Of a stretch of 64,000 nucleotides of DNA, positions 1 through 64,000 are shown piece after piece. The stretch spans positions 17,164,213 to 17,228,212 of the forward strand of contig OZ234493.1 of assembly GCA_965153455.1 (NCBI GenBank), read 5' to 3'. Both the position numbers and the translations under genes were made by a program. The stretch comes from Sphagnum compactum (Eukaryota). Position 1 is the stretch's first letter. The number at the start of each line of letters is the position of its first letter. The notes below the pieces were generated by a model. That model saw only the letters and a program-made list of their open reading frames with translations, did no database searches and had not been told where the DNA came from.

Positions 1-2721
1 ATTTTCAATCACCATTCAATAACTTGCAAAAATCTACCATGCAAGGCCATCAGATAAACAAGATGATTTTATTTTTTTAAGAAGCTCATATTTGCAAAAG
101 GGACAAGGATCATCAAATGAATTTAAAAAAACATATAAACCATTTTATCACATGAAATCATGTTTTTTTTATAACAACAATTTAATTTTCTACCCTATTT
201 TGTAATGTCAATAATAATTTAAAAGGTTTTTATTAGTTTCAAAGATACTATGAATTCATATAATAACATATCATTAATTTTTATATTCTAGGTTTATTTA
301 GGATTTATCATCAAGCAATGACATTTGTAATGAGGATAATGTTGATCATCTACCCATATAATTAATGATATTCAAATAGAATTTTTAATTAATGATTTTT
401 CAAAAAAAACTGATGAAAGGATCATTTTTGATGATTTAATTGATGCAAACTTAATTGAAGGTATAAACACTTTAGAGTGAACCAAAACACTAAATAAAAG
501 TCACTTTTGAAAGTCCTTAACCTTTGTATTTTGATTATACTTTAAAGCTCATAAACTAGTTCAACCTTCAAATTGATCCAAATGATGTTAAAATTGGGTC
601 ACCATTTTAAATTACTTCTTACACATTTTTATCAAAGATTAGTATTAAAATTTTTTTTTAAAAAAAAGAATATGTTGCCATTTACACAAAAAATTAAATT
701 GAATATGATTCAATATTTTCTCAAATGTTTGTTTTTAAATTTGATTTTCTAACCTTAAGTGCTATCAACCTTCAAAGTGTTATATGCCAAAGTTTTAAAA
801 ACATTGGATAAACAAAATGTTGTGAAATAAAAGTCCATATTTAGTTTTAGGAGGATTGGCACAATCCATATAAAGTCTTTCTAGGATGGACCTTACATTA
901 TTTTGTCATGATTTTTTCATTGGTAAAATGTTTCATGTGTTATCTTCACATAAATGAATCCTTTTTTGTGACATCCAATAATAAGTTAAAAAATTATGCA
1001 ATAATAATAAAAACCCTACCTTGGTGACAATCTATTTCAAGCAATGTAATTTGCAACTACCCTTGACCATGAATATATAGAAAGATCTTTTTTCTTCAAT
1101 AGAAAATTCATGCAAAAATCTTTCTATATACTTATGATTGGAAAATTTGGATAGTGAAACATACCATTATTTCAATTGCTAATAACCATTAATTTTGTCA
1201 CAAGACATGCACAAAGACATTTTAGTTTATTTATTCATATTATGTATGCAATCATGCAACAATGATAAAATGACATTTTTATGTAAAATTTGTCTTGTAA
1301 ACACTCATAAATCCTTATTCAATTTTGCTAAAAATTGATTTTAGGAAATAAAAAATGTCAAATGTGAATTTCAAAGATAACATTATTCCCAAATATACTT
1401 CTTGACCCATTATTCAATCAATTGTTTTTGTATTATTGCATTTTCAAATGATTTTGTTTTTGGCTTCATCTTGATTAAGTAATTTCACAAATATATAGGT
1501 TTTAAATGCTTAGGTTTTTTTTTTTTTTTCCTTTGGAAGATGAATACTCATGTCATTGAAAACATTCTTGTAAAGGTATAAATGGGTTGATATTATAGAA
1601 CATGCACCATATAATAATGATGTGATGCATTTAATCAAAATTTCAAAACACATATCAAAATAATTTTGTAACCAAAATTTTAAAAACATAGGAAAAACCT
1701 TGAGGAAAATAATACATCTTTCCTTTTTTGGTTCATTAATTCTTTCAATTCTTTTTTTTCACATAATGCACATAATGAGTTGAACATCATTTTGGTGTTT
1801 AACACCTTAAATAAGTGCAAATTGCAATGAAGGAGAAAAACATATGTTCGTGCCCAAGCTTAGAAAACTCATTTCTTGTTCATATATCAATGACATGAAA
1901 TGCTAAAAAGACCTTGAGAGAGATGAATTTCAGTTAAAGGGTAATGATGAGATGATGCAATGTGTAACATGCAATAAGTCCTCCTTATTTACACCAACAT
2001 TAGAAACATTGAAAAACAAGGAAACAACAAATGTGATTGTGGGGCAAGAAAAAATTTCTATATGTTATTGAAATGAAAGATTAATTCTTTCTTATATATA
2101 AAATTGAAATCCATTCAATGTATTTTAATTCAATTCCAATTAAACAATTGGATTAAAATTGAATTGAATTGAATTAAAGACAATTAGTATGCAAATTGGT
2201 GGAAAATATATTCAATATCTTGTGAACAACTATGAAATGTGGGTGCAGTTCACTATCCCCCATTCATAAAACTACTGAATTCACTACTTTTCAACTAGTC
2301 CCCATCTATTAAAACTAGTTCACTCAAAATCCAATGAAATCACTTGGTGTACAAATACACCTTTTGTTATAGTATATATGTTGTTGGAAAAAATTTAATA
2401 CACAAATTTAAAAAGACACATTTCCATGCCTCTTCACTTGGGAATGAACAAACAAATTCCAATTTGGAATTGTCTAATGTACGATGACTTGAGGAACCTA
2501 AAATTGTCCTATCTAAACCAACTTCAATGAATCATCGTAATTGAAATATGACAAGGCTCAAAATAGAATAGAGCCAAACATCTGGCATAACACAAAATAA
2601 CGTGGAAGAATTAATCTAGAATGACATTGCTTATATCCCTCAAGGAATGGATTTCACACTATTTTCACAACTTTCCCTTAATTGTAAAATTCTTTAGAAA
2701 ATAAAGGTACTATATTACTTG

Positions 2722-3042
2722 TTATACACCTATGTTTAGGCACATGTATTTGTGTGGATGGTATGATGAACTATGCTCAAATCGAGAAAAATGAGAATAA
2801 AATTTATCTGATCCACTAACCCCATGCTTGCAACATGAGATATAATGTTCAATGGCAGCCTTTTGTGGAGTTGTTAATTCTTGGATTTTGCAATATTTCC
2901 TCATTTCTATAATTGTAAGTTGCATGTATTTGCACTTATTGATCACCATTTGGGTCACAATTTTTGCAGCTTCATTGTAGGAGCACCCTTTTTCTTTACT
3001 TGTTAAAAACAACAAATTGGCCACTTCTTCAGCAACCAACTC
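2722..3042 (-). pseudogene. Orphan terminal exon resembling the C-terminus of a microbial-type class I terpene synthase (MTPSL-like)
   Basis: Acceptor acaacag|GAG at 3045-3042, then ELVAEEVANLLFLTSKEKGCSYNEAAKIVTQMV...HYISCCKHGVSGSDKFYSHFSRF. This matches the pattern that follows the NSE motif in these enzymes (E..xNL..l..e.GcS..EA...v..m ... Y....W.sG...w...S.RY). No upstream exons recognised. Confidence 0.5.
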
Positions 3043-4872
3043 CTGTTGTGGATTGGATCATTCTCCACATTAGTATTAAAAATTTAAGAAAATACATGTC
3101 TGACACCTTGAACTACATTCTGGTCATGAATTTGATATTGCTAGAATTATCTGAAATAAGATTGTATTAACAAAAAGATGTCAAGAATGTTCTAGTAATA
3201 ACCTCATGGGCAGGCATTCCATTTTGCAAAATGCTCCCACACAAGGCAGGCTAGTACTGCAGGGCGTACTGCTGGTATGGTATGAATTACAGTTTTGTAA
3301 ATTCCCACAGAACCAATAGGAGGCCCCCAAAAACAGGGTTGCCTTGCTTGTTACACCACATAATGCCCCGACAACAGGGTATAACACCTGGAAGCTTATG
3401 TCAGCCTTTGGTTCACAAGGTGTAATGCCCTGCTATCAGGGCATTACCCCAATTAAGGGATTCCGAAAGTTCTCTACCTTGCCATACATAGTGTACTAAT
3501 TCACGGTGTTGTAATAATAATTCGCTTATTGAAATGGAACCTGTTTTGGCAATGTGTTTCTACATATCACACTTAATATTAGCCATTAGATATGAGGAGG
3601 TAGGATAATAACTATCAATTAAAAGATGAATGAATAGAACTATTTACCTTACGAAATGACCAAATATCATTGTCCTAGCAAACTACATCTGCAGTGGCGT
3701 CAATGAGGCGTTACATGGGTAGACTATAAAATATAAGTCTGGCTGAAATACATCTTGGAGAAACTCTTGGAGAACCTACCATGAAAAACCAATCAATATT
3801 ATTTAGTTCCTGGAATGAAATTGAAAGTTATGTGATCAGTTAAAACTGGATATGTAACTCTGTCAAAATTTGGCTTTTCAATTAAATTATTATATGTGTG
3901 TGCGCATGTATATATGTATTAGGTTTTCTTATAATTTATTTAATTTTTTTGTGGGCATCAACCCGTTTTGAACCATCTCAATGACTAGACACTGTCTAGG
4001 CCCATCATGTAAAGTATATCCTATAATTCAAACCCTGATGCCAGTTCTAGATTGATCATTATAGATACAAATGAATCACAAAAGCATCCCAGAGTCTAGA
4101 TACTTGTCTACATACAAGAGCTGGTATCACGATTCCATTGACTCTCCTTTCTTGTGTGTATGTGGAAAGTGAAGGACAGATGTTGCGGTGTAGATTGAAT
4201 GATTCCAAAAAGTTGGCAAAGGCATCCCCTTGCAGTCCTTTTGCAAACCAAAGGCTTTATCTATTGTGGTTGTTTGTTTCAACCCAGTGAGCCCAAGGAA
4301 TTGGTTGAGTCCATAGATTTTATATTGTTTATCAAGGTTTAGGAGATCTAATTGGTTTTTCACTTCCATCCAATTAGGTCATTGTTTCATCTACCTATTC
4401 GCTTGAACATAATGCACCCAATGAACTAACTGTTGCTCACAAAGAGCCTCCGATAACCCATGCAAGCTCGTAATCATAGTTACAATAGATAGAATATGAC
4501 TTGATCTTCAGGAATGAAGTTACTTGGTGATCATAAGGCTCTCATGTCAGTTGTTTCATGACAATTTCTGCCACTGGCTGCCACTGGCATCATCCATGTC
4601 CTCAATGCTCATGGAGTTCACCTGGTTCTTTGTCATTGAATAATGCCAACTGAAAAAAACCACACTAGGGTATAGAAAAACACTAATGAGGAGTGGACAA
4701 GGGACATGCTTATGTTCCCAAAATGAGGAGTAGCAGAGGTAGACAAACATATCCAGAAAGAGCTGCTCCAAGGGACTTACCTTGTGTAAAACTCAATTCT
4801 CCCAATTGAGGCTGTCAATGGCAAGGATGGATGCAGAGGTACATGTTTTGTAATGCCTGCTCTATGGCATAA

Positions 4873-5176
4873 GAGCATCTCCACCCCCACACTGGCAAAC
4901 AACTCTTTTATTTTAGAATAAAATACCGTTTAATGATCACTCTCCCCACCCACAAATGTCATAAAAGTACCTTTAAACACTCAAAGACCATTTATGTCTT
5001 TACATCTGGACCTGTAATAGTCAATGTCCAAATCCATAGTAGAAAAAAGCTTTTAAAGGTGTTAAAATGACCACTACAAAATGGACCATTAATACGAGAG
5101 AGCAGCAAGATTTGCCCTATCCTCTTGCAAGATTTAATGGAAAGGGGTGTTCGCTGGTGTGGGGGTGGAGATGCTC
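4873..5176. mobile_element. Tourist-like (PIF/Harbinger) MITE
   Basis: TIRs GAGCATCTCCACCCCCACAC... and ...GTGTGGGGGTGGAGATGCTC; flanks TAA (left) and TAG (right). Confidence 0.85.
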
Positions 5177-5926
5177 TAGGACCTTGCTATTCAGCACTCG
5201 CCCTGCATGGGATAAATTACCGGCCCACCAGTTAGACTAAAAAAGCTTTGGGAGGGCTCTACAAGATTTTAAAAGATTTGCCTCCTCCTCCAGCCCAGTG
5301 CTGAAGTTTTTGTGATACTCCTCCTTTCATATGAAGGGTATCTCATAAGTGAAACATTGTGTCATTCATTTTTTTGTGATACTCATTGAATATTGTAAGA
5401 AAAAAGGAAATAATGGAGGGCAATCCAGAAAACAAAATGTCCATCATAGTTTGGGAGGTGTTTGAAAAAACAGAAATCCTTGTAGAGTCACATTTTTGAA
5501 AAAAAGGAGGAATTCCTCCCCAAAAAAATTAAATTCAAGCAAAAGCTTCTTTAAGGTTGAAATAATCAAATTTGAAAACTTTCAAGTTTTCAAACAACTT
5601 CAATCTAGTGCTTTTTAAACAAATTATGATGTAGCTAACGTGATGATTGTCCATAAAAAGGTTTGGCCAAATTGGCTAGAAATGAACAATGAAAGTAAAA
5701 AGATCTAGGCGCCCTTCTATATTTTTGGCAATCTACTTGAATGTGATATAAAAATCTGACAATATTTGTGATATTTTTTAATTGCAAATTATGGCAATAT
5801 ATAACCCCAAAAATCATTTGATTTTGAAAAAAAAATTAGAAATCTCATACGTGACAAAACTTCACCCATAAAAGAAAGACTGCTTCAATCCTCCGTTTCT
5901 TCATGAGCACTTGAGGTTCGTTGGGG

Positions 5927-6848
5927 TCTGATACCATGTTGGAACTAGGAAAAAACAAATTGAAACTAAAAGAACATCAAAGATTTGGTTGAGGCGCTAC
6001 ACCCAATTGTAAGATCGCACAAGTTGCTACAAATTTAGGATCCTCCCTTAAGCCCTCCTAAGGTTCTAATTGAGGCGCCAAGTATTGTAGTGGACGTTAG
6101 AGCATCTCCACCCCAAAACTGTAAGCAACTCCTTTATTTTAGAAGAGAAATACCATGCAAATGGAATAATGATCAGTGTCCCCACCCACAAAGGTCATTA
6201 AAGTCCCTTTAAACACTCAAAGACCATTTATGTCTTTACATCTGGACAGGCAATAGTCATTGTCCAAATCCAAAGTAGAAAAAAACTTTTAAAGGGGTTA
6301 AAATGACCACTGCAAAGTGGACATCACAATGGACACCAATACAGGAGCGCAGCAGGATTTACACTAGGTGATCATTCTGTTTTGAACAATAGTGGACTCA
6401 AATGTGCAACAAAGGTCACTAGCCATAATTTTGCCTACCACAGTCAATATTGCAAATCAAATTTTTTGCACATCATTGTGCATTTGAGGTTGAAGTTGGG
6501 TGTGATTAGTATGGATTATAATTCATAGTTGGGATTATGCACTTGCTGAATCATTTCATGGCCCGTGCTAACAACCTAGAGGGTGGGCATATTTTATTTC
6601 GTAAAATGCCCTCAAGTTGGGCTGGTCCTTATAATGGGGTCTCCTGTCCATCCATGCGGAGGGAAATTATGACTGCCAAATTGGCATGCTTCAATTGTAA
6701 CAACCTTGGAGAGAATTCTTAGTGCATTTATAAGGCGGATTACATTTAGTAATCAAGCTTACAAAAAGAGCCCTAGAGCGGAGGGTGTGAGATTGTAAGA
6801 TCCCTAGGGCACAGGATGTAAACCATTGATTACTTCGGTTGTTACACA
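5927..6848 (-). mobile_element. LTR retrotransposon remnant (LTR plus tRNA-Met PBS), interrupted by a MITE
   Basis: Minus strand reads ...CCAACA|TGGTATCAGA (PBS at 5936-5927). A possible LTR TG start is near 6848, with a TATA-like motif near 6730. Far boundary uncertain. Confidence 0.5.
6100..6360. mobile_element. Truncated second copy of the Tourist-like MITE
   Basis: TTA|GAGCATCTCCACCCC followed by about 250 bp closely similar to 4873-5110; right TIR absent. Confidence 0.8.
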
Positions 6849-7429
6849 GTGTTGTCGTAGCAGGGCCTTACCCTATACATTATGTCATGTAATGCCCTGG
6901 CAACCAGGGCATTACCCCATCCATTCATAGTATGTAATGTCCTACTTCCAGGGCATTACCCAGTGAGGTGGCAGCAACTAGTTCATAACCAGGCAGAATA
7001 ACCACTGAAAATACCACTCTTGATTGCTGCTCCTTGTCTTCATTTCCTCCTCCTGCAAGCTGCAACATAGCTGCCCCAATTCAAGAGTCCTTGTTTCCAT
7101 ATCGCGCACCTTCGTTCAATGACCCGTTGATGCAAAGTCATGCGTCGCATGTCCAAACTCAGTCCACCATAACAGCAATCTGTTCCTTGAAAGTGAAATC
7201 ATTCATCACCCATTGATATACATACATCCTCAAGATTATTATTTTGTACCTCAGTCTCTCACGATCACCTTGTTGGTCTCAGGCCTCACCTCATTTGGTC
7301 ACACCGATGTCTTGTTTGTGGGTGGCATGCATTTGATGAATTTGGGTTATGATTTGATGATGGCATGTTAGTGTGTGTTTTTACAATTTTGTGTCTCTAA
7401 TGTCTTCTTATGTTTTTCTGTAATTCAGT

Positions 7430-10400
7430 TCTTTTGAATGTGGCAAATATTTCAAGTGAACAAGACAATTGTCCCCACAAGCATGCACATACCATCTATG
7501 ATAATCAAAAGGAACCACATCCAACTGTCATGTCATGTTTGAGAATTGAAATATGCTTGCCACTTCAAGTATGATTGAAGAGACTGAAGCTGGTAAAATG
7601 ATCATTGGGGTTTTGAGAAACCATCTAACAAAATCTTATTGTCATGTATGTTCAAGTTAGTCTTAGATGTAGTTTTTGCATTATGCTACAAAACTAGCAT
7701 TGTATCGTCAAGTTATAGGTTAGGGTATTGAGACGTGGGAAAATGTGGAACAATCTTACCATCAAGAGGTGTCTCAATTGTTGATGACATGTCCATAGCT
7801 TGTGACATTGCAAAGCGGTTTGAACAAGTTGAAACCCAAGTGAACTTTTCTTGATATATTAAGGAAGTTGAAAGAATGTTAAAATTGTTCCATTCAAACA
7901 AAGAAGAAATGTTACATCATTCCAATATTTTTCAAATGTTGCTTTAACTTCATTCTTTGAAAGTGTTTATCCCTAATTTCTTTTTATGAATGTTTGAAAT
8001 AGTGGTTGAGTTTCCAAAAAAGATCTATAAAATGGGAAGTGAACAATGGCACTCCTCAAGTCAATGGAGGTTCTTTACTAGAAGGCAACTCGCAAGAGTT
8101 ATTAGTGCAATCAACATCATCATCTTATTGCAACCCATTATTCACAAACCGTCCTTCACAAAAATCTTCTTGTATTGTGGATTATTCCTTATGCCCTACC
8201 AAGAATTGGGTTGCCTACAATAATCCTCCATATGAACAACAAAATTCTCCTCTAGAAATATATTCTAATTCTTCCCTTTAAGCAAAATCCCTTCCCAAAT
8301 CTATTTCAAAATCCTCCAAGTACACTTATTTGGCACCTTATGCTCATCTTGCTTCTATGAAGTTATCAAAGATAAAACTACTCACCATACATCACATGAA
8401 TGTAAAGCCTCATAAAACACATTACAAAAATGTTGCTTCTAAACAAAACGCTTCAAAGACTTGTTTATCATATGACCCTTTACTATCATGTATACCATCT
8501 AGGGAGTTTGCAAAAGAAGTCAAAAGTGTTGAACACATGCGCAATGGTCTTGTGACCTCCAATCCTAAAAATTTGGATCCAATGCACAACTTTCAAATGA
8601 AAGGCTTCCCAAAGAACATGCATTGCCATTGTTTACAACTTCGTTGGCCATTGATGATCCTAAACCAATTATTTCTTGCCCTTCAAATCAATCAAGGTCA
8701 CCATATGAAACTAATATTGAAAATCCATTAAATTCAATACAATATGAAGAAAACCGAACAAGATACATTTATGTTCCTTTTATAGTTCTTATAAAACTTT
8801 TGTGTAAGATTAGTATTGAAATGGATGAATATGTGTAATTTATTAAGAACATCATCAACATGAACAAAATATTTAGGAATGGGTTTCAACAATTATTATA
8901 GTACGAATTTTAACTAAGAAAAATATCTCTAATTTTAATAAGTTGTGTGACAATTTAAAAATTCGTCTTGCAAAACCATGGCAAATCAAAACAATTTGTT
9001 AAGCAAAATGGTATTGAAAAATAAGGTCATTTTTTCATGCACTAGGGATGTTAATGTGCACCACCCCTTTCTTCAAGGCAATAAAAAAAATAAAAAGATG
9101 GCATCTATAATATAGTTTAGGCCACAATTGTTGTCGATCTAGTGTCAAATTGATTTTTTTGGGCAAAATTAAAGTCTAAGCACTTATCAAATTGCATGTT
9201 GAAGATGATGTGACCTCAAAATAAATTGCTTGGAAATTGAATACTTTTCATAACATTATTTTTTTCTTTGGCAAATATTTTTTTATCTTACATGAAACAT
9301 TTGTTTCGCAACATGACAATCAAGAAGGATTTCACATGTATTTACACCATATATTTCAAAGGAATCCAACGAAAGTAAAGAGTGTGAATTGAACAAACAA
9401 AAGGTTTTAGGAAACATGATACCGATGGGCATGATCAAGCTTGGTTGGATGTCAATTTGTCATTTATAATGTTGATCTATTGGATAAAACTGTCAATTGA
9501 TCAATCAATGTATTGAGCTCTATGTGATTGTAAAAGATTGGAATATATATTTGAAATGTCATTTTTTTCCCATTTAGCAAAGTGAACATTGATGAAAGGG
9601 AAACAACTTAAGATTTTCTATGAAATAAACATTTGTAAAAAATAAAGTTCTACAAGACTTAAAGTTCAAATTTGAATCATAAAATTCCTTCAATAAACAT
9701 GAAGTTGTGTACATGTGAAACAAGTAATTCACATATATTGTTGGAGCAAAAGTGTAATGAAAATATTTTGTTTGAAAAAACCATATTAGAAACACATTCA
9801 TTCTATGTTATGTGACTCCTAGAAATGATGAATGAACTTTGATATAGTTCAACTCCTTACATACAACATTAGACACCCAAATATAAATCTAGGGTACATT
9901 CACAAATTAAAGAACCAGTATGCACCCTTAGGTCGTCCTTAAATAGTCCAATTGGTTGACATGTAATTCAGGATTGGCCAAACACTACTTAAATAATTCA
10001 TAAGTAATGATTTTTTATTATAAAACATAGTTATAATGTTTTATTTATTTGTAATATTTTATGTTCATTGGATTACTTTCAAAATTATTCAAATGTTACA
10101 TCGATATATTTAAAGTGTTGTATAAATTTATTGAACATTCATGAGACTTGGAATTATATATGATTTTTAATCATGTAAACTTAAGTAATAGTTGCACATT
10201 GAGTGGTTCCTTAATTCGTGAATGTACCTTATAGTTCAAACATTGCACAATTTGAGTGCCAATGACATCATCATTCCAAGTTTGATCATATTAATAATCA
10301 ATTGAAATGGTGATAATAGGTTAGCACCGCATTTTTGTACATGATGAATAACATTTTGATTTGAGTTGCTTATTGAATCTTACACTTGTATTGTTATGGT

Positions 10401-13400
10401 AGTTTTGCAACAACATGACAAAATGGAGGCAATGTCATTGAATGCAATAAGAAGGGATGAAGTCATGAAAGACTTGTTTGTAACATTACATGATGTCTTA
10501 TGTAGGCAATTTGAACATAAAGGCATTGAAAATATGCAAACTAAATTAGAGAATTCAAAATTGGGAACTCCCCCATTAAGATTTAAACCAAATATATCAA
10601 TCATGAAAAAAGATGTTGCCAATTTGGAAAAGGTTTCATTCTTGGCTACAAATGATAAATGTAGTGACAAAATGTGCATTGCTATTATTGGATTTTGTCA
10701 ACAACTAATTGCCTTCTTGGATCAAGGAATATACTTCAAAATTGGGTTTATGTGTTTAAAAGAAAAGGATTAAATGATGTTGCCAATTTGAATCCAGACA
10801 TTATAACCAAAGTTGAAAGTTTAATGAATGAAATTTTTATCAAGCCCAAAACCATGATGAGGACATCTGATTATAATGGTTCTAATGTAGAAGATGATAA
10901 AACCAAATTATTTCAAAAACATGAAAATCTGGTCCTTAGGATCACTCATTTACAAGATCACCATGAGGTATGCTTAAAGTTGACAATTTTTATCATAGAT
11001 GTTTCTAACCTTATAATTAGTTTATTACAAGATTGCAATCCCTTATTTTTGACATGCAATAAGATTACATTGACCTCATTTAATTGAATGTATTTTTAAA
11101 TCTTGTAATATTATTATTATATGATTCACAAAACATATAGATTTACAAAAAAACAAAAAGATGGAAAGACTTTAAACACTTACGTTCACACTAATATGTG
11201 CACCATATATGTTCCATTTTAAATTTTGAATTACAATTGAAGTTCATTTGCAATTAGATTTTAGCAATGTGAAGAAAAGGAATTACAATTTATTTAGTTT
11301 ATTTGAAAATGGAATGAATGTTATACTTTAACAATTGGTCTTGGATCATTAGGTTATAACATAATGTGAAAAAGATATAATTACATCATTATTACAAGGC
11401 CAAGAAAAGGTAATAGAGTTATCTATGCAACAAGCCCACATGGATGCAATAGTTGAATCATCAATCTTACAAAAAAAGTTGAATATGACCTCACAAAGGT
11501 TAATAGAAAAACAAATGATTTTAGATCAAAAGATGAAAATTTTGGAAGAAAATGAAGGGCAAGCTGCAATAAGAGAAAAGGATGTACAATCAAGGATTTC
11601 AACTTTGATAAAAATGCAAAAGGAACTTGACACTAAGAAAGAAGAATTTGAAAATGAAAAAATGCAAGAAACGTTTATGTCTATTAAGAAAGAAATGGAT
11701 TGTAATTTCACAACAAACGAGACAACACTATTGGAACATGAAAAGGAATTACAACGTAGAACTTGTGCAATGGAAAAGATGACACAAAAACTCAACCAAA
11801 GGCAAGACGATCTTAAGCTTTTACAAGTGGACTTGGAAAGTGATACGATGAAGTTACAAAAAACCATGGCTGATTTTGAACAAGAAAAATTGCAATTAAA
11901 AGAAGTTGAAGGGACTATATTTCAAGCACATGAATTAAATAAAAACGTTGAAAATGTTTGGGCAAAAGTTGGAGAATTCATTCAGTCTGTGAAACAAACC
12001 ATGAAGCCTAAGGAAGACCAATTATGTATAAAAGAGCAAGACCTCTTAAAAAAAGAAAGTGAATTAAAAGAGCTTGATTTATAAACGAAGAGTGAATGAG
12101 AAAAATTAAAAGTTAGTTCATAATTACATATTAATTATTCTAATTATTGATTACACTTATCATTTTGAATCTTAATGACAATAATGTAATAAAACTTCCA
12201 AATGTTGAAAAAACTAACAAAAGGTGGAAGACGAACAAATCTAATGATTCATTTTGACATCCTTCACCTATTCCCTCACTTGGCCACATCTATGGTACTT
12301 AATCGTTGTGGTTCAATGTTATTGATTTTTATAGACATTGATCTTTCATTGTAGGTGATGCAAACAAAGCTTGTGAATGAACAACAAGCATGGAATGAAG
12401 AAATAAAATCCAAACAAGAAAATATCACAATTCAAAGTGAAACACTAGAATTTAAAGAAGCAAATATGAAAAAGGACATAGGGATTTTGGTAGAGGAAAA
12501 AGGTGTACAATAGAAGAGATGAAACATCTTTTGGAGATGAAAGTTAAAACAAAAGTTGTAGAGAAGGAATTGCATGCCAAACATGAAAAACACATTCAAG
12601 ATGTAAGTGCATATTACTTGTGACCCATTCCAAAGTTGGGGTTAATTATCATATATATATATGATATGTATCATTTGATTTAAAAACCACTTGTTGTTGG
12701 AATTAGGTTTCTACGCATGCAATGAATTACAATGCTCAAATGGAAGAACTCCGAGCAACAAAATAAAAGGTTGAAAAAGAACAAAAAGATGTTTGTAGTA
12801 CAAAACGAGATCTTTTAATTTGGCAATAAGAAGCTGAGGAGACCTTGAAAAATGAATCGATAGTTTTATCATTGGAAAGGAGGAACTTGCAACACAAATA
12901 CAAGAACTAGTTACATCTACATCACCACTTTTCAGTTTGAAGAAGAAGGAAATTTAACTTTTAGGTTGATTTCTTATCCATTACTACATGATGATATGGA
13001 TAATTTCAAATGGTAATTTTTGGAAAATCATGAAATCATTTTCCTTTGAATATTCACCTTAATATTGATGAAACTTGACAATGATAGAGAAAACTTCAAA
13101 CATATATAGAACAAGCTAGAGCACAAATTATTGAAAAAATGGTTAACCGAGATCAAGCTACCACAAAACTTAATTGCTATCAACATAAGCTTGAAAAATC
13201 AAATAAGAAGTTGGAATTTTGGGCTGACAAATTGACTACACAACAAAATCTTTTCAGCACAAAAGAATGTGACTTAAGAAACCAAATATACACCTATGAC
13301 ACAAGTTCTTAAAGGATGAATGTCACCAATTTTGTCATCATTTCAATCTATTTGGATAATTTTAACATTTTATGTGTGAATTTTTTTGAATGCAAGGAGG

Positions 13401-16400
13401 CATTGCATTACAACAAACTAAAAGAAATGGCAAAAGGATTGGCAAGAAAAGAGGAGAATTTGAAGTTTCAAGAATAAACAATCATCAACAACAAGAATGA
13501 CTTGCATGTAATATCCAAAACCAAGTTTTTGTACTTGCGCCCTTGAATATTCTGATTAAATTTAATATTGAGATGGATATATATGTTGACTTAACAACAA
13601 TTTCAATCTCCATTTGAAGAACCACATGTATGCAATGTTTATATAAGTATTTGTTAAGATGTTTGGCATCCTTGTCACATTATATATTCAAAAGGTGTTC
13701 AATTATTATATGTGTTGATGAAATGTGTGCACTAGGTTGAAAAGAATCAATCAATGTACTAACAATTGGTTAAGTTATGTAACCATAAAATGATTACTTT
13801 CAAAGAATGTCAAATATGCAAGTTGACTAAGATGAAAAAAATGTGTAGGGTTTCAAAATGAAGCTAATGGATGAAAAAAAAGCCTTAGAAATTATGATTA
13901 TAGAAGTGGAGGAACATGCTCTTATTTTGAAACATGAAAACACTTTACTCAAAGAAAATAAAATGAAGCAAAGAGAAGAAAGACAAATTTTAAAAGAGAA
14001 ACAAGAAATCTTGTAAACAAAAGAAGAGGAGTTATTAAATTTTGAAATAACATTAAAAAAGAAAGCAAAGATTCTTGAGGAGGATAATCAAACAATGTCT
14101 AAGCTAGAAATGCAAATTAAAGAACGTTTACATCAAGTTGCAAAAACAGAAGCAAAGACTTCTTTGTTTGAAAAAGGTACACTATTCATTGTGTTTTGAA
14201 TATGCAAATAGGGTGGATAAATGCAACTTATTTTAAATGAAAAATTATGAACAACTTTTTTATAATGCAAAAAGTTAACATGGAAAGATAAATATAAAGA
14301 TTTAAAATAATTTATCAAATATTTACTTAACATATGAGATTTTCAATGTTCAATTTTAGTTAAGTTGACATGGGTGTAGTGAATTTCTTGAAATCCTTTA
14401 TATTTAAGTTGTCTTTATTAGTTACCTACCTTTTTATTTTTAATTGTCAAGTTGCAAAATGCAAACACCTTGAGTATTGAACTCAAACAAAATGAAACAA
14501 TGGTACTTCTAAATGTGTGATTGATGAATAAATGTAATTGGTTGATTAGACATAGTCCTTTCAAATTAGGACTCCTATTTAAAAATTATTAAAAAATAGT
14601 TGAATACTAAAACAAGGAATTTGGTCATTTAATTATTTCATGTAATCTTAGAAGCCTTTAGGTTTATTTTGAAAAAAATTAAATAATAAATTACAATACA
14701 TAAATTCTCAATTATTTTTGCACGTTAAGTATTTGGACCCCCAACCTGCATAGTTATAATCATTAATTAATAATCTAACTTGATCTTGATGCTTCCAAAC
14801 AATATTATTGAATTTGTATTTTTTAGAATTGGAAAGGTTGCAAGAAGAACAATTTGTTCATGAAAAAGGATCATCAACATCTTGCATGTTTGAAATGGAA
14901 CATATGGAACAAGAAAAGTTTGTAAGTTAGAGACGACCAATCTTGCAAACGTTTTCATAAATCAATTTAATGACACGTACATAAAAATTAAACCTTATAA
15001 CAACTATGACCTCAAGAATCTTTTTTGACCATAAATCAAAATATAAATATTATGAATATTTCCATTATTGTAATTGGATGTTAAACATCTAAACTTCATA
15101 TTATGGTAGTACATGTTTAGGTTTGGCACTTGGGTGCCACATAATTATTTTATTTTTGAAAATCCACTTTAGTAATTAAAATAATAATAAATAAAATTTG
15201 GTGATAAACATAGGCAACTTCTTTGAATTTTTTTAGACTTTAACTCTCCAACACAATGAGACATTTAAAAACATTTTATACTATAATTTTTTGCAAAAGT
15301 GAAGGGACATAATGTTCCACCAAATTATAGGATAGAGAAACATTCTTAATTATTGAATACTTGTTCTACAAGTGGATTGGCCTAAAGTAAGAGGCTCCCA
15401 AGTTTCCACCAAGTTTTGTTTTGCCCTCCTTTATAATTTTAAAAAAAAAATTCAACATTTCAAATAGATAATTTCTAAAAAATTCAGCATTTCCAAAAAC
15501 AATTTAATTATTGCCTAACCTAAGAAGTTACTACAACATCTTTTATATGTTGGCAAATTGCAATAATTCCATTGAAAAGTGGACTTTAATTGAAATTACC
15601 CATATTGTGTAATGACCAATAATTTGATGGATAATTTTCAATAATGAAATGCATTAAACCATAGCAAGTGATGACTCCCACTAATAATTGTTAAGGTGTG
15701 GTTGAAGGAAATTAGGAAACATCCAAAGTTGATGGAGGACATTCATGCAAGGGAAGTTGCAATTGAATCTCATGAAGCAAAAGTAGCTGAAATAGAGGCT
15801 AAATTGTTGAAGTTTGAACAAGAAGGGAAATATCAAATCACAAAGGATATGCATGAGTTTTGAGAGCAAATAGGTTTTAGCATTGGTAAATTGGAAGAAC
15901 AACATCAACACATTGATGAAAAACATAAAAACATCGATGCAATTGCCACAAATATGATGAATGTAGATGTCAAATTGAAGAAAAAGGAAACATATATGAC
16001 TAAAAATGGGATATTGCAAAAAAAATGGATGTGCAATTCAACTTCAAACAATTTTGAGAATTGGAATGGATCATCAACCACAAAACCTATGCAAACATTG
16101 TTTGATGGAATTGAGTTTCATTGCCAATGCATGCACAAACATTTGGATATGGGAAAAATAGTAAGTTTTTTCTAGATGTTCAAATGTTATTTTTATGCAA
16201 ATCATGTAAAAATTCTAACACAAAAAGGAACTCAATTGTACAATAACATACAAATATAACTGTGTTGAATGGTTTGTAGGAAAAATTAGAATATGGAAAC
16301 ATGTTGGAGAATGAAACAAATTTGTTGCAAGTTGGATGCATTGTACTACACATGCAAAAGGAGGAGGGCATGGTTGAAAGCCAATTGGAGCACATACAAA

Positions 16401-17640
16401 GGATAATTGCAAAAAAACAACAAAGGTCTTGCAAGGTAGAGCTAACTTACAACTCCACCAACAAACTTTGGTATGCAAAACTAAAACTCATATTTAGTTC
16501 ATTCTTGGAACTTACGATAATCATGTTTTGCTTTTACTTATTACTTTTTTAATTACTTGAAAATCATATTTAATTTCATAGCTTACTGTTTTTTCTTGTG
16601 TTAATTATCACCAGGAAGAGACACGAAAAGCAATGCAAGAAGTGAAGGTTAACTTGACAACACAATTAAAGGTCACAAAGCAAATGGTTGAGGATGCTTC
16701 TCTTGTAGCACAAGCTACAACAAGGTTTCTTTCTTTGGACCATTCTATTTGTCACATCAATGCATTTTTTCATCATGTTCCAATTTTCATTAACAATAGC
16801 GAACTATATGTCATACAAAAACCTGCGAAAAAGTACATTAGCATTCAATGGGGGATGAATCTCAGAAAACCATCAATTTTGGTGGTAAACTGGGTTTCAT
16901 CATGTCTTTCCTTTTTCCTGAGTGCCTCCACTGTTGCTACATATATTTTTACTCGGCCTTAAGGGCAAAACTACTATAATTTGTCTTAAACCTTGTGCAT
17001 TAAATGCTGAATATTAGCATTTCATACTGCGATTTATTAAAATGTCTTTACATTGCGGAAACCACTGAAAGAGGGGATAGGGGGTGAATGGGGGCCCAAA
17101 GACAGGGTTACTTTACCAATAAATCTATTGTTTGTAACACATTTTAGTGAAGTGGCAAAATGTTAAATATTCTTTCAGAAAATTATTCTAACCAACATGT
17201 ATACAGATCCAACCACATACCACCAATTTGACACTTTAGGCCAAATGCAAGTTCAAACAAGTTTTGAAATATTAATTATGCAACGAAAATGCTCCCATGG
17301 AACATCTCACAATGTTGTATGTGCAGAGAAAGGGAGGCCTTAGAATTGGAAAGAAAACAATTGATGGATGCTAAAAAAGAATGGAATGTTATTGTCTGCT
17401 ACAAAAGAAGTAAGCCTAGACCTTGAGGCCGAATGTCTACAACACATGGAATATACAAATTGGAACAAGAGAAAGCGCAATCCTTGGAGACTAAGCATTG
17501 AGTTGCTGAAAAGGCATCGATGCTCGAAGGGACAAACTATCTAGGGAAAAATATTTGTAGACCTCATTTACACTTGAATATGCATATGCATTTCAGGAAG
17601 AAATCCAAGAAAATAAGGAACTAATAGGCAATTAGTTTCA
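7430..17640 (+). pseudogene. Large degenerate multi-exon gene for a long E/K/Q-rich coiled-coil protein
   Basis: Series of purine-rich exon-like blocks with ag/gt-like boundaries (about 10390-10970, 11400-12110, 12355-12600, 12707-12900, 13090-13310, 13850-14177, 15696-16030, 16281-16435, 16615-16724, 17328-17520). They encode heptad-rich peptide (e.g. ORF 11425-12084) with many stops and frameshifts. Family not recognised; ends approximate. Confidence 0.6.
9892..10229. mobile_element. MITE inside an intron of the coiled-coil pseudogene
   Basis: Imperfect ~27 bp TIRs GGGTACATTCACAAATTAAAGAACCA and TGGTTCCTTAATTCGTGAATGTACCT, with TA on both flanks. Confidence 0.7.
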
Positions 17641-17994
17641 TCTATTGAATGTGATCAATTGGGAAAGGCAGCAAGGGGATATGCAATTCAAAAGCATTCA
17701 TACTAAAATGATGATGGATCAATTTTATTATAGCTCAAGACTTGTTTCAAATGTTGAGGTCAATATCTCAAGTGCTAAGATGCATGGAAATCCAGAAAGG
17801 ACTAATGTGTTTTGGGGAAAATCATGATCCATGCGGGCTCACAACCTTAGAAAATCTCATCATAAAACATGGGTCATGAAGTGAGCAAGAGATTAGTAAC
17901 TTCAAAATAAATGGAGGATTGGAAGTTGTAAATTTTGATGTTATACATAGTGTTCAATGCACAACTTTTGGAATATTTGTTTCAGTTGTTGGTT

Positions 17995-18526
17995 TTGTTG
18001 AAATAGTTCCAGTGCCTTCTGGCCTTGCCCCCATTTCACATGTTCCAATATCATGGCTGTCCAAGTGACCAATCTGGAGATGACATCTTGTTGAACACTC
18101 TCCAAGCATCCTCCATGCTCCTACATTTTTCATGTTCATGTCAACAAGGCTACACCCCACAAAGACATTAGACTCACAACCACTTTGAATGATCTGTTCA
18201 TGAACATTCCTGCCATCTTCAGGTGCTACTAAACCAGCACGTGCCTTTATCACTTCAACAAAAGTGAATTCGTTGGGACTCATTCTTTCTTGTTGCATTT
18301 GTTGGAAAAGCTGGATCACCTTCTTAGGTTGCCCATCCTTAACATATTTTGTAAGCTCTTTATTCAATGCAAAAATGTTCAATTGCATTGTGCCTGGTGC
18401 CAAAACAACCCTATCTGCTGCCACACATGGTGGGTTTCTTTGGTCCTCAAGCCAGAGTCCTTCCTGCATCTTGAAATGTGTGATCCAGGTACCTTTCATT
18501 TGCCTACAATCAGCAATCCAGATCAA
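17995..18526 (-). pseudogene. PLS-class pentatricopeptide repeat (PPR) pseudogene, N-terminal part
   Basis: MQLNIFALNKELTKYVKDGQPKKVIQLFQQMQQERMSPNEFTFVEVIKARAG...VHEQIIQSGCESNVFVGCSLVDM, then a frameshift into WTAMILEHVKWGQGQKALELFQQ; truncated. Confidence 0.9.
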
Positions 18527-20969
18527 ACTGATCAGGCATGTATTCTCCCCACCCTAGGCATAAATGCTATATACGAATAGAGAAAGCCGAACTTACCTTC
18601 TCCATATTGAGAGAATATTATCACAGCATATTGCATTTACATGCCTCCTCCAGGCTATGGTATCCCAGGTCCTGTGCAAAGGATCTGAAAATAATTTCTG
18701 CCAAAGTTTAGACCATGGCAGGATAGCAACAAACAGAAGGCAGCAAGATTGACACCAACAGTCCTTTGAAAAGAATTTCTGCCAAAGTTTACACCATGGC
18801 AGGATGGAAATAAAGATAATGGAATAACACCAACACTTGGGAGCTCTGTGGCTCCATTGACATGTGAACTCTGACAGGATTGGTGTTCAGTTACCTTTTC
18901 TGATCTGTGATCCCAACAGGGCGAGGATCCATGAGGAACTCCCGCCACAGTCTCTCTTTCTGACCTGCAGGAACTGTCAAAAAACTTGCTATCAAATCAT
19001 GTACTTTGATCACATAGGAAGCCACGATGAGTTATTGCATCTTGCAGAAGTTGTACCCAATCTTTCGACTTTCGTCCGAAGATATCCCTATATTCAGTTC
19101 AAAAGGCTTTTCAGCAAAGAAAACATAAGTACTGTGAGAAGAAGGCAGTAGACACAGAGAGAGAGGAACAAAACAAAAAAACTTACAATTGCTTTGATCT
19201 TTGAGTACCGCCTTTGTGTCTACCCAGTGCGCGCTGGGACGAATTGCAGTGTATTGTAAAAGTTGTCGATACATATGATGCAAATGCGGGTGCGAGAGAG
19301 TTGCATCCTGCACACAACCATTGTACTCGCAGCACCGATGATGAAGAGGTTCGTTCGCAAAAACCTTGGCGATTGCTCTTCCCTCACAACCAGTACATGA
19401 GAAGAAGGTCCGAAGTGGACTCAAATGCAAATCCACTATCGAGCATCCGAAGCCGATCCAAATCCCATCTCTCTCCCACCACTACCACCTGTGCATTTCT
19501 CAGTCGGAGTGTTGCAGGTTGAAAGTCATTCTGAGGCTTCGTCCTCTCGCAATTGCCCTAAAACTCCCGCAATGGGCAGTTAACTTACCACAGCCTTACG
19601 CATGTTTCTGGCTCTGGCGCTTCCTAAGCCCCAGCCTTTGTGCGCGATGCTATCCTGAAGCTCTTGATAACATTAAGGAGCGAATGCCGCAATTGTGAAG
19701 ACAGCATTCCGTTGCGTAGAGAATAGGCTCAGGTGAGAGTAATCCAACTGGCTTGTTCGAGCTCCTTCTTTCGACCACCTTCTCCACCACTGTCTCGATG
19801 CTCACCATGAGGTACCACATCATCGGCATTATATCGATTCTGTTTTGGTAGGAGTCACGGCTCCATTTTGGGATTAAGAGCATGGTGATTTTTGCAACTT
19901 CATCTGTGATGACAAGAAGAGATTCTGTTGTGTTCATGGACGATATTGTGAAGGCTGAAGGGGGGATTTGCAAAACTTTATCAGCTTCCTTGAAGGGTAG
20001 AAGTACAGAGACCAAGTTTATGAGACTAAAATGAGAAGCTCTGATGCAGTCTATCGAAGAGTGCAGGTTCTTTAAATCCGACATCGGGTTCCATAGTGTG
20101 CTGCAGATGGAAAACCCTTTGCAACCAAGCATGCTGAGTCTCGTGTGCAGTTGATATGGCCTCTGTTGCTATCAGTCTGCAACTATCCTGCCAACACTGC
20201 TCAAGGCTCAGAGTTGATTGCCAAAGTACTTGGAGATGCACTCAAGACTGGGAGGCTGAGCTGAGGGTTCTCATTTGCTGCATCTCATATGTCACTTCGT
20301 TAGAGATTCCTAAGGTAGTACAGTTTCATCAACGACACCCAAATCAGTTCTACATTAGTCATAGATCCCCTAAATTCACCTTCATCACCATTCATAAGCA
20401 TTTGATCAAGGGGCTCTAGCCTTGTTTTCAGACCTACCTGCAAGGTTTGAGCATTTTCACAAAACAGACATTTTCTGAAATTTGCAGACAAATCCATGTG
20501 ACTGACTTTTAATGTCAGTAACAGGTGTTCTGTTGTAAACCTGTAGGTGACTTGTGCAGAGATTAGATTCGAATTTGGCTGTAAATGCTGAGGTATCAGG
20601 ACATGTGATTACAGATCAGTATGCTGAGATGGAAAGGATTCAGCATTCTCATGATTTGTGCACAACGAGTGCAAGTGACATACATCCAAATCCAGTATAA
20701 ATTTGCTTAGGATATATACAAATGCATACTAGATTTGCAGGTGCATGTCTTGCACATCAGCACACCTCTTATGTTTACCATAGTATGTATTGTGATGCCA
20801 AAACTTAGCTTGCAGCTCGACAACAAAGATTGTTGGGATCATTGAAGCCCCGCCTCTTGTGCAATTTTGCAGAACTTGCAAGTCTTTGTCTCACACAGTA
20901 ACATCTCTCATTCTGAACTTAATATGTCAAAACTAAACAAATTCATATGTAGATCACATAAGGCTGTTG

Positions 20970-21580
20970 TTAGTTAGACATCTGTGTGGGTATTAGCCTT
21001 GTAGACATGTATGTGGGAGGGGTCCTTCAAACGCCACAGTATTTGAGCATGAGATGTTGGCAAGGGCAAAAGGCATAACTATTGTCTCAAGAAGCAAAAG
21101 GATTGGACCCTGAGCCTATCACATTCATGGGCCTGCTGAATGCATGTGCTAGTGTAGAAGCAATGGAAGAAGGCATGTGTATTTTTTAATAGGCAATTGT
21201 TTGGGAGTCTGGTGTGTTTACAGGTCATAGTCTCACTGATATATACATCAAATGTGGGGCATAGAGGATGCATGGAGAGTGTTCAACAGGACACCAACAT
21301 GAAATGTGGTCTCTTGGAATGCCCGCTTTTGGGACATGTGAGATTTGGGCAAGGACAGAAGGCACCATTGAAACTCTTTCAACAATTGCGACAAGAAGGG
21401 GCACAGGCAGACTCTGCCAACTTTGCTGGGGTGCTCAATGCATGTGCACTATTGTAGCTGCACTCATGGAGATGCTCTGACAAGAAGATGAGTCAAAGTG
21501 GTTATGAGTTTGAATGTTCTTTTGGCCCATAGCCTTATTGACATATATGCCAAATGCATTCATGCAGAATATATTTGGCA
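20970..21580 (+). pseudogene. Degenerate PLS-class PPR pseudogene
   Basis: Fragments SLVDMY, GQKA, ITFMGLLNACASVEAMEEG, GHVRFGQGQKAPLKLFQQLRQEG...FAGVLNACA, separated by frameshifts and stops. Confidence 0.85.
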
Positions 21581-24500
21581 TATTCAAGCCCAAGTGCATC
21601 TGGCTACTGAGGTGAATCCACTGATGTGCCATAACTGGATGAATGTTTGGGATAGAGGACACTGAGTAATGAATTGCATCGCACTGATCAAAACACCATT
21701 CACGTCACTTGCATTGAATACCATAATTGAGGAATAGTTAATAATCACACATGGGGGTGAAAGCACACTACAAGGGGTTATTTTGGGCACTTTCACAACA
21801 TGTATGTAATCTATATTTCTACAAAATGTGTTGCATTTAATTTTGGGTTTCACTTTTGGTGTTTGGGCTTGATATTTTGATTTTCACAAAGTTAATGATA
21901 TATAATATTATTAGAATTTTTTTTTAAAGATTAAGTTCAAGGAATAATGGGTATATTTATGGTATATGTAGTATAATAGAGTTTATTTCTATTTTTGGAC
22001 TATAATAGGTTTGGTTTTGCAAAAATCAGCAAAAAGATGTTTGAAATGAATTTTTTTTAAATGACTCACCTCACATATCTTGTCATTTTCCATTTGAAAA
22101 TGATAGTTTATTAAAATGTTAATTTACCACATACTTATGGTCATCGCCCTCAAAAACATTTATTTGTGATATGATGATTATCAAACTTTTCACATGGCTC
22201 ACAAACTTATTGCAATCATATGGAATCACAATGCTTAATAGATACTAAAAATTTCTTAAAGATTAAAAATCATTTCAATCATTTTTTGAATATATTTTCT
22301 TTTTTTGGTACGTTGTGACGTACATATTTTTGGCACAAATATAGTTTAACATCACATCATATTAGATTTAAAAATGTAGTTTCTTTGGAATTTGACTTAT
22401 TTGGGCAATTCCTTGAGCTGGCTTCAGATGGTGATCAGTTATCATGCACTGCTATGCAAATGCTGTTGGTAATGTTCTGCAGCTCAATGCACTTTACAGT
22501 TATTTGAAATTTTGTTTCACGGCATTTCAATTCTGGGCATCAGCACATAAGAAGGCAGTCAGTGGCGGTATTCAATTCTGAAGTTCAAGAAGAAGTTGGT
22601 TGGTTGACATTGAACATGACAGGTATGTTACATGCTGCTGGAGGAGAAAGCAGACTGCATCTTGACTTGTACTGGCCAAGAAGAGGTTGGGAGTTGCAGC
22701 AGTCATCAACGAGCAGTGCTCAGTGCAGTAGACCAGCTCCAGATTGTGAATGCAGTTGGTTCATGTATGCTAGGAGCTTCGATGGAGACAGAAAACTTGT
22801 TAGTGTTGTGTTGGTGAGAAAGGTGCTGTAAGTACTTATACTGATGTGATAGTTTCACCTTTTATAAAGCTTGTTTTTTCTTCATGACTACTCAACACTG
22901 TCTATGTTCAATACTATTCATGCCAATTGTTGTGTCTTGTTTTTATTACAAAGAACCAGTGATCAGTGTGTGGCCCTCTATAGACTTTGCTGTCTGTCAT
23001 AGGTGAGCTTCACATTCAATGGTCTTCTTGGGAAGGACTCATTTCACAATCACAAGGTCATTCAGGTGTTTGAAGGGGACTTTTGTTTTCGGGCTGTAAC
23101 ATATATCTATGTTTCTGTGTTTGCAAAGACCTTCCAGCGTTTTCTGAAGGCATGAACGAAATGTGATCTGATTTGAGGTGAACTTTGAAGAATCACTGAA
23201 AAGGGCTCTCAATCTGGAAGCTTTTGTTTTTTCTCTCTTGCTTTGCTAGGCTCCTTTACATTTCATGGGATTTTATGAAAGAGAAGTCTGAAAAAGACGA
23301 TCTAATTCAGGCTATCTAAAGAAGCAGCTATCCAAAGGTATTGTATTGTTAGGAGGGTTTGATGATTGAAAGCATCAATTATGTGATCATCCAGGGTGAA
23401 GCACTCCAACAGTGATCTTTCTACTTACCTCATAATTGTTTAGTTGAGGATCACTTGGGGGCACAGGGGTGAGAAAGAAAAACCTTTTTAATCAAATCAT
23501 ATGCAACTGCGTGAAGCTTTTAGATCATCCAGTATCTCAATACTGTACTATTGCACCAAAATAATGAATCACATAGCGATTGTTCGAACAGGCTAGATTT
23601 TCTGAAAGAGGACTCCAAGCTGGAGTGAGAACGAGGTGTGAATTTTTCAAAGCAATTGCACTTCTTTTGTTGTCGCCAGATGCAAGAAAGGTTCTCGGAA
23701 GCACCGCAACCAAAACATAGTGCCATTATGTTCCATGTAGACATCTAACGCCCTGGACTTACCTCCTGTCCCCAGAGTAGGGGTTTCGACACTGTTACTG
23801 CCTCAATGCATTGAGAGAGAGAAAGAGAACTTTTCTGTCTCCGGTTCGTCGATGGAGAAACCGGAATTATCTCGCAATACTGGATCCTACTATCCTCCGA
23901 CGATTGTGCAAAGAATATCGAATGGTGATATCTGATGATTTTCATTATATGAACAATGCCTTTCGGTCCTCGACTTCATTATCCCCTAGAAGAACCTAGA
24001 GGAATTTCACAAACAGGAAGACAGCGAAGGTCTCAGTAGTTTTGCTTCCACAGAGCTGGCAAGTCTCTGACAAGACTCGCTTTCCGGAACAAAGCATTAT
24101 CAAACATGACAGACCCATTTCGAGCACGATCCACATCTGATAACCTACGGCAAAACACAAAACAACCGTCTGCTGCGCATATGGAAAAGCCGAGCTGCTG
24201 GATTGCAAATCAAGCTGGAAGGAAAAGAAATGAAAAAAGCAGAAAAACTTACGGCTAGTAAGGCCGTCGCCAAGAGGATCTAACAATGTAAAATCAAAGA
24301 AAAACGAAGCGGACAGACACTCCAGCGACACGGGCCTGTTCTTTTCTTTGCACGCACTAGTATCCAGACCGGGTCGACGAAGTTAGCAGGACCCGTAAAA
24401 CATCTGAGTTTGGATATCATTTGTGCGCACAAGAGTCGACGTGCGCAGCTACAGCTGCACGACGCTTGAAAATTCTAGGTTATGGAGTTTAAGGTTCACG

Positions 24501-26019
24501 AGATCTACAACCACAAAACTCAGTCTCGCAAGGAACCCTACTCTTCAAATCGGCGAAGTCGCCAATACCAGAGAGACAACGTCGCTCAAAGGAAACGTAT
24601 TTAGGCACGTACACCACCTATTTATTAAGGATGAGAGTTGTAAGGAGTGACAAAGCTTATGGGTTGTTGGGCGTCCGATAAAAACCGTAATGGCCTCTGC
24701 CATCTGGCTGGTGCCAACAAATCTAAACGGTGTTGGTGCAGAAACGATCAGAAATCAGAAAACTCCCTATAAACCCCCAACATAATTCCCCTTCTGTCTC
24801 GCTACAGAGGTTGTCACGAGGGTACAAACTTCTCCACGCCGAAACGCTTCCCCCCCGGTCTATATACATGAGGTTACGAGGGAAGAATTTTGGGTTTAGG
24901 ATATAGGAGAAAGTGTGGTACCATTTCTTGTGATCAGAAATGAGAAGGATCTCAACACTAAACAATCACAAATCAGGTGATCCGGCAGATAATACCCGAC
25001 AGATGGTGACATTTCAGTAATCATTGCATGATCTTCTGCGATTTCTGTCTTGTGGAGGAAAATCTTGATGAACAGAGAGAGGGGGGCCTTTGTAGACCTT
25101 AGAAGGTTTTGGTTGCAATTCCTCCCGTGTTCCAGAAAGGAGAGAGGAAATAACTTTGGATCACCTAATAGGAGAACACGACAACCTAGTCTTATCTTCA
25201 CAATCTAGTTCTCATCTTTCTTTTCCTGTTGCAGCCTCGTTGAGACACTTGCTGGCATCACCAACAGTGCCTGCAAGCACCAAAGACCCGAGAAAAATGG
25301 ATTAAATTTGCATTCTTGACTGAGATTGTTCTCGAAGGTTTTATACGTGCAATGTGCAGCCAGTGTGGAGGTGGTTGTTGTCCAGATTCTTGAAGACACA
25401 AAGAGTTCTACAAAACTGTAGCTGATGAGGCCCATGTGCAAATCTATTTGCCGACCAGCTTTCTTGCTGCGGTGACAGAAGCAACAACACTTCTTATATA
25501 GCACCAATTCCATACCTCTGCACCAACAATCTTGCCAATCATCAAATAAAACACTCACCTTACTCTTTGAATTTTCAGCAGCAATTCCAATCATAAGATG
25601 TTCTTACATGGTCTTCTACTTCAATTTGAGATGCTCTTTACAAATGTCTGTAACTCAATTACAGTAGCGACAAGTTAAAACCCTCACAATATTAGTTATT
25701 TTTACATGGCCATGGGAAAAAATTAATTATCCTGACGATCTAAGGGAAGACCTTTTGCAGGAAAATAATAAAATCATATCACCACCATAGTGTCCAGCAG
25801 ATAGATTCCTGTTGATTATATTTATGAGTTTCACTTCATTATTTCTCTACGGGAAAAGCACACTGCGGGATCTGAAAAATTTAATGAAGGGTTTTGCAGG
25901 AATTAAAAATTTGTCTCCCATTGGCATGGGAAAATTATGTGAGAAAATTTAATTATTTGCATTCTTCAGAAAGTCGGGTTTAACATATCTCTACAGTATT
26001 CACTTCTTTCAGGCAGAGA

Positions 26020-26735
26020 CCTGACTGTATGTTCACACCAGGCTCTTCTATTCTGAGTAATTCAATATTTGCTTTGAGATCCCATTTGCCACCAGCAAGG
26101 GGCTTGATTGCAGCCCATAGCCTGCAGCATTGCCAGGTTCTAAATCCAGAATTCAACTGGCAACTTGTTCTCCCATCTCCCAATTATAATGAACTCTGCA
26201 AACCATGAGTAAGGCCATCCACACAAGGCCATTTGGTTTGCAGGACATTGTATTGATGAAATCCTCTGCCTCTTGCAGATGGCTAGCATTACCAATCAGA
26301 TCAAACCATGCAGGCACAGTTCTCCACTTTTGTGGAAATGCCATAAACTGACCCTATGGATTCAAAGTAGAGCATGCCTTCATGAAAAAGGCCTCCATTG
26401 ACTACATGCTGACAGAAGAGCAATAAAAGCATCCGTATCTATTACTACTCCTTAAATCCTTAGGAATCTCTTGAAAACATACAAGAGCTTCTGTTGCTTG
26501 TCCCATGCATGGCATAACCTCCAAGCACAGCTGTCCAAGAGAACACATCATGTGTTCATCATGACTTGTTGAACATTCTTCTGCATGTCTTCTAAGCTTC
26601 CACATTTTGCATACATGACAATGAAACTACTGTCCACAAGGACACTCCACTCATAGCCAATTTGAATGATCTCTTCATGAATACAACTACCCTCTTCAAG
26701 TGCAACAACACTTGTACAAGCATTCATGAGTCCTT
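26020..26735 (-). pseudogene. PLS-E class PPR pseudogene, C-terminal part
   Basis: GLMNACTSVVALEEG..IHEEIIQ..MYAKCGSLED; HLQEAEDFINTMSCKPNGLVWMALLMVCRVHYNWEMGEQVA; LEPGNAAGY; GKWD (E domain); multiple frameshifts. Confidence 0.9.
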
Positions 26736-26779
26736 CACTAGTTGTGGCATCCACACAGGTTATATCTTGTGGCACACTT

Positions 26780-28327
26780 GAAATATAATATTTTAAAATA
26801 ATTAATAAATATTGAATATTAATTTATGGCTAATTTATTTAATCACTATTAACTAAAAATATATTAAATAATTAGCCCTTGGTACAAATTAATAAATATA
26901 ATTCAATATTTTGAATTAATTAATTAAAATAATCAATTTCATAATTATCTAAAAATAATAATGTAATAAATATTATGGTCCTATTTTTTGTGATTGATGT
27001 TCAATTGTTATGTTAATAATATTTCACTATATTGGAATTCACAATATTATGTTGGTATACATACATATTAAACCATAGAATTTCATAAAAGGTGAAAGTC
27101 TATTTTTGAATTGAAATTAAAAGCAATGTGTATATTTGATTAAACATTGAAGAAGGGTGTGCATATGAATATGTCTTTATATACCTCAATGTCTTTTATT
27201 CAAATTCATGTTTATTATTTAATATTTCAAAATGAATTATTTGTTATTAATTTTTAAATTAGTAATTAGTATGTAACATACTTAATTACCATGAACTAAT
27301 TAAATAAACTAAATAATAAATTATTCATATGAATTCATTAATAAAATTTAGTTAATTATCATTTGATTAATTTAGATAATAAATTATTGATTATCTAATA
27401 AATAATTACTTCAACTCATTAACTAATTATATAAATTTAATTAATTAATTCAAATAATTATGTCAAATTATTAATTATAAATTTCAAATTAATTACAAAA
27501 TTAAAATCAAACAAAAAACATGTGGGAATTTTTTTTGTGATTACGATTTAATTGTAGCTAGGGTGCCATTAAAAGATTTAACTTATATGTTTTGTTTTCA
27601 ATATCTCATTTCACAAACTATGTAAAGAAGGTGTCTCCTTTTACATTCTCACATTAAAATACATGTGTCATGTTGGGATGAGCCCATAAAAGCTTAATCT
27701 TAAAAGAAAAACAGATAATTTTTTTTAAAACTTATGTGATTACTTTTTAGTTCACCTACTATTCTAATATTCTACCTTCCTACCTACCTACTTGCCTACC
27801 TAAATAAGTAGTTCCTACTTTTTTACCTACTTAGATAGTAAATAAGTAGGTAAGTAAGTAGGTGGATAAAAGTTATATCAATCTACCTACCAATGGCTAT
27901 GTACTAACGTACCTAGGTACATATATATATTTATTTCCAAAATTCAATTAATATGCCATGTGGAAATTTTTGATTATGCAATGTGTCATAATCTAAGACT
28001 ATCTAAAATGAATAATCATAATGGAAGACGGATATCAATACTTCAAAAAAATCATGAAAAATCTTCATAATGCCATGTGTTAAAATTTGATGGATGGATG
28101 AAAAATGACGTCAACATGACATTATGGTTATACTCATAGGGGAATTGCATAGTAGTTGAAAAAAAGTTATTACAACAAAATTACAATTGAGTTGTAATGA
28201 GTTGCAGCTTTTGCAACTCTTGCAACTTGTCCAATGACCCTATAAATATAGTGAGTTGTAAGTGTCCAATGTAATTCAAAAATTGAGTTGCAAGGCTAAT
28301 TGCAAAACATTCCTTTTTTATATAGTG
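26780..28327. mobile_element. Probable non-autonomous CACTA remnant (right end visible)
   Basis: Ends in ...TTTTTTATATAGTG (reverse complement starts CACTA) after a cluster of TTGCAAC/GTTGCA subterminal motifs. AT-rich body and TACCTA/TAGGTA tracts resemble the 29510-31783 element. Left end not established. Confidence 0.45.
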
Positions 28328-28662
28328 TTTATACATATTCAAGTATGCAAAATGGGTTTTGGAAGTATGTACTAAGATTTTTTGTACATTAAATGTTCTA
28401 CTATTCTTCCAAATAACTACAATTTATACAAGTTGCACAATACAATAAATTGATTTAATTGTTACAATACACCTACACATAAGTTGTAAATTAGTGCAAA
28501 GAAATTGCAACAATCAGACATTTTTAATTGGACATTACAATTCAATGGACAAGTTGCACTAGGTTCATCAAACATGTTTATAAATAAGGAATAAATATCT
28601 GACTAATTGATAGTTGGGAGATGAGTTGAGCTTATAGCTCTTCTTTGTTGTACAGTCATACA

Positions 28663-28960
28663 CTACGCAAGTTCGCACTCCATATCCACGCACTTGCCTT
28701 CCAAGTGGTTGTCAAACTTTGCAAATCCAAAGCTCTTGTAGCAATTTGGGTGTACAAGACCTTCACATAAATTGTCCTTGCACTGTGTGTTCTTTTTGAA
28801 CCATATACTAGCACACCATGCATGATAAAGATGGTCACAACTAGAGACAATGATGTCCTTAAAAGGAAAACTAACTTCACAAAGTGAGCAACAACTCAAG
28901 GTTATAATATCAAGTCTCATATCACATACATTGATTGGTTAACATATAGGATAAGGGTTA
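28663..28960 (-). pseudogene. RING-finger-like coding fragment
   Basis: CSLC-x12-CDHLYHAWC-x9-CKDNLC Cys/His arrangement in ORF 28663-28920; lies between CACTA-type repeats. Confidence 0.55.
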
Positions 28961-29509
28961 GGTACATCAACTACTTTTTGCCCTTTCTTCAACAGTAACT
29001 AGTGGGCATATAAGAATCAAAGTAACACTAATCTCCTACACTTGCATTAGATGAGAAGTTTGAATATTTCACACAATAGGAACCTTTACATCAACATGAA
29101 GCATTAGAACAACCTCACCCATTTGTGCAATAGACAACACCTAAGCCAAAACCAGTTCAACACGCACTTTTGACAAAACAACAAAGGTAGTTTCTATAAA
29201 AAAAATACAAATTTTGGAAATGCTGAAAGTTTCAAATTTTATTTTTCTCAAAAATAAATTGTGGAGGAAATTGAAAAATATTTTTATTTTTGAAATGGAA
29301 CTTTCAATTTTAATTAATTATTCAACAAACATGTGTTAAAGCCACCCCTCTACTATAATCTTATGCAATGTTTATTGGTGGGGTAGGGAGAATTAGTTAG
29401 CTACTCTAAGAATTGACCTGAGAATTGGGACATCTAGTAGAGGAACGAAAACACCCCAACAAAGAAAATAGTCCCACCTATGTGACTCCATGTTTCTTTT
29501 AGTAAATTT

Positions 29510-31783
29510 CATTACTAGAAATTTTGGGTTTTACAGCTGTCATTTGCAACTAAAATTCAATTGCATGTGACACATGCAACTGCAAATTTGTGTGGTTGCC
29601 TAAAACAAGTTGCACATGACATGCAGTTGCATGCGACATTACGTATGCGACATGTATATACGGTGTTAGTATACATGTTCATACATACATACCAATACAG
29701 TATAGTTGCACCTTATGTGCAACTTTCTTTGCAACTACATGCAACTAATCAAAACATGACACATGTTTAAAAATTAAACAACTAGCTTGTGGACACGTGT
29801 TATTATTTAACTTCTTTTTGTTTTCAAAATTAAAAATTCATTGGATTAATCTCAATCATTAAAGTTTTTGCCATTAGGATGATGACACGTGGCACACCAT
29901 GGAACGTTCATTGACTATTTGACATGTGTTCAATATTTTTAACACCAATTATATGGTGACATGTGGCAATCAAAGCTCACCTATTTTTAATTTTTAAAAT
30001 ATTAATTAATGAAATCTATGGTTAATAAGATGTTGACACGTGGTGCCTAGGTAGGTAATAATAATTAAACCCCATTAAATAAGTAGGTTTATTTAGGTAT
30101 GTAAGTACGTTGAAAAATAGCTAGGCTTAGGCTATATGAGTAGGTTTAGATTAATCCAATTTTATTTTTAGGTTTGACCATTTCATAAAGGTCAAATTTT
30201 TTTCATTCACTCATCCCCAATGGCACTTAGTATTTGGTTTCAACATAACTATTGCTCCTATTTATATATTGAGCCAAATAGAATTGGAAGCCAAAGGATA
30301 TGGGTTAAAACATTCCACTGCAAACCTCATGAACCAACCTAGTTGCACATTAGATGCAACTACTGTATTAAAGTATAACAGCCAGGGGAGGGCTCTGTTG
30401 CTTTTGGTGTCCAAACAAAACTTTAAGCCCTCCTCTTGGCGCATCTAACACACTAAAAATTGTTGAAAACAGATTAGAAATGAGAAAGTTATGGCCCCCC
30501 AAAGTAAATCAAAAAATTCAAAAAAGAAACTATTGAGGCCGGTTCTTAAACACCCAGAAAGTTCATTTTATGTTGTTTTTTTGCTATTAGAGTTCCAATA
30601 TGATTTATAGAACTTCAGATGGCGCTCCTATAGCACTTTAAATCGTTTAAAATGAATAAGAAATAAGAAAGTCATGAGCTTTGAAAGTAGGAGGGGTCCT
30701 AAGAAAAAAACAAAAACCAAAACGTTTTATAATTTGGAAAGCTTATTTATTTATTTATTTTTCTCGTTAGTTTTTCATTACTCCTTTTCTTTTGCATTTC
30801 AAAGGTGATTTTAGGATATTTAATAATTATGATTACTTGATGAAAATATGATTTTAATATTATTATCTATTTTAAATTAATAATTAACTTAGGACATTTG
30901 TATACTTATAGGTCAATTAATGTAGCCTATTTACATTAATATAATAAAATTTAAATATGTAATACCTATTGATTATATATATATATAATTGATTATCACT
31001 ATAATTATAATTATAATTTAATTAATAATTATGATTATTTATAATAATTTTTTGTTTAATCAAATGTGCATTTTTTGAAAAAAAAATCCAAAATAAAATA
31101 AAGTCATACATATTTAAACCATGGTTTAGTTTAATTTAATTTAGCTTAATTTAGTTTATTCATAAATATTATAGCCTAACTTAATTTAACCACAATTAGT
31201 TTGGCCTAACTTAATTTAACCATATTTATTTTAGCCTAGTTTAATTTAGTTTAATTTAGTTTAGCCATAATTAATATACTTTAATTTAATTTAGCTTAAT
31301 TTGATTTAATTTAATTTATTTTATTTTAGCCATAACTAGTTTAATTTAGTTTAATTTAACCATTGTTAATTTAACTTGATTTAATTTAGCTTAATTTAAA
31401 TTATCCATAATTAGTTTAACCTAATTTAATTTAGCCATGGTTAGTTTAACTATGGTTATTTTAACCTAAGTTAATTTAGGCTAGCCTAAGTTAGCATGGG
31501 GTTAACCTTAGTACTAGAGGTACATAATACTATTATATATAGCCTATGTAGATATAGTAAGCATAGTATTTAAGTATGTATAAGTTTAGGCCATTATTTT
31601 TATGACACATGTCCATGTTGTACACATTTAGTTGCATGTTATTTGCACACACAACCGTATGGCCCAAAATTTATACAATACCAAATTTGTAGTTGCAAAC
31701 ATGACCAAGATAGTTACAAACGACAACCAGTTGCATGCCAGTTACATAGTGACTGGTTGCAAATGACAAGATTTCTAGTAGTG
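29510..31783. mobile_element. Non-autonomous CACTA (En/Spm) element, 2274 bp
   Basis: Left CATTACTAGAAAT and right ATTTCTAGTAGTG (reverse complement CACTACTAGAAAT); 3-bp TSD TTT on both sides; TGCAAC/GTTGCA subterminal repeats. Confidence 0.85.
31120..31500. repeat. Degenerate (TTAAT/TTAGC)n low-complexity tandem array inside the CACTA element
   Basis: Repeated 5-10 nt units such as ttaatttagc and ttaatttaac. Confidence 0.8.
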
Positions 31784-34244
31784 TTTTCAATGCAGCCAAA
31801 GCAAGATCATCCATAAGAAGGTGTAGAAAAAGTGGCCATCGTCATGGGGAGGATTTAGCCAAATATGATTATAACCCAAATATGAAATGCAAAGATTTAG
31901 TCATCCTTCTATATTTTTGGTTATACATATAGAAATATAATATGGGTATCTAACAATTTGTATTATTTATTCTTTCACTTCTAACCTTTTTTTTCATTTC
32001 CAAGCTTTTTATTTCAAATTGTGGTGAGTTAAAATAAAGGTTGATCTCAATAAAGATGCTTGCAATTATTACTCTCCATTAGCCATAGGGAACTTGCCTC
32101 CTTGGGCATGAGGATTTCTGGTTCTAAAGATAATTTTCTCCAAATTTTAAGTGTAACCAATTCCAACAATTTGATTCAACATGCTTCACAAAGGAATCCA
32201 TGATCACAAGCAAGTAGCCATAAACCCATGCCATGACCAAGATGGTTGGATGTTTATTTGCAATTGTTCATAATAAAGCATAAGACAAAGGAAGTAATTG
32301 GCCATGTACTAAAGTGAAACCTTTTGGCAAGGAGCAGAGGTGTCAACAAATTCTTGCCATCACGTCAGCACGAAATTCATCAGAAAAGCACATTTCAAGT
32401 CCAAATTATGGTGTTCCAATTGACAGGCTTCAATGAGGCTATTTGGGGGACATGGGTCTTCTTCGCAACATGATGCTCAGATATATGGCTTAAATGGCTT
32501 ATGTTGAGTACTAACCAATTGATACTTATGACGATAATAATTTTTCATTCATTATGCAACCTTATTCTACAAGGTTTCACCCATTTGGTAACATCCCCCC
32601 CCCCCCCCCATTTTCCAACTTCAAACTTTCTATCCATTGTGTGATTTTCTTTTTCAAATTTTCCTCCACCATGCAATATTTCTTAGCACGTGGAAAATTT
32701 TATCAAATGGATGAAAGTTTGTAAAAATGTTGCATGATGGATGAGAATTTGTCGACTGAAGATGAAAAGACGTAATTCATCCATTATGTGCAACCTTTGA
32801 AATATTCATCATGCAATGTTCCCACCTTCCTTTGGGGAAAAGAATGAGAAGTTGAATAGCAATATGTCATTAGGGGGGTGGGGGGGGTCCAAAGAAAAAA
32901 GAAAACCCTTGATTCAAATGGCAACTCCCAAGGAGACAACCTCTTGACAAGCCAAAAAGGGAAAAAAAAAGAAAATACATGCCCAAGAAAACTTCAAAGA
33001 AAAAAATTGCCTGCCAAAAAAAAGAAAAACACACTTAACAAGCAAAAAGAAAAATAGAGGGGGACAACTTCCCCAGGGAAGGTTGTACAATGTTGCCATT
33101 AAAACCTTCTTAAGGCATCACAACCATTGCTCCCCAACACTTTTGTCAGGGAAGGTGTTATGTAATGTTGCTTAGAAAACATTGCCTTCCATAGGCAATA
33201 TTACCTTTTTAAGGCAACACAACCATTGCTCCTCAACTGTTTATTTGCCCAAGTTGTTCAGGGAGCACCCCATCTTTCTCCTTTCTTAAATGAAATCCAT
33301 TTGAGAAAAAGATGTGTCCATAAAAAGATTTGAAGCTTGGACCTCAAACATAATAGAAAGTCTCAACCATTATGCCATAATCTTTTTTTCAAAAACTAAA
33401 TTATGTGAGTCTAGCTAAAACAATTATCACAATTTATGTACCACTACAACAAAAAAGGGGCATATTGCGATCCAAATATCATCGCAAACAACAAAGAAAT
33501 CAGTTTCCGAAAACCCGCAGTTCCGAACAACAATTCCTCGCAAACTCTTAAGCCTTTGCGAAACCCTCACCTTCGCACCCGTACAATCGCAAGCTCTTCG
33601 CAACTACCGAAACTAAACCAATCGCAAAACATTTCCGATTATAATGTCTTCTATACATGATTTGTGATTCACAATACATCGAAAATTATTTGCAACAAAG
33701 CCAACATCGCAACGACTTAGCGAATTGACTCAAAACTCTATCGGTTTTCGATATAACGTCTAACGCAAACGTTTTGCGATGTTCGACATGCCGCTACGCA
33801 TTTGCGATAAAACTAACATCGGAAACTTTTTGAAACAAACTCATCAACGCTACAACTTAGCGAATTGACTCAAAACTCTATCGGTTTCCGATATAAGATC
33901 TAACGCAAAGAGTTTGCGATTCACAAAATGCCGCTAAAAGTTTGCAAAATGTAGGATTTCGCAAACCTGTTCTGGAATGATTTTAACCGTCTGAGTTTAA
34001 CTATGTCTGTGAGATGGTATATTTGGTCTTTTGGCTTTTGCAGTGTTGCGAAGCAATATGACTCGCAAATAGTTTTGAGATCGACTGTGTATCGTAAGAG
34101 CATGGCACTGTATTCTTATTTTGTACGCAGGGTTTAGATTCATTTGGAGTCCCTTTGGGCCGGAAAAAAAAAATCTATATCAAAATTTCAAAAGTTACAA
34201 TGTAAAAGGGTTTGTAAGTCTCGGGTATCTAACACACTAGCTGT

Positions 34245-36034
34245 CTATCTAGACCTCCTTCCCCTCTTGGATTTCTTCCTTGAATCTTTCTTCCTAGTGT
34301 TCTCTGGTGGAGGGGGAGGCTGCTCATCCTCCTCCCTCTCTTCATCGTCCCCCTGCCCCTCCTCCTCGTCGTCCTCCTCCTCCCTACCCACGCCCCCTAC
34401 AGAACCTGCATTTCGACTAGCAAATGAACTGGGTCCACTACTAATGGTAGCTACACTGGGGGGAGCAGTGCTAGCGCCTCTCTCCTCCTCATCACTGCTG
34501 CCCTGAGAGCTCTCACTCTCACCCTCAGATGCCTGCATTTCAACATGCAAAGCTTAGTCAACAATGAAAATCTTGATTCAAATGAAATCAATCTCAACAC
34601 AAACAGAAATTCAATCCCAACCAAACCCACTCACCAATAGTGCATCAACATGTTCAAAAAGATGCTCCTTGCCATGCTCCTGGCCCATTGTCATTTCTGC
34701 AGCTGTGATCTTCCTCTTGTACCTCTTGTACTGTCCCCATAAAACAACAAGTCAAAAAAAACGCATATTTGCGAAGCGTAGACCTTCGCATATTTTAACT
34801 TGCGAAGCAGTTTGCGATTTGTTCAAGTCTACAAACTCTTTTGCGAAGCGCAGACTTTCGCATACTATATCTTGTGAAGCAGTTTGCGAAACAAATAGCA
34901 TCGTACCTTTGCGAACTAAAAGCCATTTGACACATCTTTGCGATGCAATTCGCATCGCAAAAGGTATCCCAAACAGTCCTATGTGACTCGACAGAAACAA
35001 ATATTTGCAGAAAAAAAATGGAGGAGAGGGAGGGTACTTACAAATGCTGCTTTGAGGCCGGGAATGCCACCTTGCCCTAGCCTGTGGGTGGTGGGTGGAA
35101 CCAATTTCACTCGCTCTGCTGCCTTGAGGAACTTCAATGGTGGATCACCGACCTCGTCCACCACTGATTGGCATTCAGCAAGCTTCGACTCCAGTGCCTT
35201 CAGGTCACGGTTAGAACTCCTAGACTCTCGTGCCTTCTTGGCCTTGGCTAGCTGCTCTGTGATCTCCTTCACCTGCCTTGCTGCTTTCAGCTACACCTCA
35301 GACTGGTAGAAGGCATTCCAGATGTCTTCTGAGAACTAAAGCGGCCTCTCCAAGTTCTTGTACACATTCAGGTCTCTCAGGTGAGCACGAATCTTCATCC
35401 TGTCATGGTATCTTGCTTGAGACATTAAATTGGAAATCTTGTCTGCAATCCACTGTGAATCAAGCTCTCCTCCATTTCGAAATGCTCCCTTGACCTGATT
35501 TATCACTCTCCTCTGCTCTACCTTTGAGAGAGTGCCCCACTCAACTCCTCGTGCAAAGTTGGTAGAGACAATGTGCCTAATGGTGCTCTTGGCCCCAGTG
35601 TATGCCAGCTTGGTTGGAATTCCCTCCTCTGCCAATGTTATCAGAAGGAGCTTCTTCTTCTCCTCCTCCTTCTTCTTCAGATCGAGCTTCTTCTTTCTGA
35701 TGGCATTCCTCTCATCCTTCCTCCTTTTCTTCTCAAACGTTCTAGGTGAGAGAGCTCCTGTTGTTGCTCTCTCATCTCTCTTTCTCTTCTTCTCTGCTAC
35801 CTTGGCTTCTGTAGCCTTCCTTACCTCCTCCTCTCTTTATGCTTCCCCAGCAGTCAGCCCTGCTTGCAATGCTTGACCTAAGATGGCTGTCACGGATGCC
35901 AGCCCTTCAGGTGTCCTAGTATCGATTACAAACAGCTCTGAAGCTCTCAAGTGATCAGCCACCATCTTCTTCAACCTTTCCTCATTGTTCTCACCTCCTC
36001 TAGACCCAGAACCCCCTCCACCAATCCCAGCCAT
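34245..36034 (-). pseudogene. CACTA second-ORF (TnpA/Ptta-like) gene, 3 exons, with premature stops
   Basis: Exons 36034-35042, 34730-34635 and 34532-34245 joined in phase 0 by GTAAGT/GTGAGT..CAG introns. Has an HRLGQGG motif, a K/R-rich region and an acidic/basic tail. In-frame TAA (35837) and two TAGs (35336 and ~35291); the duplicate copy has CAA where this copy has TAA. Confidence 0.7.
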
Positions 36035-37160
36035 TGCAATCCGCCCCCTCGTGTCTGCCCAAGCTTTCCTTCTACAATTCTCGAGCAATGTCGAGAATGA
36101 GTTCAAATTCACTCGCCGTGGTACTCTAGTCTAGACCCCCAGAAAGCTTGGGCAGACACCTTATTCCGTTCCAGCTTAAGGACTTTCGGAAATTCAGGGC
36201 TTGCGATGTAACCCGCATCGCAACCTGCGATACGGTATTGCTCGCAATGGCCGTGCAATGCTCTTCGTATCGCAACGTTGGATGGTTGCGAAGTCGGGGG
36301 CTTCGCTAACGTCGGCGGAAGTTAAAGGTTTTAGGGCTTTGGTTTCAATAACGGATGCAGATGCGAAAACGAATGCGATGGTAGGGGGTTCGCAAGGGGT
36401 TCGCAAATTTTTAGGGTTTAAGGTTTCTTCTCGAAAGTTATAGGTCAGAGAGCTCCTGTTGTTGCTCTCTCATCTCTCTTTCTCTTCTTCTCTGCTGCCT
36501 TGGTTTCTGCAGCCTTCCTTGCCTCCTCCTCTCTTTGTGCTTCCCCAGCAGTCAGCCCTGCTTGCAATGCTTGACCTAAGATGGCTGTCATGGATGCCAG
36601 CCCTTCAGGTGTCCTAGTATCGATTGCAAACAGCTCTGAAGCTCTCAAGTGATCAACCACCATCTTCCTCAACCTTTCCTCATTGTTGTCACCTCCTCTA
36701 GACCCAGAACCCCCTCCACCAATCCCAGCCATTGCAATCCGCCCCCTCCTGCCTACCCAAGCTTTCCTTCGACAATTCTTGAGCAATGCCGAGAATGAGT
36801 TCAAATTCACTTGCCGTGGTACTCTAGTCTAGACCCCCAGAAAGCTTGGGTAGACACCTTATTCCGTTCCAGCTTAAGGACTTTCGAAAATTCAGGGCTT
36901 GCGATGTAACCTGCATCGCAACCTGCAATACGGTATTGCTCGCAACGGTCGTGCAATGCTCTTCGTATCGCAACGTTGGATGGTTGCGAAGTCGGGGGCT
37001 TCGCTAACGTAGGAGGAAGTTAAATGTTTTAGGGCTTTGGTTTAAGTAACGTATGCAGATGCGAAAAGGAATGCGATGGTAGGGGGTTCGCAAGAGGCTC
37101 GCAAAGTTTTAGGGTTTAGGGTTTCTTCTCGAGAGTTCTAGGTCAGAGAGCTCCTGTTGT
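35726..37160. repeat. 698-bp tandem duplication (two copies plus ~38 bp) of the TnpA-like 5' end and upstream region
   Basis: TAGGT(G/C)AGAGAGCTCCTGTTGT at 35743, 36441 and 37139; ORFs 35837-36112 and 36445-36810 are near-identical. Confidence 0.95.
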
Positions 37161-37358
37161 GCATATGCTAAAGGGTTTCGGGCAACCAATCCTATAGGCA
37201 TTGTTGAGCCCACATTGGATATAGGTATGCATTTCTTTTTGGTTTAGGTAGTCTCAATTTATGAGTTGTCAATGGTTTATATTGTTGTATCACATGATTT
37301 TTGAAAGTCTAATCTGGTCTTTGCCTTACATTTGTGCCTTACTAATGTGACAGATGAT

Positions 37359-38506
37359 ATGTCTTCCTCCTCCGTTGTCTCCACTAGTGACTCATCCTCC
37401 TCAAATGAAGGCACATTAGTTCATACGCAAGCAGAGGTGTCTCATTCTCCTCATGGTCCACCTCGGCAGCTTTGCCAATGCACCAATTGTGGTGGTCAGA
37501 TTTCACAAAAGTCATATGTTTGTGCTCAACACATTCAGCGATTTGGGCGTCATCGTGGTCTTACCCCAGGAACTTCTTCATCTCATGTGGTAAGTGTCAT
37601 TTTACCATTGTCATTTTTCCTCTTTGATACATGTTATTTTTCATGAAATCCTCTTTGAAACTATTTTCACTTCCATGGTTTGTTGTGGTTTTTTGAATGT
37701 AATAGGGTTCCTGTATGACACCAGCACCCTATGTTCTATCACAAGGGGTTTTAGCTGCCATAGGAAATGCGCTTTCGCATGCATTTGCTGTAGGGATTAG
37801 TGCCTCTCATGAGGCCAGTAATCCACATCATGAGGCAAGGCCATGTCTGCCCTCCGTTAGACAGCGATCCAAAGCACAACGTCCAAGTGAGGGTCATGCT
37901 AGGACTATTGTTGAGGGCACATGGGGTATGTGTGAATTCACTGGCAAATGTGCCAATATTATCCAGTCATGGAACCCTGCAGTTCTTGGGTTGCTTGATA
38001 GTTTGCCCTATGATGAGGAGGTTGTGGTTTGGGGTAGACGATGGATTGTTAAGACCTCTACACTTGGAGAGAGGCATGGCTATGGAGTATATGCTTGTGA
38101 GGACATCATTGTAGAGGATTCAACTAGTTGTCGTAGAGAGGGTCCTACTTTGTTCCCTTATGGTGGGCCTATCTATAAGAGAAGACATTGGAACATGATC
38201 CTCAGACAACATCCTGAGTGGAAGACCTTTGCTCTTGAGATGGACACCTTTGCTGGTAGCACTAGGAGGCATAGTGATGTGAGGGTGATAGATGGAGACC
38301 CCATACGTTCTGGAAACATTGTTGGTTTCATCAACAGTACGGTGGGGACTCGGCCTAAGCGTAAGGCTAATTGTGAGTGGGTTTTTGTTGAGGGACCTCC
38401 TCCAGCACCATATGGCGAGACTTATCATGAAGACCATTGCCTGGTGTTAGCTACTAAGACGATCAGATTAGGAGATGAGTTGTTTACACACTATGAGTGG
38501 AATTAG
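37359..38506 (+). CDS. Transposon-borne SET/PR-domain protein (putative lysine methyltransferase) with N-terminal CxCxxC..H motif; 2 exons, about 343 aa
   Basis: Exon 1 37359-37589 (donor GTAAGT) and exon 2 37706-38506 (acceptor aatag) join in frame with no stops. SET motifs: VKTS..HGYGVYACEDI, PYGG, IDG..SGNIVGFINS..ANC, LVLATKTIRLGDELFTHY. Confidence 0.8.
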
Positions 38507-38652
38507 GATTCCACCATTTCTGAACTATGTACTTTGTTTAAGACATAACATACCATATCTATATACATGCATTTTGGCATTTTTTCTTTATAATGTAATA
38601 TGCAAATATGCTTGGTATATAGTTAAGATCTTCTGGATTTGGTATTGCATAG

Positions 38653-40990
38653 AATATTCGGCCTTCTGAAGACATGCTGCCACGGAGGTTGAGAACAACA
38701 TATTGGGAAATGGGCATGCCAGGCAAATCAGACTCTTCATCAACTCATTCTTCATCAAATGACTTGTCTCCTCATGATGAAGGTGTCTCTCAACCAGTTC
38801 AGGAAGCACCACTGCCTGCAAACCAAGAACAAGCAATGGATGACTTCATGGTTGACTGGTTTGGACTTGACATAGTTGATGATATGTCTAGCAACCCACA
38901 TGATGAAGGAGCCAATGCAGATGATCCACGTCATCAACATACTGCCCAGGCACAACGGCAGTGGCAAGAGGCGAAGGCACATGCTCAAACACCTATTTTT
39001 CAAGGTGCAAGGTTAAGCCGTTTAGCAGCCATACTGGGGTTGTTAAACATCCAAGCAAAACACAAGGCAAGCAATACTATGTTGTCAGACATTTTCCAAT
39101 TTTGTCATAGCCTCTTGCTACCTGAGGAAAATGTTTTGCCAGGATCTTGGAAGGAGGCTAAAAAGATCTTATCCTCCATAGGCATGGAGTATCAAATTGT
39201 CCATGCATTGTTAATGACTGCATGTTATTTCATGGGAACAATGCCCATTTAACGGAGTGCAATACATGTGAAGAGGCTCCATATGATCCTCAGATGCTTA
39301 CAGAGAAGGTGCCCAGGAAATCAGTAAGGTGGTTTCCCATTATTCCTCGCTTGCTGCACATGTATCGATGTACAGACTTGGCCGAGTTAATGGTTTGGCA
39401 TAAGGAACATCGATCAGAGCCTGGTGTTATGAGGTTACTGGTTGACTCTCCTGCTCACAAGCATGTGGAGTCAACATGGCCAGAGTTTGAGCGTGACCCT
39501 AGGCATGTGAGGTTGGGGTTAGCATCAGATGGTGTTAGTCCACATTCACTTGGAGGAAAGGGACGACCTACTTCTGTTTGGCCAGTTGTTGTCATGAATT
39601 ACAACCTTCCTCCGTGGTTGTCTATGAAAAAAGGATTTTTGCTGCTTTCTCTTATTATCCCAGGGCCAAGTAAGGTGAAAAACCTAGACACCTACTTAGC
39701 ACTAATGGTTGATGAGCTCAAAACATTGTGGGATGGAGTATGGGCATATGATGGGAGGAAGACCACTGGAGGAATACCACGTGTATTCAAGTTGAGGGCA
39801 ATCTGCATGTGGACAATGCATGATTATCCTGGTAAGAAATCATGCACATGCCTCTATATATTTCTTTATTATTCTGTTTTGTGATTATTTGTTGTTCTAA
39901 TATTCCGTTCTTCTACAATCAGGGTTTGGTTTTGTAAATGGGCTGCAAATTCAAGGCTACAAGGCCTGCTCTACATGTGGCCCAAGTTTCGAGGACATGG
40001 CTAAATACTCAAGCCATCTTCGCAAAGTTGTTTACCTTGGCCATACAAAGTTTCTTCCACTGGGACATGATATGAGATCAGATCCACTTTTATTTTCATC
40101 TTTTGACATGCCTTATGGTGATGAGCGTGATATTCCAGAAGCTACCACTTTTGCATATTGGAAGGATGTGGCCAATAGAGTTATTGACCCAAATGATTCT
40201 ATGGTGTTTGAGGGTAGTGGATTGACAAGGTGGGGTATACTCAACAGCTTGCCTTACTGGGGTGAGCTGAAAATACGTCATCTCTTGGACCCCATGCACA
40301 TTGAGGGAAATGTGGGAAAGGCTATCATAAAACAGCTCTATGGAGAGAAGGACAGTAACTTTAGGGAGGCCTGTGAGGATTTTGAGAGGCATCCCGATGT
40401 GTGGATTACTGTTGATCCTAACACAGGTATTGAGCAGTGACCATCAGCTCCATGGACACTTACTACACATGAAAGAAGAGACTTTCGAAATCGCATAGGA
40501 GAGATGCGATTCCTTACATGTTTGAACTTTGATGGCAAGGGTTGAATTTAGAAGTACTCTATTGCTTTTATTTATATTTAAATCTGTATGCCTTATACTG
40601 GAAAAAGAGTTTGAAGTATAGAATGTTATCTGTTGGATGTCTAGAATACTTTTGTATAATTTTATGGTACCTTGTTGCAGGTTATGGAGCTAATCTTCAA
40701 AAAGCTTTTGGTAGGGACGATGACCACAAGTGGCCAAGGTATCTCAAGACACATGACTATCATCGTTTACTGCAACACATATTGCCTGTGGCAATAATGG
40801 GCTTAGCTAGTGCAGAAGTACAAGATGCTCTTTGGTCATTGGGAAATCTGTTGAGATGGGTATGCTCAAAGGAGTTATTTGTAGAGGAGATTCCAAGAAT
40901 GAGGGTAATAGCAGCAGAGGTGGTATGCAAGTTGGAAAAGGCCTTCCCTCCACCATTATTTGATTGTCAAGTGCATTTACTAGTTCACCT
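38653..40990 (+). pseudogene. CACTA (En/Spm, Tnp2/TnpD family) transposase, disrupted and truncated
   Basis: Motifs HA(C)VNDCMLF (1-nt frameshift near 39208), WFPIIPRL, RHVRLGLASDG, WPVVVMNYNLPP, IIPGP, DELKTLWDG, MHDYPG, GYKACSTC, LDPMHIEGNV, LKTHDYH..LQHILP, FPPPLFDCQVHLLVHL. Introns 39832-39922 and about 40520-40680; TGA at 40438. Confidence 0.95.
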
Positions 40991-41579
40991 ATACATATGA
41001 TCTGGCCACTACACCCGTAAGGACGCAGGCTGGAGGCTGTTTGACCAGAAAAAAGGGGGTGTAGTGGCAAGCTTTTTTTACGTAGTGGCAGGCTGTTTTT
41101 GTTGACCTTTTTCACTTTTTGTTACTTTTTTTATTGCTTGTAACTTTTATAAGTTACTTTTTACTGTTGAAAGGGGTAACGTTTGTTACTTTTTGTTACT
41201 TTTTTACTGCTTGTAACTTTCATAAATTACTTTTTACTGAGCCAGGAGGGCCAGGGTTTATATTCTCTTCATTATGGGACGGGGGGAAAGGGTGCACCTT
41301 GATTTTTTTCCTTCATTTTTTTGACTGTTTAGGGGGAGGGAGGGGGTTGGAGGTTGATGTTTTTTTTTTTCCCTTCATTGAAAATATGGAAGGAGGAGGG
41401 GGGAAAGGGGTTAATTTAGGGGCTCTGGAAATGTTTTTTTCATTGTGGAGAGGCTAGGGAGGGGAAGGGGGTAATTTTTTTTACAAATTCATTATGGGAC
41501 AGGGGAAAGGGTGCACCGGGGGAAAGATTGACATGTGGAAGGAGGAAGGGAAAAGGGTTAATCTCTTTCTTAAATTTTC

Positions 41580-44148
41580 CATGGAAAATTTCATCATACA
41601 AGCTAAAACCCTTCCCTTAGGAGGCATTTTTGTCTTCATGTGGAACTCAAAAATGACTAACCAGATCTTATTTTTGGAACCCTTCTTCTTGTTGGTCCTA
41701 GCTTTGGCTGTGCTCCAGCCCAAATGCTTTCATCTTGTTCTTGTATGTTGGTGTTTACTTCACCATGTCCACAATCTGTAGAAACATGATTTCAACATTC
41801 CATATACGAGATTTTGCAATGTTGGGGGAATCCCCAGCCATCTACATTGCATCAGTTCTAAAGTACCTCTAAATCCAAATCCAGCAAATTGAATAGAGAG
41901 CATGACAATGTCTTTAATCCCAAACCCAAAATGAAGAACTGAATGGTGTCTACTGCTGCCCATCCGTCTCACCTTATTCTCTGGTTTCCCCCCATTTAGT
42001 TCACAATAGACAGTGAAAGCACTATGGATCCCTTCTGTTTGAAGCTACAAGTTGAAAGAGGCAATTACATACGTGCCTATATATATACTGGAGGTTTTCG
42101 TTCAAGTACTGGAATCCAAATAGAACAATCAACAAACCAACCAAAACTGTTCACAAATCCTGAGATCCAACTAGAGGCATGTATTGTCACTGAGAGAAGT
42201 AAGAACTGCCTGCTTGCCTTTGAATACCCAGAGGCGTCACAGCTAAACTCTGCAACAATTATGCTCTATAGCTGTGGCAACTCTGCACCTCAGCTAAACC
42301 CTCCCTCTGTTAAGAAGCTGAGCTTACCCAAATCTTTCTTGTTCCATTGGCCACATACTACTTATTCCTGTTCACTATGTGTCTGTCATCACACACCCTC
42401 TGGATTCCATGACAACAGAAATAAAATAATCTCTTCATAGAACTATTCTCAACATCATCTGTGCATCAATGCATTACCAAAAGTTTTGTGCTTTTCCATT
42501 ACTTGATGAAATCCATTTCCAATATTGAGCTGTTCATGTGACCTGTGTGCAGCCCCCCAGAATACATTCATAGACCATGAACATAATTCTCATGCAAGAA
42601 TTGTGACAACTTCTTAAATTGTCATAGTTTCGGATCACAAGACCACAAAAAGAAGCAGTTACACAATACAAAGGAGATAATGGATGTTGACCTTGAGATG
42701 ATTGAGTAGAGCATCTAAGGCTATTGTTGTTTTTTCTTGAAGGAAGATCATAGTATCAGAAGTGGAAGAGAAGGTAGGGAATTCATGCTGTGATAAATGA
42801 CAGGTTCCAGGCCAGGGTCCTTCACAAACACTACAGAAGGTGCTCGCTTCACTCCAACTCTGTCCACAACAACCCAGTCATCACCATATGTTTATTACTT
42901 TCTCTGTGCATACCAAGTAAGTGTGTAACTGCACATGCTGAAGGTGGTGCAGGACGTTATGAAGAAACAAGAGGAGAAGATTCCTGAGAGTTATAGAAAT
43001 CGGCTAAGTTCTGCAGTGTACAATAAAGAAAAGGAAAACGGAATGTGCTAGTGTAGACAAACAACTCGGTCTCCCAAAATGTGCTGTTCTGCTCCTACCA
43101 AAGCACCATAGCAAAGACTGCATAATCCCAGTATTGCTTAGTAGCCTGTCGAATGTATGGTGCTGCCCGTTCACCTGTGTTAGAAAATACTTTCACCTTC
43201 ACTTGCTCACAAAAGAAATTGTCATTACTGATGTAAGCAAGTTCTAGCTTTTTCTTGCCCTCATTTTCCTTCTTTATTAATTCTCCTTGTTCCCTCAGCC
43301 CTTGCAACTTTTCATGCATCAGCGGTACTATAAATTGAGCTCAATGCGGAAAAGTAGGGTTATCAAAATGGATTGAAATTAAGCACTGCACCTTGTGAGG
43401 ACCTGTTTTCTGGATGACATCTATCATCTGCATGTATCTCACCCAACAAATGATCAAGTAATCAGCTTGGATTCATGATTTGGGTTCACCACGGCAAGGC
43501 CATGATCCCCTTCCAGAAGCACTCTGCAATCAATTGTTGTGTGCATTCTCTAGACTGAGGATCCAAAAACCTGACTAATCAAAACTTCACATAAGTATAA
43601 AGTTTGCTGTTGCAAATTGAAGACAGAGGCAACAGAGGCAGCCTTGCAGAACTTCAACCACAAAACTATTGCTTAAATAATGGGTATTGTGGGTTACCAA
43701 GCCTTCAGCACCATAGTACAAGATGCGATGCAACTTGAGAAGGGATGTTGCCGCCCATTCCACCAAAGCATCCACTGTCTACTCCCCACAAATTTAAAAC
43801 CTGTAATTCACAAACCCTCTCCATCAGTCTTTTTCAAACTGCAGACTTCCAATTGTGATTTGGTCACCAGAAACTAAACATGTCGGAGTGTACCTAGTGA
43901 GACAGCCTAAGTGCCTGCAAGAAGGAGTAAACACAACAATCTCCGGAAGACCTGCACATCGAATGAAGCCCTCTTGATATTGTCTCCATGCCATCAGCAG
44001 TTCACAGTACCTTCTCATTTTCTTTCACACTAGGGCTTCAAATCTAGATACTTCTCCAGACACAGATGATTATTGCCAACTATTAAAAAAATCGTAATCA
44101 GAGTATAGTCCATGTTTTTGAAGCATCCAGACATTACTGACATGGACT
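41580..44148 (-). pseudogene. Unidentified degenerate spliced host-gene fragment
   Basis: Several exon-like blocks with GT/AG boundaries on the minus strand (e.g. tgcag|GTCTTCCGG near 43950; ...ALDALLNHLK|gtc near 42692), with many stops. Product not recognised. Confidence 0.35.
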
Positions 44149-44174
44149 GGGTTTAGGGTTTAGGGTTTAAGGGG
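44149..44174 (+). repeat. Short interstitial plant telomere-like tract
   Basis: GGGTTTAGGGTTTAGGGTTTAAGGGG. Confidence 0.75.
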
Positions 44175-47100
44175 TGTTCCCACCAAAATTAGGTTTTTTT
44201 TTTGGGGTTTTGAGGTGACGTACCCCCCCATTTTCAAGTGTTCTGAAGCCAATGGTGTGATAAAATTTTCATAATCTATCATCATTTGAAAGATATGGGG
44301 GGTATGAAATTTCAGGGGGGCCGGATTGATGAGGGCATAAAGGGTTAATTATGATACATGTTGAATGTTTTGAAGTGACCTACCCCCCCATTTTCAAGTG
44401 TTTTAAAGCTATTGGTGGAGTTATTTGGGCCTATACATATGATCCGGGCATTACGCTCGCGATGCCTGAGGCCTGAAGCCCTTTGACCACCAAAAATACA
44501 CAGTGGTGTTGAGGCCTTTTAGTGTAATGCTGAGGCCCCTTTTGTTGACTTTTTTCACTTTTTGTTACTTTTTTACTACTTGTAACTTTTTCAAATTACT
44601 TTTTACTATTGAAGGTTCAGTGTTTGTTACTTTTTGTTACTTTTTTTATTGCTTGTAACTTTCATAAATTACTTTTTTTACTGTTGAAAACGGCCAGGGG
44701 AATCATTTACTTATATTTCTTCATTGTTTAGGGGGAGGGGGTGCGCCTATACATATGATCTGTGCACTACGCTCGCAGTGCACGGGGCTGGGGGTTGTTT
44801 GACCACCAAAATGGTACTGTAGTGCGAGGCTATTTTTGTTGACCTTTTTCACTTTTTGTTACTTTTTGTTACTTTGTTTATTGCTCGTAACTTTTATAAG
44901 TTACTTTTTACTGTTGAAACAGAGGTAAGGTTTGTTACTTTTTTTACTGTTTGTAACTTTCATAAATTACTCTTTATTGTTGAGAAGGGCCAGGGTTTAT
45001 ATTGTATTCATTGTGCGAAGGGGGAAAGGGTACACCTTGATTTTTTTCCTTTTTTTTTTTTTACTGTTGAGGGGGAGGGGGATGGAGGTTAATGTTTTTT
45101 TTTGCTTTCATTTGACGTGTGGAAGGAAGAAGGGAAAGGGATGATTATTCAGGCTGTTCTAAATCAAATTGTCACAATAATCATGTATTATCGAAACAAA
45201 AATGTTATTTCATGCACTTTAGGTGCATGATTATTATTTTTGTTTAGAAAGGTACCTACCTAAATAAGCAATTCTAGTGCTCATGTGAAAAAATAATCAG
45301 ATATAGAGATGGGGTTTCATGGGTGCACCACCATATGGTGATAGTAGAAAGAAACTGCACATGTCTAATTAAGATCATTAGTGTTAGGTTTTCACCTTCT
45401 CCCAGGAGCAATTCTAGTGCTCATGTGAAAAATAACAATGTCTAATGTCTCAATTATTATTTATGTTGAAACATTGACAAAATTATGATCCTCACCAAAA
45501 AACATTATGCATAATTGGATAATGAATAATATGTCAAACAAGAATAATATTTCAAGCACTTCAGGTACTTGATAATTATTCATGTTGAATCATTTTGAAA
45601 TATCACAAAACTGATGTACATCTTAAACAAAAATAATATTTCATGCACTTCAGGTGCATGATTATTATTTTTGTTTAAAAGTTGCCTACCCCAAGAAATA
45701 ACTTTGGTGCCCATGTGGAAAACATACATGTTCACTCAAGGTGATGATTTCTTAGAAAAAAAGAAAAAAACAACATTTCAAACAAAAAATCAATAAGGAT
45801 ATTAATTTGATTCAAGGATGATAATGATCATCCTTTAAAACTTTTCAAATGACTCAATACAGAATTTTTTTGGAAAAACGCCATACCGTATTGATTCCCT
45901 CCTTGGTTTTTCATTGTACAATGAAGAACTTTATCTGCCCTGAACATGAAAATTGTTCCATTTCTTGTCTCAAATTTTACCTCAAATTCTGGCAAAACAA
46001 AACATTGCCATCGGGAGCCAATGAGACTGGTTGATATTACCTCAAAACATCGCCTATTGAGACCTCCTCACTCCTCTCCCGCTTTCCTTCCTTCCTTCCT
46101 TCCTTTAAAAACACGCACGAGCAAACACACATGAGCAGACAGACGCGGAAAACGAAACAAAAAAAATCCCCTCTTCCGCAACTAAGATCTGAGATTACAA
46201 TCTATTCCTATGATTTCAGTCAACCTGGAATAGAATTGAGAGATGGACCTGATGATGAGGTCATGGAGATTTCAGATCCAATACCATGCAAACGCAGAGG
46301 AAACTAGATAGAAAATAAAGAAGATTTGAGCAATTTGAACAATAACAAAAGTCACACACATGTTCAGTGACCTTCAACAGCAGCATCTATGGTAGTGACC
46401 AACTACCTTACAACCAGAAGAAAATGCCATTATCCTCCGATCACCATCTCCAGAGGACATACTAGTACTTCAAGCAAAGTTTAAGAGAATATTTTGAAGA
46501 GAACTGGTACTATAACCACCACATCTAGAGAAAACATTGGCACAGGATCTTACCTTGTTAAGATTATCTCCATAACGTGCACAACGTAGCACACAACAAC
46601 AAAAGAAACTCTCCCATTGCAATTACACCGGCAATTTTCAATGCAGCTTCTGCTACAGTTTTCAAGTAGGTAAAGAAGCATCCTAGAGAGGAAGAAAATA
46701 TTTTTCTCAGTAGTGTACCTGAGGAGAATGCACCAGTAGATGCTGCAAGCTTTGAAAGAGAGGCAGATCGCAATGCCGATGACCATATGTCTAAAATTGA
46801 CTCTACGGTTCCTGCTTGCAGGCCCTGAAATGACACCATGGTACACCGTCCGGCAACGACAGTTCCTTGTGTCTTCTCCATGGGTGCTTCCAAAGTTGTG
46901 TACACAATTCCAGTCCTGATGCAGCAGCTGGTTGTCACCATCTGTGCATCCACTTGCTGCAGCACCTATACATATGATCTGCGCACTACGCTCGCAGTGC
47001 GCGGGGCTGGGGGCTGTTTGACCACCAAAAAAGCACCGCAGTGCGGGGCTGTTTTCGTTGACCTTTTTCACTTTTTGTTACTTTTTGTTACTTTTTTTAC

Positions 47101-47987
47101 TGCTCATAACTTTTATAAGTTACTTTTTACTGCTGAAACAGAGGTAAAGTTTGTTACTTTTTTTAACTTTTTTTACTACTTGTAACTTTCATAAATTACT
47201 TTTTACTGGGCCAGGAAGGCCAGGGTTTATATTTTATTCATTGTGCGAGGGGGGAAAGGGGTGCACACCTCGATTTTTTTCCTTCTTTTTTTTTTACTTT
47301 TAAGGGGGGAGGGTGTGGAGGTTAATGTTTTCTTTTTCGTATACATATGAAAAGGTGGAAGGAGGAGGGGGGAAAGGGGTACATTTAAGGTAATCTGGAA
47401 ATGTTTTTCTTTCATTGTGGAGAGGCTAGGGAGGGGAAGGGGGTACTGTTTTATACAAAATCATTATGGGACGGGTGAAAGGGTGCATCGGGGGAAAGGG
47501 TGCAAGTTGATTTTTTTTATTCTGTTTTTTATTGTTGAGGGGGAGGGGGGTGGGGGTCAATGTTTTTTTTCCCCTATATATATATGAAAAGGTGGAAGGA
47601 GGAGGGGGGAAAGGGGTACATTGGGTTTTTCTGGAAATGTTTTGTTCATTGTGGAGAGGATAGGGAGGGGTTCACCGGGGGTTTAGGGTTTTTACAAATT
47701 CATTATGGGACAGGGGAAAGGGTGCACCTTGATTTTTTTTTCTTATTTTTTTTACTGTTGAAGGGGAGGGGGGGTGGAGGGTAATGTTTTTTTTTTCCTT
47801 CATTTGACATGTGGAAGGAGGAAGGGAAAGGGGTGTCTTTTTCTTTTTCTTTTTAAATGTTGTTTTTTCATCATGGAGTGGCTAGGGATAGGGGGTCAAA
47901 GGTCAAGGGAGGGGGTGCGCCTTTATTTATTTATTTTGATTTTTTGATGTGTTGAAGAGGAGGGGGCGGAGGTTGAGGTTTTTTTTG

Positions 47988-50780
47988 GTATTGATTTAGT
48001 AAATGATAATCAATATTGGACAATATTGATAAACAATGCTACTAAAGAATGTTCCACTAACCCAACTCACAAGGCGCACCTTATATGGTCAAACAAACAT
48101 ACAACTCCACTTATGGAATTACAAAACTCATGTAGAGAAGTTGTCATGTACTATAGGGTACTTGCGTGATGGTTTAGGACATGTTCCACCTTGGTTCAAA
48201 CCTATACATACAAATCTACTTTTTCACTTTTCGTAACAGTTTCCCCTTGCGTGCAAACAACCTATGCATATGATGTGAGCATTATAATCATAAGGTCGCA
48301 GGCTCAAGGCTGTTTGACCACAAAAAATCCAGTGCAATGCCAAGCTATGCATACGCTGTGTGCATTACGCTCACCCCATGCAGTGCAAGGTTGTATGCTC
48401 GCAGGTGGGATGCTGTTTAGGGTTGACTTTTTGTTATTGTTTATAGCTTTTGTAAATTACTTTTTACTTTTGAAAGGGGGCAACGTGTGTTATTTTAGGG
48501 TTTTTTTTTTTATTGTTCAAGGAGAGGGGGTGCACCTATACATATGTTCATCACAAACTTCTTTGTCAAACGTATTGGTATTGATATTGATTTAGTAAAT
48601 GATAATCACTATTGGACAATATTGATAAACAGTGCTACTAAAGAATGTTCCACTAACCCAATTCACAAGGCCCACCTAATATGGTCAAACAAGAATACAG
48701 CGGCACTTATGGAATTACAACACTTCATGTAGACAACTTCCTGTACCTATAGGGTACCTCTGTGATGGTGTAGGACATATTCCACCTTGGGTCAAACCTA
48801 TACATATGATTTTTTTTTCCTCACTTTTTGGAATAGTTCTCCCCTGCAGGCAAGCAGCCTGTGCATATGATGTGAGCCTTATAATTATAAGGTCGCAAGC
48901 TCAAGGCTGTTTGACCGCAAAAAATCCAGCGCAATGCCAAGCTATACATACGCTATGCTCATTACACTCACCCAATGCAGTGCAAGGCTAAAATCAATGT
49001 GGAAGGGATCAGAAAAACCTGTGGAAGGAGGAAGGGAAAGGGATGATTGTTTTTTCTTAAATTGTTTTTTTCATTGTTGAGTGGCTAGGGACTTGGGGTG
49101 AGGGGTTTTTTTTAATATGTTGAAGGGGGATGGGAGGGAGTTTTTTTTTTGTTTTAATTTTCGAATGTTGAAAAGGGATGGGAGGGGGGTGGAGGTTTAT
49201 GTATTTTTTTGCTTTCATTTGACGTGTGGAAGGAGGAAGGGAAAGGGATGATTTAAATTTTTATTTTTTTTCATTGTTTAAAATTAAATTTCCCCCGAAT
49301 GTCATCACTACCATCTACCAAAAAGGTTGTGAAGCCCTTTTAGACAGACACTTTAATTAATGTTAGCTTGACCATTTTTTAAACCAAATGCATTTGGAGT
49401 TAGATTTTGTGTATGAAACATTGAGGTGCTTGAGCATTGGAGGCCAATGGACCAACAAGAAAAAGGGAAGAACCCCAAGTTTGTTTGGGGGGGCCCAGCT
49501 CCTAGACTTTTGTTTTTTAACAAACAAGAATGTCGATTATGAAAAAACCAAGAAGGGTAAGGTTTAAGGGTCAGATTGTAAGCTTCTTGGATTGTCTCCA
49601 TTCCTTATTTCTTTTTATGGCGGTCTACGGTTTTTTTCTCCTTCAGATGTCTTCTGTTTCAAGTCCATCACAAAGTGGGGACCCCTTATTTGTATTGGTG
49701 TTATTTAAACACTTTCAGAACACTTCTCAAAATGTCCAAGGTTTTAATGCTTTGTTCATGTAAAATAGACATTGAAACAATTTAGATTGTAAAGACTTAA
49801 TTTTGGTATTGTTTAAATAATAAATGATGTAACACCGTATTTACATTGGTTTTTTGTTGTTTGACATGTTGTATTCACATGTTGTCGATATTGTAATGAT
49901 ATTGCATTAGTATTGTGATTGTATTGGATATGCACTTTTAATTGTAAACGACGCAATGTTGTTATAATATGGTTACAAACTCTATTCTTGTATCGATTCT
50001 CTATTATATTTATGTTGTCTATATTTTGAAAGGCTTAGTACTCATTTTTTTCCAACATCATATTTGCATTGCACATGCTTGGTTGAACGTAAGGGATGTA
50101 ATGTTGCAACAACATAGCTAAAAACTTAATATTCAATATTGACTCGATGTTTTATTCTTATTGTTTATGTTACTGTATATATGTCATAATCACACTTTCC
50201 CAACATTGTATTTGTATTGTTTTTGTGTTGTTGAAGGTAGGTGATGTAATGTTGCAACAACACAATTGCAAATTGTATATTCAAGAGTGAATCAATGTTG
50301 TATTCATGTTTATTGTGATGTTGCAAATGTGTTAGGGGCACAACACAACAAAATCATTTAGAAATTGCATATGCACCATTGGTAGCAAGAGGTACAATAT
50401 CGTAGCAACATGTTTACAAACTTTGTATTGGTATTGCTTTAGTAAATGATAATCAACATTGGATAGTATTGATAAACAGTGCTACTACAGGATGTTCACT
50501 GACCCAATTCACAAGGCACTCCTATACATGGTCAAACAAAAGTACAACTCCAGTTATGGGTTTAGGGTTCTTCATGTAGACAACTTCCTGTACCTACAAG
50601 GTAGCTCTGTGATGGTTTAGAGCATATTCCACCTTGGTTCAAACCTATACATATGATCTGTTTTTTTTAACTCCTTCAAACAGCCCCGCACCACACTCCA
50701 ACAACCCATACATATGATTTGTGCATTACACTCATAAGGTCGCAGGCTCAAGGCTGTTTGACCACAAAAAACCTATACAT
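47988..50780. repeat. Three dispersed copies of a ~350-400 bp module
   Basis: TATTG(A/C)TTTAGTAAATGATAATCA...CCCAA(C/T)TCACAAGGC...CCACCTTGG(T/G)TCAAACCTATACATA starting near 47988, 48583 and 50430. Confidence 0.85.
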
Positions 50781-51434
50781 ATGACGAGCTGTTTGAGCGT
50801 AGTGCGAAGCTGTTTTTTAAAATCTTTTTTTCACTTTTTGTTACTTTTATTATTATTTATAACTTTCATAAATTACTTTTTATTGTTGCGAAGGGCCAGG
50901 GTTTGTATTGTATTCATTCTGCGAGGGGGGAAAGGGTGCACCTTGATTTATTTCCTTCTTTTTTTTTTACTATTGAGGGGGGAGGGGGATGGAGGTTTAG
51001 GTTTTTTTTCCCCCTTCATTGGAAATGTGGAAGGAGCTTCTGCCCCAATATCTGATCCTCAAGAAAAAATATGTAGCTGCATCTGTGCATTAGCTTTTTG
51101 CTGGTGAAACAAGTGAGCTCTATGTTGCCTCCTTATGGTTTCTGTTGAAGTCTCATTGCACTTTGGTCTCCCTGGTCTTCATTTTTTTTTCGTCTTTATC
51201 TCCTTTTTTATATTATTCTTTTCCTCTTCTTACTGGATTTTTTTTTGGGGCCATATTTCCCAATTTTACCTCTTCTTTGCTTTGTTTATTTATTTATTTA
51301 TCATTTATCTTTTTTTTCCGTATTTTTTTCAATTTGTGCCAATGTCTTTCCTTTTATTCTTCTATCCTTTCCTTGGTTTCGTAAGAGGCATTGAACGAAT
51401 AATAATGTACAAGTACATGCAAGCTGGGAATAAT

Positions 51435-52352
51435 ACGATTTCTGATGGTTGATTTCCTCTTCAATTTTACAACCAAGCTCTTCGACACCAACCCTCCAAA
51501 ACTATGGCCAATTAACACAATAGGATGATGCCATTTATACTTGCACAAAACATATTCATTTGTTATACTGAGCTTCGAAGAAATATCTAATTGACTTCTA
51601 CATTTCATATTAGTTAAGTCTATATTTATGTGTGACTGAAATATATCATCGAATGCACACCTCTGAAATTGCTCAAAAGAATTGTTGCACATTCCTGCAC
51701 TATAGCTGTCCTCGTGGCATTTTCAGATTTTAGAAAAACCAAGCTTTTTAACACCAATCTCTAAAAACATAACATATTTCAGCAATAAGGATGATTCCAT
51801 TCACCCTGCACCATACATTACTGTGATAAGTTCAGTTTTCAGGAAGTGTTGAAACACCATCTATAGTTGGCTGACATACTATCATTGATAAGTGTACAAA
51901 TTTTCTATACGATTGAGAGATGACCCAATGATTAAGTAACAAATCGAAAAATTTGAAGATTGTAGTTGCTTGATATATTTGTGGGCGAAACCACCATATT
52001 TGCCCAAACATGACATTGTGACAATCAAAGAAAGGTGACTTGTACCTAGGATCGATGAGAGTCTGGTATACATTATTCGCAACATGTGATGCATGACCAG
52101 GAGGGGGGCTTTCTAATACATGTGCATTGTATGAAACTGAGAAAATGCGCACAACTTCCCCCAAATCAATTGGTAGCCATTCTTCAAGCCAACATACATC
52201 ATCATGACCTCGTTGTGTCCCTATGCCCCTCCAGGCATGACCCCTCCAGGCATCACCATTGTCATTTGCAGTTAATTGGAGCCCACGAAACAAGACCACA
52301 TCCATCTCAACACTTCGCTTATCTTCACAAGGTGGCCATAGCTGATGTACCG
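51435..52352 (-). pseudogene. Alpha/beta-hydrolase (SERAC1/PGAP1-like) domain fragment of the type found N-terminal in bryophyte hydrolase-NLR proteins
   Basis: VHQLWPP..EMDVVLFRGLQL..DAW..DVCWLEEWLPIDLGEVVRIFSVSYNA..LIDPR|gt (donor at 52045); second exon PIVLIGHSFGGLVSKSLVV with a GxSxG nucleophile elbow. Truncated; no NB-ARC seen. Confidence 0.75.
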
Positions 52353-54726
52353 GCCAATGAATCTGCCATCAAATTTCCACATTCAAAATATTGCACAGTA
52401 ACCAAAGTCCAGATCATAGCACCAGAAAGTATTGGAGACTTTTTGAGAGGAGATGCCACCAATTGGTTTACGGACATAATAGAATGGGCTATTTGAACCA
52501 AAACTCTTGGAAACAAATTAGTATCACAATGGTCCAGTCAGCAAGGTAAAAAGAACTCACAGAACTAGCGGCCATGATCATCGAGCTGGCTTCTTGTCAT
52601 TGTACATAAATCCATGGTATGGTAACACTCAGCGATACCATGAGTCTTAGCAGTCTCATCCATTGGCAAACTGCCATTCCGCTCTTGTTTTTTGAGAGCC
52701 GAAAGGAATCCAAAAATCCTCCCAGCCTTGAATAAGTGGCTCTCATGACATACAAGAAGAGCGCTGTTGCTCTCAAGATCTAATAGCTTTGCACTCCTCT
52801 TCAAATATTGACAAGTGAAAAACAACATGGTGGGAGCTGCCATACAAACGGCGGTGTTGCTGTCACGCATGGGTTTTCCATTCATTCACACAAGGTCCGA
52901 AAATCCCTGACAAACTTGTGCAGTTACAAACATCATACATTGTTGCACATTGTTGAGCTCTTCTCTTATTCCCAATCAAGCAATAGAGAGTCAATTTGTA
53001 GACTCTGTCGCCTAGCATTAGATACACATACAGTACCACCCTAGAAGTCAGACTGTACACATTATTTGGGAAAAACATGAAGGGTGGAGAGAAAACAACA
53101 CATGATACTCTGTTCATCTGGTTTTTGCCCATTAAGTGATTGGACATGCTGATATGATTAGTACACATCAGTCGACGTTTCAAACAAAGAACTACTCTCA
53201 TATGATCGAAATTTCACAAATTTCACAAATCTTCAGACCCTAGGCCCAACCCCCAGGTTCAGACAATGGTACACAGAAAGAAATGGAGGCCAACATCCAG
53301 AATTTGGCATCATCAAGAGCAATACCTGAAATTCCTGAGTCTGGAAGCACCATAAGAAAAAACAGCCAACGACAAATGACGTGCTGAAAATCTGCCATAG
53401 AACTTCAACAACACCGTAACCTCTTCGACAAGAAAAATCTTATGCTTCGTACCCTCATAAATTAGACGCATAGAGTTTGAATCCAGTTGATGCAAAGGCG
53501 ATCTGCAAAAGACAACCCTTCAAACGGTTCAAGGTCCTGGAGCAACAACAGGGAGGACTCCGTTTTGGAATGTGATTTCAGGAACTTTCAAAACTAAAAC
53601 TTCAAGTGATATTGGAAAGCAGTTTGCTGAACTGATCCACCAGATTCCAATTGTTCAACAAACAATCAATGCACAACCAACAAGAAAACATGAGGGTAGG
53701 AATCCATGTAGCACAATACCACCAACTGTGGTTTTGGAGGATGCCCTAGAAAATAAAGTTGCTTGCAAGCCGGTCGCATGCCAAGGAGATGGTTATCGGT
53801 TGCGAAATGTAGACTCCACAGTAGTCAGAGTCGAACCCCAATAGGAAACCCTCAAACCGCCAGGAGTTGGGAGCCATCGACGCTGGAGCACAGCGTTCAT
53901 TTCTCATGGGAAACGGGAAAACCGTCGAAATGAACGATATACCTGCTGTGTGACTTTTCCCAGGACGTCCCCCATTCCAAGAAACGACACAACACGAATA
54001 GAGACATGACTGATCTTCAATACTCTCCACACCGCATTGGACACCATAGTTCGATGAAGCTCCTTCATGCTCGACCACTTGTTCTATTATTACCCCAGGG
54101 GGGAACATTGGTCGAATACAGCAAGACACACGGTCTTCAGATTTCAACAAAACCCGAACCTATGCAAATCGTACACGGAGCTTTACAATATGCGACGACA
54201 ATCTTCACACCTCCGAAACAATCCCCACAACGTGTGTAAGGCAATGCACCGCGAAAGAGGAATTGACAGAGAGTGGATGGAGCAAAGAAAGATGTCAGCT
54301 CAAAAAACTGAATCCAAACAATCGACAACCTGCAGTAGACTTGGAAGTATACCCACAAAAGGGGTACTAGCGGATGCAAGCCCTAGAACCAGGACCAGTA
54401 AGGAGCGGGAGGAGCTGCCTCGGAATACAGCAGAGCAGGAGATGAAAACGACGCTAGGAAGGGGTAAAATACCAAGGAAACAAGCACAGTATAGCTTTGA
54501 GCGACACGTACAAGTCTATGCCGAGGAGGATGAAGTCGACAGTGACCCTCACCGTAGTGCGACTCCATCAAGCTCCCAGTGACTCTGATTTCAGCCTTCC
54601 TTGCACACCGCCTTCCATTCGTTGCTGTTGCAGCCCTAAAAAACTTGCACGAAGACGTCGACCACAACGAAAGGAGGCATAAGTAATACAACACAGCCGA
54701 CAGTCCTTGGACATATGGGTTAAATC

Positions 54727-57700
54727 CTAGAATTGTATTTTTCTGTGAATGTTTTGTTCCAGCATTCGAATGCACGCGTCTACCAATCGTGTGAAGTTGG
54801 TGATAGATCGTCCCAAGGCCTTCTGTCCCATCCATCGAGCCAATTCTTCATCACGAGTGATGTCTTTCAATTCCGGCATGGCCGTGCGCATGTCCGACGG
54901 GTTGCGACGCCAAATGGCCCAAAGAAGAATGCGGTATCGTTCACCCCGAATTTGACCCGGGCAATTAGCATCGTACCTTCCTTCGTGCAACTAGACATTG
55001 CCTAGCGCCTGCCCGTTGTGCAAAAGGTGGCACTTGGGACAACTGTCAGGTGACCGAGGAATGGAATTAGGGCAATCCGACCTAGGATGCGGTCCTAGAC
55101 ATTTGAAGCATCGACAACCATCCAGCAATAACGGACAATTTTGACTGGGGTGACACAAGTTTCCAGCATCGCCGTAAACACTGCACATGAGACAATTGGG
55201 TTCATCAGGAGCAGCAAATCGACGAAAATTCTTCAAGGATGTATAATCCTCGTTCATGAAGGAGGTGAGCACCGTCGCTCGCACCCTAAGCATCGGCAAT
55301 GGTGGGGGGGATTCTAGTGACACCACCCTCGATTGTCGTACACAATTGTCGCACAGTTGTGCTGCTGGAATTAGGTTGCACCGTTGTGATTGACCATCCA
55401 CAGCCAAATGAAGATTGTGTCGTCGACAATTCTCCGTGTCCGTGATCCAAGCGTTGGGTTCGACGAACGATGAATCGATGTGCAAAGCTTCAGCTCTAGA
55501 TTTTGCACTAGAAATCACTCTGTTAATACCAGGTTTACCGTCGCGAGCAAGTCGGCCCGACTCTTGGTGCAGAGCAGCAAAAGACCTAAAAGATCCACGG
55601 TGAATGACGAGCCTCACCGACGGGTAGTTGTACCCACACCCAATGACCCCGGTGGCCACCATAACCCGAGCTTCACCCGAGAGCCATGATTGTAACTGCG
55701 CCTTCTTAGCGTCTTCATCCAGATGGGCATGAAGATGGGCGGTCCTGACCAGTGCCACGTTATTGGCGATCGATGCCACGTGTTCGACAGACTCTCGTGT
55801 CAAGCAATATACGATTGCCCTATCCGTCTCGGAAGCCACATCGCAATCCCATCCGACAACTTGTCGAATGATTTCATCGTCAACATCAGCCACTTCATCG
55901 ACGACATATCCAATCAACGGGCGCACCGTGGACATCCGGATGACGGTGAGTGACGTGGACATCACGATCTTAAGGTCAGTCTCTTGAGAGGGGGACAAAG
56001 AGGCTGTCAATGCGACGAGTTGGCACCCCACGGCCCACAACGGCAATAGGCGCTTCATGACCGGTCTGAAATCGGACAGAAGCAAATGCGCTTCATCCAC
56101 AACAACACAATGAAGCTTTTGTAGATGGTTCAATGTGTGTGCGAATTCCACAAACCTAGGAGTTGTTGCATGTTCCACTGATACGAACAAGATGGACGGG
56201 GGATCATGAAACGTAATTGTGTCCGTGCCATAGGTTGCGTGTCGTAGGCCAGCTCGACTCGCATCAGCTTCGTGTCCCCTGACAAGGATGCTGAGAGGTA
56301 CCACCACGATGACGGTGCGACCAGTGACCATGGGTGGGATCATGAACGCGGCTGATTTGCCATGGCCAGTGGGCATGACCACCAATAAGTCAAGTCTATT
56401 TTCCAACACTAATGTCACAGCCAGGCCTTGTTCCTTGCATGTCCATTGTTCATGGCCAAATCGACGAAGAGCTCGTAAAGCACGCACTTCGTGCGTTTGA
56501 TCTCGAGGGGGAGGCAGGATGGTCGGTTGAGCGGGAGTCTATGCGACTGCGATGGAAGACATGAGCGATGCGAGGAGAGACGCGCAATCAGATTGCAACG
56601 GACAATGTGTGTTGGGTTTATCAATAATCGTCGGAATCTCAACGGTCGAAGCACCTGAGGGAGGTGGATCGAGGGGGCTCCCATCGAGTTGCAACAAGCG
56701 GTGCCATGCTTCGGCGGCCAATTTGTATGTGTACATTTGTTGGCTGTCCATGAACCTGTGATCGTTCGAACAGCTGGCATAATGTTTGGCGACCATAGCG
56801 GAAGAGTGCCCCGATGTCTCGTCGATGGGAAACTCCGTGCAATAACTCTGTTTGATGGCGCCACCGAAGTAAGCGGCGAGATGACAATAATCTGCAATCC
56901 CAATATCAAGATTTGCATGCTCGAGGAACCCAGCGGCCACCAAACGCGAAACATGTGCGCCCTCCATGGCCGCATCTCCTTGAATGGCCCAAACGTTCAT
57001 ATATTGTTGGGCAGCGTCAATATTTCCACGCAGACTGGCGATGAACGACTGCACCGGCCTCACAAGCAACATATATTCGACGAATAACAAATTCAGTTTT
57101 GGGGGTAGGAAACGAGGTATCAATTTGACAGGCTGCCCTACATTGGCGCTCTTGTGGTATCTCTGAAAAGTCATAATGGTGCCAAAGGACCAATAGAATG
57201 TCCTATCAGAATGCTCCGTGTTGCGAATGAGATAACTTTTATACTCCTCCCCTCGAGGAGGACCGCCGGCAGTGAGATGCAAGAGTAAAAATAACAACGC
57301 ATGCATTCGGTCGGCTGCTCGTGCCCACATTGCCAAGGCATTTTCATTCCATATCAGGGATCGATTATCGTTTGTGCCTGTGATGAAAAGGCTTCGAGTA
57401 AGCCGATCGGTAAAAAGGTGGATGGCCAGATCCTGTCCATGATGATGAAATTCATTACGGGCATCCGACAAGAAAGAATATCCAACTTTGTCTTCATTCA
57501 CCTTGTCGACGATGTTGCCTTCCGCTATCACCCGACCGATCCAGGTCGTCTGGAGTCCCAGTAGTAATTGGTTGCTCATGACCTTATTCGCCTCGCCCAA
57601 CAGCTTACCAACCAGGTTCCGCAATGTGTCGATTGTCACAGCTTGACCATCGATCGTGCATGCCAAAGGACCGATTCGAACTAGTCTGGGGACGTCCGGG

Positions 57701-59499
57701 CCGTCACCCAACACCGTGCAAGCAAGGCGCATGGTCTCCCGCAATTTGTTGAACGGTGTGTCCTTGGCGTTATCACGAATGCAAGCGAGCCACTCATCAG
57801 CCTCACACCAAGGGATGGTGGGGTGATCAGGCTGCCACATTGGACGCACGAGCTACATGAGGACCGTGCATCTCCACCAATACTCAAGAATGGCTATGGG
57901 ACTCGTCACATGTCGAACATGTTCGAAGGCAATGCTGGTTGATGAAGGGTTCGACTTTAAGCTGTTCACAATCAGGAACCTCATTATTGGACAACCGGTT
58001 TGTAGCCCATGCGGAACGACCGGACACATCGGCGGTCGACAAATGTGCAGCAACACCGTGTGGATGTGAATGAGATCTTCGTTGGCCATGTCTGCATCTT
58101 GCCGACCTCGGATGTAAGAAATGAGACTGTCGAGCGCATCTGCGAGATCCGAATGCAATTCGCCAAGAACATTGACGAATGGCTTATCATCCGTCGGGCT
58201 GCTATCTCTGGATCGGACCATCGCAATGAGGAGCTGTGTCATCAGCGCACAATATTTGCTCACTGTGGATGGCACCCAAAGCTAGTTGAGCCCCACCGTG
58301 GCCACGGGGGAATCTTCGACAGAAACTACCAGCCGCCTGAGATGATATGGCACACGACCAATCATGGTCTGTGCGTTCTCCAAATATGCTCGGACCATCG
58401 AGGGCAGGCGGTCCAAATTGAATTCCCCATTCATCGAGGTCGGGAGCACGCTTGCTTGCTTGATATGGTCCAAGGGCGTACCAGCTGGAATGATGTGGTT
58501 GACGGCTAGCTCGTGCCAACGAGACACCCTGAGCCATGGACTCAACTCACGAATGGATGGATTCGGTGCCACGTTCAACACCGAACATTCATGGGCCTCT
58601 AACGAAGCCCGCACTTGCTCCTTAAGTCGGAGCCCCGTCGGGTCACCCGCAAGCTCCATATTTTGGTGGTCGACACCAAAATAGGCGGTGTGCCCGACCT
58701 TTTTAAAAAGCCGCTGCACTTGGCACGGTTGACAACTGGCATTAGCCGGTAAGAAAAAATGGTTGGCCAGGCGATGATTGGCGATGGTCCTCTTGGAAGC
58801 GGAATAGTAGGCACATCCATCTGCCTTGCATCGATATCCATTGATGACCGTGATACCTAGGACCACAGGTAAAAGCTCCTGCAGTGGAGATGTGGTATAC
58901 CTTTCAAGGCGAGGGTCTTGCAATTGGGTGAATTCAATCTCATCAAACAACGGTGCAAAGTCTGTGAGAGGTGGGATCGTAGTCACACGATGCCCGCCAG
59001 CGTTGCGACGCCGTTTGGGAGCTCTATGATTATCGTGCCCCAATAGGTGGTTATGCACTTGGCAAGGCTTCGGCTCCAAACATACACCACAAACCTTGCA
59101 CAACAGTAGACGAATGCCATCCACGATGTTGAGAACAACAAGGCCAGCATCACGGAGCAGCTCCGGTGTTTGTTCGACGGGTGGCTGAATTAACATGCCC
59201 ATCGACATCGCCTTTTGCACATTGTCATCATGGAGTTCATTGAGGGCCGAATTGTTTCGCTCCACATGTTGCACTTTGAAATGGCACTGGAGCTTATCGC
59301 TGCGTTCAAATGCCCTTGTGCAGCGATCAACGGGGCAAGGAAATTTGCCTTCAATGGATCGGTGGACAGTAATTCGACCAGTGACAGTGCGAACCTTACA
59401 AGTGGATCGATGCACCAATCGGCGATGTCCATCACGTTGGTTAGAAGCGGGAAAAAAAATGTTACACTCGGGGCATTCGAAGTTAGCCATGAATACCAT
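54727..59499 (-). pseudogene. Telomere-linked-helicase-like polyprotein: C2H2 fingers, DUF3505-like Zn domain, tyrosine-recombinase-like domain, RecQ helicase and Zn knuckles (about 1590 aa, four in-frame TAG)
   Basis: ORFs 58282-59529, 57853-58275, 56539-57849, 54991-56487 and 54727-54990 are all in one frame, separated only by single TAGs at 58282, 57853, 56539 and 54991. Helicase motifs MPTGHGKS, VVDEAH, LTAS, IVYC, VMVATG..G.G, QESGRLARDG, plus the RecQ Zn motif CRR..C..CDNC. N-terminal CPEC..H..H and CPVDRC..H...H fingers. Confidence 0.9.
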
Positions 59500-61280
59500 A
59501 TGACAATATATAAGTGTTTGTGAACACAACAGCGCTGCAACTGATAATAGAAGGTCAATTTATCAATGACTCGGGCTTTGTCAAACCGACCTCCACCTTG
59601 TAGACAAACGAAATCGAATTTTTGGTGTGAGTGATTTTCCCCGACACAACATCGATCTACGCAAAATCACAATGTTCAAATTCATGCATACAACAAATAT
59701 GTTCGGTAGATGCCCTTACTTGGTCACACTGCTAGAATAGGTTCGCACATATATGGAGTTGAATCTGCGATGTGGTCTAACCATCGTGCTCCCTCCGCCT
59801 CGTAGCCCCTGCGAAACATCCCAGTGCTGGAGTTGAAAGACGACAACAACACAGATTCCATCCATGCGACAAATTCCCGGTGCACACAATTCAAATGTTT
59901 GGAGCTATGTAAACCAATATATCATGAAACTAATGTTTGCACAGTATGTTAATTTGGTGTTGCGTAGACAAACATTCGTTTCGCCAACACTAATAACGCC
60001 TTCGAACCATCAAAAACACCGCAAAGATACCAAGGGCAGTCATACAAATTTTGTTGCGATCTCATAAATGTATCTATGAGAACAAGTTGAAATTTGCAAC
60101 ATGTTGCATGATTCACAAAAGAATTTTCTATTCCTAATGATCTTTCACTGCAATTCAAAGCCACGATGACAACGACAACAAATGAAATTTTGGGAGGGAA
60201 AGAAATGCAGATGTTGGTATAGGTTGAGGTTTTGATACCTGCACTCGCTCATTGTGCTCAAACAAGCTGGCATGCGTGTGGAGTTGAACTTAGGAAGTTT
60301 AGGCTACAATGCCCCCTGCCAACATAACATACGCAAAAAATGACAATTCAAAACTTCACTATTTGAATGATAGGCCAACCTTGCGTAAGAGATTTCAAGA
60401 TGCATCTCTGAATTTTACATGGAGCTATATGTTAGGTTGCTCACCTCAAGAACAAGAGTTTGGTGATGTACACCGCTATACTGCACAAACACAATAACTG
60501 TTGGTTTTTTAAATCACAAGATTTTGCCCAGACAAATGCCTCTTGCACACACAAGAAAACTGGAAAAAAAAATCTCCAACCCCCTATGTGTATCTTGTGT
60601 CCTACTCAAATTTCACTATGTTTGAGGGAATTGATAAATGACGTGGTGAAATGTACTTTGGCCTTCGTGGCACACTGCGCAACCTTTTATGGCCATCCAT
60701 GCATATACGCTATTTATCTTGATAAATGGAATCTAATTTTTGTAGAAGGGTAAATTACTTTGTGTTGGATTTGACACGATTATGTATTCATTGCAATATG
60801 GGTGCCAACTCTTCGAATACAGGTGGGAAAATGTTGAACGGTGTTTCAGGTGTTTAATGCGGCCTGTACAAAAATCTTGCGTACCATATATGTAGCATAT
60901 TTTATAATTTTTACATGTCGCATACATGACCCATATAACATTTCCCCGTGGTGCTATCGCATGTGATTTTTCTACATCATGGCATATCACACATTATAAT
61001 GAAAACGAGCCTATTTTTTATGGCAAGCAGTCTCCAAATTTCGGCTTGAATTCGGGTTTTGAAGGCGAGCTCATTGGGTGCCTCGTTAAGTGGCCCCCTT
61101 CTCCTTATTTTTCACTATAAATAGTATAAATAGTTATGCTGGCATTATATTTGGCTTTTGACTATCTGTCAAAATGTCACCATTGAAGCAACTTTGTAGA
61201 ATCTTCTTTAGGGTTTGAACCCTTGAACTGAAGGGCTTATAAGGGCCACTGGGCAAGGTTGGAGAAGCAGATGGAAATTT

Positions 61281-61345
61281 AGGCAGGGGGGGATGTGACA
61301 GCCCCCTGAACATTGTTTATAACGGCCCTCTAAATTGTTGTAATA
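61281..61345 (+). mobile_element. Possible polypurine tract plus LTR start remnant
   Basis: AGGCAGGGGGGGA|TGTGACAGCCCC; no partner LTR found. Confidence 0.3.
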
Positions 61346-61426
61346 AGAGGATCCATCAAATATGCAATCACATAACATTTACGGACATGTTTGATTCATG
61401 GCCAAATTATGTTTTGTATAGTCGGT

Positions 61427-62097
61427 GGGAAATAGATCCAATTCTCGTTCTCATCATTGAATAAACATCAATTCATGCTTCGTCCCAACAAATCTTCATT
61501 GTAATTCATGTTTATGAATTGAAAGGATATGTAATATAGTAAACTTTGTGCAAGTGTGAAACACTAGCACAATTTACCAAAAATGTCCCACAACATTAGT
61601 TGATTACAATTAACAAGAACTCACCACGATAACACACTCCAAAGCATGCATGCCATACCCCATTGCCATAAGGTTCCTTTCAGCAAAACGAGGCTAGCTG
61701 CTATCTGGTCAGGATAATAAATAATTTTTTATTAACCTAAAATAAAATTTTAAAACTAGTATATTTGGAGGGAAATAGATCTGATCCTTATTATCATTGT
61801 TCAATAAACATTTAATTCGTCCTCCATCCCAACAAAGTTCTGTTATAATGAATGCTTATAGATTAAAAAGGATGTGTGATATATCAAACTTTGTGCAAGC
61901 GTTTAGGCTCTAATATTATTTACCAAAAATGTCTTAGGGCATTTACAAATTAAAATTAGCCGTGATTGGCCACGATGACGTACTTTAGATATGCCCTGCG
62001 GCGTTGCCATAATGTTCCTTTTCCCAAAACAACCCTAATTATTATTTGGTTATATATGCCCAGCGGCGTTGCCATAATGTTCCTTTTTCCCAAAACA
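61427..62097. repeat. Diverged direct repeat (~343-bp period) plus a short ~45-bp duplication
   Basis: GGGAAATAGATC...AATAAACAT...CCCAACAAA...AAACTTTGTGCAAG...TTTACCAAAAATGTC at 61427 and 61770; ATATGCCC(T/A)GCGGCGTTGCCATAATGTTCC near 61991 and 62054. Confidence 0.7.
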
Positions 62098-62571
62098 ATG
62101 ACGGCTACCCATTTTGTTGGACCCTCCTATGGAAAAAGATAAAGCAATTTCTTCAAGGAAATGAATATGACATCAATCGAAATAAATATCAATTTCCCCC
62201 CGCTCTGTTACCGATAATTTAATATTAGTTTTCATTCTGGGTTTAGGGTTGTTTGTATTCCAAACCAATACGTCTCACATCAAATCTTCGTTCATGGCAC
62301 CAATTTGCATTTTACTGGTTCAATTTCATCCACCACACAATTCGGCCAAGGTTTATCCGAACGACACATGTTCGCCATCCAGGACAAACAAAACACGACG
62401 GGCACAGCATGCGTCGCATGGTGGCCCTACCATTTATGACGATAAGAAACAAAACACTAACTTAAATGGGATATTGTTTTATTTTTCTTACAAATGACAG
62501 TAAAAGTAGACTAGATCGCATATACAAGATTTCTTCTCATGTGAAATTAGGTCACATTGCAGGATCCTATA

Positions 62572-63237
62572 TCCTCTATATTAAAGCAAAGGTGGTGTCT
62601 GTCTGTCTGTTTGTCTATGTGTAGCTTGAGGTTCCCTAACCCTGTCCCCACCTCCTTAAGTCCTTCTTCTTCTTCAAACCCTAGATTTAGGGTTTGAAGT
62701 CCAGATACACGGTTGCACCTTGAAGTTCCCAAACGAGGTCTCAATCCAGGTTCTTCGGAGCCAAATATTGGGGTTTCAAGCCTGGCTCTAGGTCCAGGTC
62801 TCGATCCACGTGCAGCTTGAGGTTCGCAGACCAAGTCCTTCGAATCCAACGATTGGGGTTTGAAGTCCAGATCCAATTTTGGGTAAGAGTCGAAACTATG
62901 GATTTGTCTATTTGTGCACCCCAAAAAATCGTATTAATTATATTATTATTATTTTAAATTTTGTAAACCTCTCCTTGAGAGAAAATGTAATAATAAGTGT
63001 ATTTATTCTAAAGGTACCCATTCTTCAACCATATGGTAATAATAGCAGCGGTGGGTTTTTCTATTTTTGCGAATTGTTTTTGTTTATAGCCAAAATGGCC
63101 ATCATCTGTAGGAAGATGTGGAAAAAGTGGGTAATTATCTGGAAGGAATATTTAGCCACACCTGGCTACAAATCCAAACATGGAAGCACAAAGCGTTGGG
63201 GGTGGCTGGAGTGGCGTAGCCACGGGTTACCCACTAG
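62572..63237 (+). mobile_element. Non-autonomous canonical Helitron
   Basis: 5' A|TCCTCTATATTAAAGC...(GTCT)n; 3' hairpin GTGGC-GTA-GCCAC (63211-63223) 10 nt before CTAG|T (63234-63238). Confidence 0.75.
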
Positions 63238-64000
63238 TATACGAGCAAACGTGGTGGTGTCTGTTTGTCTGTGTGTTCGTCACAGACATTCGCGAATTGC
63301 GGCCATGGCAGTGGGATGAAAGAGCTCTACGTACGTCCGTCTTCCTTTCTTTCTTTCTTAGTTTCTGACTGTCTGTTCGTCCGTCTGTTAGTCTTTCCGT
63401 CCATCTGTCCTTCTTTCCATCATTAACCTCCCTATCATCCCTTGCCCCATTTTCCGTTTCGCTTATTTATATATTTTTAGTTTTTTTTTCGGGCGGCCAC
63501 GTGATTGGCCTACTCAGTATGTGTAGTAATGTACATACCTCTGCCTACACGCAGCTCCTTGATTTTTTTTATTGCCAGATTTTTTTGCCAATTCGCACCT
63601 GAAATATATGATTTCTAATTTCAACCTGTTTGAAGGATTTTCCGTGGGAAATAAATGGTCCCAAATTGGCTAGACTTTGTGGGAAAAAAAAAGGTTTATG
63701 AAACACCAGACTTTTATGGTAAGTTCTATTCGGTAGCCAATACTACGGAAGGACCCCCTTTTCCTTCTTTTTTAAAAATAAAAACTTTCGTAGTTGGTGA
63801 TGTTAGCGAATTTGGCCCCTTTTTCAGTTCCTCTTTCTTCTTTTTGGGGATGATGGTCACTTTGGTGACATCACAAAATTGACCATTGAAGACACACACA
63901 AAAAAAAACAAGGAAAGAAAAAAGGAAAAAAAACCACTGCTACTAATGCTACTTAACTGGTGCGTACACTCGCAATGTTGTTACACACACACACATACAT

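Follow-up and report, generated by a model that had tools for sequence, protein, structure and literature searches.

A divergent SET-domain gene in a Sphagnum CACTA transposon shares the first coding exon of the transposase

A gene encoding a SET-domain protein was found to be part of a CACTA (EnSpm) transposon in a stretch of 64,000 nucleotides of Sphagnum compactum DNA (contig OZ234493.1; the whole stretch is called the window hereafter). The gene lies inside the element termini, on the same strand as the transposase and directly upstream of it, and its first exon also opens the coding sequence of the transposase mRNA. We consider it likely that this open reading frame belongs, as an accessory gene, to a lineage of bryophyte CACTA elements, and that it encodes a divergent, stand-alone SET-domain protein that is a candidate lysine methyltransferase. 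Transposon-borne SET genes are already known; what is new here is a SET gene that shares the first coding exon of the transposase. Mobile elements that bring along a candidate chromatin-modifying enzyme of their own, as this moss element does, are rare.

The SET gene within the CACTA element

The features of the element copy in the window are as follows (window positions).

33442-33460, plus strand: left terminus CACTACAAC..., with a CACTAC motif; start of homology in 5 loci
33465-34069, no strand assigned: left subterminal repeat region, with direct and inverted TTTGCGA/TCGCAAA-centred units and a 140-bp tandem pair
34245-36130 (approximate), minus strand: ORF-L, a divergent gene of no known family (the TnpA-like gene of the preliminary description)
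35726-37111 (start approximate), no strand assigned: tandem duplication of ~698 bp, particular to the window copy; a single unit in other copies
37225-37353 (approximate), plus strand: 5'-UTR intron of the SET/transposase unit, joints 37220->37351/37359
37359-37589, plus strand: coding exon 1 of the SET gene, 77 codons (77 aa), phase 0, ATG at 37359
37590-37705, plus strand: predicted SET intron, 116 nt, GT at 37590 and AG at 37704-37705
37706-38506, plus strand: SET exon 2, 266 codons plus TAG
38653-39831, plus strand: coding exon of the transposase, joined in frame to exon 1
39832-39922, plus strand: transposase intron, joint 39830->39922 (cut +1), GT..AG, 20 reads
39923-40990, plus strand: remaining part of the transposase up to the break of the element at 40990, with the end of Transposase_21 and the beginning of DUF4218

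The preliminary description of this DNA, made from the letters alone, had reported a stop-free reading frame of two exons with SET motifs, and this frame proved to be real, its coordinates and the motif positions (GYG from 38078, GFINS from 38324 and ELFTHY from 38477) being confirmed. Joined over both exons it encodes 343 aa without stops. Exon 2 is composed of a variable linker (aa 1-64) followed by the SET core (aa 65-266), and an internal Met at 37715 allows an alternative product of 263 aa, a length also found in gene models, P0004 among them. The borders of the predicted SET intron are GT..AG in 9 of the 11 loci that span the whole intron, and GT..AA in the remaining two. The best database match of the window protein was a "SET domain-containing protein" of Sphagnum jensenii, likewise of 343 aa, with 95% identity and identical exon structure, which belongs to a cluster with 360 member sequences. 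This model and its cluster support that the frame in the window is not a chance ORF.

The location of the frame inside a CACTA element, also proposed before, is supported by the termini, the transposase family and a 3-bp target duplication in locus L027. Homology to other copies begins exactly at 33441/33442 in all five loci that reach that far (L004, L010, L027, L036 and L044), the flanks beyond it being different except for one common to L010 and L044, and it is continuous from 33442 through the SET gene into the transposase. The right terminus is ...GTAGTAGTG in L023 and, in mutated form, ...GTAGTAATG in L027, where positions 6264-16156 make up a complete copy of 9,893 bp with CACTA ends and an ACA/ACA duplication of the target, this being the one locus from which the duplication is known. 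The TTTGCGA motif matches 21 times in the window against 6.7 ± 2.4 expected, a number reached by 0 of 100 shuffles, and 19 of the 21 matches are inside the element, with 9 in 33482-34069 and a second cluster of 7 at 34768-34961. As for the tandem duplication, blastn aligned window segments 33894-36413 and 36424-38962 both to overlapping L004 8692-9375, and the same was seen with L005, L010, L027 and others.

At its other side the window element stops at 40990, where L002, L012, L015, L017 and L027 lose homology to it but remain homologous among themselves. When the tail that the window copy lacks was taken from L027 and searched in the 64-kb window by blastn and tblastx, nothing was found. This truncation explains why no convincing pair of CACTA...TAGTG ends was detected inside the window. 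Matches to Transposase_21 were found at 39162-39884 (E=5.9e-39) and, continued, at 39901-40440 (E=1.6e-6), and a match to DUF4218 at 40533-41000 (E=1e-6). Both neighbouring genes had been described as disabled, and so they are. ORF-L carries an in-frame stop between 35836 and 35837 in the window copy, and the transposase lacks one base after 39208 (the extra G is present in 16 of 17 RNA reads and in all aligned contigs), has one in-frame stop within 39925-40440 and is broken off at 40990, a point beyond which 30 RNA reads continue into sequence seen in L027. With its transposase frameshifted and truncated, the window copy is dead.

ORF-L gave no match in Pfam. Its homologues number 279 at E≤1e-3, in Sphagnum spp. 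and Calypogeia fissa (57-73% identity), and its RNA was detected as reads with the first mate on the plus strand and as a CT..AC joint 34531->34634 (3 reads), which corresponds to a GT..AG intron on the minus strand.

The shared exon and its transcripts

Exon 1 encodes a Ser-rich start followed by a C-x2-C-x13-H finger (C41, C44 and H58), the three residues of which are invariant in 8 of 8 aligned relatives. Finger and SET occur together in a single ORF or gene model in P0001, P0015, P0056, P0062 and P0082. In comparisons with Pfam, exon 1 of the window matched Sgf11 alone (E=0.016), and, of nine relatives examined, P0160 alone gave a weak match to Transpos_assoc (PF13963), over profile positions 15-65 of 74, with E=0.059 and 14 bits, below the cutoff of 27.7. 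In Protein Atlas, exon 1 and ORF-L scored 0.79 and 0.80, no better than shuffled sequences. A search for exon 1 among longer proteins returned SET-type or short models of up to 404 aa and no long finger-transposase, which is weak evidence.

In stranded poly(A) RNA, a joint 37589->38653, with GT..AG borders and in frame, was found in 15 reads that begin at 13 different positions and in 7 more with a short overhang. This joint skips the SET exon, in such a way that the latter lies inside the first coding intron of the transposase. The preliminary description had presented the SET gene as a gene between two others; its position between them stands, and its status as a fully separate gene does not, since exon 1 is common to the transposase mRNA. 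Upstream, the 5'-UTR joints 37220->37351/37359 were present in 6 reads of X20 and also in contigs of X1, X2 and X5. Sense-strand poly(A) depth on SET exon 2 was 4-15, versus 16-54 on the transposase; the joint 37589->37706 between exon 1 and the SET exon was absent among the joints listed (threshold of 3 reads, ~12% of the poly(A) run). Two metatranscriptome contigs (X1 record 4 and X5 record 18) cross the SET intron unspliced. As 562 of the 624 aligned reads are 95-99% identical to the window, most of the reads come from other copies. Translation of the SET ORF could be as the spliced 343-aa form or as the 263-aa form from Met 37715.

In the arrangement that we propose, a single promoter would give rise to two proteins with the same N-terminal finger, a finger-transposase if the distal 3' splice site at 38653 is used, and a finger-SET protein if the proximal one at 37706 is used and the transcript ends shortly past 38506. 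The common finger would bring the methyltransferase to whatever the N-terminus of the transposase binds, which may be the TTTGCGA-rich subterminal repeats of the element or a host partner, and the enzyme would methylate, at the finger-bound site, a lysine residue in a histone or some other chromatin protein. The effect could be that silencing is held off, or that ends or target sites are marked; that the SET protein might have such an anti-silencing or target-marking activity is purely our inference. The exon common to the SET gene and the transposase provides a concrete and testable idea of how the enzyme could be targeted.

Maize En/Spm produces TnpA and TnpD from one alternatively spliced transcript, the transposase ORFs being located in the first intron of the TnpA mRNA. 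By analogy, the moss unit would have one promoter, common 5' exon(s) and two proteins, with one coding region in an intron of the other. It differs in that it is the transposase mRNA of the moss element whose first coding intron houses the SET exon, the transposase splice being the one observed, and in that the TnpA-like position of the moss element is taken by the separate, divergent ORF-L.

Conservation and decay of the SET copies

The SET gene is multi-copy in Sphagnum, and it is collinear with the element in the 32 loci having enough homologous flank. Among 47 loci, collinearity extends for at least 200 bp upstream in 17, at least 200 bp downstream in 24 and on both sides in 8; in 4 the locus contigs are too short to judge, and 11 break inside or beside SET, one of which (L029) is still collinear downstream. 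All 47 loci were found via SET itself, so these counts say nothing on the share of CACTA copies that carry it. A nested repeat of ~0.8 kb abuts 6 of the 11 loci that break at SET.

An exhaustive search among 1.84 billion representatives yielded 98 at E≤1e-3, of which 67 were at E≤1e-10. All but one of the 98 are either below 50% identity or, where above it, short fragments of the same element. The named members of the family come from Sphagnum spp., Calypogeia fissa and Riccia sorocarpa, and in P0097 of Riccia the C-terminal half of SET is followed by Transposase_21 (E=4.8e-45). Identity is concentrated in the core, with 77% against 20% in the linker for P0015 of Calypogeia (p=1e-15); the core exceeded the linker in 35 of 35 comparisons, significantly (p<0.05) in 34 of them. 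The core motifs are intact in Sphagnum subfamilies that are 56-67% identical to the window protein (P0013, P0016, P0026 and P0030). Judged by these comparisons, the SET gene is old and conserved.

Flowering-plant CACTA elements pick up host gene fragments, and the window protein is a weak match to the Pfam SET profile, in line with a recent capture in which one CACTA copy took up a fragment of a host SET gene (transduplication of Pack-CACTA type). Such an origin is nevertheless very improbable and close to being refuted: the gene is found at one and the same position in many copies inserted at different sites, the finger-plus-SET architecture is also present in liverwort homologues, the adjoining ORF-L is conserved in Calypogeia as well, and no canonical host SET was identified among the 98 representatives at E≤1e-3. 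The preliminary description had contemplated a SET fragment of host origin limited to one copy, and what we found is a multi-copy gene for which a search of the 1.84 billion representatives revealed no host parent.

Selection was studied within the Sphagnum family by calculating dN/dS pairwise, on a tree with Fitch parsimony, on a common set of 7 sequences and by codon position. For the SET exon, a pairwise median of 0.99 was obtained over 463 pairs, with 0.99-1.05 on internal and 0.91-0.98 on terminal branches of the tree, and the SET core alone gave 0.73-0.86. Transposase segments of the same copies gave 0.44-0.62, with a dN of ~0.05 in SET and transposase alike. The test discriminates poorly, because in the transposase, too, divergence hardly differs between codon positions (e.g., 0.066/0.062/0.052). 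The Sphagnum SET copies decay neutrally, and dN/dS within the family cannot settle long-term selection. A check proposed earlier was whether SET is consistently at the same place in the family and whether dN/dS is below 1; the first part is borne out by the collinear copies, in loci seeded with SET, and the second fails within Sphagnum, where the neutral evolution among copies that had been named as an argument against a transposon-encoded chromatin writer is what was detected, with values about 1.0 for the SET exon and somewhat lower ones for the core.

In-frame stops are absent in 5 of the 22 copies that cover at least 80% of exon 2 (window included), and present in the other 17. This proportion is close to the expectation of neutral decay at this age, so the intactness of the window copy is no evidence of selection, and the earlier caution that it could be due to chance holds; an open SET frame is expected by chance in a young copy about one time in four.

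These data bear on the possibility that SET is a relic passenger, functional in the ancestral element and now, in the present Sphagnum family, a decaying intronic remnant transcribed as a retained intron. A dN/dS of ~1 for the SET exon against the lower values of the transposase in the same copies, and the stops in most copies of exon 2, are in its favour, as are the 15 reads that skip the SET exon, with no SET-specific joint among the joints listed, and the read depth on the SET intron, which contigs cross unspliced. However, the NG86 contrast may stem from a C>T bias and a lower dS and not from selection. By rough arithmetic, moreover, the depth of 7.9 in bin 38482-38733 is roughly explained by the exonic ends, with little left for 38507-38652, and this low depth fits transcripts that end past the SET stop better than plain intron retention. 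Having in mind also the 360-sequence cluster around an intact 343-aa model and the intact core motifs of the divergent Sphagnum subfamilies, we regard a relic as unlikely.

The SET fold and its relation to known enzymes and transposons

The presence of a SET fold in the 343-aa product was supported by structure prediction. In Pfam the window protein scored below the SET (PF00856) threshold, with 20.2 bits where 22.4 are required (E=8.2e-4). The AlphaFold model has a pLDDT of 83.7 and a pTM of 0.72, with residues 65-266 mostly above 90, and Foldseek matched it to at least 309 PDB chains at E≤1e-3, of which the best 50 listed are all SET lysine methyltransferases. Among these 50, LegAS4 is the leader (8swi, E=2.8e-7), followed by SETD8, MLL1-4, ATXR5, NSD1, EZH2 and G9a. 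The TM values normalised by target length were 0.54-0.70 for compact SET chains (SETD8 and the MLL family) and lower for longer chains. In a library of viral structures, 18 viral SET proteins were matched at E≤1e-3, with FirrV-1-G2 of Feldmannia virus at 1.3e-7. At the sequence level, the window protein had 0 matches in PDB and the family profile only weak ones (E≥0.039), and the best PDB sequence matches of the distant member P0117 were SET7/9 (E=0.021), of use for motif equivalence only. On the basis of the model and its structural matches, the window protein has a genuine, divergent SET fold.

Conservation of the motifs was analysed in an alignment (A1) of 36 rows, made of the window protein, 32 of the 98 search representatives and three close relatives, 30 of which (window protein included) matched Pfam SET at E≤0.01, the best at 1.3e-8. 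The GxG motif is conserved at G125 (34/36) and G127 (35/36), and Y157 is found in 35 rows. The Asn motif is conserved at N210 (32/36), S211 (35/36) and N222 (all 36), and ELFxxY at E258 (35/36) and the catalytic Y263 (33/36). HMMER aligned the GxG and ELFxxY blocks of the family with those of EZH2, and its GxG and YxG blocks with those of SET7/9. The canonical SET motif N-H-S-C-x-P-N is absent, the family having (I/V)-N-S with Ser at the His position (35/36), an equivalence with NHS that rests on position and not on structural superposition, and ~10 residues are inserted ahead of the invariant Asn222. The preliminary description was right in reading NS in place of NH (N210 and S211 of the window protein), and equally in seeing no pre- or post-SET Cys cluster, the protein ending 3 residues past the catalytic Tyr. 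Upstream of the motifs, the family has its own conserved N-flank (residues 65-110, pLDDT 84-96). Enzyme activity is not assured by such a sequence, with Ser for His, an insert of ~10 residues and no post-SET segment.

A likeness to PR/SET or minimal viral SET domains had also been suggested, and here no special affinity was detected, since all SET groups match about equally: LegAS4, SETD8, MLL, ATXR5, NSD, EZH2 and giant-virus SETs were all matched in structure at E values of roughly 1e-7 to 1e-5. The best 50 listed of at least 309 PDB matches include no PRDM chain, MECOM scoring just E=0.68 with a distant member as query, and viral SETs score no better than cellular ones. The moss protein has in common with LegAS4, giant-virus SETs and the SETD8, MLL and ATXR5 cores a compact SET core without pre-SET, these being its best structural matches (SETD8, MLL and ATXR5 near 1e-6). 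It is set apart from them by an identity of 14-22%, the Ser for His, the insert and the end right after the Tyr.

Whether histones are the substrate was considered in the light of these matches. An enzyme that tunes transposition by methylating a non-histone protein, such as the transposase, the ORF-L product or a host factor involved in silencing, would be consistent with fold searches in which no SET subfamily of known histone specificity stands out, and with a family that has its own N-flank and no pre- or post-SET modules. SET7/9, the best PDB sequence match of P0117, has many non-histone substrates. Against this, the top structural matches are histone methyltransferases, some of them solved with histone peptides, and the data point to no particular non-histone substrate, so that we find it quite unlikely.

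Beyond the preferred reading, that of an accessory CACTA gene for a candidate lysine methyltransferase, we tentatively raise a wider one, possible but doubtful, in which a moss-liverwort CACTA lineage has long carried its own methyltransferase, expressed from the transposase unit, with the N-terminal zinc finger of the transposase as an address label, and writes a histone mark on its own ends or integration sites. The sharing between mosses and liverworts would then be due either to inheritance since their split or to passage between bog-dwelling species. If true, a DNA transposon of land plants would possess a chromatin writer directed at the element itself, by which it escapes silencing or steers insertion.

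Few transposons carry chromatin-acting enzymes, and VANC, TET/JBP, the SET of HarbingerS and PAG2 of red algae are the main source of insight into how such elements oppose host silencing or turn it to their use. Transposon-borne SET genes are described for HarbingerS and MuDR of Phytophthora and for Helitrons (PMC12730594, citing Kojima & Jurka 2014, Repbase Reports; bioRxiv 10.1101/2025.02.11.637652). These likewise carry SET, in other superfamilies and oomycete hosts, and the likeness is by description and not by SET sequence; the accessible parts of their descriptions mention no exon common with the transposase, whereas the moss SET gene has one. In the literature searched, with Repbase Reports and subscription journals outside its scope, we found no account of a CACTA element that carries SET, either in bryophytes or in any other land plant.

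Closer in superfamily is PAG2 of the Plavaka (EnSpm/CACTA) elements of red algae, a long-conserved SET-domain accessory gene for which modulation of the element's own chromatin is proposed in a preprint on Bostrychia moritziana (10.1101/2025.02.11.637652). Both are EnSpm-superfamily elements with a SET accessory gene. According to that preprint, PAG2 combines an N6-adenine DNA methylase domain with SET in one protein and forms a cassette with two other genes in Plavaka elements of 17-19 kb, whereas the moss element, likened to it by description, is a 9.9-kb plant-type CACTA with Transposase_21 and a lone SET behind a small finger, in a transposase intron. VANC of VANDAL (Mutator) and TET/JBP of fungal KDZ/Plavaka are also transposon-encoded epigenetic effectors (PMC12730594; 10.1101/2025.02.11.637652), whose action on the epigenetic state of their own element is either demonstrated or presumed. 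Their folds are unrelated, and they act by DNA hypomethylation or 5mC oxidation, in contrast to the lysine methylation predicted for the moss SET. According to the Sphagnum genome study, CACTA is the most abundant classified repeat type in that genome, of which it makes up 6.8% (PMC9946827).

The SET reading frame and its predicted fold

The preliminary description had placed an intact two-exon SET gene inside a CACTA element. Reading of 37000-39000 together with stop-to-stop ORFs recovered this exon structure and a product of 343 aa, and the motifs GYG, GFINS and ELFTHY were all found where they had been located. We consider it probable that a bryophyte lineage of CACTA elements carries this as a conserved accessory gene, which would be expressed from the transcription unit of the transposase, with the finger exon in common, and whose product would be a lysine methyltransferase. 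The features in the window are these:

35726-37111, no strand assigned: tandem duplication of ~698 bp, private to the window copy (one unit in other copies, blastn)
Between the left end and SET, divergent: ORF-L, first described as a TnpA-like gene
37359-37589, plus strand: exon 1, ATG at 37359, 77 codons
37590-37705, plus strand: predicted SET intron, GT at 37590 and AG at 37704-37705, from reading the sequence
37706-38506, plus strand: exon 2 (SET exon), 266 codons plus TAG; full product 343 aa
39162-39884, continued at 39901-40440, plus strand: Transposase_21 (E=5.9e-39)
40533-41000, plus strand: DUF4218, downstream of the SET ORF on the same strand

The top database match of the SET ORF is a Sphagnum jensenii "SET domain-containing protein" (343 aa, 95% identity) from a cluster that comprises 360 sequences at 90% identity, so that the ORF corresponds to a gene model already recognised and present in multiple copies. 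Another S. jensenii model, P0007, named "Transposase" (404 aa), combines the first two thirds of SET with the transposase ORF (window 38375-38785); since no such SET-to-transposase joint is among the RNA joints listed, it is probably a prediction artefact.

Pfam SET matched the window protein at E=8.2e-4 with 20.2 bits, below the cut-off of 22.4 bits, and matched 30 of the 36 aligned relatives at E≤0.01. A phmmer search of the PDB with the window protein gave no match, and the best E of the family profile against the PDB was only ≥0.039, all matches being SET enzymes except one. An AlphaFold model, made from an input alignment of 36 sequences, had a pLDDT of 83.7 and a pTM of 0.72, with residues 65-266 of exon 2, the core, mostly above 90. 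With Foldseek it matched at least 309 PDB chains at E≤1e-3; among the matches listed, all were SET lysine methyltransferases (LegAS4, SETD8, MLL1-4, ATXR5, NSD1, EZH2 and G9a). The SET identity put forward in the preliminary description is therefore marginal by sequence and, going by the predicted model, clear by structure. Its proposed affinity to PR/SET (PRDM) or viral-type domains did not hold, as giant-virus and phage SETs match the model as well as cellular ones and no SET subgroup stands out.

In the alignment, the GxG glycines are retained in 34 and 35 of the 36 relatives, Tyr157 and Glu258 are retained, and Asn222 and the catalytic Tyr263 are found in 36/36 and 33/36, respectively (exon 2 numbering). 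The replacement of the canonical NH by NS, already noticed in the window copy, extends to the family, with Ser at the His position in 35 of 36 relatives, and given this change the catalytic activity is putative. The family also carries an insertion of ~10 residues ahead of Asn222, and the chain terminates 3 residues past Tyr263. The protein could act on the chromatin of the element itself or of its targets; a non-histone substrate is the alternative, which we judge quite unlikely.

Element boundaries, copies and neighbouring genes

A metagenome scan gave 47 loci encoding SET relatives, all from moss-associated samples and every one found through SET itself. Homology by blastn starts at 33441/33442 in all five loci reaching that far, coinciding exactly with CACTACAAC, and the flanks differ in four of them. 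From this left end (33442) homology continues through SET into the transposase in other copies, which bears out the location of SET inside the CACTA. TTTGCGA/TCGCAAA units are abundant in the left 600 bp (the window has 21, where 6.7 were expected, and 19 of the 21 are within the element). On the right side, five longer loci lose homology to the window at 40990 yet stay homologous to one another, RNA reads extend beyond 40990 into the continuation known from L027, a locus with a whole copy (6264-16156, 9,893 bp, ACA/ACA on its two sides), and the missing tail was not found in a search across the window, so the window copy is cut or interrupted at 40990. The right end ...GTAGTAGTG is present in locus L023. 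In place of the tail, 40991-51000 contains repeat units that terminate in ...GCTGTTTTTGTTGACCTTTTTCAC, preceded by a GTAGTG motif (at 41060, 41082, 44818 and 50799); this stretch has no match in the 47 loci and may represent a different repeat family or have caused the truncation.

Collinearity of at least 200 bp was found upstream of the ATG in 17 of the 47 loci, into the transposase in 24 and on both sides in 8; four contigs were too short to judge. Homology is broken inside or beside SET in 11 loci (L029 is also among the 24), six of which abut a nested ~0.8 kb repeat, the other five making up two flank-sharing groups. The repeat occupies 2190-3010 of L029 and also occurs in L021, L032, L033, L041 and L045. 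SET could instead be a recently captured host gene fragment; none of the 47 loci, broken ones included, has SET in a host-gene setting, the exhaustive search identified no host SET parent, and we give this origin very little credence.

Both neighbours are disabled in the window copy, as first described: ORF-L has an in-frame stop at 35836/35837, and the transposase has lost 1 nt after 39208 and breaks off at 40990. An extra G after 39208, present in 16 of 17 RNA reads, would unite ORFs 38653-39252 and 39162-39884 in a single frame. The ~698-bp duplication takes in ORF-L's 5' part together with the sequence preceding the SET/transposase promoter, and its second unit has CAG at the site of the in-frame TAG of the first. 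A Pfam scan of ORF-L gave no match; its 279 homologues at E≤1e-3 come from Sphagnum spp. and Calypogeia fissa.

Transcripts and the shared first exon

Between 38 and 62% of sampled words were present in each of fourteen RNA runs. Stranded poly(A) raw reads (run X20) and three metatranscriptome contig sets were mapped on 33442-41000. In X20, 562 of 624 placed reads were 95-99% identical to the window, so that they derive mostly from other copies. First mates are nearly all minus-strand from 36970 onward, which together with the GT..AG joints indicates plus-strand RNA. A GT..AG joint 37589->38653 was covered by 15 reads with 13 starts, plus 7 short overhangs (X20); it is in frame with the acceptor ORF, whose first position is exactly 38653 and which extends into Transposase_21. 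The transposase N-terminus is thus encoded by exon 1, and the SET exon lies within the first coding intron of the transposase. Other joints define a 5'-UTR intron (~37225-37353) and a transposase intron (39832-39922, 20 reads). A further 26 poly(A) reads omit 161 nt within 40516-40678, with ends CA..TG, either a non-canonical intron or a deletion in expressed copies.

Read depth in X20 was 4-15 on the SET exon versus 16-54 on the transposase. The predicted joint 37589->37706 is absent among the RNA joints listed, and contigs span this intron without splicing it out. By a rough estimate from binned depths, 38507-38652 seems to have little coverage, which would fit transcripts ending just past the SET stop. 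No other non-coding stretch is as well conserved among copies as the 116-nt SET intron (37590-37705), whose p-distance is 0.021-0.023 versus 0.047-0.083 for other introns and UTR; its AT-richness may leave fewer C>T changes, the alternative being splice-regulatory constraint.

Exon 1 carries a C-x2-C-x13-H motif whose C41, C44 and H58 are invariant in 8/8 aligned relatives, among them Calypogeia and Riccia proteins with finger and SET in a single chain. The Pfam Transposase-associated domain matched weakly one of nine relatives scanned (E=0.059); the finger spacing agrees with that of the domain, an agreement that proves nothing.

Conservation, decay and precedents

Within the Sphagnum family, SET copies decay neutrally. 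The pairwise median dN/dS of exon 2 is 0.99 (463 pairs), at odds with the value below 1 proposed as a check in the preliminary description, and the tree has 31 synonymous, 104 non-synonymous and 6 stop changes on internal branches (ratio ~1.0) and 89, 275 and 20 on terminal ones. By region, dN/dS was 0.73-0.86 for the SET core, ~1.0-1.2 for the linker and 0.44-0.62 for transposase segments, a contrast that may reflect mutation bias, since codon-position divergences are flat across all regions and dN is ~0.05 throughout; C>T and G>A changes predominate. In-frame stops are lacking in 5/22 copies of exon 2, and in 4/11 and 2/9 of two transposase segments, so the early caution that intactness could be chance was justified for the window copy.

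An exhaustive search gave 98 representatives at E≤1e-3, 67 of which reached E≤1e-10; named relatives belong to Sphagnum, Calypogeia fissa and Riccia sorocarpa, and the remaining ones looked up stem mostly from assemblies of metagenomes or sequencing runs. In all 35 comparisons the core shows a far higher identity to the window protein than the linker does, significantly so in 34 (Calypogeia 77% vs 20%, p=1e-15; Riccia P0044 36% vs 9%), a pattern across lineages that requires the SET core to have been under purifying selection for a long time. With Riccia P0097, in which the C-terminal half of SET is followed by Transposase_21 (E=4.8e-45), it makes the SET-transposase pairing old. The neutral decay agrees with SET surviving in today's Sphagnum family as a relic exon, a reading that we find unlikely; we favour the conserved accessory gene.

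Between moss and liverwort (C. fissa P0015, P0040, P0161 and P0262), each of the three proteins of the element is unusually similar, with Sphagnum-Calypogeia identities of 77% for the SET core, 72-74% for exon 1 and 73% for ORF-L; horizontal transfer between bryophytes or vertical retention are possible.

SET genes are already known in several transposon groups. They are reported in HarbingerS and MuDR elements of Phytophthora and in Helitrons (PMC12730594, 10.1101/2025.02.11.637652), and in red-alga Plavaka elements of the EnSpm superfamily (Bostrychia preprint, 10.1101/2025.02.11.637652), whose PAG2 differs in having SET fused to a DNA methylase. In the Sphagnum genome, CACTA outranks every other classified repeat type in abundance, making up 6.8%, and SET goes unmentioned in the accessible part of the genome paper (PMC9946827). 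In the literature searched, which did not extend to Repbase Reports, subscription journals or supplements, no CACTA carrying SET was found described for bryophytes or other land plants. What is new here is the host group, the backbone of a plant-type CACTA and the exon common to SET and transposase.

Elsewhere in the window, three long adjoining ORFs (515, 437 and 425 aa) occupy 54991-59559 on the minus strand, in its GC-richest part, with Pfam matches to DEAD/DEAH helicase (1.7e-17), Helicase_C (8.2e-14) and an OrsD-type domain (8.2e-9), so that the ORFs make up either a helicase gene or a mobile element of large size. A minus-strand ORF at 17954-18553 has a PPR repeat (PPR_2, 1.5e-7, Pfam) and is probably part of a host gene.

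Follow-up and report, generated by a model that had tools for sequence, protein, structure and literature searches.

A decayed gene with a tyrosine recombinase-like module ahead of a RecQ-like helicase, probably a dead copy of a high-copy mobile element

The window (the whole 64-kb stretch of DNA that was analysed) carries on its minus strand a single gene, about 1,600 codons long and free of introns, which runs from 59529 to 54727. It encodes, in this order, C2H2/OrsD zinc fingers, a tyrosine recombinase (YR)-like module, a helicase of RecQ type and, at the C-terminus, a Cys/His-rich tail. The gene and the repeat unit around it comprise the following features, all on the minus strand.

59530..62098, minus strand: 5′ non-coding region of the repeat unit, with direct repeats of about 345 bp; most copies share the part from 59530 to about 60280
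58282..59529, minus strand: N-terminal piece with C2H2-type and OrsD (PF12013, formerly DUF3505) zinc fingers (OrsD E 7.6e-9), ended by TAG 58282-58284
57853..58275, minus strand: second piece, 140 aa, without recognised domain, ended by TAG 57853-57855
56539..57849, minus strand: third piece, 436 aa, YR-like module in which a helical N-terminal part precedes a catalytic domain, ended by TAG 56539-56541
56650..57357, minus strand: putative catalytic domain of 236 aa (ORF residues 165-400), about 100 aa ahead of the helicase
57244..57255, minus strand: Box I with R199 (57253-57255) and E202 (57244-57246) in GGPPRGEE, assigned from invariance and alignment to Cre and XerC
57151..57153, minus strand: K233, candidate general-acid Lys of the beta-hairpin, flanked by predicted strands 224-230 and 243-247
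56881..56886, minus strand: codon 322, TGT (Cys), replacing the Arg II of the family, followed by H323, from comparison of homologues and loci
56779..56808, minus strand: Box II with H348 and the nucleophile candidate Y357, from conservation and alignment
54991..56487, minus strand: RecQ-like SF2 helicase piece (DEAD 1.5e-17, Helicase_C 7.8e-14), ended by TAG 54991-54993
54727..54990, minus strand: C-terminal tail in the same frame, with the terminal TAG at 54727-54729; no Pfam family matched it
54608..54726, minus strand: non-coding 3′ end; copies that lie in other contexts cease to resemble it at 54649-54608

The five ORF pieces form a single frame. Over the 4.8 kb of read-through frame the breaks are exclusively TAG codons and no frameshift is found. 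There are four such breaks, in-frame nonsense codons of the CAG to TAG type, at 58282, 57853, 56539 and 54991. Other loci have CAG at the four stops in 15/28, 25/39 (stop 57853), 21/43 and 6/17 cases, close relatives read Q at stop 57853, and position 54993 is G, giving CAG, in all contigs placed on the gene from four runs. The single frame, the TAG-only breaks and the CAG codons at those sites in other copies thus identify a single gene. The original prediction had overlooked that ORF 56539-57849 shares its frame with its neighbours. Usage of TAG as a sense codon in the host was considered and rejected, since relatives carry CAG at the stop sites and TAG terminates the gene; the terminal codon at 54727-54729 is TAG in 5 of the 7 loci that cover it. 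The helicase piece displays the motifs PTGHGKS, DEAH and QESGRLARDG, and the family profile matched RecQ5, RecQ, BLM, RECQ1 and WRN in the PDB (best E 6.4e-27). Pfam scans found no RT or other domain within or beside the repeat unit, and tblastn of the read-through against the 64-kb window returned only the self-match. The host appears to be a moss, to judge from ORFs of the window with PPR, Transposase_21 and DUF4218 domains and from runs labelled 'moss metagenome', which contain about half of the sequence words.

The third piece had been proposed to hide the catalytic signature of a divergent YR, and all the motif strings and coordinates put forward match the sequence to the base. R199 (57253-57255) lies in LHLTAGGPPRGEE, K233 (57151-57153) in FQRYHKS, C322, with its TGT codon at 56884-56886, in IADYCHLA, and both H348 (56806-56808) and Y357 (56779-56781) in SGHSSAMVAKHYA. 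The predicted GH-x8-Y spacing and a second Arg position 26 residues before the His are both present, with eight residues between H348 and Y357 and C322 standing 26 residues ahead of H348. In order to follow these residues through the family we aligned the window sequence with the 58 homologues, out of 152, that span residues 185-362. R199, E202, K233 and Y357 were each found in 59/59 sequences, H348 in 58/59 and H323 in 50/59, while position 322 was Arg in 57/59 and Cys in the window. Arg I and the box-I Glu of the YR superfamily are thus present, and H348 is followed nine residues on by Y357. From the HxxR motif, the family keeps Arg II and lacks the first His, whose position varies among the 59 sequences (S in 13, A in 12, N in 9, R in 9, other residues elsewhere), as originally noted. 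The resulting pattern of residues is more than a chance resemblance.

Codons were also compared between copies of the gene. The K233 codon is AAG in 40 of 42 metagenome loci. Codon 322, examined in 47 loci, is CGT in 39, CGC in 1, CAT in 4 and TGT in 3. Position 56886, which is A in the window, is G in every placed contig of runs X5, X9 and X15, and in run X11 G accounts for 223.1 of 258.9 depth units, so that nearly all run contigs read CGT. The window copy has therefore lost Arg II by a CGT to TGT change. The original proposal that this R-to-C change probably inactivated the protein holds as far as the loss of Arg II is concerned, but the change is not the sole lesion, as four nonsense codons also interrupt the gene.

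We then compared the module with known YRs by profile-profile alignment, using as hhalign template 15 bacterial and phage YRs, including lambda Int, Cre and XerC. The module aligned with a probability of 81.8%, an E-value of 1.1e-5 and a score of 48.4, compared to 12.5 for the reversed template and 7.8-14.3 for 20 column shuffles. Module residues 167-363 were placed on lambda Int 180-348. The catalytic residues of lambda Int, Cre and XerC are named here as in the literature. R199 fell on lambda R212, and the R199/E202 pair on Cre R173/E176 and XerC R148/E151. Position 322 fell on lambda R311, Cre R292 and XerC R243, with H323 on XerC H244, and H348/Y357 on lambda H333/Y342, Cre W315/Y324 and XerC H266/Y275. 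The unconserved position of the HxxR His was opposite lambda H308, Cre H289 and XerC H240, and K233 fell opposite a gap. AF2 models were confident, with a pLDDT of 83.6 for the whole ORF and of 89.7 (pTM 0.86) for the catalytic part; in the whole-ORF model pLDDT dropped below 50 at residues 353-362, the segment with Y357. When the model of the catalytic part was searched against the PDB with Foldseek, the first 18 rows listed (ranks 1-20) were XerA, XerH, integron IntI, Cre/Tre and Tn1549 Int. The structural check thus agreed with the prediction in that the models are confident and the top listed rows are all YRs, but with a best probability of 0.96 the TM was 0.44-0.45, below 0.5, and no match reached E ≤ 0.001. 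The top named matches in BFVD were phage integrases (E 0.034-0.43), and Phage_integrase, NDC10_II and Integrase_2 labelled the nearest Pfam-labelled ESM clusters, which at 0.83-0.84 are leads only. Judged from residue conservation, profile-profile alignment and predicted fold, these results indicate membership of the YR superfamily for the middle module, in line with the divergent YR initially suspected; the three checks put forward with that suspicion, on structure, on residue invariance and on other copies, all turned out in its favour.

The family to which this gene belongs is large, with at least 1,744 cluster representatives at E ≤ 1e-3. Long homologues have the order OrsD, module, DEAD/Helicase_C, with OrsD at the N-terminus in 4 of the 6 that were scanned. 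Relatives are present in a liverwort and in many fungi, Ceratobasidium, Rhizoctonia and Zychaea for instance, and two members are automatically named 'ATP-dependent DNA helicase tlh1'. A word-indexed search for relatives gave only 2 distant long ones, and a family-alignment search among proteins of 1,723-4,920 aa gave a single, unrelated RecQ protein. In a tree built by a quick method from 85 rows (the window and 84 proteins spanning residues 190-360, the two liverwort proteins having been dropped), the window sequence sits in a 19-row clade of unlabelled sequences, and the tree is silent on donor or transfer.

In the host, the family is high-copy and decayed. Contigs placed on the gene at ≥85% identity numbered 819, 670, 246 and 147 in the four runs. 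The 54 metagenome loci have varied flanks; no intact host copy was seen among them, and their longest open frame is 843 aa. The YR module was under purifying selection while subfamilies diverged, dN/dS being 0.14-0.25 in 13 of 15 window-versus-locus pairs and about 0.2 between subfamilies. Metatranscriptome run X15 contains contigs in all 30 bins of the gene (147 placed, 9 at ≥99% identity); this coverage provides no evidence of expression, as DNA carry-over is possible.

Comparison of the copies brackets a unit of about 6-7.5 kb, with the 3′ end at 54608-54649 and the 5′ end between 60280 and about 62100. Five copies remain colinear with the window past about 60280: L068 to 60707, L042 to 61005, L033 to 61279, and L045 and L032 to about 62030-62098. 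The unit shows no obvious TIRs, with a single inverted pair of 37 nt at 70%, and comparison of the copies revealed neither termini nor target sites, nor any empty site or circular junction. Two candidate boundaries were rejected: the sharp 5′ edge at L035:1185 is a truncation private to that copy, and the recurrent junction 59515|60264, considered as a circle junction, is a tandem duplication of a subfamily. The 3′ flanks form groups whose members stay alike up to the end of the contig, and many loci with flanks in common may be orthologues or homeologues and not independent insertions. We infer mobility from copy number and differing flanks only.

On the basis of sequence comparison and structural models, we propose that the minus-strand segment extending from 54608 to about 60280, or perhaps as far as about 62100, is probably one dead copy of a mobile element that occurs in many copies and combines a YR with a RecQ helicase. 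In intact members, the zinc fingers would locate the DNA. The YR module would cut and rejoin strands through a 3′-phosphotyrosine at Y357, with R199, K233, R322 and H348 activating the phosphate, and the outcome would be a Crypton-like excision and integration of the element by way of a Holliday junction or of a circular intermediate. The 3′→5′ helicase in the same protein might unwind or branch-migrate the recombination intermediate, or render the process replicative. Our literature search found no published description of a YR and RecQ combination.

Much of this description would also fit a multi-copy cellular gene family of the TLH (telomere-linked helicase) type, here present as a dispersed pseudogene, in which the YR-like domain would serve chromosome-end recombination or end-processing and the spread of copies would be due to subtelomeric recombination and segmental duplication. 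The order of parts found here is that given for TLH proteins in the available text of 10.1101/2024.02.27.582403, namely a pair of C2H2 motifs at the N-terminus, a 'TLH domain' with unknown function and a length of about 250 residues just upstream of the helicase, and RecQ motifs. The names of the two tlh1 members point the same way, as do the F. oxysporum DEAD + Helicase_C + DUF3505 proteins described about 4.5 kb from subtelomeres (accessible part of 10.1101/2023.02.05.527183). In the portion of PMC1635262 available to us, the TLH genes of M. oryzae are multi-copy, with many mutated copies, and have tandem-repeat blocks upstream, as does the window copy. Several loci moreover have flanks in common. 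The window copy, however, is away from a chromosome end: the sole telomere-like match in the 64 kb is 21 nt long and interstitial (44152-44172), about 10 kb off. Hundreds of contigs at 85-99% identity, together with universal decay, resemble a transposon burst. We therefore regard a purely cellular TLH-type family as unlikely, while noting that the two readings are compatible, since TLH genes, whose bona fide members are known here by description, could themselves be YR elements.

A second alternative concerns the activity of the module, which could have a YR/topoisomerase-IB fold without being a recombinase, acting as a topoisomerase- or telomere-resolvase-like nicking-closing domain beside the helicase, or as a non-catalytic DNA binder. 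Helicase-topoisomerase pairings are common in biology, and the conserved set R-K-R-H-Y without the first His is the pentad of type-IB topoisomerases. Foldseek ranks 23, 26 and 32 (probability 0.09-0.12) are taken by bacterial topoisomerase IB and the protelomerase TelK, and NDC10_II, a domain of YR fold without catalytic activity, labels one of the closest Pfam-labelled ESM clusters (0.83). The best 18 Foldseek rows listed and the hhalign match are nonetheless recombinases and integrases, the RH dipeptide and the box-I Glu are as in XerC/XerD and Cre, and conservation of the whole catalytic set across the family argues against binding alone, which makes this alternative quite improbable.

Pfam, including Phage_integrase PF00589, matched no family at E ≤ 1 in ORF 56539-57849, a PDB sequence search with this ORF gave no match at E ≤ 10, the family profile, dominated by the helicase columns of its long rows, retrieved no YR from the PDB, and no YR family is among the 25 Pfam families listed (34 matched in all) for 40 members. 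This lack of Pfam or PDB sequence matches to YRs, and the existence in fungi of KolobokH with a RecQ helicase (available text of PMC9587614), would suit a chance likeness hiding another domain such as a DDE transposase, an extremely improbable reading that is largely refuted by six residues kept at YR spacings in 59 sequences, by an hhalign score of 48 against 8-14 in controls, by a helical fold whose best matches are YRs or integrases in two libraries, and by the absence of DDE-type Pfam matches from all pieces of the gene and from the 6 long homologues scanned.

If the window sequence indeed derives from a YR-RecQ element, at least 1,744 representatives annotated merely as 'hypothetical' or 'RecQ helicase', with a middle domain for which Pfam has no model, become candidate self-mobilising enzymes. 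The few known kinds of eukaryotic YR element would gain a helicase-coupled type and a range widened to land plants, and the presence of a strand-exchange enzyme and a 3′→5′ helicase in one polypeptide would make a candidate compact recombination machine. We also suggest, tentatively and at somewhat less than an even chance, that the TLH domain of fungi and choanoflagellates is this YR catalytic domain, and that TLH genes and their 'hypothetical' or 'RecQ' relatives form one hitherto unrecognised YR-plus-RecQ superfamily over Mucoromycota, Ascomycota, Basidiomycota and bryophytes, located at chromosome ends in fungi and genome-wide, then dead, in mosses. Were this the case, a YR could move or recombine TLH genes at ends, which would offer a testable mechanism for TLH function and for placement at many chromosome ends, a question raised in the TLH papers as far as their available text goes. 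None of the TLH literature searched joins 'telomere-linked helicase' and 'tyrosine recombinase'.

Among known systems, XerC/D, XerA, XerH, Cre, lambda Int and IntI share with the module G-x-R-x-x-E, R-H, G-H-x8-Y and the predicted fold family, and their catalytic residues align with it except for the Lys. Unlike these bacterial and phage YRs, to which it is about 10-14% identical, the module has the first His of HxxR replaced, lies inside a 1,600-aa helicase protein and is below Pfam detection. Starship captains, DIRS, Ngaro and PAT are likewise YR-driven eukaryotic mobile elements. In contrast to Starships, the unit is about 6-7.5 kb without cargo and DUF3435 is not among the Pfam families listed for 40 members; in contrast to DIRS, Ngaro and PAT, neither the window unit nor the long homologues have RT or RNase H, and no ITR or split repeats were established. 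KolobokH and AcademH also join a eukaryotic transposon protein to a RecQ or other helicase, but have DDD/E transposases where a YR-like DNA-breaking domain is found here; the available text of PMC9587614 describes KolobokH, reported from fungi only, as pairing a DDD/E transposase with a RecQ helicase downstream of it.

By the published descriptions available, the TLH genes (S. pombe tlh1/2, M. oryzae TLH1, U. maydis, M. anisopliae, F. oxysporum, Monosiga) have the same succession of C2H2, a domain of about 250 residues and RecQ; N-terminal C2H2 and RecQ are both present in the window gene, and its 236-aa catalytic domain fits the TLH domain in size and position. The window copy differs in being interstitial, in a plant-like genome and part of a high-copy dispersed family. 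Cryptons, finally, are also few-kb, multi-copy eukaryotic repeats with one long YR-encoding ORF, without RT and with no evident TIRs. As judged by Pfam labels, the Crypton-type DUF3504 and GCR1_C are absent from the 25 families listed for 40 members. A term search of the available text of the Crypton paper of Kojima & Jurka 2011 (PMC3212892) gave no mention of 'helicase', nor does the word occur in the available part of the 2026 Glomhopper CryptonA paper (PMC13465315). The RepeatMasker label 'Crypton-H' occurs in published tables and text, and if its H stands for helicase this type of element may already be catalogued. Compared to the Cryptons, the window element adds a fused RecQ helicase and OrsD/C2H2 fingers.

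The 436-residue ORF 56539-57849 (-) had been singled out from the sequence alone as a cryptic tyrosine recombinase (YR) upstream of a helicase. The four peptide strings of this original prediction, the TGT codon at 56884-56886 and all residue coordinates were identical when rechecked on the sequence, with eight residues between H348 and Y357 and with C322 located 26 residues ahead of H348, as claimed (numbering is that of the ORF). It had been overlooked that this ORF is not free-standing: it is the middle piece of one longer frame, in which single TAG codons separate five in-frame ORF pieces, with no frameshift across 4.8 kb:

59529-58282 (-), first piece, OrsD/C2H2 zinc fingers (Pfam)
58275-57853 (-), second piece
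57849-56539 (-), third piece, the module studied here; no Pfam family at E<=1
56487-54991 (-), fourth piece, DEAD and Helicase_C (Pfam)
54990-54727 (-), fifth piece

G+C content is about 50% in the gene versus 37-43% in its surroundings, and no further coding domain was found within or adjoining the repeat unit.

An exhaustive HMMER scan with the 436-residue ORF as query returned 1,744 cluster representatives at E<=1e-3, 441 of them reaching E<=1e-10. Conservation was assessed on a 59-row alignment of the window and 58 homologues whose match spans residues 185-362, chosen from 152; a second alignment, of 39 matches picked by length, gave identical invariant columns. The first His of the HxxR motif is absent because the residue three places before position 322 varies among the 59 rows, as had been proposed.

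Table. Conservation of module residues (rows of 59) and their hhalign counterparts
R199: 59; lambda R212, Cre R173, XerC R148
E202: 59; Cre E176, XerC E151
K233: 59; opposite a gap
Position 322: Arg in 57, Cys in the window, Gln in one; lambda R311, Cre R292, XerC R243 (aligned to C322)
H323: 50, Gln in 9; XerC H244
H348: 58; lambda H333, Cre W315, XerC H266
Y357: 59; lambda Y342, Cre Y324, XerC Y275

The module escapes plain sequence methods: phmmer found no match to the ORF in the PDB, no YR family occurred among the Pfam matches listed (25 of 34 families) for 40 family members, and the family profile A1 retrieved from the PDB only RecQ-type helicases, via the helicase part of long rows. Three more sensitive lines, namely profile-profile alignment, predicted structure and Foldseek comparison, agree with each other and support the YR interpretation. 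Against a set of 15 YRs from bacteria and phages, made up of lambda Int, P1 Cre and 13 PF00589 matches from E. coli K-12, hhalign gave the family alignment a probability of 81.8%, E = 1.1e-5 and a score of 48.4 over 158 columns; control scores were 12.5 for the reversed template and 7.8-14.3 for 20 shuffles of the columns. The lambda Int, Cre and XerC residues facing the family columns are the catalytic residues of those enzymes. AlphaFold2 models were confident, with pLDDT 83.6 and pTM 0.81 for the whole ORF; the values for residues 165-400 were 89.7 and 0.86. The predicted order of elements is a helix, Arg I, a three-stranded sheet, helices, the R-H helix, His and a flexible Tyr segment, K233 being placed after the second strand of the sheet. 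In Foldseek searches of the PDB the first 18 matches listed for the catalytic part were all YRs, XerA or XerH stood within the first four rows for the whole-ORF model, and the best named BFVD matches were phage integrases; no structural match reached E<=0.001, and TM-scores were 0.44-0.45. Type-IB topoisomerase and TelK appeared lower in the catalytic-part list. These results make it very probable that the module belongs to the YR/topoisomerase-IB superfamily and, granted this membership, a recombinase is a good deal likelier than a topoisomerase-like or binding role.

The change of Arg to Cys at position 322 was confirmed, but it is not the only inactivating change, the window copy carrying four internal TAGs besides. 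CGT, predicted for codon 322 of other copies, was found in 39 of the 47 metagenome loci (of 54) that cover it, the others having CGC (1), CAT (4) or TGT (3). Place 56886 is A in the window. Among aligned contigs from four runs (three of DNA, one of RNA), every one from three runs has G there, as do 223.1 of 258.9 depth units in the fourth. Protein fragments at least 55% identical have R (9), C (2) or H (2) at position 322, and the Cys and His codons are each one CpG transition away from CGT. Arg I shows a like decay (Arg in 33/42 loci, TGC/TGT in 6, CAT in 3), and CAG is the commonest codon of other copies at the four TAGs (15/28, 25/39, 21/43 and 6/17). The window copy is an ordinary dead repeat, inactivated several times over.

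The gene is highly repeated in its host, with 819, 670, 246 and 147 contigs aligning to it at 85% identity or more in the four runs. This host is most likely a moss, given a PPR ORF and CACTA-type transposase remnants in the window and the presence of about half of the sequence words in DNA runs labelled 'moss metagenome'. No intact copy was present among the 54 loci, the longest open frame being 843 residues. Between subfamilies, dN/dS of the YR ORF was 0.14-0.25 in 13 of 15 comparisons with the window, 0.25 and 0.44 in the remaining two, and 0.22-0.45 in five locus-locus pairs; the low ratios between subfamilies therefore indicate that the module was under selection during diversification of the family. 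Contigs of the moss metatranscriptome span the whole gene (window 54700-59565), and 9 of these 147 are at least 99% identical to it; since DNA carry-over is possible, this does not demonstrate transcription.

Similarity to copies in other contexts stops on the 3' side at 54649-54608. In the 5' direction most copies extend to 60264-60280, and five loci remain colinear further, L068 to 60707, L042 to 61005, L033 to 61279, and L045 and L032 farthest, to about 62030-62098. This 5' stretch is AT-rich with repeats of about 345 bp. Segment 60264-59515 (750 bp, the 5' leader and first codons) is tandemly duplicated in one subfamily, and the resulting junction of 59515 to 60264 (window-equivalent) was found in L033, L032, L068, L040, L042 and L035. 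Copy comparisons yielded no definite element ends, target sites or empty sites. In the AT-rich window segment 61416-62094, upstream of the gene, lie direct repeats spaced by about 343-345 bp and a 65-bp pair; L032 is 91-97% identical to window 62098-61759 versus 73-75% over the rest of the element. Recurrent 5' cut-offs with unrelated sequence upstream occur at 58031 (L026, L027, L031), 57863-57873 (L025, L028, L030, L052) and 58123 (L017, L018); such cut-offs could reflect duplication of a small number of truncated insertions, or the way in which the element is copied.

Elsewhere in the window we observed:

11425-12084 (+), 219-residue Glu/Lys/Gln/Leu-rich, coiled-coil-like ORF; sole Pfam match RNase_Y_N, sub-threshold
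17954-18526 (-), PPR_2-repeat ORF (E 1.3e-7) of plant PLS-type appearance, one indication that the host is a land plant
37715-38506 (+) and 38674-41000 (+), CACTA/En-Spm-type transposase remnants split over several ORFs (Pfam Transposase_21, E 4.7e-39; DUF4218, E 9.9e-7), with a weak SET-domain ORF, below the Pfam cut-off, immediately upstream
44152-44172 (+), plant-type telomere repeat in interstitial position (three TTTAGGG units, one mismatch; 0 expected in shuffles)

In long homologues OrsD is likewise followed by the module and then by DEAD/Helicase_C. Named relatives were found in the liverwort Calypogeia fissa (one encoded on a 46.8-Mb contig), in Ceratobasidium, Rhizoctonia and Mycena, in the lichen fungus Xanthomendoza and in the mucoromycete Zychaea; for two of them the automatic annotation is 'ATP-dependent DNA helicase tlh1'. 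In a quick-method tree the window groups among unlabelled sequences, and no conclusion on horizontal transfer is therefore drawn.

Known eukaryotic YR elements are Cryptons, Starships and DIRS-type elements. In the literature searched, none of these was reported to bear a RecQ helicase, and term searches for 'helicase' gave no occurrence in Kojima & Jurka 2011 on Cryptons (PMC3212892) or in the 2026 Glomhopper CryptonA paper (PMC13465315). A RepeatMasker class 'Crypton-H' exists, however, and helicase-bearing Cryptons may already be in Repbase or Dfam. KolobokH and AcademH are helicase-bearing transposons that use DDE transposases (PMC9587614, for KolobokH), unlike the YR-like module described here. 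The finding is real and the original interpretation is supported; we read the repeat as a YR element of eukaryotes to which a RecQ helicase is fused. In architecture it most resembles the telomere-linked helicase (TLH) family. A 2024 preprint on F. oxysporum TLH genes (10.1101/2024.02.27.582403) gives as conserved features two N-terminal C2H2 motifs, RecQ motifs and, immediately upstream of the helicase, a 'TLH domain' some 250 residues long, with protein function stated as undetermined; M. oryzae TLH genes are multi-copy, frequently mutated and preceded by tandem repeats (PMC1635262). No paper containing both 'telomere-linked helicase' and 'tyrosine recombinase' was found in the literature searched. 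Architecture and auto-annotation suggest that the 'TLH domain' may be the YR domain described here. The value of the dead window copy lies in what it reveals of a large, unlabelled family.
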